Positions 1 through 64,000 of a stretch of 64,000 bases of DNA are shown here, one piece after another (positions within the stretch are counted from its first letter, which is position 1; the number at the start of each line of letters is the position of its first letter). Location of the stretch: the NCBI RefSeq assembly GCF_037042905.1, contig NC_087252.1:248001-312000 (forward strand), read 5' to 3'. A program made the translations under genes and the position numbers. This DNA is from Lytechinus pictus. Lineage: Eukaryota. Under the pieces are notes generated by a model. It saw only the letters and a program-made list of their open reading frames with translations. It had not been told where the DNA came from and ran no database searches.

Positions 1-130
1 CCCGCTGCGCGGGCGGAGCTCTCTGGGTTACATCTTGGGCAACCTCTAACGTTAGCACGACAGCCGCGCGCCCGAACACTACAGGGTACAGTAGTGGCGC
101 GAGTCCCCGCGCCGCGCCGCGCCCGGGATC
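1..130. promoter_or_regulatory. GC/CpG-rich patch, possibly the edge of the gene 1 promoter or first exon
   Basis: Dense CpGs in otherwise AT-rich DNA, about 1 kb upstream of the predicted ATG exon. Confidence 0.3.
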
Positions 131-258
131 AAATTATTCATTTATGCTGTAGAATCTGTTCATTAGTTTTAGATAGCTTTGGACACTCTGCATGAATGTT
201 GCAGCCTTACCTGTATTGAGCAACCAATGCATGAGTGAATGGCACTACCGGTACTTAA

Positions 259-975
259 TCCTAAAAAGACTGGGCCTGGGGGGGAGGGGGGCTGATTCAG
301 CCCCCCTCAACATTTTTTGACTGTGCGCTCATTGAGTTTTTGCATTCAAGTCTTGCACAAGTTTTGAGACCAAATTTGCGACCCCCGGGTACGCGGTTTC
401 GAAATTACGCAAGATTTTGTAACAGCATGCAGAATTGCAGACCCAAAATGGCACAAAAACGTGAATTTGTGTACAAATCCAATTCAAATAGAGTTTTTAG
501 CCCAAATTCATAAATGTATCATTATTTTTCCTTTTGCAGATTGAAATCAATCAATTCCATCTTATTTATGCTCCAAATAAAGTCCCCAACAATTTCCATA
601 GAAAAAAACAATAAAAACAGAAAGTCAAAAACCAAGAAATACATAAGAAATTTAGAAAATAAATAAATAAATTTAGAAAATGATTGTGATTTTGAATTTT
701 TTTGACATTTGATGAGATTCATATAAAGTGTCAGTGTACCAAAAATTAGCATTTTAGGGGCATTATTTAGTTAATTAAAGCAACATTTTGATTTTATGCA
801 TAAATTAGCATAATTAATTAGCAAAGAGATTTTTCGCACAATTTGATCTAGTAGTTCTGTAGATTATGCCATGGGTAACGCGCGTGCCGAACGACGGCCG
901 AGACAGTAAGGGGGGCTGAATCAGCCCCCTCCCCCTAGTCTTCTTAGGTATCGAAATAACCCAGTCTATTTAGGG
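259..975. mobile_element. piggyBac-like non-autonomous element
   Basis: TTAA flanks at 255-258 and 976-979. TIR TCCTAAAAAGACTGGG / CCCAGTCTATTTAGGG. Subterminal GGGGGCTGA(A/T)TCAGCCCCC palindromes. Confidence 0.75.
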
Positions 976-1149
976 TTAATCATTGTTCTATTTTCTTCCT
1001 GATTACATTTTGCCTAGTCTAGACTTATGAGTATAAAAATATAATCGAGCTTAGATGTAGCTTGTTATTTGCGACTTCAAGTTCAACTCAGTCACACTTC
1101 ACATCCAGATGTCCTTTGATTCTATTTATTTTATAGCTAATCAATCATT

Positions 1150-4100
1150 ATGTTTGATAACATAGATCCAACTCAAGACAGAAATAATGTTTCTGGAGAT
1201 GTACATATTTTTGGAGCAATTTTGGGTCCGACTTGTACTGGTACGAATCGGTATGCTTATGTTGCGTAAACCAAGATATCCGACCATTATAAATTTGGTC
1301 ACAAAAGAAGCGCAGGAATCAAAAGAAAAAAGTAAGCGAGCAGCCCTGTAAAAAAAAATGCAATTAATGGTCATGGAAATTGTCAGGAGGGGGGGGTTGG
1401 TTCAATTACCCCCCCCCCTCCACAGTTCACCGGGTTAGTTTATCAAGGTAATACAAGCCTAATAATTAAATAATGAAGCTATATGAACAGTTTTCAATTG
1501 GCCGTCCCTTTTTCAGATATGTTGTATAGATATTTTGCAAGTGAAAGTTCATGTTTGGAAACAATGGCTGAATAGAAATCAGTGACTATACAATGATGAG
1601 ATATGAGATTGAAAATTGAATAATAATTCTTCAAAGTGATTGTTATAAGGGAAGTTGTGCCAATTCCGATTCTGGAATTAGGAAGATGCGGGTACTATAG
1701 ATATTATTTCAGAAGTCCATATTACTGTTATCTTTTTAGGTCTGAAGAAAAGGAAGTAACGACTGACTCAGAGCAATCAGTGGTGTAAGTATGATATTTA
1801 TCTCTTAGTGGGTCATATTTTTTTCATGAATTCTATAATCTGATTGGTCATTTTGTTTGTGAGACAAAACTGTATTTACGGTTTTACCTACCTGCATTTT
1901 ACATTCTGTACTTGGTCAAAAAGATCAAACCAGTTGAGCCCGCATCACCAGTTTGGTGTTAAGTTGTTTTAGTTCTGTTTTGATTGTTACATGCATGCCC
2001 ATTGCTGATTTCTAGTTTAACCCTAATTCTCCCAGGGTGGGGGGCCATAATTGCCGCCCCCCCTCTACAATTTTCGCAATATATCTACTGCGCAAATTTT
2101 ATTACCTCGCCACTCACTAACTTTTTACTTTCAAGCCTTGCGCAAATTTTGAAACCAAATATGTGATGCATGGTTACGACATTACGCAACATGTTACTGC
2201 ATGTCAGACCCAAATTGCTCATAAACATGATAATGCATATTGTATATTTAGCCAAAATTCATGTATCCTTGTACTTTTACTGATTAAACTTAATTACACT
2301 GTAATTTTGCCTTGCTTATGATCAGAATTAAGTCCGAAATGATTTCCATTGAAAAAAACAATATAAGAAACAAGAAGTAAGAAAATATAGAAATACATAA
2401 CAAATAAAAAAAAAACAATAAAATATAAGAAATTGGTCTTGGTACCAGAATTTTTTTTCATTCACAATTGTTAGGAATGCTATAAAGAATATTTTCCAAA
2501 AAAATATTCAAGGAGCTTTATTTAGTGAATCAGAGCAAAAAGAATGACTTCAAAAATAAATTAGCATATTTAATTCATATAAAACATGAATTCAGTGAAA
2601 TTTACCAATGCAACTGTGTAAATTACGTCATTCTCTACCATCATGCAAATTTTTCGTTATGATCGCGCAACTCGCGGCTGAGATCTTAAGGGGGGGGGGC
2701 TATAATGCCCCCCACCCCAAGAATCAGAATCACCTGGGAGGTTTATGTTTACACAGTTTTTGATTGGGAGAGGGGAGCAAGTTGTTAAATAATAACAAAA
2801 TATATTTGGTTATCTTCCAGCAATAGATAAATAGTCTGTAAGAATGTAATGTTTGATCATCAAGGTTTGCATGTACGTACGATTACGCCTGCCAATCCCC
2901 ACCCACTCCAATTTTTTTTTCAAGAACAAAACAGAAAACAAAGTGGGGAAAGGGAAGGAACAAAGAAATTTTGAAATTGGAAAGTCTAGAGAGAGTCACT
3001 CCATAATACCACTTTATTTCCAATTAGGGAGAATCATATCACCTGGTTATCTTGCTTCCCTCTATTTTATACCCTGTTGTTGACACCTTTTATACAGTCT
3101 AGGAAGCGAATGTCTATTGAGGGTTTACAAAATAACAGTGTGTATGTACATGGAGTTGAATAACTTAAATGCTAAATCCATTCTAATAGATTCAAGAAAA
3201 AAATTATGGAGCAATGATTATCTTGTTTGGAATTCTGAAAGAATTTGGTTTTTGATGTATGTGTTGATGTAGATTGAGGTAACATGTAGAGGAATAATCT
3301 ATCCAGATGAAGATGTGTATATTACCATTCATGTATGTAACAGGAAGACAGTTCAGACATCAACTCCTGGCAAAGATGGAACTGAGGTCCAAGTTCTTCT
3401 CGATAGGTAGGTCAGCATTTACCAAATTAGGGTACCAATTTATTCCCCCACCCACTGTGAGTAGTGCTGGAGGCACAAAACTTTCAATTGTCCGTTTATC
3501 CTGTTTTGTTTGTGTGACATCTCAAGAATCCATCGGATCATGTCTGGATTTGGGACTGATTATCTGATATTGATTTTATTAGTCAAAGATTGATAGTCAC
3601 AGTGGTCATTGTTCTAATTACTCGAGAAGCGTTTGGCATTTTAACAGTTATGTTTATTAATTTCGGAGGATCATGTTAAAAATATATTCATGATACATTG
3701 ATTAATTAACTAATCAAGTTATGACTTCAAACTGTGTTTATGCATGAACCTACTCTTCTTTTCAAATAAAATCATTTGTGTTAAGACTATGATTACCAGT
3801 GTAATTAGATTGAAGTGACGGTTTTCACATTTTCAGAATAAAGTTACTGTAAGTATAATAATAATACTAATGCAGTTCTTGTTTAGGGCTTATCACATTG
3901 TCATAGCATCCCTTTGTTTTCCAGGGCTTAGATATTTTAATAGGGATTATTGAATGGTTTTGAGTTATTGTTAATACATTTAAAGTTATGCTTAAAACTC
4001 ATCTTTTTAAATCTTAAGGACGTTCCACAGTTATGTTTGTGCGCATTATGATCTGCGCATAGTTTACACTCTGCGCCAGGCTAGGAATTAATTTTTTTTT

Positions 4101-7100
4101 TTAGGGGCTACTTTTTTTTTTACATTGGGGCTACCACTGAATATCTTGGGGCTATTTTCTAATTCATGGGGCTACTTTTTTATCGCATATCAGCAATTAC
4201 CTTTTGACATTCCGAGACTCAATGTGATGCCTAAAAGCTCAGAACATTATTAACTGTAATTACTGTAGGCTACAGGCCTTAAAATAAACAACAGTGATCC
4301 CACCAGAGCAGTGGCGTACCTAGGATTTTTCACAGGGGGGGGGGCAAATTCGTCCGCCCAAAAATGTGACAAGCAAAAAAAAAAAAAAGTCTTCAACCAC
4401 AAATATAAGATTTCGTACCAGAAAAAAATTGACAAGCAAAAAAAAAAAGTGCATGGGTTGTGACTCGTCAGGGGGGCAGACTGCCCCCCCCCCCGTACTA
4501 CGCTAGTGCACCAGAGCTTCAGCTTCACACACTTCAGATTCAAGCCAATCGAAGCCCCAAGACTTTATTGTTGATTGTCTCTGTACAGTACTGTTTCTTT
4601 TTGGCTTATCCTTCTCAACAGTATCTCGATTTGGAAAGGCTTCTGGCGCTGGCTCTGGCCGTTTGGCAGAGCCAGGTTGAACTCGAATTAGAAACTTATC
4701 CATCTCGCACTCCGACTCGACGATGTCGATAATCAGCGCTGTCACAATCACCAGCTGATCGCATACAATTCTGTGCGCGTGCATGCCTAATACACATAAT
4801 ATACCGTACGATCCACGTGGTCTCGTTACCAGCTGTGCAGTCTAATCGTGCACGCGTACATGTACATAAGCCATGCGGCAAGTGCGTCAATAATTCTAAA
4901 ACCCCCGTGCTAAAGACTATGCGTACTCCGCATCCCATATTGCATTGCGCATTTATTTTACAATCGCGAAGCTTCCGGTGTTACGGAAGGTTCGGATATT
5001 GCATCGACCGTTCAACTTAAGTTAAACTTAAAGCTAGCAAGGGCGATATAAAAGATGCGCTTGCTCCGCCGCTGGAGAACGTAATTATGTGTAGTATTTT
5101 TTATATTGTCGATGGCATTTTATTGGGGCGATTCTGAAATAAAAAGTCGCCCCAAAGCATTGGGTTTTGAGAATTTTTAGGGGCGATTTGGGCTGTCATG
5201 GGGGCAAAATCACCCGTCGCCCCCGTGTAATTCCGACACTGCTCTGCGCGCTGACGTCACAATGGATGAACAGGTGATTGATTAGCTGCGGGTATGAGCT
5301 GATTTTTCTCATATTCTGCACTTTAACTGCAGATCCGATGCGTTATTTCATGAAGCTAAAAATGGAATTATTCCATGGACCATTCAAAAAAAAAATTTCT
5401 ACAATTTCAAAATAATTCACTTTGCATTGCTGCCAAGAATCACGAATATTACCCCGAGTTTGAATAAATGGTAGAGTGGTTTTGATTTTTTCTTCACATA
5501 GATACAAAGCATTCGGCGCATTTTTGGTGTTTTAAAAAGCACAGTTGCTCAAATAAAAATGCTAATAGTTTAAAAACAAGCACATGGACCCCTATTTTTT
5601 AAAGTTTGTACCTGTTAGGTATACCTTCCTCTACAACTCTGCAAATTTTGGTGAAAATGACATGGATTTTGAATAAAGTGCAGCATTTATTGTACGTTTG
5701 TAGTATGTTACTAAAATTTTAAATTTTTTAGATTGGGGTTTTGTTATAGTTTACGCCTTTTTTATGAATTGCCAGCGCTGTTAAACTTAAAATTGCAAAC
5801 AAATAGCACTATAAATAGATTCTCCATTCAAACGATACAATTATTAACTCTTTTGCGAAATTTGATGACTTTTTCATGTATTTTGACTGAGTAATAGAGG
5901 GAGGTTTAAACTCATTGTAGTAATCTTGGGCGGTCTAAAAATGCCAAATTCTTTTGAATGCGCAATTCTTAAGAACATCAATTTGGGTGAATTTTGAAGC
6001 TCTAGAGCAAAAAATCAAGCACATGGACCTATGTTATTTTTTGCATATTTCGAATATTAAGGTTCTAAAGTATCTATGTGCAAAGTTTGGTGAAAATGAC
6101 ATGGATTTCACTTTAACTGTGGAACGTCCTTAAATTGATCATATGATCATATGTTTATTGGCCCATTTGATGGTATTTCTTTATGCATGATTTGTTGATA
6201 AAGTTGTAAGTTGTAATATTAGTTTTGATACATTTTGTTGTGCAAAGTATTTCTATTTCTATTTCCTTTATACTTCATTTTCCTTTCTCTAAACCGCTTA
6301 GAGGCAATTTTGCAATTTTGCGGTATATAAATTTTTTAAATATTATTAAACCTACTCTTCTTTTCAAATAAAATCATTTGTGTTAAGACTATGATTACCA
6401 GTGTAATTAGATTGAAGTGACGGTTTTCACATTTTCAGAATAAAGTTACTGTAAGTATAATAATAATACTAATGCAGTTCTTGTTTAGGGCTTATCACAT
6501 TGTCATAGCATCCCTTTGTTTTCCAGGGCTTAGATATTTTAATAGGGATTATTGAATGGTTTTGAGTTATTGTTAATACATTTAAAGTTATGCTTAAAAC
6601 TCATCTTTTTAAATCTTAAGGACGTTCCACAGTTATGTTTGTGCGCATTATGATCTGCGCATAGTTTACACTCTGCGCCAGGCTAGGAATTAATTTTTTT
6701 TTTTAGGGGCTACTTTTTTTTTTACATTGGGGCTACCACTGAATATCTTGGGGCTATTTTCTAATTCATGGGGCTACTTTTTTATCGCATATCAGCAATT
6801 ACCTTTTGACATTCCGAGACTCAATGTGATGCCTAAAAGCTCAGAACATTATTAACTGTAATTACTGTAGGCTACAGGCCTTAAAATAAACAACAGTGAT
6901 CCCACCAGAGCAGTGGCGTACCTAGGATTTTTCACAGGGGGGGGGGGCAAATTCGTCCGCCCAAAAATGTGACAAGCAAAAAAAAAAAAAAGTCTTCAAC
7001 CACAAATATAAGATTTCGTACCAGAAAAAAATTGACAAGCAAAAAAAAAAAGTGCATGGGTTGTGACTCGTCAGGGGGGCAGACTGCCCCCCCCCCCCGT

Positions 7101-10100
7101 ACTACGCTAGTGCACCAGAGCTTCAGCTTCACACACTTCAGATTCAAGCCAATCGAAGCCCCAAGACTTTATTGTTGATTGTCTCTGTACAGTACTGTTT
7201 CTTTTTGGCTTATCCTTCTCAACAGTATCTCGATTTGGAAAGGCTTCTGGCGCTGGCTCTGGCCGTTTGGCAGAGCCAGGTTGAACTCGAATTAGAAACT
7301 TATCCATCTCGCACTCCGACTCGACGATGTCGATAATCAGCGCTGTCACAATCACCAGCTGATCGCATACAATTCTGTGCGCGTGCATGCCTAATACACA
7401 TAATATACCGTACGATCCACGTGGTCTCGTTACCAGCTGTGCAGTCTAATCGTGCACGCGTACATGTACATAAGCCATGCGGCAAGTGCGTCAATAATTC
7501 TAAAACCCCCGTGCTAAAGACTATGCGTACTCCGCATCCCATATTGCATTGCGCATTTATTTTACAATCGCGAAGCTTCCGGTGTTACGGAAGGTTCGGA
7601 TATTGCATCGACCGTTCAACTTAAGTTAAACTTAAAGCTAGCAAGGGCGATATAAAAGATGCGCTTGCTCCGCCGCTGGAGAACGTAATTATGTGTAGTA
7701 TTTTTTATATTGTCGATGGCATTTTATTGGGGCGATTCTGAAATAAAAAGTCGCCCCAAAGCATTGGGTTTTGAGAATTTTTAGGGGCGATTTGGGCTGT
7801 CATGGGGGCAAAATCACCCGTCGCCCCCGTGTAATTCCGACACTGCTCTGCGCGCTGACGTCACAATGGATGAACAGGTGATTGATTAGCTGCGGGTATG
7901 AGCTGATTTTTCTCATATTCTGCACTTTAACTGCAGATCCGATGCGTTATTTCATGAAGCTAAAAATGGAATTATTCCATGGACCATTCAAAAAAAAAAT
8001 TTCTACAATTTCAAAATAATTCACTTTGCATTGCTGCCAAGAATCACGAATATTACCCCGAGTTTGAATAAATGGTAGAGTGGTTTTGATTTTTTCTTCA
8101 CATAGATACAAAGCATTCGGCGCATTTTTGGTGTTTTAAAAAGCACAGTTGCTCAAATAAAAATGCTAATAGTTTAAAAACAAGCACATGGACCCCTATT
8201 TTTTAAAGTTTGTACCTGTTAGGTATACCTTCCTCTACAACTCTGCAAATTTTTGTGAAAATGACATGGATTTTGAATAAAGTGCAGCATTTATTGTACG
8301 TTTGTAGTATGTTACTAAAATTTTAAATTTTTTAGATTGGGGTTTTGTTATAGTTTACGCCTTTTTTATGAATTGCCAGCGCTGTTAAACTTAAAATTGC
8401 AAACAAATAGCACTATAAATAGATTCTCCATTCAAACGATACAATTATTAACTCTTTTGCGAAATTTGATGACTTTTTCATGTATTTTGACTGAGTAATA
8501 GAGGGAGGTTTAAACTCATTGTAGTAATCTTGGGCGGTCTAAAAATGCCAAATTCTTTTGAATGCGCAATTCTTAAGAACATCAATTTGGGTGAATTTTG
8601 AAGCTCTAGAGCAAAAAATCAAGCACATGGACCTATGTTATTTTTTGCATATTTCGAATATTAAGGTTCTAAAGTATCTATGTGCAAAGTTTGGTGAAAA
8701 TGACATGGATTTCACTTTAACTGTGGAACGTCCTTAAATTGATCATATGATCATATGTTTATTGGCCCATTTGATGGTATTTCTTTATGCATGATTTGTT
8801 GATAAAGTTGTAAGTTGTAATATTAGTTTTGATACATTTTGTTGTGCAAAGTATTTCTATTTCTATTTCCTTTATACTTCATTTTCCTTTCTCTAAACCG
8901 CTTAGAGGCAATTTTGCAATTTTGCGGTATATAAATTTTTTAAATATTATTTATTGAGTGGGACGCGTCAAATTATTGTACAAGCTAAAGAACTATATTG
9001 GATGAGTCGGAGACAAATCCAATATTGTTCTTCAGCGAGAAACAGTATTTCTACGCATCTAACGAAAATGGGTCATCTAGAATTAATATTTAGATACCCC
9101 CACAAAGCTAAACATAGATTAATGAATAAAAAGTGGGGTTTTATTTACCATTTCATGTTAATCCTGTAAATCATGGCGACTGAATCTTGTCATGCTTTAA
9201 ACATTGAATTCAATAAACTGATATGATCTCGTTCCCTTGCCACACCTTGCAACTAATACGCCATGCAATTTTATTGTGACGTAACAATAGCTTCATGCAC
9301 AATATCAATTATTTACCAATGATAATCTTGTGGGCGGGGCAAAATATTAATTTCGTCCAATTCATAGGCATGCACATAAAAATTAAGTTTTAATATTTTG
9401 TCTCTTTGAAACAACCTCGCAAGACGTCAAAATATATATGCGACTCTAAAACCATACATCTAAATAATAATATGCAATATACATTATGGGATATACATGT
9501 AGTTCAGAGCTGGCAAAGGCAGAGGCATAGATTTTAGCTATGTGCAGTTGAGAATCCGTCTTTAAATCAGTTTTGAATCTAACACAAGTATCACATTTTT
9601 TATGATTGTCCCAAAAGATAAAAACTTATTCTTGAGTCAAGTACGCCATAATCACAATTGTATTTAATCCTCCTACTTTTAATTTTCTTATAGCTCCTCA
9701 GATGATTTATCCATGCCGTCATCACTTCATTCAAAACAGTGAGTTTATTTATTTATGTGCCCCCTTACCTAGTTTTGAAGGCCAAATGCAATGCATTTTT
9801 TTATTTTACCCAGCAAAGGAGTTGAACAGGGGGAATTACATTTGGTATACATGTATAAGATTTGGGGCTATGATGACAAAGGTCACAAAAGAAATAAATA
9901 GTGCATCTGAAAATTACCTTCCCTTGCAATACATGAAGAATATAGTGTGAAAAGTCAAAAGTAACTCTTGTTAATGCATTGAAATATTAGTATATCAATG
10001 TCTTATTTTTAGTATCCAGAGTGACCACAAATGAAATGTCTAGAATCTATACTATGCATTTCTTTTTATTTCATTTTTTAAAATATAGTTTAAAATGTAA

Positions 10101-13100
10101 ATTCTTTTTAAAAATCTACAATTATGTCTGGCCCTGTTATTACTTCAGCCCTGTTATTACTTTATGTATATATTACCCTCCACCCCCCCCTCTTTAGTCT
10201 TCGTAGGCATCAAAATAGCCCAGAGTTTTTAGGGTTAGGTGTAACAATTTTAATTTGAATAGGCTGTGAATAATTTTTGTTTTGCCAAGGTTCAGTTGTT
10301 TTTAGTGTACTACTTTGATTTAACTCATGCCAATATGATTTTTTCATATTTTGGGTGATTTTATAAAAAAAGTAATAATTTGTTTTTTGGTCAAGTATGT
10401 TGTTATCTTAATTGTATTAAATCCTCCTACTATTAATTTTCTTATAGCTCCTCAGATGATTTATCCGTGCCGTCATCACTTCATTCAAAACAGTGAGTTT
10501 ATTTATTTGTACCCCACTTTATATAATTTGTTGGAGAGCAACAGAAAAGCATTTTTGGGATCATTGACCTTTTATGTCACTGCCCATCATTGTAAATGGA
10601 GGCATTGTTTTTTCAGGTTGTCTGTCCATCTGTTACATTCTCATGATGAAGAATCATTTGATGGCTCATCTTCAAGAACTTTGGCCATACATGTATGAGT
10701 GACAAACTGATTAGATTTTGTTATATTGAGATAAAACATCACAGAGGTCATCATAAACCGTACATATAAATGTGGTAAGAGACAATATGTGGATAAAGCT
10801 TTGTTCCTGGAATATTGGGTCAAAGGCTGCCCTTGCACAGGTCAATGTATGCTTAAACATCCTACTCTGATGATTTTTGTCTCACCTGCATAGCAGAGTG
10901 AGACTATAGGCGCCGCTTTTCCGACGGCGGCGGCGGCGTCAACACCAAATCTTAACCTGAGGTTAAGTTTTTGAAATGACAGCATAACTTAGAAAGTATA
11001 TGGACCTAGTTCATAAAACTTATACATAAGGTTAATCAAGTATCACTGAACGTCTTGCATGAGTTTCACGTCACATGACCAAGGTCAAAGGTCATTTAGG
11101 GTCAATGAACTTTGGCCGAATTGGGTGTATCTGTTGAATTACCATCATAACTTTAAAAGTTTATGGATCTGATTCATGAAACTTGGACATAATAGTAATC
11201 AAGTATTACTGAACATTCTGTGCAAGTTTCAGGTCACATTATCAAGGTCAAAGGTCATTTAGGGTCAATGAACTTTGGTCAAATTGGGGTATTTGTTGAA
11301 TTACCGCCATAACTTTTAAAGTGTGTTGGTCTAGTTCATAAAACTTGGACATAAGAGTAATCAAGTATCACTGAACATCCTGTGCGCATTTTAGGTCACA
11401 TGACCAAGGTCAAAGGTCAAGGAACTTTGGCCATAATGGGGGTATCTGTTGAATTACCATCATAACTTGGAAAGTTGATGGATCTTACTCTTGAAACTTG
11501 GACATAAGAGTAATCAAGTATCACTGAACATCCGGTGCGAGTTTCAGGTCACATGATCAAGTTCAAAGGTCATGTAAGGTCAATGAACTTTGGCCACGTT
11601 GGGGGTATTTGTTGAATTACCATCATATTTCTATAAGTGTATGGGTCTAGTTCATAAAACGTGGAAATAAGAGTAACCGAGTATCACTGAACATCTTGTG
11701 CGAGTTATAGTAGTTTTCAAAATCAGCACTGCTGCTATATTGAATCGCGTGATGCAGGTGAGACGGCCAGAGGCATTCCACTTGTTTTTTATGTAATTGC
11801 TGAATCAGATTCAGATTTGTGTACATGTATTTACTTTGACATGATAGTAAACTAATTGCAATCTCAGTCTTATTTTGCAACATTCACAGCTGACAGATGA
11901 GCGCAGGCTAAATCTGGTTAAATAATAATTCCAACGTTTATAACCCGCACACTAACAAGGTTTTCTGCTATTTTATCTTGAAAGGCGTGTATCTGGAGCA
12001 CTGTCAAGTCCACTGCAGCAGGAAGAACTTGATATTGACAATGCAGATGTTCATGAGTAAGTTAATGTACATTAGAGCTAGAGCCTAGAACTAAGTAAGA
12101 AGGCGCTAAGACCTTAGCCTAGATCCTTTTTACTTTATAACCGAATTGAATGGCACGACGGAAAGCTTAGAATTTCGGCCACTTTGCAAGCCCAAGATTG
12201 TAAGTGAGAAACGCCTTAAAATACATTTTATGCGGTAGGCCTATTGGGTTTAGTTGTTTTATTATTTGCAGTACGGTATAATAATTACCGCTCATAAAAT
12301 CGTACTCGCTGCTCACGTAACCCAGCCCAGGGACAGGGGCTCCGGCCCGCGAAGCGCGCCGGAGCCCCTGGGACTGGGTTAACTCGCATAACCCACCACA
12401 CTAGGTTAACTCTAGTCTTGAGGACTCCATGATGATGTCTTTTAAAACAAATTTGACATATACTTCTTCATCATGGAGTCTTGAATCCCTTCCCATACAC
12501 TTATATTATAACCTCCTTCTTGCACTTTAACTCCCAAAAGTGTAAAGTACCGGTACTACACATAGGCCTTGGAAATGTCAAACACTCCTACTCACTCGGA
12601 GAAGACGTACTTGAGCATACCGCAGTGGAGAGAGACCTTTGCATACTGGTTGAGAGCACCAAAAATGATCTATTCCATCAGAAACTGCACATACACAGAG
12701 AGATTAAAGGACAAGTCCACCCCAACAAAAACTTGATTTGAATAAAAAGAGAAAAATTCAACGAGCACAACACTGAAAATTTCATCCAAATCGGGTGTAA
12801 AATAAGAAAGTTATGACATTTTAAAGTTTCGCTTCATTTCACAAAACAGTTATATGCACATCTCGGTCGGTATGCAAATGAGGGAACTGATGACATCATT
12901 CACTCACTATTTCTTTTGTATTTTATTATATGAAATATGAAATATTTTGATTTTCTCGTCATTGTCACGTGAAATGAAGTTTCATTCCTCCCTGAACAGG
13001 TGGAATTCCATTATTTTAACATTTTGTGCTTCAGGCAAGGAGGTCCTAATCATCAAATTCGTAAAAATTGAAATATTGTATAATTTAAACAATAAAAAAA

Positions 13101-16100
13101 CAAAAGAAATAGTGAGTGAGTGACATCATCGACTCTCTCATTTGGATGTAACTGGCTCGTTCATATAACTATTTTGTCCAAAATAAGCGAAACTTAGAAA
13201 TGTCATAACTTTCTTATTCTACATCCGATTTTGATGAAATTTTCAGCATTGTACTTGTCTGATTTTTCTCTATTGATTCAAATCAACATTTTTCTGAGGT
13301 GGACTTGACCTTTAAAAGCACTCAATCTTCCTTCTCTTGAGTACCGCAGAAGACGAGGAGACATGATACAGGTGTTCAAAATAATCCATGGATTTGAACG
13401 CATTCCAGGTGATACTTTCTTTGTGTATGCAACAGGCAACACAAGAGGGAGTAGTCTGAAGCTCTCAAAACCCAGATGCTTGACGAAGATCAGACAAGAT
13501 GTTTTCAGCCAGCGTATCATAAACGACTGGAATTCGCTGCCCGAAGAGGTAGTCACTGCTCAGACGGTGAACAGTTTCAAAATAAGGCTAGACAAGGTGT
13601 GGGCAGACCAGCGGTACTGCTCACCCTATGATGCATAAACCACACTAATGTCGAGGACGATGCAGATTGCCAAGCTAGACTGCTACGAAGAAACCTAACT
13701 AACGAGAAGGATGAAGGACTTGAACTGGAAACACGACTGCTGGGATCATCAGCATTCTTCCAGAATCTCGGGTACAGGATGAGTGCCCATACAACAAGAT
13801 ACATGCATTTTAAAGCCTTAACCCATAAGAGAAACTTGCAAACACAGATGGATTTCCCTAGGAAATCCACCGTTCCCTGACCTTGATTTCCCTAGGAAAT
13901 CCATCTTTTTTATTAAAAATCACGAAAATTATCAGTATTTTATTATTCTCTACACCTTCCCACACCTAATGCATAAGGTTTGAAAAAATATTGAATCAAA
14001 ATATGTAAAAATAAAGGTTTCTTACCAGACCGATGTCATGTAGATCCCTCGAATCAAATGTACACAACGCAAATACAATAGTGTCATCCCTTAACCGCTT
14101 ACGTATGACGTACATCCAGTTAGCGTATTGTTGAAGAACAATTTATAGGTAAAAATTCTTATTTTACAAATAATAAAATTTATTACGTGATTATAAATAA
14201 TTAGTAGTATTATACTATAGAGTTAAGGTTTTCGGTTAGTAGGAAAAAACAAGAACGACAAAAGAACAAAAAACTTTCTAATGAAAGTTTGTTGACCTTT
14301 TGACCGTTCCCTGACCTTGTCTTGACCCTTTATATCTTCTAGATAAGGACTTCTGACGATGGACTGATCAAAAAAAAAAAAAAAAGTACACACATGCATA
14401 AAAACACGGAAAAAATGAGCTTTCTTCACACCTTCAGTGTAATTTGCCATTTAACGAAAGTTTGTTGACCTTTTGACATTTCCGGTCATAACTTTGTAAC
14501 GGGAGGTCAAGAGTATATAGTTGTATACATTTTTTGTTCAGTATTACAAACAATTTGATGTGTCACTCGATATAATTGGGACAATTTAAAAAAATTGACC
14601 CCATTTTGACCACTAACATGGTCAAGATGGCCATTAGAAATTTATCACCAAGTTGAAAGTTGTTTTAGCCAATTTTTCGAAGTAAATGACATGCTGCCTG
14701 ACTATTCCCCTTTTGTATTTTTATGAAATTCCATATGAGTTTTGATAGAAAAATTTGATCCAGATTTGAAATAGAGCCAATGTAATTTTTTTGGAAAATG
14801 TCCACATTTGCTTGGAACTGCCCAGTGGCATAAAAATGTAGAAATGTGGACTACATGTAGTAAACATGGTGACTTCAGCTAAAGTGGCTTTCTAAAAATA
14901 ATGAAATTGAACTTTAATAAGTAGGCCTGGGAGTAAACATCGATTGATCGAATGGTTCGAATGGCTTACCGCCGATTGCCAATCGATTAGCAAAATTTTT
15001 ACTAATCGATTGTTCGGCAGATCCCGATTAGACATTTGGGATAACTCGAATACTCAATACGTAGTACAAAAAATGACATATAACAATTGTAATAGAATAA
15101 TTAATACGTTTGAAAATGATGTTACCGAGGCAATTTGTAAAAAAATGAACAATGATTGTATTGTATTCACTGTTAACTTAAACACCAACTTCAAAGAGCT
15201 CGGAATGAATTTTTTCCCATCCAGCCTTCCCCTTCGATACACAGTGTACATGTGCGCCTTAAAATAGAACACACACACAGAACAGCTAATTGCTGATTTG
15301 TGATTGGCCCGCGCTCCACTGATGGGAGTTGCTTTCAAGCACATGCGTGACCATTATCAGAAAAGGTCATGACTTCAGAGAAAAATAATCAACCCCTCCC
15401 AATCTGTGTGCGTGTGTGAGGAGAAAGAGAGAGAGAGAGAGTGGTAGGGGGAAGAAAGATAGGGCTGGAATCTTTGAATGCGGGAACCCTTTCATGTTTC
15501 AAAACAAAGCAAAGCATTCTGTATTACCCCCCCCCCCATACACAGGCACACCAATTTTCCCCAGAGACCTAAAAATAACATTCCAACACGTACCCTTCGC
15601 CTATTCATTCCATGTCTCGACTAGTCTCCAAATATAGACCCAGTTATGGGTTCAAATATTATCCAAAAAATAATAATTTGGCACTTAGGAATTTTAATTA
15701 TTTAATTGAATAATATTTTGCAATTACTTTGTTTTTAAATACAGTATGTAGCATCGTGGGCAGTGCAACAAGCTTGGGTATGGCAGGAGGCAAGGGATGA
15801 ATTTTTCCCCCACAAAAGTGTCTCTGTCACAAGAATAGGCGTGAATGAATTGTTTACTGTGAATTGGAGACAAAACAGACGTAATTGGATTTTGTGAACG
15901 ATGAGCTGGCTGATTCATTTATGCGGGGGTGTATAAAAGCATTGATTCAGGAAATTTTTTAATTGAAACAATAAACTGAAAGTTACAATCAAATTTCATG
16001 CAATTTCTTTTGGCATAGTCATAGGGGGAACAAATAGTCATACTTTCATTTGTGAGAAACAGACTCCTGATGTTCAATACAGTGAGTTCCAGTTGTATAA

Positions 16101-19100
16101 GTGTGGCATTGAGAGTTGTAGATTTTCTGCATTTTGGGTCACTAATAAGGAGGTCAACATTTGCGATTTTAGAAGACGTGATTCCCGACGATTAATCGAA
16201 CTATTCGATTGTTTTTTCAGGAAATAATCGAATGGTAAAAATGACATTCGTCCCACAGTCCCAGGCCTATTAATAAGTCCTGTGGGGGTCATGGGTATTT
16301 GTAGGTGAAAGTGGATGAGATACATTTTCGCTGTTGCCTTGTTGAAGGCAGTTTGGTTTTATTGTGTAATTTGTATTGTACTGTGATCTCTATTTTACCC
16401 ATATTCTCTTTCTGTTTTATCTCGCAATTCTAGAGAAGCTGATGCAACAATGGAGACTTCCCTGAAGCACATTGATCAGCAAGGTCAGAGGTCAGATGAC
16501 GTTGAATCTAACACTCCATCAACAATACACGGTCATCAAGATGAAACCATCTGTCTGACCAATTCCATGGAGATAGAAGACGAATGTGCAGGAGATGATT
16601 ATACCAATGAAAAGAATGATGAGGATGATGATGCTACCACTGAGAGGAAGGAGATGGATCCATCAGAGGAAAGGGAGCCTGAAAACACCAATAGTGATGA
16701 TTTCTGTGATACCATGGATAGTGGTGATGGTCTTCATAGCGACGAGATGGTGGTTCTTCTGTCAGAAGGAGAGCTCAAGTTTGTTATAAAGCAAGAACCT
16801 GAAGACACCGATGGTGATACCAACATCGATTGTCTTGATTCCTTCCTTCCATCAGTACATACGGAGCTCCAATGCTTTATGAAGGAAAAGCCTGTTGATA
16901 TTGAAGAGGAACGCCCGATTTCTAATACAAAGGAAGAGTCTGCAGACAGTTATGAACGATCTTTTCTGCATGAACCACAATTATGCAGCAATCAAGGTTT
17001 GTTTCTGTATTTGTAGTCAGTGTTGTAGTGCCTTGATGCTCGGTCTTGGCCCTAAGGTGCCTTAAATAAGGCCTACCTATTTTTCCAAAGTCGTAGCCTT
17101 AAGAGAGGGCCTTGGCGATGTTGAGCCTGGGCCTTGGCCTTGGGTATTGAAGAATTGGCCTGGGCCTTGGCCTTGGGTATTGAAGAATTGGCCTGGGCCT
17201 TGGCCTTGGGTATTGAAGAATTGGCCTGGGCCTTGGCCTTGGGTATTGAAGAATTGGCCTGGGCCTTGGCCTTGGGTATTGAAGAATTGGCCTGGGCCTT
17301 GGCTTAGGGTTTGGGCCTTTCCTCCTACACTTATTGTAGTTTGTGTTTGTAGCATGTACTGCGATTTCATGAGGTTTTCGTTCTGGGGGATGGGGTTGGA
17401 CTACAGCTCTCTTTTGCTGTAAAAATGTCAAAATTAAAGGGGGATCTGTTGAACAGTATAAAAATTATGAAATTTTGTATTGTTTGTCAAAATTTATATC
17501 AATTAGCACTGATATTTTGTTTTCATTCTCTTTTGTTTTGTTTTTACAGCAATTAACAATTTTTATTTAGATTAGATTTCAGTTTTGATAAATATTGTTT
17601 ATGTAGCCTTCTACTAATAAAGAATGTAGACCCCAAAATGTTTTCTTAGTTTGTTTTGATAGAGTTTGTGACATACCTATTATAATAAGGATAAATCTAC
17701 ATTCAGATGAATAACATTTTGACACAAAATGTTGCAAATTTTACATTTGTAAAATTAATTCAATTTACAATAATACTAATTACTTTTCTCCTTTATGTTT
17801 ATACCAGTAAAGCTTAAAGTGAGAGCTATTGATTCCTCAGTATTAAACATCTTCACCATATTGTGAGTATCAATAAAGGAAAACAAACTTCAAAGAAAAT
17901 ATGTCTGGGATAAATCTGTTTCTCCCTGCTCTTTTTATCTCAGGTGGGAATCCAAGTATTCAGAGCACCTCTCAAGGAACTGAAAACAAAGGGGATATAT
18001 CAGGTGATACATCATGTGACAGGTCACATGGGAAACATATTCAAGAGAAGTTTCCACTGCAATCCCTTCTTGGAAACCAGTCAGATTTAACTGAGAGAGG
18101 TGGCAGCTCATCAAGTGAGTCTCTGGTACCAAACAAAGTGGACTCTCCCGAAGGAGAGAGTGCTACTACGAGTTCCTCCGTATTAAATGGTGATGGTAGA
18201 AAATTGGATGGGAATACAGACAGCACAGGAAATATGTTTTGTTGTTCAATCTGCAATGAAGAATTCAAAAGCCGGGATTGTTGGTGGAGCCATGTGAAGA
18301 TCCATTGGGAAGATAAGTCTTACAAATGTACCTACTGTGAGGAAAGATTCCGGAAACACAGCGATCTAAGGAATCACTTAACAATCCACGCTGAGGAACG
18401 GTTGAATGTCAGCGACAAACTCCTTGATGGTGACTCAAATCTTCAATCAAGTGTGCTGGTTTATATCAAAGAAAGGCAAGATCAATGCTCAAGTAAAGAT
18501 AAGAGTTCCAAAGAGGATGCATACATGGAAGAGTACTATAAGTGTTCCAGTTGTGAATGGCTGTTCAAATCCTCTGATGCCCTGAAGAGGCACATGGTAT
18601 CATATCACACACTGAAAAGCCATATGGGAATCCACAAAGAAAAAGTGCAGTACTATCAGTGCTCTGTCTGTAAACAATCATATCACATGCTTGGTGAGCT
18701 GAAAAGACATATGAGAATTCACAAAGAAAAATTCCAGTACCAGTGCTCTGTTTGTGAGGCAGCGTTTATCCGATTAGTTAAGCTAAATGCCCATATGCGA
18801 ATGCATACGGAAGAAAGGCAGTATGAATGTTCTGAGTGTAAGGAAGTATTCCACAAAGCTGATCTGATGATGCATGTCAGATCACACGATGTAGAGTGGC
18901 CAAAAAAGTGTTCTTCATGTGATGAAAGCTTTACCTCCTGGGCGCGTCTTATTGGTCATCGACTAAAACACACAGGAGAAAAACCATATTTATGCTCCAT
19001 CTGTAAGGAAGATTTTACAAGAAAAGTTGATTTAGATCGACACATGGAGATTCATACGCAAGAAAAACCTAGTGATGTGAACAAGAATACAAGATCAAGA

Positions 19101-19439
19101 GAAAAGTCATTTGAGTGTACTCAGTGTAAGAAAGCATTCTACAAAGCTCATTGTCTCAAACGTCACATCCGAATCCATACAGGAGAAGAACCATGTAAGT
19201 GCGCTGAGTGCGGGGAGTGCTTTTCATTTTGGGGGCAACTTAGAATTCACCGAATAAAAAAACACACTGGAATAAAACCATATCTGTGCTCCATTTGTGG
19301 GAAACATTTATTGCAAAGACAACATTTAATTGACCATATGAAAATTCATACGGGAGAAAAGCCATATACATGTTCTGTTTGTTCAAAGAGTTTCAGATCT
19401 AAATCATATTTGAGGTCTCACATTCTTAGATGTCACTGA
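1150..19439 (+). CDS. C2H2 zinc-finger gene 1 (predicted ~809 aa; acidic N-terminal region plus 12 C2H2 fingers)
   Basis: Hand-built model with exons 1150-1250 (ATG preceded by in-frame TAA), 1740-1784, 3344-3406, 9694-9738, 10448-10492, 11985-12056, 16434-16996 and 17944-19439. All have AG/GT boundaries and join in frame without stops (2430 nt). The last two exons are well supported by ORFs 16450 and 17901 and by homology to gene 2. The small upstream exons are less certain. Confidence 0.7.
2021..2748. mobile_element. piggyBac-like MITE related to 259-975
   Basis: TTAA-CCCTAATTCTCCCAGG left end and degenerate CCTGGGAG... right end. Internal similarity to 259-975. Confidence 0.55.
4077..5241 (-). 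mobile_element. hAT-like deletion derivative nested in the Kolobok-like element (second copy 6679-7845)
   Basis: 8-bp TSD CTCTGCGC at 4069-4076 and 5242-5249. Imperfect TIR CAGGCTAGGAATTA / CAGTGTCGGAATTA. Relic ORF MDKFL... starts at 4703 on the - strand. Confidence 0.8.
4309..4508. mobile_element. 200-bp hAT-type MITE (second copy 6911-7112)
   Basis: 8-bp TSD CACCAGAG. Ends CAGTGGCGTA / TACGCTAGTG. Same family as 25967-26233. Confidence 0.85.
10875..11790 (+). mobile_element. Helentron-associated (HINE/DINE-1-like) element with ~160-bp internal tandem repeats
   Basis: Subterminal IR GTCTCACCTGCA (10879) / TGCAGGTGAGAC (11753), a nearby inverted GTGAGAC, a (GGC)n tract, about 4.5 core repeats (AATCAAGTATCACTGAAC...AGGTCAAAGGTCA), a short 3' hairpin and T-run flanks. 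Confidence 0.7.
12525..13800 (+). mobile_element. CR1-clade LINE 3' remnant, internally deleted and interrupted by a MITE
   Basis: FNSQKCKV..LHIG...ERDL, then RAPKMI...YTERL|KALNLPSLEYRRRRGDMIQVFKI...FSQRIINDWNSLP...NSFKIRLDK. This is typical of the CR1 ORF2 C-terminus. Confidence 0.85.
12708..13311. mobile_element. Kolobok-like MITE with long TIRs inserted in the CR1 remnant
   Basis: TTAA TSD. AGGACAAGTCCACC / GGTGGACTTGACCT ends with inverted arms over 200 bp. Confidence 0.85.
14922..16269. mobile_element. hAT-like non-autonomous element (1348 bp)
   Basis: 8-bp TSD TTAATAAG, TIR TAGGCCTGGGA and subterminal ATCGA(T/A) repeats. Confidence 0.85.
16434..16996 (+). CDS. gene 1 acidic D/E-rich exon (phase 2 to phase 1) with IKQEPED motif
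   Basis: Acceptor ...tctcgcaattctag and donor CAAG|gtttgt. Part of ORF 16450..17016. Ends LHEPQLCSNQG, matching gene 2 LHEVPSCSTQG. Confidence 0.85.
17125..17310. repeat. 33-bp minisatellite (5 full copies plus a partial) inside a probable hAT-like MITE (~17018-17411)
   Basis: Unit GCCTGGGCCTTGGCCTTGGGTATTGAAGAATTG. Host ends CAGTGTTGTAGT / ACTACAGCTCT with no clean TSD. Confidence 0.85.
17944..19439 (+). CDS. gene 1 terminal exon, 12 C2H2 zinc fingers
   Basis: Acceptor ctttttatctcag|GTGGGAA, phase 1. Repeated CxxC-x12-HxxxH units with TGEKPY linkers in ORF 17901..19439. Confidence 0.93.
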
Positions 19440-20065
19440 CATAAATACGGTTGGAGCAGTGTGTGGGATGATAGCAATATTCTGATCTGAAAGTTTGAAC
19501 CCCCCTTCCCCCCCCCACACACTAAGGGCTAGGTTTATGAACATTCATGCACATACTGCTACCATCTTTCAGTTAAAGAACTTTTTTTTTCAATGTCTTA
19601 AAATAATGATTTTAATATGCGAACGAGCTAATTTTCAGTAGAGTGAAGACGAAACGTCCTAAAACCTCTTTCAAGTGGTGAGTAATTATCACATCACGGG
19701 CAATACATATGTGTGTATTAAAATAAGTACATTATATACCATCTTTCAGTTAGATGCCTATCATGAATTTGTTTGATGGCTAATAGTGTAATGGATTTGT
19801 CAGGATATAAAGAAAAAAAAGAAGTAAATTAACAGAAATGCAGCGAGTGAGCATTTTTGCGAGCCTTGAAAAAGTTGCTTCTGAACAGTCGTTTAAAATG
19901 ATGTGCATATAGATTTTGATAAAGGTAAATTATCAATTTAATCTACAGAAGAAAATGAAAAAGAAATATAAAGAGACAGTATTAAACAGTCCATATTTTG
20001 TTCAATGAAAACCATTTGAAGGTGAGATCAGAATAAAAAAAGGGAATCATTATTATTGGGATCAA

Positions 20066-20530
20066 CCCTGATTAAACTGGGGGGGGGTGGTCAATTTGAC
20101 ACCCCTTGACAAATTTTGTTGCTATGCCGCTGCGCAAATGTTTTTGACCATGCCGTTCGCTGACTTTTCTTTTCCAGTCTTGCGCATCTTTTGAGACCAA
20201 ATTTGTGACGCCTGGGTATGCGGTTCCGAAATTACGCAAAATTTTATAAGCGCATGTCAGTCCCACAATTGCTCAAAAACGTGATTCCGTGTACAAAGTC
20301 AATACAATACATAAATGTATGATTATTTTTACTTTTGTTATTTATGATCGCAAAAGGGTCCCCGACAAAGTTAAGAAAAAAAAAAAAACACTAAAAAACA
20401 AATATTTGAAAAAACAAGGAAATACATAATTTTTTAAAACATGAAATGCATAGGAAATTAATAATTTTTTGTTAGATTTTTATTAGAGTATATAAAATGA
20501 GTTAAAGGCAAAGACAAGTCTTAACCAAGG
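20066..20530. mobile_element. degenerate piggyBac-like MITE (259-975 family)
   Basis: TCAA-CCCTGATTAAACT left end and AGTCTTAACCAAGG-TTAA right end. Shares internal TTGAGACCAAATTTG...GAAATTACGCAA. Confidence 0.55.
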
Positions 20531-20749
20531 TTAAATTTTTAGGGTATGTTTTTGATACTACATGTATTGTATAGAGTGCATTTTTTTACTTGCATACATG
20601 TAATATGGCACAAATGAAGGTCTTGTGTGTTAAAAGACCCACATGGCCCTCGTCTACGGCCAATATGATTAGATTGTTGTGTGAAATGTATTTGATGTTC
20701 CCCTCAAGGCCAGCCAATATTATCATAATTATATAAATGTTCATTATTG

Positions 20750-21020
20750 TGGGGATGTCGCAGCTGAGTGGTTATGACTTCTTTCAATCAGAGGGTTCTA
20801 ATCCCAGCCGTGAGGTATTTTCCTTCTGCAAGAAATTTGCCACATTGTGCTGCACTCAACCCAGGTGAGGTGAATCATGCCTGGGTGCCCGTGCAGTATT
20901 AATTCTTTGAAATGCACTGGGTGCTTAAAGGGAACTTGAGCTAGAGATTTGGAATGAATTATTCCTGATAGGTGCAGCTAAATGAATGTATATTATAATA
21001 TTATCATTATTATAATAATT
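20750..21020 (+). mobile_element. tRNA-derived SINE (degenerate)
   Basis: A/B-box-like head. Core CACATTGTGCTGCACTCAACCCAGGTGAGGTGAAT is shared with 36696 and 62760. (ATT)n tail. Confidence 0.7.
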
Positions 21021-21349
21021 ATTTGTAGCACTTTTAGTGTTACTGACATCATTATCATTATTACTATTACCGGTATTATTGACCTGATGAAGGCCAGCAT
21101 CACCAAAAGCATATGAATAAATAGAAAGACGACATCAAGACTTAGTCTGGCTCATCATTATTCTGTGTTTTCTGAGTATATAGATATATTGTATATGATA
21201 TTGTGCCTATCCACCCCCCCCCCACGATCATCTAATGGTACCTCAGGAATTCAGGGGTGGGGTAGGGTAGGTTAATTTTGGTTAACATGTGTGGTGTTTA
21301 TGCCTTAACTGACTAAAGGTTTTTTATTGGAAAATGTCACAAATAGTTG

Positions 21350-21715
21350 GTCTAATGCCAATTCGTCTAATTACCAACTCGTCTACTATCATTTGGTCTG
21401 TCATCGGTTTGTCTACTCACCACATGGTCTACTTTCATTTAGTCTAATGCCATTCCATCTAATAACCAGTTGACCCAATAGCCATTTAGCCGTAAACCAT
21501 TTAGTCTAATTGGAAGAGTGTTAATTGGGCGAAATGAATAAAAAGAAAATGGGTATTAGACCAACTGTTTATTAGACGAAATGGTGATAAGACGAAGTGA
21601 TGATTGGACGAAATGGTTACTGGACCAAATGGTTGTAAGACAAAATGTTGATGGACGGAATGGCATTAGACTATGAAGGTAGACCATGTAGTGAGTGGAC
21701 GAATTGGCAATTTAC
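21350..21715. mobile_element. foldback-type MITE built of short TCGTCTA/TAGACGA repeats (relatives at ~32890-33200 and ~59577-59885)
   Basis: TGCCAATTCGTC at the left end and GACGAATTGGCA at the right end, with mirror-oriented internal repeats. Confidence 0.6.
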
Positions 21716-22617
21716 TTAAACATCTCATATTTCAATCAGACAATAGATATTAAGTTAATGTTTATTTTTCAATTTGATTTAAATAAAAATCAATGATGTT
21801 AAACAATGTAAGATTCAAATCAATTCATACTGGTTTATTGAGATTCAAAAAAGAAAATTAAGCCAAACTGCTTATTCACAGAAAGTAAGAGTGTACAAGG
21901 GGTGTGATGCTGTTCGAATATGTGTGTGTGTGAGATAATTGGAGATAGGTGGAAAGGGAGAACTATTCTGCAAGCACAGACTTAGTCTGCAGTTGCAGAA
22001 CTTTGATCAACAAGTGTGCCTCCACGCAAAGACTAGCACATGCAAAACTTGCTGTTCCAGACCTTCAGTACACAGTTCATATTTATACCCTTAACTCGAG
22101 TGAAGGGTTTGCCCAGCAGACTAGCACAGACTCGTATTTTACACTTTAGTAGGGTCCATGCAGTGCGTCTCAAAAAAAAAACTATACACTTTTGAAATTG
22201 CTGCCAAACAAACAATATGTCACTTTGGGGAAAAATACCTATATATATGGAAAGTCAATAAAGTAAACTTTCAAATGACACCAAAAAGTTGGAAAACTAT
22301 TCATGCTTGAGTGAGCACTACCCACTTAAACAAAGGGTATGAAAATTAGGGTGGGCAGGAATTAGCCTTCCAATTTCTTTCAGTTTTTGAGAGGCGAGTC
22401 CCTTGGAACTTGCAAAGTTGAGGGTGTTGTGATAAATTAACGATCAATTTAAATTGTTAGAGCAAATTTCATGAATTACTAAATTGAAATTTCATGGATG
22501 AGTGAGTGTCAGTTGTAATCTTTAGTGCAGCATTTTAACATTATATCATGTGGATCTCAGCATTTTGTTCATTGAAGTAAGGAGAATAGGGGTGAGATAG
22601 GACTTAAGTGGGTGAAG

Positions 22618-23730
22618 TCAATTTCAATCAATTTCAATTTATTTCATTCATAAAAACACATAAATATACATAGTAATAAAACAAAATATCAATATAAGAA
22701 TGTGGAGACAGCTTAGAAGAACCAAGTCTTATAAGGTGCTGCCACCAAAATGTAAGCACAAACATTTTAAAATGGACATTTTCACATAATAACTAGAAAA
22801 TAAGGATGATAAATAAAAATACAAATTATTAAAGGAGAATGAAACCCTTGAAACTAGCTGAATCCATATCAAAGAGAAAAATCAAAGAAACATATTGTTG
22901 AAAGTTTGAGGAAGATTGAATGAATAATAAGAAAGTTATAAGCATTTGAATATTGAGATCACTAGTGCCATGTAGATCCTCCCATCGGCAATGCGACCAA
23001 GATCTGTGATATCACACACGTACAACTCCCTCATTACTTTAGTACTTATTTCACTTATATTCTCACTTTTATAGAGTCTATCACAAGGTTAGGTGTTTTC
23101 TTTATGAGATGACAAGTACAGAGGTTTCACAACATTATATCATTGATGAATCGTTTGTCATATGATTAGAATGAGCAAAAATATATGTTTTGGGGTATAT
23201 TTTCAGTGTCCGAATGGGAGAGTTGTACGTGCGTGACATCACAGATCTTGGTCGCATTGCCAATGGGAGGATCTCCATAGCATTAGTGATCTCGACATTC
23301 AAATGCTCATAACTCTTTTATTGCTAGTCCTATTTTACTCAAAGTTTTGTTGATCTTATTCTTTGATTTTTCTGCTTTCACAAAAGCTAACTTGCTCCAA
23401 GAGTTTCATTCTCCTTTAATATTCCAAGACAAACCCTACACGATACTTGAACAAACAAAGCCTGATAATTTTATAAATAATGTTTTTTTTTTAAATAATC
23501 GTTTGAAAGAATTGAGTGATACACTTAATTTAATGTCATCAGGTAATGCATTCCAAATTTTAGGACCCTTAAAGAATATAGAATTGATACCAATATTGGT
23601 TCTGATGGGAAAAACTCAACAGAATGTTTAGCCTCCCTTAGATCGAGACTGAATGCTATTACATGTACGCAATAAAGTCCAGAGCGGACTGTCAATTTGA
23701 TAAATTTTGAGAATTCGGTCATCAACTTTT
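22618..23730 (-). mobile_element. L2/Crack-like LINE 3' remnant
   Basis: Minus frame PIRTNIGINSIFFKGPKIWNALPDDIKLSVSLNSFKRLFKK (~23485-23610), a 3' stem-loop-like segment (~22705-22745) and an AATAAA-(TTGAAA)n tail at ~22618-22645. The 5' boundary is approximate. Confidence 0.7.
22833..23415. mobile_element. Kolobok-like MITE nested in the LINE remnant
   Basis: TTAA TSD, TIR AGGAGAATGAAAC / GTTTCATTCTCCT and long inverted arms. Confidence 0.85.
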
Positions 23731-25424
23731 ACCAGTCGATCAACAATTTGTTAGTAAATCAACTCAATCAATGTGATCAATTAAACATTAAGCTTTTTCA
23801 ATAAATTATCAATCATTATTCAGCTTTTTCAATGAATTCATAAATCATCATATAATAGGTCAATTTTTTAGAATCACTCAATGGAAAATAAAAGACCCAT
23901 CAACCATCAGTAACTTGGCATATAAGTTTGGAATGCCATGATCCAGGAGAAAGAAAGAAAGAGGGTGTGAAGGGGAGGGAATTTGTAAGAACACAAAGAA
24001 GAAGAATGCCCTTTTAACTGTTTAACCCAGTCTTACCCTAGCTGACCCCCTTGCATGCAAAAGGTACCATCACATTACTCTGACTCTCACAAGCACATTG
24101 CTAAGATCCACATAATAAACTTAAAATGCAACTTACACTAAAATTACAATTCCTGTTTACTCATGCACTGCATTACAATTTAGTAACTCGTGAAATTAGC
24201 CTAAGAAACCAAAACTGATCTCAATTCATCAATAATTTTGCATGACAACTTTAACTTTGCAAGTTCAAAAGGACTCACCTCTAAACAAAACTCGAAGGCT
24301 AATTCCTGCTCACCCTAGCAAAGGCTAGTCTCTCAGGATGGGAGGAAGGGGTAGAGAGGGAGAGAGAGAGAGGGGGGTGGCTAAAGTGTTCTGTTGGCCT
24401 TTGTCCCATCAACCTGCTCCCCCCCCCCCCCCACCTAAGTCCTATCTCATCCCTATTCTGACTCCCATTAACACATTGCTGAGATCCACGTGAAAAGGTC
24501 AAAATGATGCACTAAAAATGTAATTCATGTTCACTCATGCATTATATTTAAATTTGAAAATTCTTGAAATTAGCTCTAAGAACCTAAATAAATAATGATT
24601 GATCATTAATTTATCACAACACCCTCGACTTTGCAAGTTCCAGGGGACTCGCCTCTCAAAAACTGAAAGAATTTGGAAGGCTAATTCCTGCCCACCCTAA
24701 TTGTCATATACCCTTTGTTTAAGTGCCGGGTATATTGCTCACTCAAGCATGAATAGTTTTCCAACTTTTGGTGTCATTTGAAAGTTTACTTTATTGACTT
24801 TCCATATATAGGCCTATAGGTATTTTTCCCCAAGGTGACGTATTTTCTGTTTGGCAGCCATTTCAAAAGTGTATAAGGCACTATATAAGACAATGACATG
24901 AAAAGGGGATATACCTGAACCAAGTATATCTAGAGGGTGTATTGCAACCCAAGACTTTTATTATATGTATGTCCCATCTCATGATGTACATGTATATCCC
25001 TTCTTTGTCCCTCGGTAGTACTTGGCAACATGATTTATTTGCGTAATCAGACTTTAAAGAGAGTCCAATCGTCAAACTCGGATGTTAAAAAACGGTTTTA
25101 CAAAACAGTGTAGATGCGAACTCCGAACAGATGAAGAAGCTAGCCCATGCACTATTTTGTATTTCATATGAAATATTTGTCTTGTGCACATGCAATTTTA
25201 AATGCCATAACTTTCTTATCTCCTATCCGATTTTGATTTAATTAGTTTCCAGCATACTTATTTGTGTTTTGATTTTTTTTTTAAATTTAAAATCTGCTTT
25301 TCAATTTATTGGAATTGACGGCCTTTTCATGCCTAGCTAGACAACGGTTTTTCACTTTTTTTCTCGCGGAGATATATAGTCAACATCTACATTTGAGGTT
25401 TATGCCCCCCCCCCCCCATATGCG

Positions 25425-26508
25425 TAATTGAAGAGCTCATTTGCAAAAGGGGTTAGATTCGAATTTTAATCAAATTTTATTTTGCTGTCCGAATGTATAG
25501 CTTGGCTCTATAAAATAAAAAAGTTGAAATTTATTAAAAAGTGAACAAACATGGCAAAGAAAAATCCTCTTTTTTCAAAAGGGGTTAGATCCATTTCAGT
25601 TTGTTTGCAAAAGAGGCTAAATCAAAATGTATTTTTTTATAGAAATCTTTTTGAAAATATGAAGACAGGCAGATTTTTATAACAAATGTTATGTTTACAT
25701 GGCAGGGTATTATGAAAATCTAGTTTTACATGAGAATATTGAAATATGGGAGAACTTTAAAAAAAGATTTTTTAGAATGGTTTTGCAAACAAACTCTTCT
25801 GAAGAGCATGTATGCAAAAGAGGTCGATCCATTTTTGTAAATTTGATTATTTTGTTGTTTTCTCAATGTATATATTTTAAGTCGCTCTGATGATATCAAA
25901 GAAAAGTTTAAATTCCCATTAAAAAGTGAATAAATAAAATAACTTTTTTCTTAAGAAAGGGCTGAATAGTGGCGTACCTAGGATTTTCCAAAGGAGGGGG
26001 GGGGGGCAAAACCGTCCGCCAAAAAATTTGACCAAAAAAAAAAAAAAAGTCTTCAAGCTCGTCAGGGGGGGGGGGGCAATAAAGGTCTTCAAGTCTGTCA
26101 GGGGGGGGGGCAAAAAGGTCTTTCAAGCTCGTCAGGGGGAGGGGGCAGGGATACGTCTTTTGTATGGGTTGTGGCTCGTCAGGGGGGGGCATAGACTGCC
26201 CCCCTGCCCCCCCCCCCCGTAGGTACGCTAGTGGGGCTGAACCATTTTCAGTTTTGTAAAAGGGGCTAGAATGATCTACAGTGGTAATTTTTTCAAATAA
26301 AATATTTAAAAGATATGAAGAAAAGTAGATTTCTTTTATGTCTAATTTTATGTTCACATGGTAGGGTAGTATAATCATGACAATTTGGTTTCGCATATAA
26401 GAACCAGCTAAAAATTTTGCAATATGGGAAAATAAAAAATTAAGCTTGATTTTCTCGGATGATGGTCTAAGGTAGATCTAACCCCTTTTGTAACAAACAC
26501 TTCAATTG
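25425..26508. mobile_element. MITE with TIR AATTGAAG...CAAAAGGGGTTAGAT and internal copies of this motif
   Basis: Left AATTGAAGAGCTCATTTGCAAAAGGGGTTAGAT pairs with right ATCTAACCCCTTTTGTAACAAACACTTCAATT. Confidence 0.65.
25967..26233. mobile_element. hAT-type MITE (same family as 4309-4508)
   Basis: 8-bp TSD GGGCTGAA. Ends TAGTGGCGTACCTA / TAGGTACGCTAGTG. Confidence 0.85.
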
Positions 26509-27994
26509 TAGGGCGAATTTTCGCCTACGTTTTTAACAATAACCGAAAATGCCTGGAAATGGCTTATTTTTAGTTCCAATAATCGATGCTCATTAAAACG
26601 AGCATAGCATTTTTCAAATAAAATGCACACAAATTGCACAAACAACGTGTAAAAGTCACCTATTTGCCGGTGAGACTAGAGAAAAAGAATGGACGTTCCT
26701 GACGTGAAATTTCATTGACCAGGACATGTTCCTCTGAATCCTCTCTCTTAATTTACTGTCCCCCTACCCCCCCCCCAAAAAAAACCCGACTCCGCCCCCC
26801 TCTTAAAAGTTCACGAACAAAGAAAGAGAGATTCGCCCCCTTTATGCAGCGCCATCTCACGACCAGATTATCTCATTATAATGGAAACACCTTTGGCTTT
26901 GTGGAAATGTTTGCAAAAAAATAATCAGCTGAAAGTATTTTTTGCTGAACATTGTCATTGTCGATTACTCATCATCGATCATGGCCGAGATGGGGGTGCC
27001 TGGCCGTCTTGCTTTTTCGCCAACTAGAAAAAAAACTTCAGCCAGAATGGAGTATCAAGATGAACAACAAAATTCTTTCGTTAGACGGGACTCGATCGTC
27101 ACGGCAGCCAGCATCACCGGGGACGACTCCGGCCAACAAGGCACCTATTGCGAATGGATTAATGTTCAATTTAGAATAAGAATTGTTACTCTCTTGCGAT
27201 GGCGATCACTCGCACAAAACCTTGGTTTTAAGGGAGATGATCAAATGGCTTCATATCTGTTAAATATGTAAGTTAATAAAATGTATTTTGGCCTTTTTTG
27301 GGCAGGGCCAGGCAGGGTTGGCAAAAAAAAAAAAAAATGCTAGATCGACGGACTAGTCGGTACAGTACCGTAAGTCCGTATGTATTCGCTAAAAAAGGGA
27401 AACGCTTTCATGTTTGATACTTTTGTCTTGATTTAAATAAAACATCTGTTCGTTTTACAAAAAAAGCGTAATTCCGGTAATCGGTATATGAAAACATGTC
27501 ACTGCGTAACAGTACACTCTACAGAGAGACTAAATTGATTGTGTTGAAACTTTTAATTTGAATCATGTTGATGGGATTTTGAATGATTTTTATTTTCAAA
27601 ATGGAAGAAAGAAAATGAAAATGAACATGACCGAGAGAATGATTGTTTCTTTTTTAGATTGCCCATCCGTCATGTCCATTTCCTGAAAAGTGTCTGCCAG
27701 ATGTGCTTATACATGACAAAAGTTTTTCAGGGATTATAAAAATATCCCTTAGCTTATGTCTCCAATGAGGACGAAGGGAGGGGGGGGGGGGGCTTGTTGA
27801 CGTCGTGTTATATAGGTCTATATATATATAAATATATATTATATATATTTTTTTTGGGGGGAAGGGCTTTGCCATGAATACCAGTGCAGCTGCAGTGGTA
27901 AGAGGTACCTGACCTGGGACCCATTTCTTAGAACTTGTTATTTGCAATAACAGTTAAAAGGTACTGCAACCCTTCTATCTGATTAGCTGATGGT

Positions 27995-28756
27995 AAATTT
28001 GTTTTAGAAATCATACAAGAATTACCAGGCCTGGTTGAGATGAGCAGGAGACAAATTTGTTTTAGAAATCATACAAGAATTACCAGGCCTGGTTGAGATG
28101 AGCAGGAGACAAATTTGTTTTAGAAATCATACAAGAATTACCAGGCCTGGTTGAGATGAGCAGGAGACAAATTTGTTTTAGAAATCATACAAGAATTACC
28201 AGGCCTGGTTGAGATGAGCAGGAGACAAATTTGTTTTAGAAATCATACAAGAATTACCAGGCCTGGTTGAGATGAGCAGGAGACAAATTTGTTTTAGAAA
28301 TCATACAAGAATTACCAGGCCTGGTTGAGATGAGCAGGAGACAAATTTGTTTTAGAAATCATACAAGAATTACCAGGCCTGGTTGAGATGAGCAGGAGAC
28401 AAATTTGTTTTAGAAATCATACAAGAATTACCAGGCCTGGTTGAGATGAGCAGGAGACAAATTTGTTTTAGAAATCATACAAGAATTACCAGGCCTGGTT
28501 GAGATGAGCAGGAGACAAATTTGTTTTAGAAATCATACAAGAATTACCAGGCCTGGTTGAGATGAGCAGGAGACAAATTTGTTTTAGAAATCATACAAGA
28601 ATTACCAGGCCTGGTTGAGATGAGCAGGAGACAAATTTGTTTTAGAAATCATACAAGAATTACCAGGCCTGGTTGAGATGAGCAGGAGACAAATTTGTTT
28701 TAGAAATCATACAAGAATTACCAGGCCTGGTTGAGATGAGCAGGAGACAAATTTGT
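27995..28756. repeat. 58-bp minisatellite, 13 apparently identical copies plus 8 bp
   Basis: Unit AAATTTGTTTTAGAAATCATACAAGAATTACCAGGCCTGGTTGAGATGAGCAGGAGAC. 754 bp = 13 x 58. Confidence 0.95.
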
Positions 28757-28975
28757 GCTGGTGTAAAAAATAGGACTTTATTTTTTTCATTATTTTTTTG
28801 TATTATTTTGATTGGCAGATATCCTACATACCAAGTTGAAGTCCACTCCCCACAAAATAAATTAGATGATTAAAACATAAATTAAGCAATTCAGCATGGA
28901 CGTGCCATCAAGCAACATTCTGCTCACTCAACTATTCAGATACATATGTATTTTTGTATTTTTATTTTATTTCAG

Positions 28976-29023
28976 GTACTATGAGCAAAATGTAGGATCA
29001 ACGTCTCGACAACGAAAGAGAGA
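28976..29023 (+). CDS. gene 2 candidate 48-nt phase 2-2 exon (YYEQNVGSTSRQRKR)
   Basis: Strong acceptor ttttattttatttcag and donor gtaagt. Joins in frame to 31069. The start codon of gene 2 was not located. Confidence 0.5.
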
Positions 29024-29294
29024 GTAAGTGTTAATATGTTCCAGTAATCAGTCATTACATTAGAAATATAATGAATTATACTTCATGTTGTACTCTTTCA
29101 GATGCAAACATTTCAGTAGCTATATACAATAAATAATAGTTGTGAGTGAAAATTGCTATTTATTTCATGAAAGTCTGTCCTGAATCAGAGATATATTCTC
29201 CACATGTGATCTTTGAAGATTAGCTGAACATTGTAATGGAAAATTAATAAAACAGAATCTTGAATATGGCATGTGCTGATAATACATGTAGACA

Positions 29295-29793
29295 CAGTGG
29301 CGGACCATGACCCGGATGAGGCAAAGCATTGGAGGGGCACAGCATTGTTCACAAACAATACAGTGCCCCATCCAATCATTGGCCAGAATTCACAAAGGTG
29401 GTTTTGAAAACCGACGGTTGAGTCCATGGTTTATGCAGATTTCCTGTAAAAATTACGCTTAATTTACCGCGTATCAGGTGCGTGTTTAAAAAATTGGCCA
29501 ATTCCGATGTGCGCTTTTGTCACAGTGCGCCGAATTGACGAGTGGACTCATGAATAAAAACAGTGGACTCATGAATAAAATAGCGTATCTAACCATTGTA
29601 ACAGGCGTCAATTCGGCGCACTGTGACAAAAGCGCACATCGGAATTGGCCAATTTTTTAAACACGCACCTGATACGCGGTAAATTAAGCATAATTTTTAC
29701 AGGAAATCTGCATAAACCATGGACTCAACCGTCGGTTTCCAAAACCACCTTTGTGAATTCTGGCCAATGTCTCCTGGTCACGGTCCGCCACTG
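29295..29793. mobile_element. hAT-type MITE containing a nested foldback element
   Basis: 8-bp TSD TGTAGACA and TIR CAGTGGCGGACC. Confidence 0.85.
29381..29765. mobile_element. palindromic Harbinger-like MITE
   Basis: GGCCAGAATTCACAAAGGTGG... arms inverted over about 170 bp. Confidence 0.8.
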
Positions 29794-30390
29794 TGTAGAC
29801 AGACATGTACATGTAGTTGTATACCTTTGGAGCTTTGGTACAATTTAACTCTTCCAGTGTTTTCTGTGCATTATTGCACAACCAAGCATTTCCCTATTGA
29901 CGCCCTTTGCGCCAGTAATTTGTAGCTTTGGGAGGCTTGTTTTGTTTTGGATGTTTCAAAACCACTTGGTGGGACTCCGCTAGGAGATTATCTACCTCCT
30001 CTATGTAAAAAAAGAGAAAAATAAATCCTTCAGCAGACCTTGGAAGTTTATTGAAAAAAAGGAGAGGAAAGAATCAATAAAATTCTCCTCACAAACAATA
30101 TCATGGTCAGGTTCATTGTTAGGACTCATGGCACCTACATAAAAGAGTTGCCTTTTTCTTTGACTAGTTGAAGATATTCCTTTATTCACCGAAGTATGTT
30201 TTTTTCAGATTATCAATATTATAATCCATTGTGTGATGAAATGCCCAGGTGAATACTAAAAAGAATCATGCCACTGACCCGAGAACCAAAATGAAGGGCT
30301 ACACTTAGTTGTGACAAATGATTTGTAATGCCTTATTACATTGGTAATGCAATAAATTCATAATTGATAAGAAACCAGATCAAACACTAC

Positions 30391-30797
30391 GACCCAAATT
30401 CACAAAGGTGGTTTTAAAAACGCACGGTTGAGTCCATGGTTTATGCAGATTTCCTGTATAAATTACACTAAATTTAACGCGTATCGGGCGCGTGTATAAA
30501 ACATGTCCAATGCTGATGCGCGCTTTTGTCACAGTGCGCCAAATTGACGCCTGTTACCATGGTTAGATACGCTATTTTATTCATGAGTCCACTGTTCAAA
30601 GAGTGGACTCATGAATAAAATAGCGTTGATAACCACGGCAACAGGCGTCAATTTGGCGCACTGTGACAAAAGCGCGCAACCGGATTTTTTATACACGCAC
30701 CTGATACGCACTAAATTAAGCGTTATTTATACAGGAAATCTGCATAAACTGTGGACTCAACCGTGGGTTTTCAAAACCACCTTTGTGAATTCGGGCC
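30391..30797. mobile_element. palindromic Harbinger-like MITE (same family as 29381-29765)
   Basis: Near end-to-end inverted repeat with 3-bp direct flank TAC. Confidence 0.8.
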
Positions 30798-31068
30798 TAC
30801 AAGTTAGCTTTAAATAAATTCCTTTCTAAATGTTCAGATGAAAGTTAAATTGTCTAAATAAGAGAGCGTATTATACCATGTCACATAGAAGGGTTCTCTA
30901 CTAAAACAAATGCAACACGGAGGGTATACGGTTCAACACACAAAGAGTTAAACAAATAAGTGTTGATTGGTTTCTTGTGTTAGAGGTAATTCTATCGCAT
31001 CTGATTTTGAAGATTACACACCAAAATAACCCTGCCTTATTTCTCCTTTATCTGCTAATCTCTGACAG

Positions 31069-32270
31069 AACACCTCAGAGGTCTGGAAAAGTGAAAGAAA
31101 CAGTAGCTACTTCATTACACCAAGCTAACGTGGACAGGAGGGATGTCATAGAGTCGGAAGCATTGTCAATACAGAGTCAGAAAGGAGAAAGAATGCACGT
31201 AGAATACCTTGATTCCATGCAGGAAGGAGAAGGTCCAGCTCCAAGGGATGGATGGACTGATGATGGTGGTGATAGTCACGGTGATGCGGTCAGTAGCAAG
31301 GAGATGGTGGCTCGATGGACTGATGATGGTGGTACCCATGGTGATGCGGTCGGTAGCAAGGAGATGGAGGCTCGATGGGCTGGTGATGGTGGTGATACCC
31401 ACGGTGATGCGGTCAGTAGCAAGGAGATGGAGGCTCGATGCACTGATGATGGTGATGATACCCACGGTGATGCGGTCAGTAGCAAGGAGATGGAGGCTCG
31501 ATGGACTGATGATGGTGATGATACCCACGGTGATGCGGTCAGTAGCAAGGAGATGGAGGCTCGATGGACTGATGATTGTGATGATTCCCACGGTGATGCG
31601 GTCGGTAGCAAGGAGATGGAGGCTCGATGGACTGATGATTGTGATGATTCCCACGGTGATGCGGTCGGTAGCAAGGAGATGGAGGCTCGATGGACTGATG
31701 ATGGTGATGATACCCACGGTGATGCGGTCGGTAGCAAGGAGATGGAGGCTCGATGGACTGATGATGGTGATGATACCCACGGTGATGCGGTCAGTAGCAA
31801 GGAGATGGAGGCTCGATGGACTGATGATACCCACGGTGATGCGGTCAGTAGCAAGGAGATGGAGGCTCGATGGACTGATGATGGTGATGATACCCACGGT
31901 GATGCGGTCAGTAGCAAGGAGATGGAGGCTCAATGGACTGATGATGGTGATGATACCCACGGTGATGCGGTCGGTAGTAAGGAGATGGCAGCTTATCCAT
32001 CAGATGGAGGAGAACTCCATTGCTTTATAAAGCAAGAACCTGAAGAAACCAATAGTGATAATGACATCACAAATAAAGATGATACTAATGGTCTCCATAG
32101 CAATGAGAAGGAGGTTCGTTCGTCAGAGGACGGGGCACTTAAGTGTGTTATTAAAGAAGAACCTGTTGATATTGGAGAAGAAGAACCTGTGGACTTTATC
32201 AAGAAAGAACCTGTCGATGATGATGAGGAAGGATCCTATCTGCATGAAGTACCTTCCTGCAGCACACAAG
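31069..32270 (+). CDS. gene 2 acidic exon with 21-aa coding repeat and IKQEP/IKEEP/IKKEP motifs
   Basis: Acceptor ctctgacag and donor CAAG|gtttgt, the same donor as gene 1. Phase 2 to 1. Part of ORF 30977..32284 and homologous to exon 16434-16996. Confidence 0.85.
31253..31990 (+). repeat. coding minisatellite, 12 x 63-bp (21 aa, WTDDGDDTHGDAVSSKEMEAR)
   Basis: Visible in DNA and in ORF 30977. The variant units of 60 and 54 bp keep the frame. Confidence 0.95.
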
Positions 32271-32515
32271 GTTTGTTCAAATAGTTTGTCTACGGTAAAA
32301 TAAAAAATATATTTTGGGGCTCTTTTTCACAACTTACACAACTGCCTAAATCTGCAACATTGGATAAACTTTAACATTTCAATGAGTGTGGATTTTCCAG
32401 GGCTCCTTTTAGAGTTTCCAGGGCACTTTGAGCATTTCGAGGGCGAAATCACCCGAGCCCCTGTGTAATTTTTTCCTTTCTGTGTTATGATTTATAAGAA
32501 CTGTACTCTGTATGT

Positions 32516-32770
32516 GGAAGTGTCATGGTGTAGTGGCTGTTACTCTCAAAATGTAGTCAGTGGGTCATGTGTTCGAATCCAACTGCGTCCTAGCATCCTT
32601 TGGCAAGGCGTCAATCCACACTTTTCCACTATCCACACAGGTGTTAAATGGGTAGAAAGCCTTTTGTATGTGGTATGTCTAGCAATTAAGTCTTGAAGTG
32701 TTGTTGGAATGCTCCCCAAGGGTGTCCAGGGTAACAACTTGCCAAGTGCGTAGAATGCAAAGTAAATAAA
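32516..32770 (+). mobile_element. tRNA-derived SINE (degenerate relative of 38681)
   Basis: ATGGTGTAGTGG...GTTCGAATCC head and TCCTTTGGCAAGGCG core. Confidence 0.65.
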
Positions 32771-33280
32771 GCGAAAATTATTATAGAGTACGAAGCAGGT
32801 CGAAAGAATGCCACCTGTCAAACGGGCTACATGTATCTTTTACATCGGGGGGATGTCATAAAGCATGACTTCAATGAACACTTGAAGATTCACTTACATT
32901 CTACCACATTGGCTAAACCCATTTTTTTCTACCTCATGCATCTACTTATTTGGTCTAATTTCTGTTTTGTCTGCACTACACTTTGTCTGATTCTCATTTA
33001 GTCTAATGTCTAGTTGCTCTGGTTTCTTTCATTTTACTTTGTCAAATGAAAATGTAGTCATTATAACTAGCCGTATAGACTTGTGATGTTCGACTTTAAT
33101 GGATATTACAGCCCAACTGGAAATTACAAAAACAGTACTATTAAAGCAAAATGGAAATTACATGTAGACCAAATGTTTAGTAGAAAAATTGGTTGAAGAA
33201 TGAGACAAAAGTAAAAGAGGTGAATCTGGGGTACAGTAGATCAATCAGCAAATTATCATTCATCCTGCTCTTCTACTCAG

Positions 33281-34419
33281 GTGGGAACTCAAGTATGCAG
33301 AGCACCTATATGAACTATGGAGATATAGAAAACCGTAGGAGATTGTCAGGTGATGCATCACATGATCAGTCACATGGTAGACATCTATTAGAGGAATTAG
33401 AAACTCTCCTTGAAAACCATTCTAAGCCATCTGCTAGGGCGAGTTGCTCAAGTGAGTATGACTCAAAACTTTTACCAAGGCAATCGGATCATCCACAAGG
33501 ACATAGTTCTGCTGACAATGATACCATATCAGATCATGATGATGGAAGATTAGATGGAGACCTTGCAGTGGGCTGTGGTGTGAAATGTGAAATAATATCA
33601 GGTGATGCATCATGTGACCAATCACATGCTCAAGGACAGACTGCGACTGACAGTGCTGCTGTGTCAGATCATAATGGTGAAAGATTGGATAAAGACATTG
33701 CAATGGGCTGTGGTGTGAAATGTGAAATAATATCAGGTGATGTATCATGTGATAGATCACATGGTCAAGGACAGAGTTCTGCTGACAGTGCTACTATGAG
33801 GGATAAAAGATCAAGTGTGAATTTTGACAGCACAACCAAACATTCTTCCCATGACTGTTCAACGAGAAACACCGAAGGCAAAGGTGAAGGAAGCACTTTC
33901 CTTTGCTCAATTTGCCAGCAAGAATTTACTAGCAGAGACAGTTGGTGGCGGCATGTGAAAATCCACTTGGACGATAGGTCTCTGACCTGTTCCATCTGCA
34001 ATGAAAGATTCCTGCAAACGACCGACCTGAAGAAACACATGGCAGTTCATTCAGGAAAAAAGCAAGATGAACGTTCAGTTGAAGATGATGCCGGTTGTAG
34101 AAGTAAAAAATGTATGGTATTCTACATACAGGGAAAGAAAGATATTGGTTCATCAATGAGCCAGGAGAGTTCAGGACAGAAAGCACGCAAAAGAAACCAC
34201 ATCATTGAAGAATACTATAAGTGTTATTACTGCGATAAGCTTTTTAGCTCTTCCCATAGTCTGCAAAGACACACAAGGTCTCATCTTGAAGAAAAGCCAT
34301 ATGAGTGCTCAGTTTGTAAGAAAACCTTTTCCGAAGATCGTCGGCTGCAAACTCACATGAAAATCCACAAGAATCGTTGGCCAAAGCTCAAAATTCGCTA
34401 TTTCTCTGACCCAACTTAA
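33281..34419 (+). CDS. gene 2 terminal exon A, 4 C2H2 fingers
   Basis: Acceptor ttctactcag|GTGGGAA, phase 1. Fingers are homologous to gene 1 fingers 1-3 (SRDSWWRHVKIH vs SRDCWWSHVKIH; EEYYKC). Confidence 0.88.
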
Positions 34420-34814
34420 GGTACTATATCAAGGTTTTTAAACAAATCTAAAAATTATCGAAAATTGATTACATGAAGGCCATTCTAGCATTACAGACAT
34501 TACATTGTACATTCAGATAATCTCTGTATTTGAAAAGGTTGATAACAGATAGAAGTATTTGTAATTCCTACATGTAGGTAAATACTTGATACTGACTTTA
34601 GGGTATACAGTATACTTCAATTTCATAATCAGTGAATTTGATAGGAGTCTGGATTCTTTTGATTTTTTCAACATTGTAGAAGATATAACAAGTGATTTAC
34701 TGTCCGTTAGAAAAATACAAGCTCTGCAGTATCAATGGCTAATTGTATTTATTTGATTTCTGAGTTTTGTTTTGTTTTGTGATATTAAAGCAGTAAAAAA
34801 CATGGGTGACCACA

Positions 34815-35251
34815 ATAGACCAGTTTGTAGTTACTTCATGGACAATTTTGGTCAAATGACCTTTCTTTTATTAAGATAGGCATATTTCAAAGCAACATAT
34901 TTCATATGCATGCCTTACTTAGCGGGATGAAGAAATTGAATAGCACATCAATGAACACTCTATGAAGGTATTTGTTGCATTTCTACTTTGAATGCATATT
35001 AGAGGTTGTTGTACAATGTACTTGGCAAACTGTGAAATATACCAGTCATTCGTGGACGCTTTGTTTTTTTGTGGATGTGAATGAAAAACACAATCAAAAG
35101 AATATATGAATAATCAAGACATCGAAGTTGGTGCTTATCTCATTAAATTTTAAACTACCATGTCACTTTAGTACAATTACAAATGACCTTCCTCTGATCA
35201 TGCGCAGAATCTTTTGATCATGCGCAGAGTGGAACTACGAACTGGCTTATT
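34815..35251. mobile_element. non-autonomous DNA element with short TIRs
   Basis: ATAGACCAGTTTGTAGTT / AACTACGAACTGGCTTAT. Related sequence at ~49390-49690. Confidence 0.45.
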
Positions 35252-35280
35252 CAAGGAATTTTATTCTGTTGATCCTTCCA

Positions 35281-35560
35281 GGGGCCTGTCTTGCAAAGAG
35301 TTGCGATTGATCAGATCAATCGCAACTATGGAAAGCCAGCAAAGTCTAAATATGAAATGCATGTTTGTTAAAAAATGTTTCTAGATATGAATGCCTATCC
35401 ATAAACTTTAAAGTCATTGATTTCCTGTCAAATTGGTGTGCTCTCCTTTGTTTACAAAAGACATTTCGCAAATTTCATGTAGAAAAAATTATGACACTGA
35501 TGGATTTCCATAGAGTTACAATTGATTGGATCAATCATAACTCTTTGTAAGACGGGGCCC
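35281..35560. mobile_element. Harbinger-like MITE
   Basis: GGGCCTGTCTTGCAAAGAGTT / AACTCTTTGTAAGACGGGGCCC. Relative at 60692-61121. Confidence 0.7.
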
Positions 35561-36695
35561 AGATGTAATCATTCTTAACTGCCTGGGAAGGATAAATAAG
35601 ATAATTGTCTTCACCATTAAGGAAGTAGGAAAGAGTGCACAGTAAAGCATAAGAAACATGTATACCATGTGAAAATTTGTTGAAATGTATGGTTTCCTAT
35701 AATAAATAGCAAAGTCAAGAGTTAGCTCACGGTCTAAGTTAAACCTGAGTTCAGAATACGAGCCTTAGTGTTCAGACATGAAGCTGATTTCAGACACATA
35801 GGTCTTGAATCTCTCTATATCTGCAAAAATGGACAGATTTTACATCTAGAAAATTACCTTAACTATTTCTGAAAACTTGTAGTCTTAATTGAAACTTGAT
35901 ATCAAATGGAAATCTGTTTTGTAAAATTCAGTGAATTTTCCTACTAAAAATAAGGAACTGTAACAGATTTTCTATTTTAATTTTTAAACTGAATATCACT
36001 GTCCCTGTCAATGGAGATAGATAGATTAAGTCTGGTAATGTTTGTTCAATTTAACTCTTTATTTCATAGATTTAAACATACAGTAATACATAGTATTATA
36101 AACAACAAAAAAAAGCAGATACAAATTGACAGATCAATATTTTAAAGAAATTATAAAATAGAGCATATGGAATTGGAAATGGAAATGAAAATGAAAAAAT
36201 TTAAATGTTTGTTTTACAGTCTTTGTCTATATTTTGTTGTTTGTTTTTAACATGCCCCCATTGCAGGTTTCTTGAGATAAATTACATACCCCAAGTTTTC
36301 CCTTGTTTTAAGATATTAGCATTCAAATTCTACTGAACAGCAAGAATAGATCAGATTTTAACTCTATATGAAGGGAATAAAATAGAGAATCTGGGATCTT
36401 TTTCATAAAACTTGTCTTAACAAATTTGATATTACAGTTAAAAGCTACTGAAATCATTTAATCTGATTGGCTGATAGTAGATTTGTTTATAGAAATTGTG
36501 TATTTGTTATTACATCAAGTCTTTATGTAACAGGCCCATGATTAATCATTAGAAGTGATCACCAGTCAGGAATGTTGAAGCACAACTTACAAACTACTTA
36601 ATGAAACATCCTGTTCTGTACACAATGTACCCTCTTCCCTTATTAACAATTTACATTTGAATATTAAATAATGTGCTTTAAAAATTGATATCTTG

Positions 36696-36990
36696 AGGAG
36701 CGTTGTGGGCTTGTGGCCCAATGGATAAGTCTTCTGACTTTGAAACAGGGTCGTGGGTTAGAATCCCAGCCATTCCCAGCGTAATTTCCTTCAGCAAGAA
36801 AGTTATCCACATTGTGCTGCACTCAACCCAGGTGAGGTGAATGGGTACCTGGCAGGATTAATTCCTTGAATTCATGAGCGCTGAAAGGCAGCTGGAGCTA
36901 AAAAGCCGGGGTAATAATAATAATAACGCACCTCGGGATAGAATATTTCTAGATAGATGGTGCTATGTAAATGCCTGTAATTATTATCTT
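36696..36990 (+). mobile_element. tRNA-derived SINE
   Basis: GTGGCCCAATGGATAAG...GGTTAGAATCCC head, conserved core and ATT-rich tail. Ends about 70 bp upstream of the exon B acceptor. Confidence 0.8.
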
Positions 36991-37059
36991 TGCAAAGATG
37001 AATAATGTATATTATGGCTGTGACTAATGTTCCATATCACCTTCTTTGTTTTTACTTAG

Positions 37060-38183
37060 ATGAGAATTCAAGCCAGCTGAGCTTCCTTCAAAGATCAGGT
37101 GATACATCATATGACAGGTCACATGACGAGGAGCATCTGCTGGAAGATTCATCAGATACTATCATTGGGAGCCAATCAAGTTTATCTGCCCATGATGGTC
37201 GCTCTCGTGGCTCTGGTTTCTTATTAAACCAAGTGGATTGCTATCAAGGATCAAGTTCTTCTGAAGTTGTTTCTGAAGCAAATAGTTTTCTCTGTTCTGT
37301 CTGCAAAATGGTGTTCGAAAACAGACATGACTTGTGTAAGCATCTGAAACTTAAACATGGGGTAGAAAAGCCGTATGACTGTACCCTTTGCAGAAGAAGT
37401 TACAAGTTTCGCTGTGAACTGAAGAGACACCTTAAAGGTCATACTGGTGAGAAAGCCTGTTCTTCTGACGTTGTTCCAGAAGCAAATTCCTTTCGTTGTA
37501 TTGTCTGCAAAAAGGTGTTCAATGAAAAAGATGGATTGTGTAAGCATCTCAAATTTATTCGTAGAGTAGAAAAGCCTCATGAATGTACTATTTGTTCAAG
37601 AAATTTTAAGTTTCGCTGCGAGCTGAAGAGACACCTAAGAGATCATAAAGGAGAGATGCGGCATGCATTTTCCTCTGGGGATAAACGCATCTGGGATATG
37701 TACAAGCTAAATGACCTTATGGCAGTCCGCACAACAGGAAAGAAACATTCTACAAGAGAGAAGCAGTTTCAGTGTTCATTCTGCAGTAAGACGTTTACCG
37801 GAAACTCATCCCTGAATCGACACGTAAAATCCCACATGGAGGGAAAACCATTTCAGTGCATGGACTGCAGTATGAGATTTCCCGATGCTAGCGCCCTCGC
37901 TAAGCATGCAACAATGCACTCTGGAGAGAAACCCTTTGAGTGTTCTATATGTAGTAAACGCTATGCTAATAAGTATCACTTCGCTGACCATGTGAAGCTC
38001 CACACTGGTGAGAGACCATACGCTTGCCCGATGTGTGAGAGAAGATTTATTAGAAAAGCAGATATGAAAAGACATGTGACAATACATACTGGAGAAAGAC
38101 CTTATGCTTGTTCTATGTGTCCAAAGAGGTTTAGGAATAGGAATACATTTGTTCTGCATTATGAAAAGACACACAGATACTAA
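37060..38183 (+). CDS. zinc-finger terminal exon B (8 intact plus degenerate C2H2 fingers), probably an alternative last exon of gene 2
   Basis: Acceptor tttgtttttacttag, phase 1. ORF 37005..38183. No upstream coding exon is visible in 34420-37059. Confidence 0.85.
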
Positions 38184-38680
38184 ATTGAAGCTTGTCTAAA
38201 TCTTTGTTAAAGGCTCAGTATCATCATACAGCATCCCAATAATACAAATTTGTAGTGGTCAAAGGATGAATTTTCAGCCAATTTAATTCCAATTTGGATT
38301 TTTTTTCACCTGTTAGAATTTAAATTTGGCATTTAGCACCCTCTCTCAGTAATGTTTTTAATACATGTTCTTTACACAATTTTCAGTACCTAATTAAATA
38401 TTAGAAAGCTACAGACTAAGTTTTAAGTTATGAAGTGCTTAGAATCATCATTGCATCATTAAGTGCTATAAAGAGCCCATATTGTTATCATTAATAATAT
38501 CAATCTTATGTTATGGTGAAGCACTATGAAGCTTTGTGTTAACATTGGGCCTTTGTCTGATAAATTGCTACATGTACAAGCATTAGTTGACTTTTCAAGT
38601 TTTAGAAAGTAGAATGCAGTCTTAATACTGCTACATGTATTACTTACAGTATTATACAACTCAAGGGGATATCTAAGAAT

Positions 38681-39037
38681 GGAGGAGCCATGGTGTAGTG
38701 GTTCTGACTCTTGTCTTGTAAACAGAGGGTCGTGTGTTCGAATCCCACCGCGGTCTGGTGTCCTTTGGCAAGGCGTTAATCCACACTTTGCCACTCTCTA
38801 CCCAGGTGCTAAATGGGTACCCGTTAGGATGTGAAAGTCATTGTAGATTGTCCAGTACTGTGTGCGCCTCACTGGCGACTGACTGGAATACTCCCCATGG
38901 AGTGGAGGATGTGCGCACATTGTGTGCGGGAATGACTGATTGAATCCGATGACCGCGGTAATGATATATCTGTAAAGCGTTTAGACATGTCGTTTCCGAT
39001 GTATTAAGCGCTATATAAAAATTGGATTATTATTATA
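38681..39037 (+). mobile_element. tRNA-derived SINE
   Basis: A box TGGTGTAGTGG, B box GTTCGAATCC, core CCCAGGTGCTAAATGGGTACC and (ATT)n tail. Confidence 0.85.
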
Positions 39038-39449
39038 ATGAATAACCAACGGTAAAAGGTTGGAAGATCTGAAATGAGAGAACACTCTTTATTTGTAAAA
39101 TATGTTTGCGTATTTAGATTAGGCTTGTATTGCTGCTCCCAATTAGTTATGGGATTTACGCTTTACTATGAAACTGTTGGAAAACTTGAAAATAATTTAG
39201 ATATTTTAGTATCTGATTCATCAGAATTCAGGGACATGTTTCACAAGTACACAATATCTATAACATATTTATTATCAGCCAATCAAATTGAATTATTTCA
39301 GTAGCTTTGAACTGTTATTGCATATTTGTTATTTGAAACAGGACTCAGATTCTATAATGAAACCTTCTTTCCTTACTTGATCGAAGCATCAAGTTAATAG
39401 CATCAAATCCACATGCTACATTTATTTATATGACAGAAAACAATAAAAA

Positions 39450-39775
39450 GCCTGTATTCTGAACTCCGGTTTAATTTAGACTACATATGGTCTATAAACC
39501 CAGTGCTAACATTATGGAAAGCAAAATTTTGTTTACTGTTTCTTTATATGTTTACTGTGCTTTTTCCTAAATTGTTAATGGTGAAGAGTGAAGACAACTA
39601 TCTTTATTTATCTTTCCTAGACAGTTAAGAATGCTTTGAGAGTCCAATGAGCTGGTAATTTGAACCACTACTGTTAGAGATTTACATGTACAACTGTATG
39701 TCACCATTGGCTATGCATAATTAAACAACAATTTAGACCAGAGTTTAAATTAAACCAGACTTCAGAATATAGGTC
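39450..39775. mobile_element. Harbinger-like MITE
   Basis: GCCTGTATTCTGAACTCCGGTTTAATTTA / TAAATTAAACCAGACTTCAGAATATAGG. Confidence 0.55.
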
Positions 39776-40889
39776 GATGTATTTACATGACTTTTTAATA
39801 AAATAGTGTGGAGAACTTGTCTCCATTTTAACAAAATTAATTTCATCAAAGATTATATTACACCAAAAATAGTAGTTTAATCTTTTTTTTACAGGACAAA
39901 ATTCAAATAATTTATGATTGTAAATAATAACAGTGAAAAAAATAATAAGTGGAGAGACGAAAAGATCATCTTGCTCAATGCATATTCATGAAGATATGAA
40001 TGGAACTGTTAGTTATTCCTTGCCCAGTGTTTACATGTATGAAATTGCAATACCGTAGTTGTTTTGTCTGTCTTATTTAACCTATCTGTTCAAATCATGA
40101 ATCTTACATTAAATCATTATGCCTCGTATGTGATTCTGTATACTGTATGTAATCTGTAAACTGACCTGTTAAGTATGTACTGCTGGTCATTATTTATGTG
40201 TATATAGCAGTGAATAAATATTGATATACATATGAAATTGTCACAAAGACTTAGTTTATTACATGTAGAAAGCCTACTCTAGAAAAAAAGTATGATCAAT
40301 TGTATTGTCGCACTTGTGAAGGAGAATATAGAAAAAAATAGTTCATAAAAAAGAGAAGTTGAAAATGGAATATTGGAAATCATAATTTTACGGGTGCACC
40401 TTCCACCCCACTCTGGATCCACACCTGAATAATAGATGATTGGAGAAATGACTGTTGAGAAAGAGTAGATAGTATTTATGAGAGCAGGGGGGGGGGGCAT
40501 TCCAGAGAGAGTTGCGACCCAATTAACTATTAAAAAAAACAAAAACAACTTATTTTCATGAAATGCGTGTCTTATGGATTTGTGAAAGAATTATTTCATG
40601 CGATTGACCTAGATCAAACACAAAAATAACAAGATTCATGGCCCTATGCAAACATTTTTGGTGGGGGGGGGGGGGCATGACAAAACCTTATTGAAAATAC
40701 TTGAAAGTGGGGGACCAAAGTGTGCAATCCTAATTGGGGCGCTTTTGCATTTTGTAAAGTGAGATAGAAGGGTTTTGCATGTATTTATGAAATTTTTGAA
40801 AATTTTCAGTAAAAATATAAGTTTTCAAAATATAGGGGGGGGGGAGGGGGAAGTGTGAAAAGATTGATTACAGAGTGAGAATGAAAAAC

Positions 40890-41534
40890 AGAAGATGATG
40901 ATGGTAATGTGGTAATGGAAAGGAAGATGATGATGGTAATGTAATGGAAAGAAAGATGATGATGGTAATGTGCAGAGGTGTCGATCCTGGGGGGGCAGGG
41001 GGGGCGATCGCCCCACCAATGAAAATATTGGGGGGGCAAACATATTGTTTTGCCCCCCAATAATTCCGCATGTGTAAAAAATAAAATAAGATTGTAATGT
41101 TACACAGAAATCAGCAAGCGAGATCGAAATACACAACTCGTTCTAAGCCTCAAAATAACTCGCGGTTCGATTTGCAATAATCTTTTGTTGGATATATATC
41201 TTGTTCTTAATTAAACTCAATTTTTTTCTGATCAAAATATCAAAATTTTCAGCTCGCGCTTCGCGCTCGCATCTATTGTTTTTTAGATACCCATCTTAAT
41301 CATTGGTACCAAAAATGCATAGAATATCAAGCTTACAGGTCAGAATATAAAGATATTTCACCTCCGGCTCTCGGCACTCGCATTATCTGTGTAGTGAGAT
41401 ATGTATCCTCATGACAAACAGTCCTAAACAGGCACCTTTTTCCTGTTATCAGATCAGAATACAAAAAAATTTCAGCTCGCGCTTCGCGCTCGCATTAATT
41501 TGTTGGTGAGATATGTGTCTCTATCTCATGAGTC

Positions 41535-41592
<58 letters not shown>

Positions 41593-42015
41593 GTGTGTGT
41601 GTATAGATATATATATATAGGCATATAAGGGGGTGTGTGTGGGTGAGTTTGTTTGTTTTGTGTGATCGAGCGCCTTTGGAAAGTTGATTCATGATTTTGC
41701 CCCCCAATCTGAAAAATGGATCGACGCCCCTGGTAATGTGGTAATGGAAAGAAAGATGATGATGGTAATGTGGTAATGGAAAGAAAGATGATGATGGTAA
41801 TGTGGTAATGGAAAGGAAGATGATGATGGTAACGTGGTAATAGAAAGAAAGATGATGATGGTAATGGAAAGAAAGATGATGATGGTAATGTGGTAATGGA
41901 AAAAAAAATGATGATGGTAATGTGGTAATGGAAAGAAAGATGATGATGGTAATGTGGTAATAGAAAGAAAGATGATGATGGTAATGTGGTAATGGAAAGG
42001 AAGATGATGGTAGTG
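40890..42015. repeat. ~32-bp purine-rich minisatellite (GATGATGATGGTAATGTGGTAATGGAAAGAAA) split by a MITE
   Basis: About 3 units before 40973 and about 9 after 41732. Confidence 0.85.
40973..41732. mobile_element. hAT-type MITE with CTCGCGCTTCGCGCTCGC motifs and a (TA)n tract
   Basis: 8-bp TSD GTAATGTG and TIR CAGRGGYGTCGATCC. Confidence 0.8.
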
Positions 42016-42490
42016 AAAAAGAAGAGAGGGAGAAGACAAATGATTATGAAGAAGAAAGGAGCTGATAAAAGGTCTATCAGTATTTCACGTCTCCCTAGCT
42101 TGCAGGACCAAGGATGACAGTTTTCTGAAAGAAACTACTTTTTCCTGTGTCGAGATAATTATACTTTATGAGTAGATGTGACGTGTGCTTTGGTCCTTAT
42201 GACGCGGGGAGAGGGGACGTTAATGGACCCCCTAGTCATGAACACCATGCTGGACTCATAACAGTAGCAGAAATGGGCCAAAAATTTGGCTTAGAAGCGA
42301 TGTATAATGGGTAAAATTTATAAAAAGCTGCAAGCGAGCAAAAAAAAATACCTCTAATATAATTTTGTGACAGAAAAATCACATTTCATTCCTTTTCCTT
42401 ATTTTTATATATTTTTTTTCTTGGTTGTGATTTTCTTGGGGTCCATTACCCCAATCTCTAGTGCCCATTTTAAACATGTAGGTCTACTAT

Positions 42491-45400
42491 CAGGGGCGGA
42501 TCCAGCTTCCGCCAATAGGGAGGGGGCGAACATTTGTTTCTCCCATATTTTCCCTGATCAGCCGCTCAAAATTGATTTTTGTTTGTATCTTTGAATGGGT
42601 AGTCACCATATATAGCTTTATTATTTTAAAACAACATAAATATATATATAATCTCATAACCCTATTTAAATAGGGCGAGCGCGAGCTATTTTTTTTTTAT
42701 TTCATGTATTTTGTTATAAAAATTTAACATTCTGGGCAATGTTTGTGATCTTCAACAGTAAGATGCGTATGTAACTAAATAATTACTGCGAGCAGAAAGT
42801 TCTAATATACTACATATTCTAGCCTGATCGTAAAGGGGACTGCAGTTTGCGGCTGTGAAGACAATGCATATTTCAACAATCAAATATTTTTTTGACGTTC
42901 TGACCTAAAAAAATTAAATTCTAAGCACTTTTTTGTAATCATGACCACGATAGGTAGGCCTATATACGATTGATGCGAGCGCGAAATGCGAGCGAAAAAA
43001 TAAGAGTAAGACCTAAAAAAAATATTCATGCTGTGTAAATCATGAAAACTGGGCAATTGGAAGGAAATTTTTGATGTTCTTACCTGAAACTTGACAATTT
43101 AAGCACATTTTAAATAAAGAACAATTAAGCTGCGTATCTCAATTGACATGCGTGAGCGTGCTTTAGATTTAGACATATAGGCTATAAATACTGATAATTC
43201 TAAATCATGAAAATCAATTATGCGAAAATGCGAAGCGCGAGCTAAAATATTTGATATTCCGATCTGAAAAAGGGTAAATTTAAGCACTATTTCAAGCGCT
43301 AGCTGCATGTGTACGAAATTGTGAAGTGGATATGGACTCCACTTAATAAATGATGCGAAGCGTAAGCTGATATTTTTATCAATATTTTGACCGAGGACCG
43401 GCGCGGCGGCATTTTGAGAACATTCGTCATCAGCATAGGCGGATCTAGTGGGGAGGGGGGCCCGAGGGGCCCGGCCCCCCCCCCCCTATTGGCGGAGCAA
43501 AAAAAAAGAATGGGAAAGAAAGAAAAAAAAAAAAAAAAGGGAAGAGAGAGGAGAAAAAAGGGGGAACATAAGAGAAAGAACACGAGTGAATATAATAAGA
43601 TGAGGGGAAGACTTGGAAAATAATTTTTAAAAATCTTTCATGTCACTATACAAAATTTTCGCTTGCGCTTCGCGCTCGCATTGCCTTTTAGGTTATTTAC
43701 ATTATCTTGTCAGTATGCAGTTTAAATATCAAGTTTGGAAGTCAATATACAAAACATATTAAATCTCGAAAATGAAACTTTTTAATTATTTTGTGTGATT
43801 TACAAATTGATTTTTTAAAAGTGCTCTGTAAAAATTTAATTTTTATGGTCTGAATATAAATATTTTCTGCTCGCGCTACGCGTTTGCAAATTTTGATTTT
43901 TCAGGTACCTATTATTTTCGTGTATTCTATAAAGTTGTCAAAATATCCCTTTTCAGGTCTGATTATTAAAACGTACCAGCTAGCGCTGCACGCTCGCATT
44001 TTGATTGGCGAATTATGTATGTCTCAATATTGATTATACAACAAACTACTTAAAATCCCCGTTTCATGACAGTGTAAAAAAAAATTAGGCTCGCAATTTG
44101 CATTAATGGTTAATATTAACTAATGCAATATGCATCCTAGTTATATTTAAAAAAGTGGTTGAAATGTCCAGTTTTCAGGCCATCATATATATCATCAGAT
44201 TTCGCGCCCTCATTAGGCATTAATGAATAGGATATTGATTTAATAATTGAATTGTCCCTTTTGTTTCATCTCGCGCTTAGCAAGGTGAATAGGACACAGT
44301 CTCCATTTTATGTGCCGGTCCTATGTCAAAACTCAAAGTAATAATAATTAAAAATATTAGCTCCTTATAAAGTGCGATCCATATCCACCTCACAATTTTC
44401 CTACAAATTAAAGTGCTTGAAATATAAAGCTGAAATTGACTCATTTTTTTCAGATCGGAATATCAAATAGTTTAAGCTCGCGCTTTGCGCTCGCTCTGAT
44501 TTTCACGATTAAAGATGTATTTAGAATGCCTATATTATATGAAACACGCGCGCGCATGTTTATTCGATACTCAACTTGTTCTCTATTCAAATCATTATCC
44601 AGTTTCAGATCACAATATAAAATTTTTTCTGCTTGCGCTTTGTGCTCACATTATTAATGTAGAAAGATCCCCTATTACTTTCTTTTCATGATTTACAAAA
44701 CATGAATAGATTGTCCCGTTTTTAGGTCTAAATCTCGATTTTTTTTTCGCGCTCGCATCAATTGTTTAGTTATATAGCTATCTTGTTCACGATTATAAAA
44801 ATTGATTAAATTTTTTTATTCTTTAAGTAGAAATGTCAATTTTTTTTTCAACTCGCGCTTCGCGCTCGCATTATTTGATTGTTGAAATATGTAACGTCTT
44901 CATGGCTAAGTGGCAGTCCTTAACAGGTACCTTTTCGATCAGTTCAAAACGCATATGAAAATTTTCTGCTCGTGCTTTGCGCTCGCATTATTAAAGTAAG
45001 GAAGATCCCCAATTACTCATCCTTTTCATGATTTACAAAACATGAATAGAGTGTCTCGTTCAGTAGGTATACTATCTCGAAATTCTCCGCTAGCGCTTCG
45101 CGCTCGCATCAATTGTTTAGTTATATACCTATTCTGTTTAAGTTACAAAAAGTGCTTGGAATGTCCATTCTTTGGGTAAAAATGTCAAAAGATTTCAGCT
45201 CGCGCTTCGCGCTCGCATTATTTGATTGTTAAAATATGTAACGTCTTCATGGCTAACGGCTGGCAGTCTTTAACAGTACCCTTTCCATTAGTTCATTTCT
45301 GCTCGCGCTTCACGTTTGTAGTAATTATTCATTTGCATACACATCTTTTTCAGGATAACAAACATTGCCCAGAATTTTCATATTTTATGAAAAAATGCAT

Positions 45401-45530
45401 AAGATTTCCAAAAATCTAGCTCACGCTTCAAGCTCGCATTATATAAATAAGGATTATGATCATATGCTATATTTATGTTGCTTAATAAGAATAAAGCTAA
45501 AACGTGGCTATTGGGACTACCCCTTCAAAG
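42491..45530. mobile_element. two truncated hAT-like elements carrying arrays of the GCGAGCGCGAAGCGCGAG motif in opposite orientations
   Basis: Left ends CAGGGGCGGATCCAG (42491) and CATAGGCGGATCTAG (~43433). The motif recurs about every 70-100 bp, forward in 42670-43370 and reverse in 43660-45440. Confidence 0.55.
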
Positions 45531-48500
45531 GAAGGCTGAGGAAGCAAGTGTTTGGGGGAAATCCCAGTGATTGAGCGACTATGACCGCTACTTAGTATTT
45601 GAATTATTTTCTCTGTTCGTGTATTTGTCCTATTTCCTTGAATAGACATACACTACACAATCCGTTGAGATCTCATTGTCAAAGAAATTATAATGGCATT
45701 TGATATAAACATTAACCTATGAAAACTGAACGATCAAACTAACGAATAGTATATAATTATAGTGAAACTTGCGAATTGCAGTGAGATGCCCCCGGCCCTT
45801 GCGGGGGGGGGGGGGGACTTAGAATAAAATTAATGTATGATACTATGCCGCAGTCGAGACCCCCATTCTGAATGTTAGTTTCCGTTCCAGAGCATTACCA
45901 ATTTAGAAAGCCTTAGAAATTGCATTTTTTCTTCAGTTTTTAGTCCGGATGCCCTACTTTGTTTCTTGTGCCCGCCCGTCTTGAATTACTCGGCACAGTG
46001 GCAAATTGCCCATTGGCTGCGTTCAGTGTCGGAGACCGCTGATTGATTTATCGGTTAATGCTACTTCAAATAATTTCATTTCGTCCTTATTTTGCTTCAG
46101 TTTACTTTTTGTTAAATATATATATTTTGCATATCCTTGTTGATATAAAATGAAGATTTGTATTTTTTTTTTATTTATCTGGAGTTTATGTAATCCATTT
46201 GAATGAAATCCTTAATAAAAACATGTTGAAAAAAAGTGTGTGTGTGTGTGGGGGGGGGGGGTGTCTATAACTGTGTGTGTACGTGGCAGAAATCCTGTGA
46301 AAATCAACGGTTCCAGAAACCCAATTTTCGGTCAGCATTGTCAGTTCAAGAGTGTATTGCAAGTTTAACCATGCACCGTCGATCCTACAGCAGTTCCGGG
46401 GACCCCTAAGAAGACCAAGGTTTAGTTTCATCAGAGCTCCCTATTTTCAATTTTGGCGTGGCACATGACATAGGTATCGTGTTATAATTCGATTACCCCC
46501 CCCCCCTTTTCCCGAGGGTGAATGAATGATCAAAATCGAAATTCTAATTTTTTTTTCAAATCTCCCTTCAAGAATAAAAGCAAATGTCAATTCGAAATCG
46601 TTATGGTGATATCGGCTACGACTTGAAACCGATTCAGACTTCACTCCGACCACAAGGCTTGAAGCAAAGCAGAATCATGATTTTAGTATTCCTGATGGCA
46701 ATTAGCCGAACAAATAAAATTATTTCACTTCTGGGAACTTTCAGATTTAATTAAAGAGTGCGATTTGTTCTAAAATCGCGTCTGTATAGTGTGCGCTGGG
46801 ATTTACATTACCGTGCACATATTGATCATTGGAATCTCAGAATGGCTGCAAAATACTGCTTCATTCGAGAGAGAAGTCGAATGATGTCTGTGTGTGCCAT
46901 GATCTGTTTGAAGATCCCCGATACTTAGCGTAACCTTGCAACTATTGATGGCACTGTTTTTATGAAGAACGTTAACTTCTTGATAGTTGCAGGACATGGA
47001 ACGTTCCATGCTGCAAAGGAGGAAATTCCCACAGTGTATATTAATATGCAAGTAAATAGTATTCATAATCTTTGAAAGTTTCCAGACTTCGGAAATGTGT
47101 CATCCATGACGAGAATGTTTTTTAGTTAAACAATAGTAGTTTGTGTATATTTTGTTTTTCGATTTTTATCCATAGTGGATACGGGAGTGGATGGTGGTAC
47201 TGTATAGTATTTCTAATTTCATCAACATCGTCATATTTTTCTTTTAGACATATCTCGTCAAATAAAACTATACTTTACGATCAATGGAAGTTAAAAACAA
47301 AGGGCTGAAATAGTTAATTGGTCAAAATGGAAACCAGTTTGAAGGTAAAGTCATCAGCTGATCGAGGTATTCCACGTAAATTCTTTATTTTCTAAATGAA
47401 CATATAGAGTATAGAGTATCTGTTGTAAATATAACTCTCTTTATAGTAATCCGGGGGTACGCTCACCTTAAAGAGCCCCCTCCCCCAGCTAAAATGGACA
47501 AATAATCAAAGTCATTACCATGATTGTATTTGCAAAGAATGTCTTCAAATCTCATCCTTTCATCATGTTCATATATTTACTAGATTGGTTATGTTGCATG
47601 TGGTGTATCATGAGTCCTTCTATTTTACCTATACTATACATACTATAGGCATATTGTGAATTGTGATGTATGCACGCATTCCCTAAAACTATGCAAACAT
47701 TGATCAGTTTGTCAGCTTGCAATAATTGACAAAAATATTTCTTTTAATTCGGTTCGCAATCGATAGGCCTAAAGAATGCCATATTCTACAACTCAGTCAA
47801 TGTTTTTAACCCCCCCCCCTCCTCGCTGCCAAGAAAAATGCTAGATTTATAAGGGTCAAAATTATGCTTAAACGTTTAACGCTTGATATACAACCTTGCA
47901 ACTTATGATTATTTATTGATTCATCTTCCCTTCTCTTTTTTTTTCATAGTCTTACACACCTTTTTCATAAAATTCGCTCCGACACGACATTATGCGTTGG
48001 CCAGTCAACGCACAATTAAGGTTGTACTGCCGACATTAAAGAATGGTTGTTATATTTAAGTTTTTATTGAAACAAATCAAACCAACTTGCAAAAACTATA
48101 AATTTTACAATTATTGATTGAGATGATCAGTAGCGTGCAACACCTCCGACTCCAGCGCGGGCTCACAGCATCCAAGCTTGCGGCTTTGGGACATTTTAGC
48201 ATCGTTTGGCAGACACTTTTTACGTTAAGAATCTATTGAAAATGCCCGTCAAATCACAGTTGGCAGATTAGAGGTCACTGTCGAAAGTTGGTGGACCGGC
48301 GGGACAGCACATCGTCTTCAGATTCGGACCGGAAAAAATGCAAATATATCGTTTAATTAAACAGAGTCCAGGACGACACTACTGTTTTGATTGACCGATT
48401 TTTGACAAAGGCTACTAATTTGCAACTGATTAAGGGTTTTTGACAATAGATTTTCTGCGTTATAGAAAGCATCTGCGATTGATTGCTAAAATGCCCTCAT

Positions 48501-48542
48501 ATACACAGCTGAGTGTAAAATTAAACTGGTTCATTTGTATTA

Positions 48543-51500
48543 TCATAAATGTAAATCAGTGGGATATGATATTACTGATGTTGGTGGCTTCTGTAAGTCC
48601 CACATGTCGATTAAATCGAGATAACTTTTTACATATCCATCAATCATAGTCCTCTCTTCTTGTGTAAATGGGTCCAGACTCGTATTTGAAGTTTGTCTGT
48701 GAAACTTTCCCTCCGCATTGGCTATTGTACACGCAAGACGTTCTTCATCGATCGATACATTAAGGTAGTCTAGGATTCGTCGCATCTCGTCCGCTATGTG
48801 GAGTTTGAGTTGTTCGTAATAAACGATTATCATTGACTTGCAAACATTCCTTGGGGAATGACAGCTTGAGATAAGATGTTCAGGAAGACCAATCCAACTC
48901 CGGGAAAATCTCCTCACATATCTATGCCATTCTACATAAAAGAAAATAACAGTGAATGGAAATTATTGAATCGAAACATAATTAAGACCCATCTTAAGCA
49001 CAATATGTGCATGTGGACCTATAGCTATCATTAGGTAGTTTTCCCATTTACGACGGGTTTAATTTTCAGTAAATCACCGCTTGTCCTCAGGGGATGTGTT
49101 AAGAAAGTTTTAAAAATCATATAAATATTTATTTATTTAATTATTCATTTCAAAATATTTATTCAGGATAAAAACATGTATCAGCACAATGGCTGTTTTA
49201 CATCATGGTCCTGAAGGACAAAATATAATCAGTAAAATAAATTCAATATTCATAATATTCTAGCAACAAAGCGAATATAATCACGAATAATCACGAATAC
49301 TTTCACAGTGAATTTGAAAATGAAGATCTTGCTCTGTCTATGCGCAATTAGAAATGTGAAAAGTCTTAGCATGCTTGACATAGCGTGATGTAGAATGTGC
49401 ATAGATCATGTGAGTAGAATAGCACATCAATGAATTTCATGAGTATATTTGTTGCATTTCTACTCCAATGTAGTAACTTTTTGCACTTTGCCTACTGATG
49501 TGTACCTATGGACGCATTGCTTTTTAGTGGATCGATCCAATGAAAAGCACTTGAATAATCGTAGCTGCTATTGTTTCAAAATGCACAAACTCCTGCAAAA
49601 AAAATCAAGAATCTCATTGGATATTAATCCACTACGCCATCTGAGTTTAAATGACTTTCTTATATGCGCAGAATGGAACCACAAACTCAAGTGGATAGTA
49701 TGTTGAATTAACAGAGAGTGACACCCAGAAACAAAGACTCATGTACACATAGGCCTATAGCTATATACTGGTGATGTAACTTATAATCCTTATAACGTCT
49801 ATATCTTGGATAATCTATGAAAAAAATACCTTCAGTTTGGAACTTGTAAATAGGGGCATGGCCCGTCTTGCCAGCTTTTCTTCTGTTAAATTCTGATACC
49901 AATGCCCGGTAAGGATTGCGTACAAGTAGAATGGCACCAACCATGTGTGACGTCATGTTACCCCGGGCCATGTTATGTGTTTTCACTGTAAGAGTCGTTC
50001 CAATAAGGTGATCTTCCTTTTCACCTATAAAACCTGTTGTGGGATAGAATTCGTGAAAAGATTGTTCACAACTTACGGAATAGAATAGACAGTTTCGAAA
50101 CCCAGATCAAGCCACATGGTTGATATGCATCTGCGCTCAAGATCGAGGGAGTCCAACTTAAAAAAAATTGTTCTCAGAGGGAAAAGAAAAATGTAGAGAG
50201 GTGAAAGTTTGAACAATATCGGACAAACACGATTCAAATTTCTTTTATTGGTCAATGTATGCATACAATTAAAGATATTTGGTTTTCAATGGCTTTAACA
50301 ATAGGGGTAAGTAAACACAAAGATGGAAATACAGTATATCATGACAATATTGAAAAACTGTACATAAATAAACAAAATAATAACTTTCTGCAATTTTCCT
50401 TTAATACCCTTAAATAAACATAATGCATGTGTATGATGATAAAAGCTATAACACCCCCACCCCACCTCAATCCTACTATACATGGAATATAGTCATCATT
50501 AAATTTCGAAAACAATAAAACGAAAGAAATGGTAGATACATGTAAGAACATTAAGAAAGAAATAAAGAAAGTATGGGGACTTCTGCAAACTGGCCGCATT
50601 GTTCATGTCATATTAAGGGAATTAAGGACCACTATCTTCCAGTATATATATTGTATAAAAATGCGATTTATTGTCATTATTAATATCATGTTTTTAATTT
50701 GCCGATTTTAAGGAAAAATGTCGGGATAATGTAAGATTTTGTTTAAAAAAGTGTTCAATGTGAAATACATTCCCCCCCCCCTGTTATTCTATAGGGGAAC
50801 TGGCAGCCAGCCGGTCATCACCCAACAGTAAGAAGGATGGATCCATATTTCATAAGAGCGGGTTTTACTATGAAAAAAAGTCAACAAGTTTGACAATCAT
50901 ACAATAGAGTTTTCATATAAAAAACGGGATGAGCTTAGGAAGATGGGATGGGGGGGGGGGGGCACTTCCATTGACGAGTGGATACCATGCGCGACCATGG
51001 GGTCTCGAAAAGCACCGTAATCAAGTATTTTCCATATTCTGAAATACACCCCTTAACAAGTATTGGCGTGTGAAACCCTATACCCTTAACAAGTGTTGAA
51101 AACAAAACGATACCCTTGGCAAGTATTCCCTGAATTGAACCCCTGCCCCTCGGATAAGAGGCATGCCATGAGTACCTTGGTTGATGAGTGTCCTGCTATG
51201 ATAAATGCTTCCTGTTGCAAATCCAGTTGATGTCTCTATGAGATGCCTAACCCATGTATTACCCGATCCTTGATAGCTAGCTAGAGCTATAGTTGGGAAG
51301 GTGTTCTTCGGCATGAGACGTGTGTCGTCACAACTCTCTATGATTGCACCTGTATTTAGAATGAGTACATACGAGAAGAATATAAGGGTTATCAGTGATG
51401 AATTTATGCCAAGGACCGGTGAACAAGCAACGAAAACGTCCCATGACCTATGTCCGAGCCTGACGTATGAGCAGAGTATGGGAGCGAACGGTTCAATTTC

Positions 51501-51863
51501 TAGCTAATTATACAAGATGCTGCATTTAAAACCTTAGGCTCTCAAGACAGAAAGTTATACGTGTAGTTCAATTATCACAAAATTTAGATACGCAATAAAT
51601 AATTGTGTGAATTTTCAAAATACTCAAAATAAAACGCTTTTATTGAATATTTTTGTAGATTAAATTAGCTTTTTCATTGTGAACGATGAGGTTGAGTTAC
51701 CTTTCTGGTTAGATCCTGTGGTATGTTGTATTGTGTTTCCAATCGTATGTGTATCCCTGATATTGGTTTGAAGATCATCCTTAATGATGAAGAAAGTGAA
51801 GATGATTAGTCCAATAAATAACACGAAAAATATTGCACGCTCCTTGCTCCATATGTAATCCAT
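48543..51863 (-). CDS. WSCD1/WSCD2-like type II membrane sulfotransferase lacking WSC domains (~309 aa)
   Basis: Exons 51863-51701, 51349-51176, 50033-49830 and 48931-48543, all introns phase 1 GT-AG, 930 nt in frame. N-terminal TM segment AIFFVLFIGLIIFTFFII. Family motifs: [28 protein letters not shown] (5'-PSB), VKTH, ILLVRNPYRALVSEFNR (3'-PB), VYYEQL and ERLAC...EGKFHR. Confidence 0.9.
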
Positions 51864-52230
51864 TATTAGTCTCTATCTACACAAATCTAGTAGGAATTGA
51901 TCTGCGTTAATTTCCTAAAGAATGCTTGGCCCACATCTTAAAGATTGAACGAAGAAATAAACATATGAATTACGGAAAACGCAGAAGATCTATATACACG
52001 TACGCATGCAGCGCTGATGACGAATCTATATTCTCATATACACAGCGAAAAACGTTACTCCATGGACAAAAGGTTTCCTATATACTCGTAAGTAAAAGTT
52101 GGTTGTACAAGAACGAATGTATTGATTATATTGATTATTAAGGGGAGGGGCAAGGTGGAGGTTGAGGGGGGGGGGGGGTAGGGAATGAAAGAAACTTTTC
52201 CCTGAACAATAATAATGCAAATTTAATTAG

Positions 52231-52235
<5 letters not shown>

Positions 52236-52295
<60 letters not shown>
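52236..52295. repeat. (TA)n microsatellite
   Basis: About 30 TA units. Confidence 0.95.
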
Positions 52296-52298
<3 letters not shown>

Positions 52299-53224
52299 GG
52301 TATTCATTCAAATTCTCCACATATTGCAGTTAGATTGCATGTGGATTATAAAGTTAAAACATCTCTACATTCATTGATTACTTACAAACTAAGTCATTAT
52401 TTTCATACTCGATCTTCAGTTCTGTTATACAGGCTCCGAGACGAATTGTAATTGTTTTCTTGAGAGGGAATAAAAACCATTTTTTTTTTGGTTAACTTAT
52501 AATTTAGGCATATAACGTATCTCTAAAAGACAAGACCTTGAACGTCAATGTTTGATTTTAAGTCTGTTTTTGATGAACAACATTGTTACATCAACAAAAT
52601 TAGATTTCAACACCGAGTTTGAAATCCGCATTCAGGTTCAGTGTCACATCATGTGGGCACTGACGAAGTGTTACTTTAATATAAGCTTTCATTTATGAGA
52701 GCTACGCTCCTCGTAAAATCTACGATTTTGTTTCTACGGTATTTTACTAAGCCATTTGTAATCATTTATTCCTTATGCCGAAGCAGACTATTTCTCTCTC
52801 TCTCTCTCTGTCTATACCCATCATCGAAACCGTATGAATATGGCCTCTTTTCATGCTTTTCCAGGGATGGTTTTTGTACCACCTAAACTGTGATGCAGTC
52901 TGTTATTATCCAGTAAAATTCCAGCGAAGAAAATTTCTTTCAACGTGAGGTTTTTTTGCGACTTCATGCACCAAAGTTTTGTTTTAAAATCTCGATATTC
53001 TGGAAAAGAAACAGTAGAAAAATTTGTATTTATTCAATAAACCGCAAATATGGTAGACCAAAGGCTGAATTACATTTTTTAAGACTCAACTCAATTATAT
53101 CCAATTTGATTTACACATTTGAGGAATCATGTCTGGTACACTAGATACAACTAGAAAGGAGAGCAGGAGAGAAAGTGAAATAAGTATGAAAGAGAGAGGG
53201 TAGAGTGGATGATAGAGATAAATA

Positions 53225-53662
53225 ACACACACCCCACCCTCCACACATACACCCTCACAAGGGCCTCCCTCACCCACCCCAGCACACATACTCACCCCCA
53301 CACATACACCCAGCACTGCATACACCCGGCTCACTACACCCTCCCTCCCACATACGAGAAGGCGCACACACACACACCCCAAACATACACCCTCACCCCC
53401 ACACATATCTTCATCCCCGAACATACACCCTCACAAACACTCCCTCACCCCCCACACACACAAGAAAACGCACACACACCCCAAACATACACCCTCACCC
53501 TCACACATATCTTCATCCCCACAAAAAACCCTCACAAACACTCCCTTACCCCCCCCCCCCCACACACAAGAAAACGCACGCATACACCCAGACATACAAC
53601 CTCACAAATCCTACCCCATCTCTCTCACACACACACACATACACGAGACGACGCACACACAT
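53225..53662. repeat. CA/C-rich low-complexity tract
   Basis: Degenerate CACACACCC repeats with a ~110-bp internal duplication. Confidence 0.85.
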
Positions 53663-53796
53663 GCAATTACCCATTCTCATTCCTGGGCCTCATTCTTCTG
53701 CATTCAATTCGGTATCTGTTTATTATCGATTTTGACAAGTTATTTATCATTCATGTTTATGATGTGTCTTTTGTTCAAAAATCGATAAATATCTAA

Positions 53797-54008
53797 AAAA
53801 ATCATTTCGGTGAATGGAGAAATGATGGTGACTTTTGTTGAACTGATTGCTAAGAAAACACGAGTGCATGTAAGCAAGCAACCAGATGACCGACAGCTTA
53901 AGGTCTGACTCCTCTCCAAGGGACGTGGTAATGAGGATGAAGAAACGAACACGGGTCGATCACCGAAATCCGAAAACCCCGCTCTACCGACTGAGCGATC
54001 GCGCCTCC
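53797..54008 (-). mobile_element. tRNA-derived SINE
   Basis: Reverse complement begins GGAGGCGCGATCGCTCAGTCGGTAGAGCG...GTGTTCG. Confidence 0.6.
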
Positions 54009-54714
54009 TTTGGGTGACTTCTTGTTGGTCTTGGGCTGCATGTTTAGTCCCAGATACAGATAACAATTGCAACAATTTCAAAACAGCATGGAACCCAGTA
54101 TAATAGATTACAGTCACAGATATCAACAATATGTAATTCAGCATTTTAGCATAGGTTTTAATTTATAATAACTTGCGGCTTACTTTTTAGAATACAACGC
54201 AACTCAGAAAAGGCGCCCGCCAGCGCCGTTATTGATTAATACTGAAAGTGATTTTACACTCTATAGACATCACGAACCTTGACTGAATCAATAATGCAAC
54301 ATGAATTCATTTGCATGAATAAAACACATTCACAAAAATCTTATAACAAAGGAGCAGCAACACCTGAACTGAACATGTTAGCTATTGTATGCCGAAGGAC
54401 GTACGGCATATAATATCATATTTCTTGGTGTGAAGCATTGCCACTTGTTAACAATGCAAGATGAATTTTATTGAAAATTAAGGAATAGATTCTTCTTCTA
54501 TCAAGAAAAAAGTTGGGATACACCGGCCAAAACATCTACCTGAGGCAGCCACTTTTAAGATCAAAGATACAGCATTTTGAAGTCTTAATTTTCACAGAAC
54601 AGTGATAGTATGAAGGCAGTTATCATGTATTCCAATACACATGATCAACAGAGACATAACTCATTTTTAAACTGAACTGAAAACATTGAAATACAATAGG
54701 AATTATGTGCCACT

Positions 54715-54978
54715 GGGCATGGTGGCTCAGTGACCGGTGGCTCAGTGGTAGAGCGTCCGCCTCATGAACGGGAGGTCGTGGGTTCGATCCCCGGCCGAGT
54801 CATATATACCAAAGACTTATAAAATGTGACCCTCTGCCTTCTTAATTGGCGCTCAGCATTTAGATTGGAGAAGGGTAATAATAACATATTATGTTATGCA
54901 GGGCCCGCTGGAAGAGCAGTCTTATGATTGAAGTGGCTACCCTGGGTAAATAAAACGTTATTATTTTATCATCATCAG
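54715..54978 (+). mobile_element. tRNA-derived SINE with duplicated A-box
   Basis: GGTGGCTCAGTG occurs twice, then GGTTCGATCCCCGGCCG and an AATAAAA-(TTA/TCA)n tail. Confidence 0.8.
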
Positions 54979-56313
54979 CTCGCCAATATGCATTCTTCTC
55001 ATATCTCACGTATGATTTTGATTTGTATGAGGTATCCATAGGAAGAATTATATGCCTCACAAGATTCCTTTATTGGAACACTTTAAAAGGTTCAAAGGTA
55101 ACAAGTATATGTAATCATTCTAATGCCAAGACAAAATTTTATGATATTATATAACATAGTGATGTAGATCAATTTTTATTTGATGAACCAATCAAGTCCA
55201 TTCTTCGCTAAGTTAAAAAACAGACAGGTCACATGGTAGGATTCAGCCAATTAATTGATTAGAGCCCATATCATGCATGTTATAAACTAACAAAAAGAGC
55301 AAGACATGCAGACAGTTGCAAAGCACACCATACTTGTATTTATCTGAGCCTTGTGAGGGTAGAACAATGTCTAAATGCTTCGTTACACTGAGGACATACA
55401 TACGTTTTTTTTCCGCTCCGGTAAAGGTTCTTATGTGCACATTCAGGCCCTGCACTGATTGACAAGGACCCTTTCCCTGTGGATTAGTATATGCCAAGGT
55501 AGGGCTAGTCGAATTATAACATGATACCTATGTGCCACACCAAAGTAAAAAATAGGGGCCTCTGGAACTAAATATTTGTCTTAAAAATGGAAGTCTCCGG
55601 AACGGCCCTAGAATCAACGATTGCTAAAAATACATTGCTCTGGAACTGACCTGGTCCACAAAAAAAATGGGGGTCTCCGAAAATCAAATGACTCCGCGTC
55701 GATCAAACTCAACACCCCGACCGACTGAGTAGTTCATGATGGGCGTGCACTGGAACAAGAAACCACAAATTTGAGGTTCTCCGGAACGGGGAAAATAGGA
55801 ATTTCTATGGCTTTCCAAATTGGTAATGGTCTGGAACAGAAATTTAGGCAGAAAATGGGGGTCTCGACCGCGGCACATACATATCATACATTTATGCTAA
55901 GTAGCCCCCCTCCCACGGGATTATATGTTCTGCAAGTATCTGGGTAGAACTACAACCACAGACGTTGCATGCGAGGGGCTTCTCACTATTATGGGTTATC
56001 TGGTGTGCTTCCATGTCGGGTTCAATGGCATTTGCTAAGGCAACAATTGCATCGCTGTGAATTTCACACACTATAGGAATCGCCAACATCAACCCTGGAT
56101 TTAACACTATACCCTGTCCTAAATTTAACCCTAAAACTCAAATAATATCCTATTGAAGCCCTAACACTAACCCTATATCTTGGCTGAAATAAAGCCCAGA
56201 GCAATTGCCTCCGGCGCAAATGCCACCCCATGTCAATCTTTTTAGCATAGGTGAGAAGATCTTACTTTGTCACAATGACGAATACGCATAAGGTTTGTCT
56301 CTGGTATAGGGTT

Positions 56314-58130
56314 TTATGTGGGAATAATGGACACTACAATGGTTTCCATTCCTGTGTGTGTATTTCTGTGTTCCACCAGCTCATGTGTACTATTAAATCT
56401 TGCATCACACACCAAGCATGAAAAGGGGTTCTCACTCGTATGAGTTCTTTCGTGTTCAACTAATCTATCTCTCTTCCAATATGTCTTTGAACAAAGTGAA
56501 CACTGGTGTGGCTTTTTCCCTGTATGAACAGTCATATGTGACCTGAGATTACTGTCAAACCTGAAGGTTTTGTCACAAATAGAACAGACGTAAGGTTTTT
56601 CTTTTGTATGAATTCTCATATGTCTTCCGAGATTAGAGCCACGCAGAAATCTTTTCTTGCACACGGGACATTCATGAGGCTTTTCATCTCCATGGGTTCT
56701 CAAATGTTTATCCAGATAAGATATTTGGTAAAATCCTTTGTTGCAAATAGCACACCTAAAAGGTTTTTCTTCTACCGGGTTATTGGAAGATTGTCCATCA
56801 CGTACACTTCCGGTTTCACTTAAATGTGTTCTTTCATGTGCAATCAATTGAGCTCTCTTCCAATATGTCTTTGAACAAAGTGAACACTGGTGTGGCTTTT
56901 TCCCTGTATGAACAGTCATATGTGACCTGAGATTACTGTCAAACCTGAAGGTTTTGTCACAAATAGAACAGACGTAAGGTTTTTCTTTTGTATGAATTCT
57001 CATATGTCTTCCGAGATTAGAGCCACGCAGAAATCTTTTCTTGCACACGGGACATTCATGAGGCTTTTCATCTCCATGGGTTCTCAAATGTTTATCCAGA
57101 TAAGGTATTTGGTAAAATCCTTTGTTGCAAATAGCACACCTAAAAGGTTTTTCTTCTACCGGGTTATTGGAAGATTGTCCATCATGTACACTTCCGGTTT
57201 CACTTAAATGTGTTCTTTCATGTGCAATCAATTGAGCTCTCTTCCAATAGGTCTGCGAACAATGTGAACACTGATGTGGTTTTTCCCCTGTATGGACTGC
57301 CATATGTGCTTTGAGATTACTGGCATCGCCGAAGCATTTGTCACAGATTGAACACGCGTAGGGTTTTTCTCCTGTGTGAATTCGCACATGAGTTCTGAGA
57401 TCATATGCACGCACAAATTTTTTCTCGCACAAAGAACACTCGTGAAGCCTTTCATTTTTGCTTGAACAAACTCGAGTAGACTGTATACTTTCCGTTTTAC
57501 GTACATGTGTTCGTTGGTGTGAAACCAAATGATCTCTCTTCGAAAATGTCTTTGAGCAAAGTGAACACTGATGTGGTTTATTTCCCGTATGGAGAGCAAT
57601 GTGTGTTCTGAGACTACTGGAATAACTGAATCTTTTGTCACAAATAGAACATTCATAGGGTTTTTCTCCTGTATGACTTTGCATATGGGCTCTGAGACTA
57701 GATAGATGTAGATATCGTTCCTTGCAAACAAAACACACGTGAGGCTTTTCTGTTCCATGGGTTTTCATATGAGAATTTAGAGAAGACCTATGCATAAATT
57801 GTCTGTTGCAAACAGAGCAGGCGAAAGGCTTATCTCTCGCTGGGTTGCTGGAAGACAAATGTCTATCATTTCTTATTGAACAAACAGGAGAAGTCTGTAT
57901 GCTTCCTGCACAGGACGTTTCACAGTTCGCACCGGACTCCACTTTGATGTCTGTATCTACATGTACTTCCAATCTTCCATCATTACGATCCACCTCTCTT
58001 CGAGAACAACCCACTTGGTTTGGTGCAGGATAAGAATCATCCTCACTCAGTCGATCTTCTAGAAGATGTTTCCCATGCGACCTATCACCTGACATTTCCT
58101 GAATCCTTCGAGACAAATTTGACTTCCCAC
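56314..58130 (-). CDS. zinc-finger terminal exon, 16 C2H2 fingers (4+3+4+5)
   Basis: Minus-strand acceptor ttctttttactcag|GTGGGAA, phase 1, same junction motif as the + strand exons. ORF 56314..58116. Confidence 0.93.
56469..57249 (-). repeat. 384-bp in-frame tandem duplication of a 4-finger module
   Basis: Offset 384 between 56469 and 56853. Only two differences seen. Confidence 0.95.
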
Positions 58131-60691
58131 CTGAGTAAAAAGAATAGGGTCATAAAAATCTAATGCTGATAGATGTGACACAGTGAACATGGGAGTAGAC
58201 AACACTTACAAGTCATGTTTCAATTAAATGGCTTGCATTTTACATGATGAAAGGCTTATAAAAGGCCCTTGATCAATCCAAAGAATGGAGACCATTGAAT
58301 GACAACTGAAAGAACACAAATTGGAAAGGTCTTTCAGACCTATCTAGGGTTGCTGAAATTTGTGGTCTCAGTGGAAGAGATCCCCTGACACTTCATATCT
58401 TGCTGATCTACACTCCTGATCTTGCAACATTTTATCTTTCAATATTTCAATGATCTTGCAAAGATCTTTCATGCAACGGATGATATTTCGGCAGTCTTTC
58501 TATGGACTTTTACATCTAGAGCTTTCAATTATCTTTTGGGATCTCTCAAGAGTCTGTGAGTGATTTCTGCCCCCCCCCCCCAAAAAAAAAAAGAGTTTGT
58601 CAAAAAGATCATTGAAAAACTAAACAAGAGCTTGATTCAGAGTTCATTAAGAGATCGCTGAAAGACCATGGATGCTACTAAAAGTTCGCTGAATCATTTC
58701 AAAAATATTTTGAGTCTTTTCTCAGAGATATGACAAAATCAGTATTCTCCTGGATGTAATAACTTTTGTCACAAAAATTGTCATAAAGTTTGTCTCCTCT
58801 CTTTACAGCGCACCAGAAATACGTGGCTTTAAATGTGTGTAACCCCAGTATACAAGCAAAAGATATGACAAAAATTGACAGGGTCTAGCAGTAATAAATT
58901 TTGTCATATCTTTTAGTACCTAATATCACGATACCCTGCCGACTAAATGTCAAACATACAATGATATTATTTAGACTAGATTGTGGTATTACTTTCACTC
59001 TTCATCCATGACTATTTTCAAAAGTATTTTTTCATGCTACAATTAGTTAGACCCTACATATAAATTCCTCCTTTTTTTCCCTGGTTTACTTTTTTTCCAT
59101 CTCTCTTCAAAAACTCCTCATCTCCAGGTCTATTTTTGTAGTTAAGCGCAACGATGGACACGCAGTTGCACGATGCCAGCTACTGAATTGAGGATATGCC
59201 CCATTTGCAATAGGGCCTTCCTATTGGGCAGAAGGGCTCCCACTGTGAACTAACAGTGATTTTGATTGGTTTGCCTCCGAAAAGATGGGTGGAAACTTAG
59301 AGAGATATGACAGGGAAAAGACAATGTTCAGAATACCTATTTGTGACAATCATAGCGGTGCCACATCTCTGAGAGAAATGACAAAATTTATGACAAAAGT
59401 TGTGAGTGTTCCAGAATATCATAACATGAATACTGTTAATACCTCCAAGGATGGAGCGAGTTTCAAGGTGATTCAGGGGTTTTACATGCTTTCTTTGGAA
59501 TGGGGGTTTAACTTTTACAAGGTGTATGAACAGGGTGCTCCAAATACTTGATTCTCCAGACGGGTGTTTCATCAGTTAATTGACAATTCGTCTATTGCCA
59601 ACTCGTCCATCACACTCATCACATGGTCTACCTTCAATTTAACAGTTTAATGCTTGTCCGCCTGCCAACATTTCTTTTAACAACGATTCCAGTTGGTCCA
59701 ATAACCATTTAGTCCAATAATCACTTTGTCTTATCACTAGTTCGTCTATTACCATTTCGTTTCATAACATATGAAGAACTGGCTTGGATGAATGGTGGAT
59801 TAGTGGATGAAATCGCAATTAGACCCTGTGGTTAGTGGATGAACTGATGGTAGATGAGTTGGTAAGTGGACGAATTGAATTAGCAATGGAAAATAAACCC
59901 TTTCATCACCAACAAGTTGTCAAATCTGACAAATTATTATTGGCCAAGAAACACAGTTTCCATGGTAACTGTCAGATAAAACATACTTTGTCAAATAAAA
60001 CTTTTCCTAAATGTTTTCTATCTGAGCAACATGAGTGAGTATTTGAATATGGTAATGAAAGAGGAAGGGACTATCTAATCAATATGCAAAAGTCTTTCTT
60101 AATCACACTGTACCCATTCAATAGGTTCTACATTGTACACACTTTTTAAACATACACGTATAGTATGTTTGAAACACATTTTCTTCATCTACAAGCTTAC
60201 AGGAATAAAAACAAGTGGATATCCATTTACTTTTAAAATCAGGAGGAAATGAATTCATTTTCATCCAAGTCCTTTGTAAGACAGGGCCCTCCTCTCACAT
60301 ATAAAGAGCACATGTATGGCTTCTTTCCTTGGTGAATTTCTACAGGGTCAGATGTACTGAGGGTTGACCTTTTGCTTCATATTATATATATATACAGTAC
60401 ACTGTGCCATAGCTTACATGGTATAGTCTCCTTGTACTGTGTAGACATTTGGTGATCAAGTCTTTCTGTGGACTTGTAATAATCAAATTGGACAAATTAT
60501 GAAGTTATCCATTACATGGAATGGTAGTTGCTCAATGGGCATTTCCTCCGCTTTCCATACAATCGTCCTCATCCACCCTGTAGAGAAACACAAACATACT
60601 GATTCAAACCATCTTTTCATCAACAGAACAATCTTCCAATAACCATCAGATATACCAAGGGGTCTGTGCACTTTAGAATCATCAATACCAG

Positions 60692-61121
60692 GGTCTTGTC
60701 TTACAAAGATTTACAGTCAAATCAAACACAGATTATAGTAAAATTTTATGATTTTCCGACAGCCTACATTACGGTACACAATTTATTAAAGGCCTGGTCC
60801 CACTGCACTTATGGATGCAGAGAGGATGTAAAATGGAAAAGAATCTTGCCATCCGTTGGAAAACGTTATGTATCCATTGTGTACTCTTTGCACATGTGTT
60901 TCATACCGATTCACTCTATATCCACTGAGCATCCGTCCACTGTGATTTCATTGTTCACCCATTTTGTCAATTGTCTGGAGCGGATGAAAACGGATGGAGC
61001 CACCCCGAAATGTTGCTTGTCCGCTGTATCCGTTATGAATATGTTTTGTGTCCGTCGGCCAGTGGGACCAGGCATCAAGGTTTGATTTGAAATATATTGC
61101 AAATCTTTGTAAGACCTGCCC
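60692..61121. mobile_element. Harbinger-like MITE with a nested GGCCTGGTCCCACTG-TIR element (~60790-61075)
   Basis: Outer GGGTCTTGTCTTACAAAGATTT / AAATCTTTGTAAGACCTGCCC. Inner GGCCTGGTCCCACTG / CAGTGGGACCAGGC. Confidence 0.6.
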
Positions 61122-62609
61122 CTCATATATCAATTGATGCAATGAGTTATGTTTTATTTCACCTGATGGGTGTTTCATGAAGTTGTAAGTTACCACAGAC
61201 CTCAAGAAAGACTGGTGAACATTTCTTACGCGCTTATTGGTGCATAACATTTACTACCACCACAAGAAAGGACAACAAGTCAATTGTAAAGTCGTGCGTA
61301 ACTTTAAACAGATTTATGAAACACCCACCTGGTGGATAAAATCATACTTAAAGATAATAAACCTCTAACACACATTCACAACTTTCGAAATGAAGAAATC
61401 ATTAGAACTTGAAATATTTTTTTCCTTTATAACATCCAGAATATTCACTTCACAAATCAAATGAATTAATGCTGTGTGGGGTACGATGCATCGTGGTACC
61501 ATCCGAGATAGTAATCATTAAGTGAACAATTTCACGTACATGTAGAATGCATATTACACCTTATTTTTCAATACTTTATAAATTATGTAACCCTACATTG
61601 CACTTAATTTTATATAATGGCATGCAGAGTATACGAAATCACATCGACGGTTGATCGCGCGATCACAAAGCAAATTGGCTTGCACGTCACCCATGCCGTA
61701 ATCTCCACAATTCAATTGTCAATCGTACCAAATTAATTCAAGTTTGTAATTTCAATTACATGTACATGTACGCTAATTAATGCATAAAACCATTATTTGG
61801 CTGTAAATCTTTTTTCTTATAGCCCCCCAAACTGCCAGATTTTGGTCTGGTCACTCTTTGTAGTTTATAAAAAAAATATACATGTATATAAAAAATGGCA
61901 AAATCAAATTTTATGTATTTTATTCTTTTAAATTTGTTCTTTGACTTTGTTTTTCATTTTTTTTTCAAAGGAAATCGTAGGCAGCACGGTTTCAGTCATA
62001 AGTAACATGAAATCTACTGCTTTTATGTTTCAGTATTATATAACATAAAATCTACTGATTTTAACCAGTAAAAATAAAAATGACACGTTATAATATGACT
62101 CTCTAGGACACACTTTACTGTGTTATCATGATAATGGGTACTGACACAAAAGTAAATCCTTGATCAATATAAAAACCTATAATTCTGAGCTAATATGAGT
62201 TGTTTCACAAAGCTTTATGGTCTATTTGCACATGATTTCGAATGCATGCAATTATTTACATTTCCAAACTGATTTCAGTGCAACATGAAGTACTGTATAG
62301 TCATGATTTTGTGTGTTGATGCATCTTTACCCCTTGATTTAGAAATCAACTTTATAAGATCACTGAATTGACCATCATGATTTGTATCTCACAAAGAATT
62401 TTGCTCATGATTCCCAAATGTAAGCACCTTGCAATGTAGATTTCCACACTGATATTAAAATAATGTTGAGTTGAACGCACTGTACATGTATTGTGTTATC
62501 ATTAAAGTGTTTAGTGCACATTGAAACACCATTAAACCATCGTCTTCAAAATCAGCATTATTTATATAATGCAGCTTATCATGAGTTGTTCCACAAAGAG
62601 TGTGACTTA

Positions 62610-62759
62610 TACCTTGGTCACATTTGCTCTACGGCGAGTCGAAAACAGCCGTTTTATTAATTCTAATTCAAACCACCTAGATGTAGTTGGTACAAAAATG
62701 TTAAAACAGCTGTTTTCGACTCGCCGTACGGCCGCCGTAGAGCAAATGTGACCAATGTA
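62610..62759. mobile_element. 150-bp palindromic Harbinger-like MITE
   Basis: TTA TSD and TIR TACCTTGGTCACATTTGCTCTACGGCG. Confidence 0.75.
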
Positions 62760-62960
62760 TTAATAATAATAGGCAGTTCTTGTATAGCGCATAACACATT
62801 ATGAATAACTTCTCTATGCACTTCCAAAGGACTTGGATATTATTACCCCAGCTATAGCTCTGAAAGCAGCCTTCCAGCGCTCAGTGCATTTCAAGGAATA
62901 AATTCCTGTCAGGTACCCATTCACCTCACCTGGGTTGAGTGCAGCACAATGTGGATAAAT
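62760..62960 (-). mobile_element. 5'-truncated SINE (36696 family)
   Basis: Reverse complement of the shared core CACATTGTGCTGCACTCAACCCAGGTGAGGTGAATGGGTACC plus an (ATT)n tail. Confidence 0.75.
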
Positions 62961-63310
62961 TAATATTGCATTTTAAATTTCTAATAGCATGAGATTACAT
63001 AACCCCAGGGTCTGGTCAAACTATATCTCTGATGCTATGTGCATACCTCACCCTGTATTTTTGTTCAGATTTTTTTTGGGTACACAATTATATCAATCCT
63101 TCTGAAAAAGAAACTATGAAAAGATCAAGTCTCAACTTCTCCAAGCAAGAAAATAAACTTTTTTGTTCATGAGAGAATTCATTTTATAAGTCAAGATGCA
63201 TGGTTTTCACAAGTGATTTCTAAAAGATGTAGATGATTATTTCATGCATAAATGCTTCCATCTCTAATGTCTTTTGCAATGAAATAATTCATTTAAAATC
63301 AGGATGATTC

Positions 63311-64000
63311 TTAAGAAGCATGGGTTTTCATATGTACTTTAAGAGTGCTCCTTTCCCGAAAGCTCTTCCCACAAACAGAACACGGATAGGGTTTCTCTCC
63401 TGTATGGATCCTCATATGACGCTTGAAATCGTTCTTTTTTCCAAATTTTTTCTCACAAACCGAGCACGAAAACGGCTTTTCTCCCGTGTGAATTTTCTGA
63501 TGATCCACAAGCCGACTCTTGTCAGAGAAAGTTTTGCCACAAGACGCACAATTAAAGGGTCTCTCTCCTGTGTGGATTCTTACATGTCTCGTTAGATGGG
63601 CAGTTTGTGAAAACGTCTTGTTACAAAATGAGCACACGTAGGGCTTTTCACCTGTATGAGATCTTGTGTGTCTTGCGAGTGTATCAACGCGACTGAACCT
63701 CATATCGCAGTACACACACTGATGTGGCTTTTCACCCGTATGGGTTTTGATGTGAGCGTCCAGGCTTGTCCTTCGGGCGTACGTCTTCTCGCAAAATGGA
63801 CACTGCTGGCTCTTTTCTCCCGAATGAACCGCCATATGTAACTTGAGATGACATCTTTCACTGAAGCTTTTGTCACAAATAGTACACACATATGGCTTCT
63901 CACCTGTATGGCTTCTCATGTGTCTCTTCAGTCCATTGCTGAATTGAAATCGTTTCTTGCAGAAGGTGCATTCGTGAGGTCTCTCTTCAGCATGTATCTG
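63311..64000 (-). CDS. 3' part of a zinc-finger terminal exon (at least 8 C2H2 fingers); continues beyond the window
   Basis: Open frame from 64000 (QIHAEERPHECTFC...) to TAA at 63311, with canonical HTGEKP linkers. Confidence 0.93.
   Translation of the reverse strand, partial: QIHAEERPHECTFCKKRFQFSNGLKRHMRSHTGEKPYVCTICDKSFSERCHLKLHMAVHSGEKSQQCPFCEKTYARRTSLDAHIKTHTGEKPHQCVYCDMRFSRVDTLARHTRSHTGEKPYVCSFCNKTFSQTAHLTRHVRIHTGERPFNCASCGKTFSDKSRLVDHQKIHTGEKPFSCSVCEKKFGKKNDFKRHMRIHTGEKPYPCSVCGKSFRERSTLKVHMKTHAS

Follow-up and report, generated by a model that had tools for sequence, protein, structure and literature searches.

Three related zinc-finger loci lie in the stretch analysed here, a 64,000-nucleotide window of the sea urchin Lytechinus pictus genome (RefSeq assembly GCF_037042905.1, contig NC_087252.1, positions 248,001 to 312,000), and their features are collected in Table 1. 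On the minus strand, a frame of C2H2 fingers extends inward from the window edge and closes with a stop that ends at 63311 (exon A), and a second finger exon (exon B) follows it in the frame 58149-56314, with 16 fingers, after a gap of 5180 bases. Both had been proposed in an earlier reading of the letters alone (the sequence-only reading). The acceptor of exon A is expected approximately 422 bases past 64000, provided that the exon is unbroken; its position and phase, outside the window, are taken from the protein model P0007. AATAAA sites are found below exon A at 62658, 61924 and 61158, with read depth dropping near 61924/61158, and below exon B at 55180 and 55074, with read depth declining nearby.

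Table 1 Features of the three finger loci and of the interval between exons A and B (window coordinates).
Feature	Coordinates	Strand	Remarks
Proximal finger exon A, in-window part	63311..64000	-	8 of 9 fingers and stop; sense read depth 14-41
Exon A 3' UTR (probable)	61400..63310	-	sense depth 3-12 in unique bins; X1-run contig 61402-62631
High-copy dispersed repeat (candidate SINE of the sequence-only reading)	62838..62961	.	~1000-fold read pile-up
MITE-like inverted-repeat element	62609..62760	.	arms 28 and 27 nt, 96% complementary
Inverted-repeat element	61148..61346	.	39-nt arms, 77%
Inverted-repeat element, repetitive	60685..61128	.	31-nt arms, 81%; repeat-type read pile-up
Decayed third finger cassette (probable)	60228..60337	-	resembles exon A from its last finger through the stop region to the start of the UTR; without open frame
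Polypyrimidine tract and AG of phase-1 acceptor, exon B	58131..58144	-
Distal finger exon B	56314..58130	-	103-residue leader, 16 fingers, stop; P0001 residues 260-863; sense depth 7-16
Recent tandem duplication within exon B, 384 bases (four fingers), in frame	56469..57249	-	397 bases, 2 differences
Exon B 3' UTR (probable), faint finger-like remnants	55074..56313	-	sense depth 5-13 down to bin 55134-55450
Second case, first coding exon, motif related to predicted ribbon-helix-helix head	26981..27268	+	P0012/P0013 residues 1-96
Second case, small shared exon	28977..29024	+	P0012/P0013 residues 97-112
Second case, shared acidic exon, end CAAG/gt	31069..32270	+
Second case, proximal finger exon, 4 fingers	33281..34419	+	P0012, P0015
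Second case, distal finger exon, 8 canonical fingers	37060..38183	+	acceptor tag/AT, phase 1; P0013, P0014
Third paralogue	16434..19439	+	acidic exon 16434-16996, single finger exon 17944-19439

Finger exons and the interval between them

Exon B starts at 58130 on the minus strand behind the phase-1 acceptor ttctttttactcag/GTGGGAA, as claimed, and the likeness drawn earlier to the acceptors at 17944 and 33281 is borne out by a 12-mer, CTCAGGTGGGAA, found at all three. With both strands scanned there are exactly three copies (17939, 33276 and 58124 on the minus strand). With one mismatch allowed 0.24 copies are expected, and three were reached in none of 100 shuffles, figures that hold for a 12-mer picked after the sites had been seen. 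Judged from the sequence, the match is one of common descent among the finger exons.

The two minus-strand exons have different recognition residues throughout. Over eight fingers, exon A matches its S. purpuratus orthologue at 25 of 32 recognition residues, and it looks like the conserved original cassette. Over 481 aligned columns exon B and its L. variegatus counterpart are 81% identical, and the reading frame is kept; the four-finger duplication is missing from the L. variegatus protein, and at 58118 an allele with an in-frame 3-base insertion has the L. variegatus length. The internal duplication is also visible in the reads, as an X1 contig at 56853-57249 with approximately twofold the flanking depth. 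Exon B looks like a faster-changing addition.

The interval 58131-63310 contains inverted-repeat elements, in line with the MITEs reported there by the sequence-only reading. Further copies of its dispersed repeat lie at 36800-36919 and 20840-20931, and ARAGORN detected no tRNA head in the interval. An acidic exon is missing from it, as had been stated: a profile of the acidic-exon end, made from four proteins of which none has its acidic exon in the window, gave zero matches in 58131-63310 and recovers the two acidic exons of the plus strand (iE 5e-6 and 0.04). Protein and profile comparison likewise found no coding 5' exons for the 58130 exon within 58131-63310.

A feature at 60228-60337 had been overlooked. 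Its alignment score is 153, against 108 +/- 10 for shuffled sequence (0 of 300 shuffles as high) and 88-115 across 14 control strands, for a query selected after the match was seen. This is probably a failed cassette copy. A cryptic acceptor at 60577 on the minus strand has a frame of only 14 codons behind it, and the region 60220-60700 in full has no score above shuffles against any of five finger exons; hence, the claim is restricted to 60228-60337.

Shared front end and transcription

P0001 and P0007 are automatic gene models from public prediction, P0007 being listed without name or accession. Their first 260 residues are identical and close with the acidic motif and ...PSCSQQG, which gives both minus-strand exons the common front end, acidic motif included, that had been anticipated. 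After residue 260, P0001 continues into the 58130 exon (16 fingers) and P0007 into the exon stopping at 63311 (9 fingers). Within the window, the 260-residue part finds just paralogue-level matches (at most 33%), with no match in the interval, which agrees with the placement of the shared 5' exons beyond the window. Corresponding joins are predicted in other species: L. variegatus P0002/P0003 have the orthologous 5' part joined to exon B, and S. purpuratus P0006 has an acidic exon joined to the exon A orthologue. A protein search did not turn up an L. variegatus protein in which the 5' part continues into exon A. The N-terminus of S. purpuratus P0006 and P0009 is HTH-psq/Tc5, possibly a transposon exon or an annotation join.

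Transcription was assessed in three raw stranded RNA runs with the same species label, from rRNA-depleted libraries, in 317-base depth bins. In all three, exons A and B are both covered in one orientation (depths in Table 1), which fits minus-strand RNA when the usual library type is assumed, and the depth of exon B is a third to half that of exon A. Seven bins between the exons (58304-60522) have a depth of 0-3.7, a dip that by itself is no finding. None of the 15 joints listed runs from 58130 into 54500-64000 (depth at 58118: 3, 20 and 12), and neither junction-spanning reads nor loose ends at 58130 are among those listed; the shared donor is outside the mapped stretch. As no junction read is among those listed, splicing to A and B rests on gene models and indirect reads. 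The 58130 exon is transcribed and has an intact finger array, and no coding front end could be detected for it over the 5.2 kb upstream. Very probably it is an alternative last exon of the 63311-exon gene, in which shared 5' exons lying beyond the window would be spliced to either exon.

In the plus-strand gene, both joins (33281 and 37060) are present in two sets of protein models, P0012/P0013 and P0014/P0015, whose isoforms share 512 and 410 residues upstream, respectively. It is likely that each of these two neighbouring genes makes two DNA-binding proteins. At the third paralogue, a second finger exon is absent up to the next gene. The suggestion that alternative last exons are a family property thus stands for two of three loci in the window and for one Strongylocentrotus gene model, which has similar cassettes; the third locus has a single finger exon. 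Leader similarity does not discriminate one origin from two for the distal cassettes of the plus- and minus-strand genes.

Homologous acceptors and leaders suggest that a terminal finger exon was tandem-duplicated together with its phase-1 acceptor. Going by the public models, the donor of the acidic exon would then be spliced to acceptor A, with polyadenylation at approximately 61-62 kb, or A would be skipped in favour of acceptor B. Since the 260 residues are shared and the finger sets are unrelated, isoforms A and B would bind different DNA, as their recognition residues suggest.

The head motif of the first exon

The shared first exon of the minus-strand gene is predicted to encode a ribbon-helix-helix homodimer. 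AlphaFold models its head motif with an extended start followed by two helices (pLDDT 88.6). The top Foldseek rows are CopG at E 0.24, below significance with none < 0.001, and the top VIA rows are NikR, MazE, MatP, TCP and ParD at Z 5.0-5.7, also below significance (Z < 8). Pfam gave no ribbon-helix-helix family for the head at E up to 1. As a homodimer the head scores 0.51 against 0.00 for the best control (pLDDT 78-79), with contacts that agree in at least 95% between runs, a score that may stem from the predictor's memory of solved dimers. In calibration, 21 of 30 solved microbial homodimers reached the dimer mark and none of 23 monomers did; in the eukaryotic set, 17 of 29 homodimers reached it (1 of 7 where no older relative had been solved), against none of 30 monomers. 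The predicted contacts in the 49-residue piece, P0001 residues 30-78, pair residues 5-9 with 5-9 and 36-40 with 36-40, where memory of solved dimers is again possible.

For the plus-strand motif, the Atlas model rows fit a ribbon-helix-helix, and the single-sequence model is all helix with no such top matches. Searched against 1.84 billion representatives, the 49-residue motif gave four matches: P0002, P0005 and two repetitive proteins, the latter dropped as noise. The motifs of both genes retrieve the same three animal clusters (scores < 0.9, to be taken as leads), and the head motif may be widespread.

Most known examples of the ribbon-helix-helix fold are bacterial repressors and plant TCP factors. 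As in CopG, Arc, the NikR N-terminus, the MazE/ParD antitoxins and plant TCP, a strand and two helices are predicted here, with dimerization through strand-strand and second-helix contacts; unlike the known proteins, the head has no sequence-profile match and belongs to an animal protein fused to C2H2 arrays. Given a first exon that is predicted to form such a dimer, the A and B isoforms could pair through the head, each with itself and with the other.

Alternative readings, known systems and meaning

Exon B could also be a surplus copy that is reached when exon A is skipped through leaky splicing; it would be translated occasionally, have no selected function and be on the way to decay like 60228-60337. 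It occurs only in Lytechinus among 50 candidates, adjoins the decayed cassette and has one broken finger in L. variegatus; the differences listed change amino acids in four of four cases in B against none of five in A, two of the four in B being sites that tell the internal duplicate copies apart. We nevertheless regard this reading as improbable, given a 604-codon open frame kept in both species despite insertions, deletions and the 384-base duplication, and a depth relative to exon A that holds up in three of three runs. Slightly less probable still is that exon B is a separate unit with an internal promoter and a short non-coding first exon, encoding a head-less protein that starts at the leader Met, and that the join in the models is wrong or reflects a minor form. 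An in-frame Met does lie 11 codons into the exon B leader, a very short interval exon would be diluted in 317-base bins, and P0011 is a stand-alone ORF with a Strongylocentrotus-like cassette, although it comes from an automatic gene caller. Against this, the join to the 5' exons is predicted alike in two species, the acceptor and phase of exon B are conserved, no joint from 58130 into the interval is among those listed and sense depth in the interval is low. Joining of the isoforms in trans from a separate precursor starting in the interval, the mode of the closest architectural analogues mod(mdg4) and lola (PMC11426971, in part), is very unlikely, as little sense RNA lies right upstream of 58130 in rRNA-depleted libraries and ordinary cis-splicing suffices for two exons on the same strand, 5 kb apart and downstream of shared exons.

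Alternative last exons of one gene, the reading we prefer, have a close counterpart in Drosophila lola and mod(mdg4), in which constant front exons are combined with alternative 3' exons that each carry their own DNA-binding fingers. According to the available part of 10.1101/132027, lola has constant N-terminal exons and alternative 3' exons giving 20 isoforms, 17 with fingers, and the available part of PMC11426971 has heteromer formation via the constant domain broadening specificity. The fly genes have a BTB head, whereas Pfam found no BTB family in P0001, P0007 or the plus-strand first exon and the urchin head is a predicted 45-residue ribbon-helix-helix; the urchin genes have 2 live cassettes with arrays of 4-16 fingers instead of 20-30 cassettes, and no sign of trans-splicing. 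Because the TTK-type BTB is arthropod-specific, the urchin design would be a separate origin.

Vertebrate KRAB-ZNF and FiNZ-ZNF genes have small N-terminal exons and one large finger exon and lie in tandem clusters (PMC2604467 and PMC10547256, available parts), the FiNZ domain being described as cyprinid-specific in what is available of PMC10547256. The urchin genes resemble them in their small 5' exons, one large finger exon per transcript, acidic linker and fast array change, and differ from KRAB-ZNF in that Pfam finds no KRAB and canonical vertebrate genes have one finger exon. Some KRAB-ZNF loci may carry a duplicated finger exon, for which the literature search gave no confirmation. As with ordinary alternative last exons, upstream exons are shared in the public models, acceptors are in the same phase, and stops and probable 3' UTRs are separate; unlike them, the exons are tandem duplicates that hold an entire DNA-binding array, in a layout that paralogues repeat.

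A wider reading, tentative and somewhat doubtful, is that a sea-urchin family joins a ribbon-helix-helix dimer head to interchangeable finger cassettes as a second origin of the lola design: specificities would be gained by last-exon duplication, one cassette conserved while its neighbours diverge or decay, and isoforms would pair through the head. Public annotation already contains the alternative-exon isoforms, and this makes the finding less surprising. A literature search over result listings and the openings of abstracts, in a collection with few subscription papers, gave no account of sea-urchin genes with alternative finger exons, nor of an animal ribbon-helix-helix finger family.

Copying the last exon with its acceptor, and letting splicing select, would be a route to larger zinc-finger repertoires without whole-gene duplication. 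Finger families are large and little studied in sea urchins, where gene numbers would come out wrong if taken from finger ORFs or from longest isoforms. If the head is truly a ribbon-helix-helix dimer, it would identify an effector domain in an invertebrate finger family and predict isoform heterodimers, a prediction that would be testable in a standard embryo model.

Finger exons and the interval between them

Five exons encoding C2H2 fingers lie in the window, two of them on the minus strand: exon A (proximal) and exon B (distal). Their coordinates, the 5,180-base gap between them and the acceptor at 58130 all match those of the sequence-only reading. The claimed near-identity of that acceptor with those at 17944 and 33281 also holds, given that a 12-mer across the acceptor is present in the window at these three places and no others (0.24 expected). 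The four in-window acceptors can be aligned from the end of the intron into the exon, over its first 70-100 bases, which argues that the finger exons were duplicated together with their splice sites.

Finger exons of the window and the tandem duplication in exon B
Feature	Position	Strand
Finger exon	17944-19439	+
Finger exon	33281-34419	+
Finger exon	37060-38183	+
Finger exon B	58130-56314	-
Finger exon A	stop at 63311	-
Four-finger tandem duplication, 384-base unit	56469-57249	-

The interval (58131-63310) contains inverted-repeat elements and one high-copy repeat, where MITEs and a SINE had been described. It was also said to have no acidic exon, and a profile of acidic-exon ends that recovers both plus-strand acidic exons has no match there. 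A profile of the first-exon motif matched solely the exon from which it partly derives. At 60228-60337 (-), a segment resembles exon A from its last finger through the stop region to where the UTR starts, with an alignment score of 153 (300 shuffles, 108 +/- 10, maximum 141; 14 control strands, 88-115); because the query was picked after the match had been noticed, we grade it as a probable decayed cassette, that is, an alternative finger-array end exon. Faint finger-like remnants, broken up by repeats, occur at 55349-56047 (-), in what is probably the 3' UTR of exon B. They score above shuffles solely in comparison with exon B (best score 250, shuffled maximum 238), an exon that may earlier have extended further. 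At 54730-54804 (+) ARAGORN calls a tRNA-Met-like sequence; given the pile-up of many divergent reads at 54736-54950, the call probably marks a SINE head of tRNA origin. Directly downstream of exon B is a multi-exon gene (~48540-52020, -), presumably sulfotransferase-like by motif resemblance.

A shared front end in gene models and separate transcript blocks

Residues 1-262 of P0001, the predicted protein ending in exon B, matched five proteins (1608 candidates), and in one cluster (P0004, P0007 and P0008) the C-terminal part is exon A. P0007 and P0001 have 260 identical residues and diverge directly past the phase-1 junction, which bears out the expected common acidic exon beyond the window edge; within the window this part has paralogue-level matches only. 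The exon B leader, which precedes its fingers, matched just P0001 (named Lytechinus pictus, 100% identity) and P0002 (L. variegatus, 79%) among 50 candidates, which identifies the window as sea-urchin DNA. P0007 places the exon A acceptor ~422 bases past the edge, which fits a contig of run X1 that reaches 357 bases past it with a 39-base piece resembling the exon B leader.

RNA reads from three rRNA-depleted stranded runs (~6% of each) and one contig set were examined over 54500-64000. On both exons the reads have a single orientation, with a depth of 14-41 on exon A, where reads from related fingers may inflate it, and 7-16 on exon B. Coverage extends to ~61400 behind A and ~55150 behind B, both ends near AATAAA sites, and in seven bins at 58304-60522 depth is 0-3.7 in the exon A/B orientation, where dips can stem from filtering. 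Of 28 joints, 15 are listed, and none of these connects 58130 with a site in 54500-64000, as would be expected from a donor beyond that stretch. A and B are thus expressed as separate blocks, and the joining splice comes from gene models.

Exons A and B are intact, same-phase finger exons, both transcribed and served by one front end in public models. The observation is real and was correctly read, and we consider it highly probable that A and B are alternative last exons and that the distal cassette is live. That B is a leaky spare exon is unlikely; the exon is intact and, in L. pictus, has gained an in-frame four-finger duplication, with double depth in X1. Slightly less likely still is an internal promoter, and trans-splicing of the isoforms is very improbable. 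No coding front end lies between A and B; the earlier reading had named a promoter plus coding 5' exons there as the counter-evidence.

Recurrence and evolution of the cassettes

In the plus-strand gene, P0012 and P0013 have 512 common residues and continue into the 33281 or the 37060 exon; a second, slightly different protein set (P0014/P0015) has the same two joins. All such joins are known here from automatic gene models. The third locus (16434-19439) has a single finger exon, so the proposed family property stands at two of the three loci in the window. Duplicated finger exons are found in Broad, in fruitless and among KRAB loci. The two-isoform arrangement is already in automatic annotation and apparently undescribed as a family design; we found no account of such alternative finger exons in sea urchins in literature with thin coverage of subscription papers.

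The acidic exon of this plus-strand gene carries a coding tandem repeat (31250-31990, +; unit ~21 residues), ~100 residues shorter in the second set (P0015, 789 aa; P0012, 891 aa). Perfect intronic tandem arrays lie at ~28000-28760 (~60-base units) and, directly behind an acidic-exon donor, at ~17120-17310 (39-base units). Within the first finger gene, one intron has a near-perfect 2.6-kb tandem duplication (~3690-8950; identical ORFs at 4503-4841 and 7107-7445), either recent or an assembly artefact.

Against the S. purpuratus models, exon A shows 64% identity across 352 columns, and in eight fingers 25 of the 32 recognition residues are conserved; all five polymorphisms listed are silent. 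Exon B was found in Lytechinus only (81% identity, L. pictus vs L. variegatus), and all four differences listed change residues, two being sites that tell the duplicate copies apart. The 384-base copies differ solely at 56721/57105 and 56801/57185; at 57105 and 56801 all reads of the three runs carry the other copy's base, so the reference may hold private alleles or errors at these sites. In P0009, an S. purpuratus-like model, two further blocks that open with the same leader motif, one of them with fingers, come after the exon A orthologue, which suggests tandem cassettes there too; the fingers of these blocks do not match exon B. In P0006 and P0009 a pogo/Tc5-type HTH-psq region takes the place of the head motif ahead of the orthologous acidic and finger exons; this is a transposase fusion that uses an alternative first exon, or else the two were joined in annotation. 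P0005, a further L. pictus finger protein outside the window, has the head motif, acidic end and finger-exon leader of the same family.

The predicted head

Pfam finds fingers and no other domain in P0001 and P0007. For the shared first-exon motif, or head (residues 30-78 of P0001), an extended start and two helices are predicted (pLDDT 88.6). Foldseek ranks CopG and TCP-domain chains first (best E 0.24, none <0.001), and VIA ranks NikR, MazE6, MatP, TCP and ParD2 (Z 5.7-5.4, rmsd 2.3-3.5, 46-48 aligned), where Z <8 may reflect a common arrangement. Atlas models of both genes' motifs rank CopG-family proteins first, below the Atlas naming bar. Predicted in two copies, the head piece gives a dimer score of 0.51 (best control 0.00) with strand-strand and second-helix contacts, agreement of at least 95% between runs and pLDDT 78-79. 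The dimer mark was passed by 21 of the 30 solved microbial homodimers and by none of 23 monomers; for eukaryotic homodimers the count was 17 of 29, but just 1 of 7 where no older solved relative exists, and the score may therefore reflect memory of solved dimers. Against a ribbon-helix-helix fold count the all-helix single-sequence model of the plus-strand motif and the 19% identity between the two genes' motifs. On these models, a ribbon-helix-helix dimer is somewhat favoured.

Drosophila lola and mod(mdg4) likewise combine a constant oligomerising head with alternative finger tails (10.1101/132027, PMC11426971), whereas oligomerisation of the sea-urchin head is predicted only; lacking BTB, the sea-urchin genes fall outside that family. 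Vertebrate poly-finger genes have a similar exon layout (PMC2604467, PMC10547256), but the sea-urchin genes are without KRAB. The accessible part of PMC2865497 says nothing about duplicated finger exons.

Use of acceptor A, followed by polyadenylation downstream of that exon, would compete with skipping to acceptor B. The two isoforms would have different DNA targets and could pair via their common head, and it is this predicted head that raises the case above ordinary alternative splicing.
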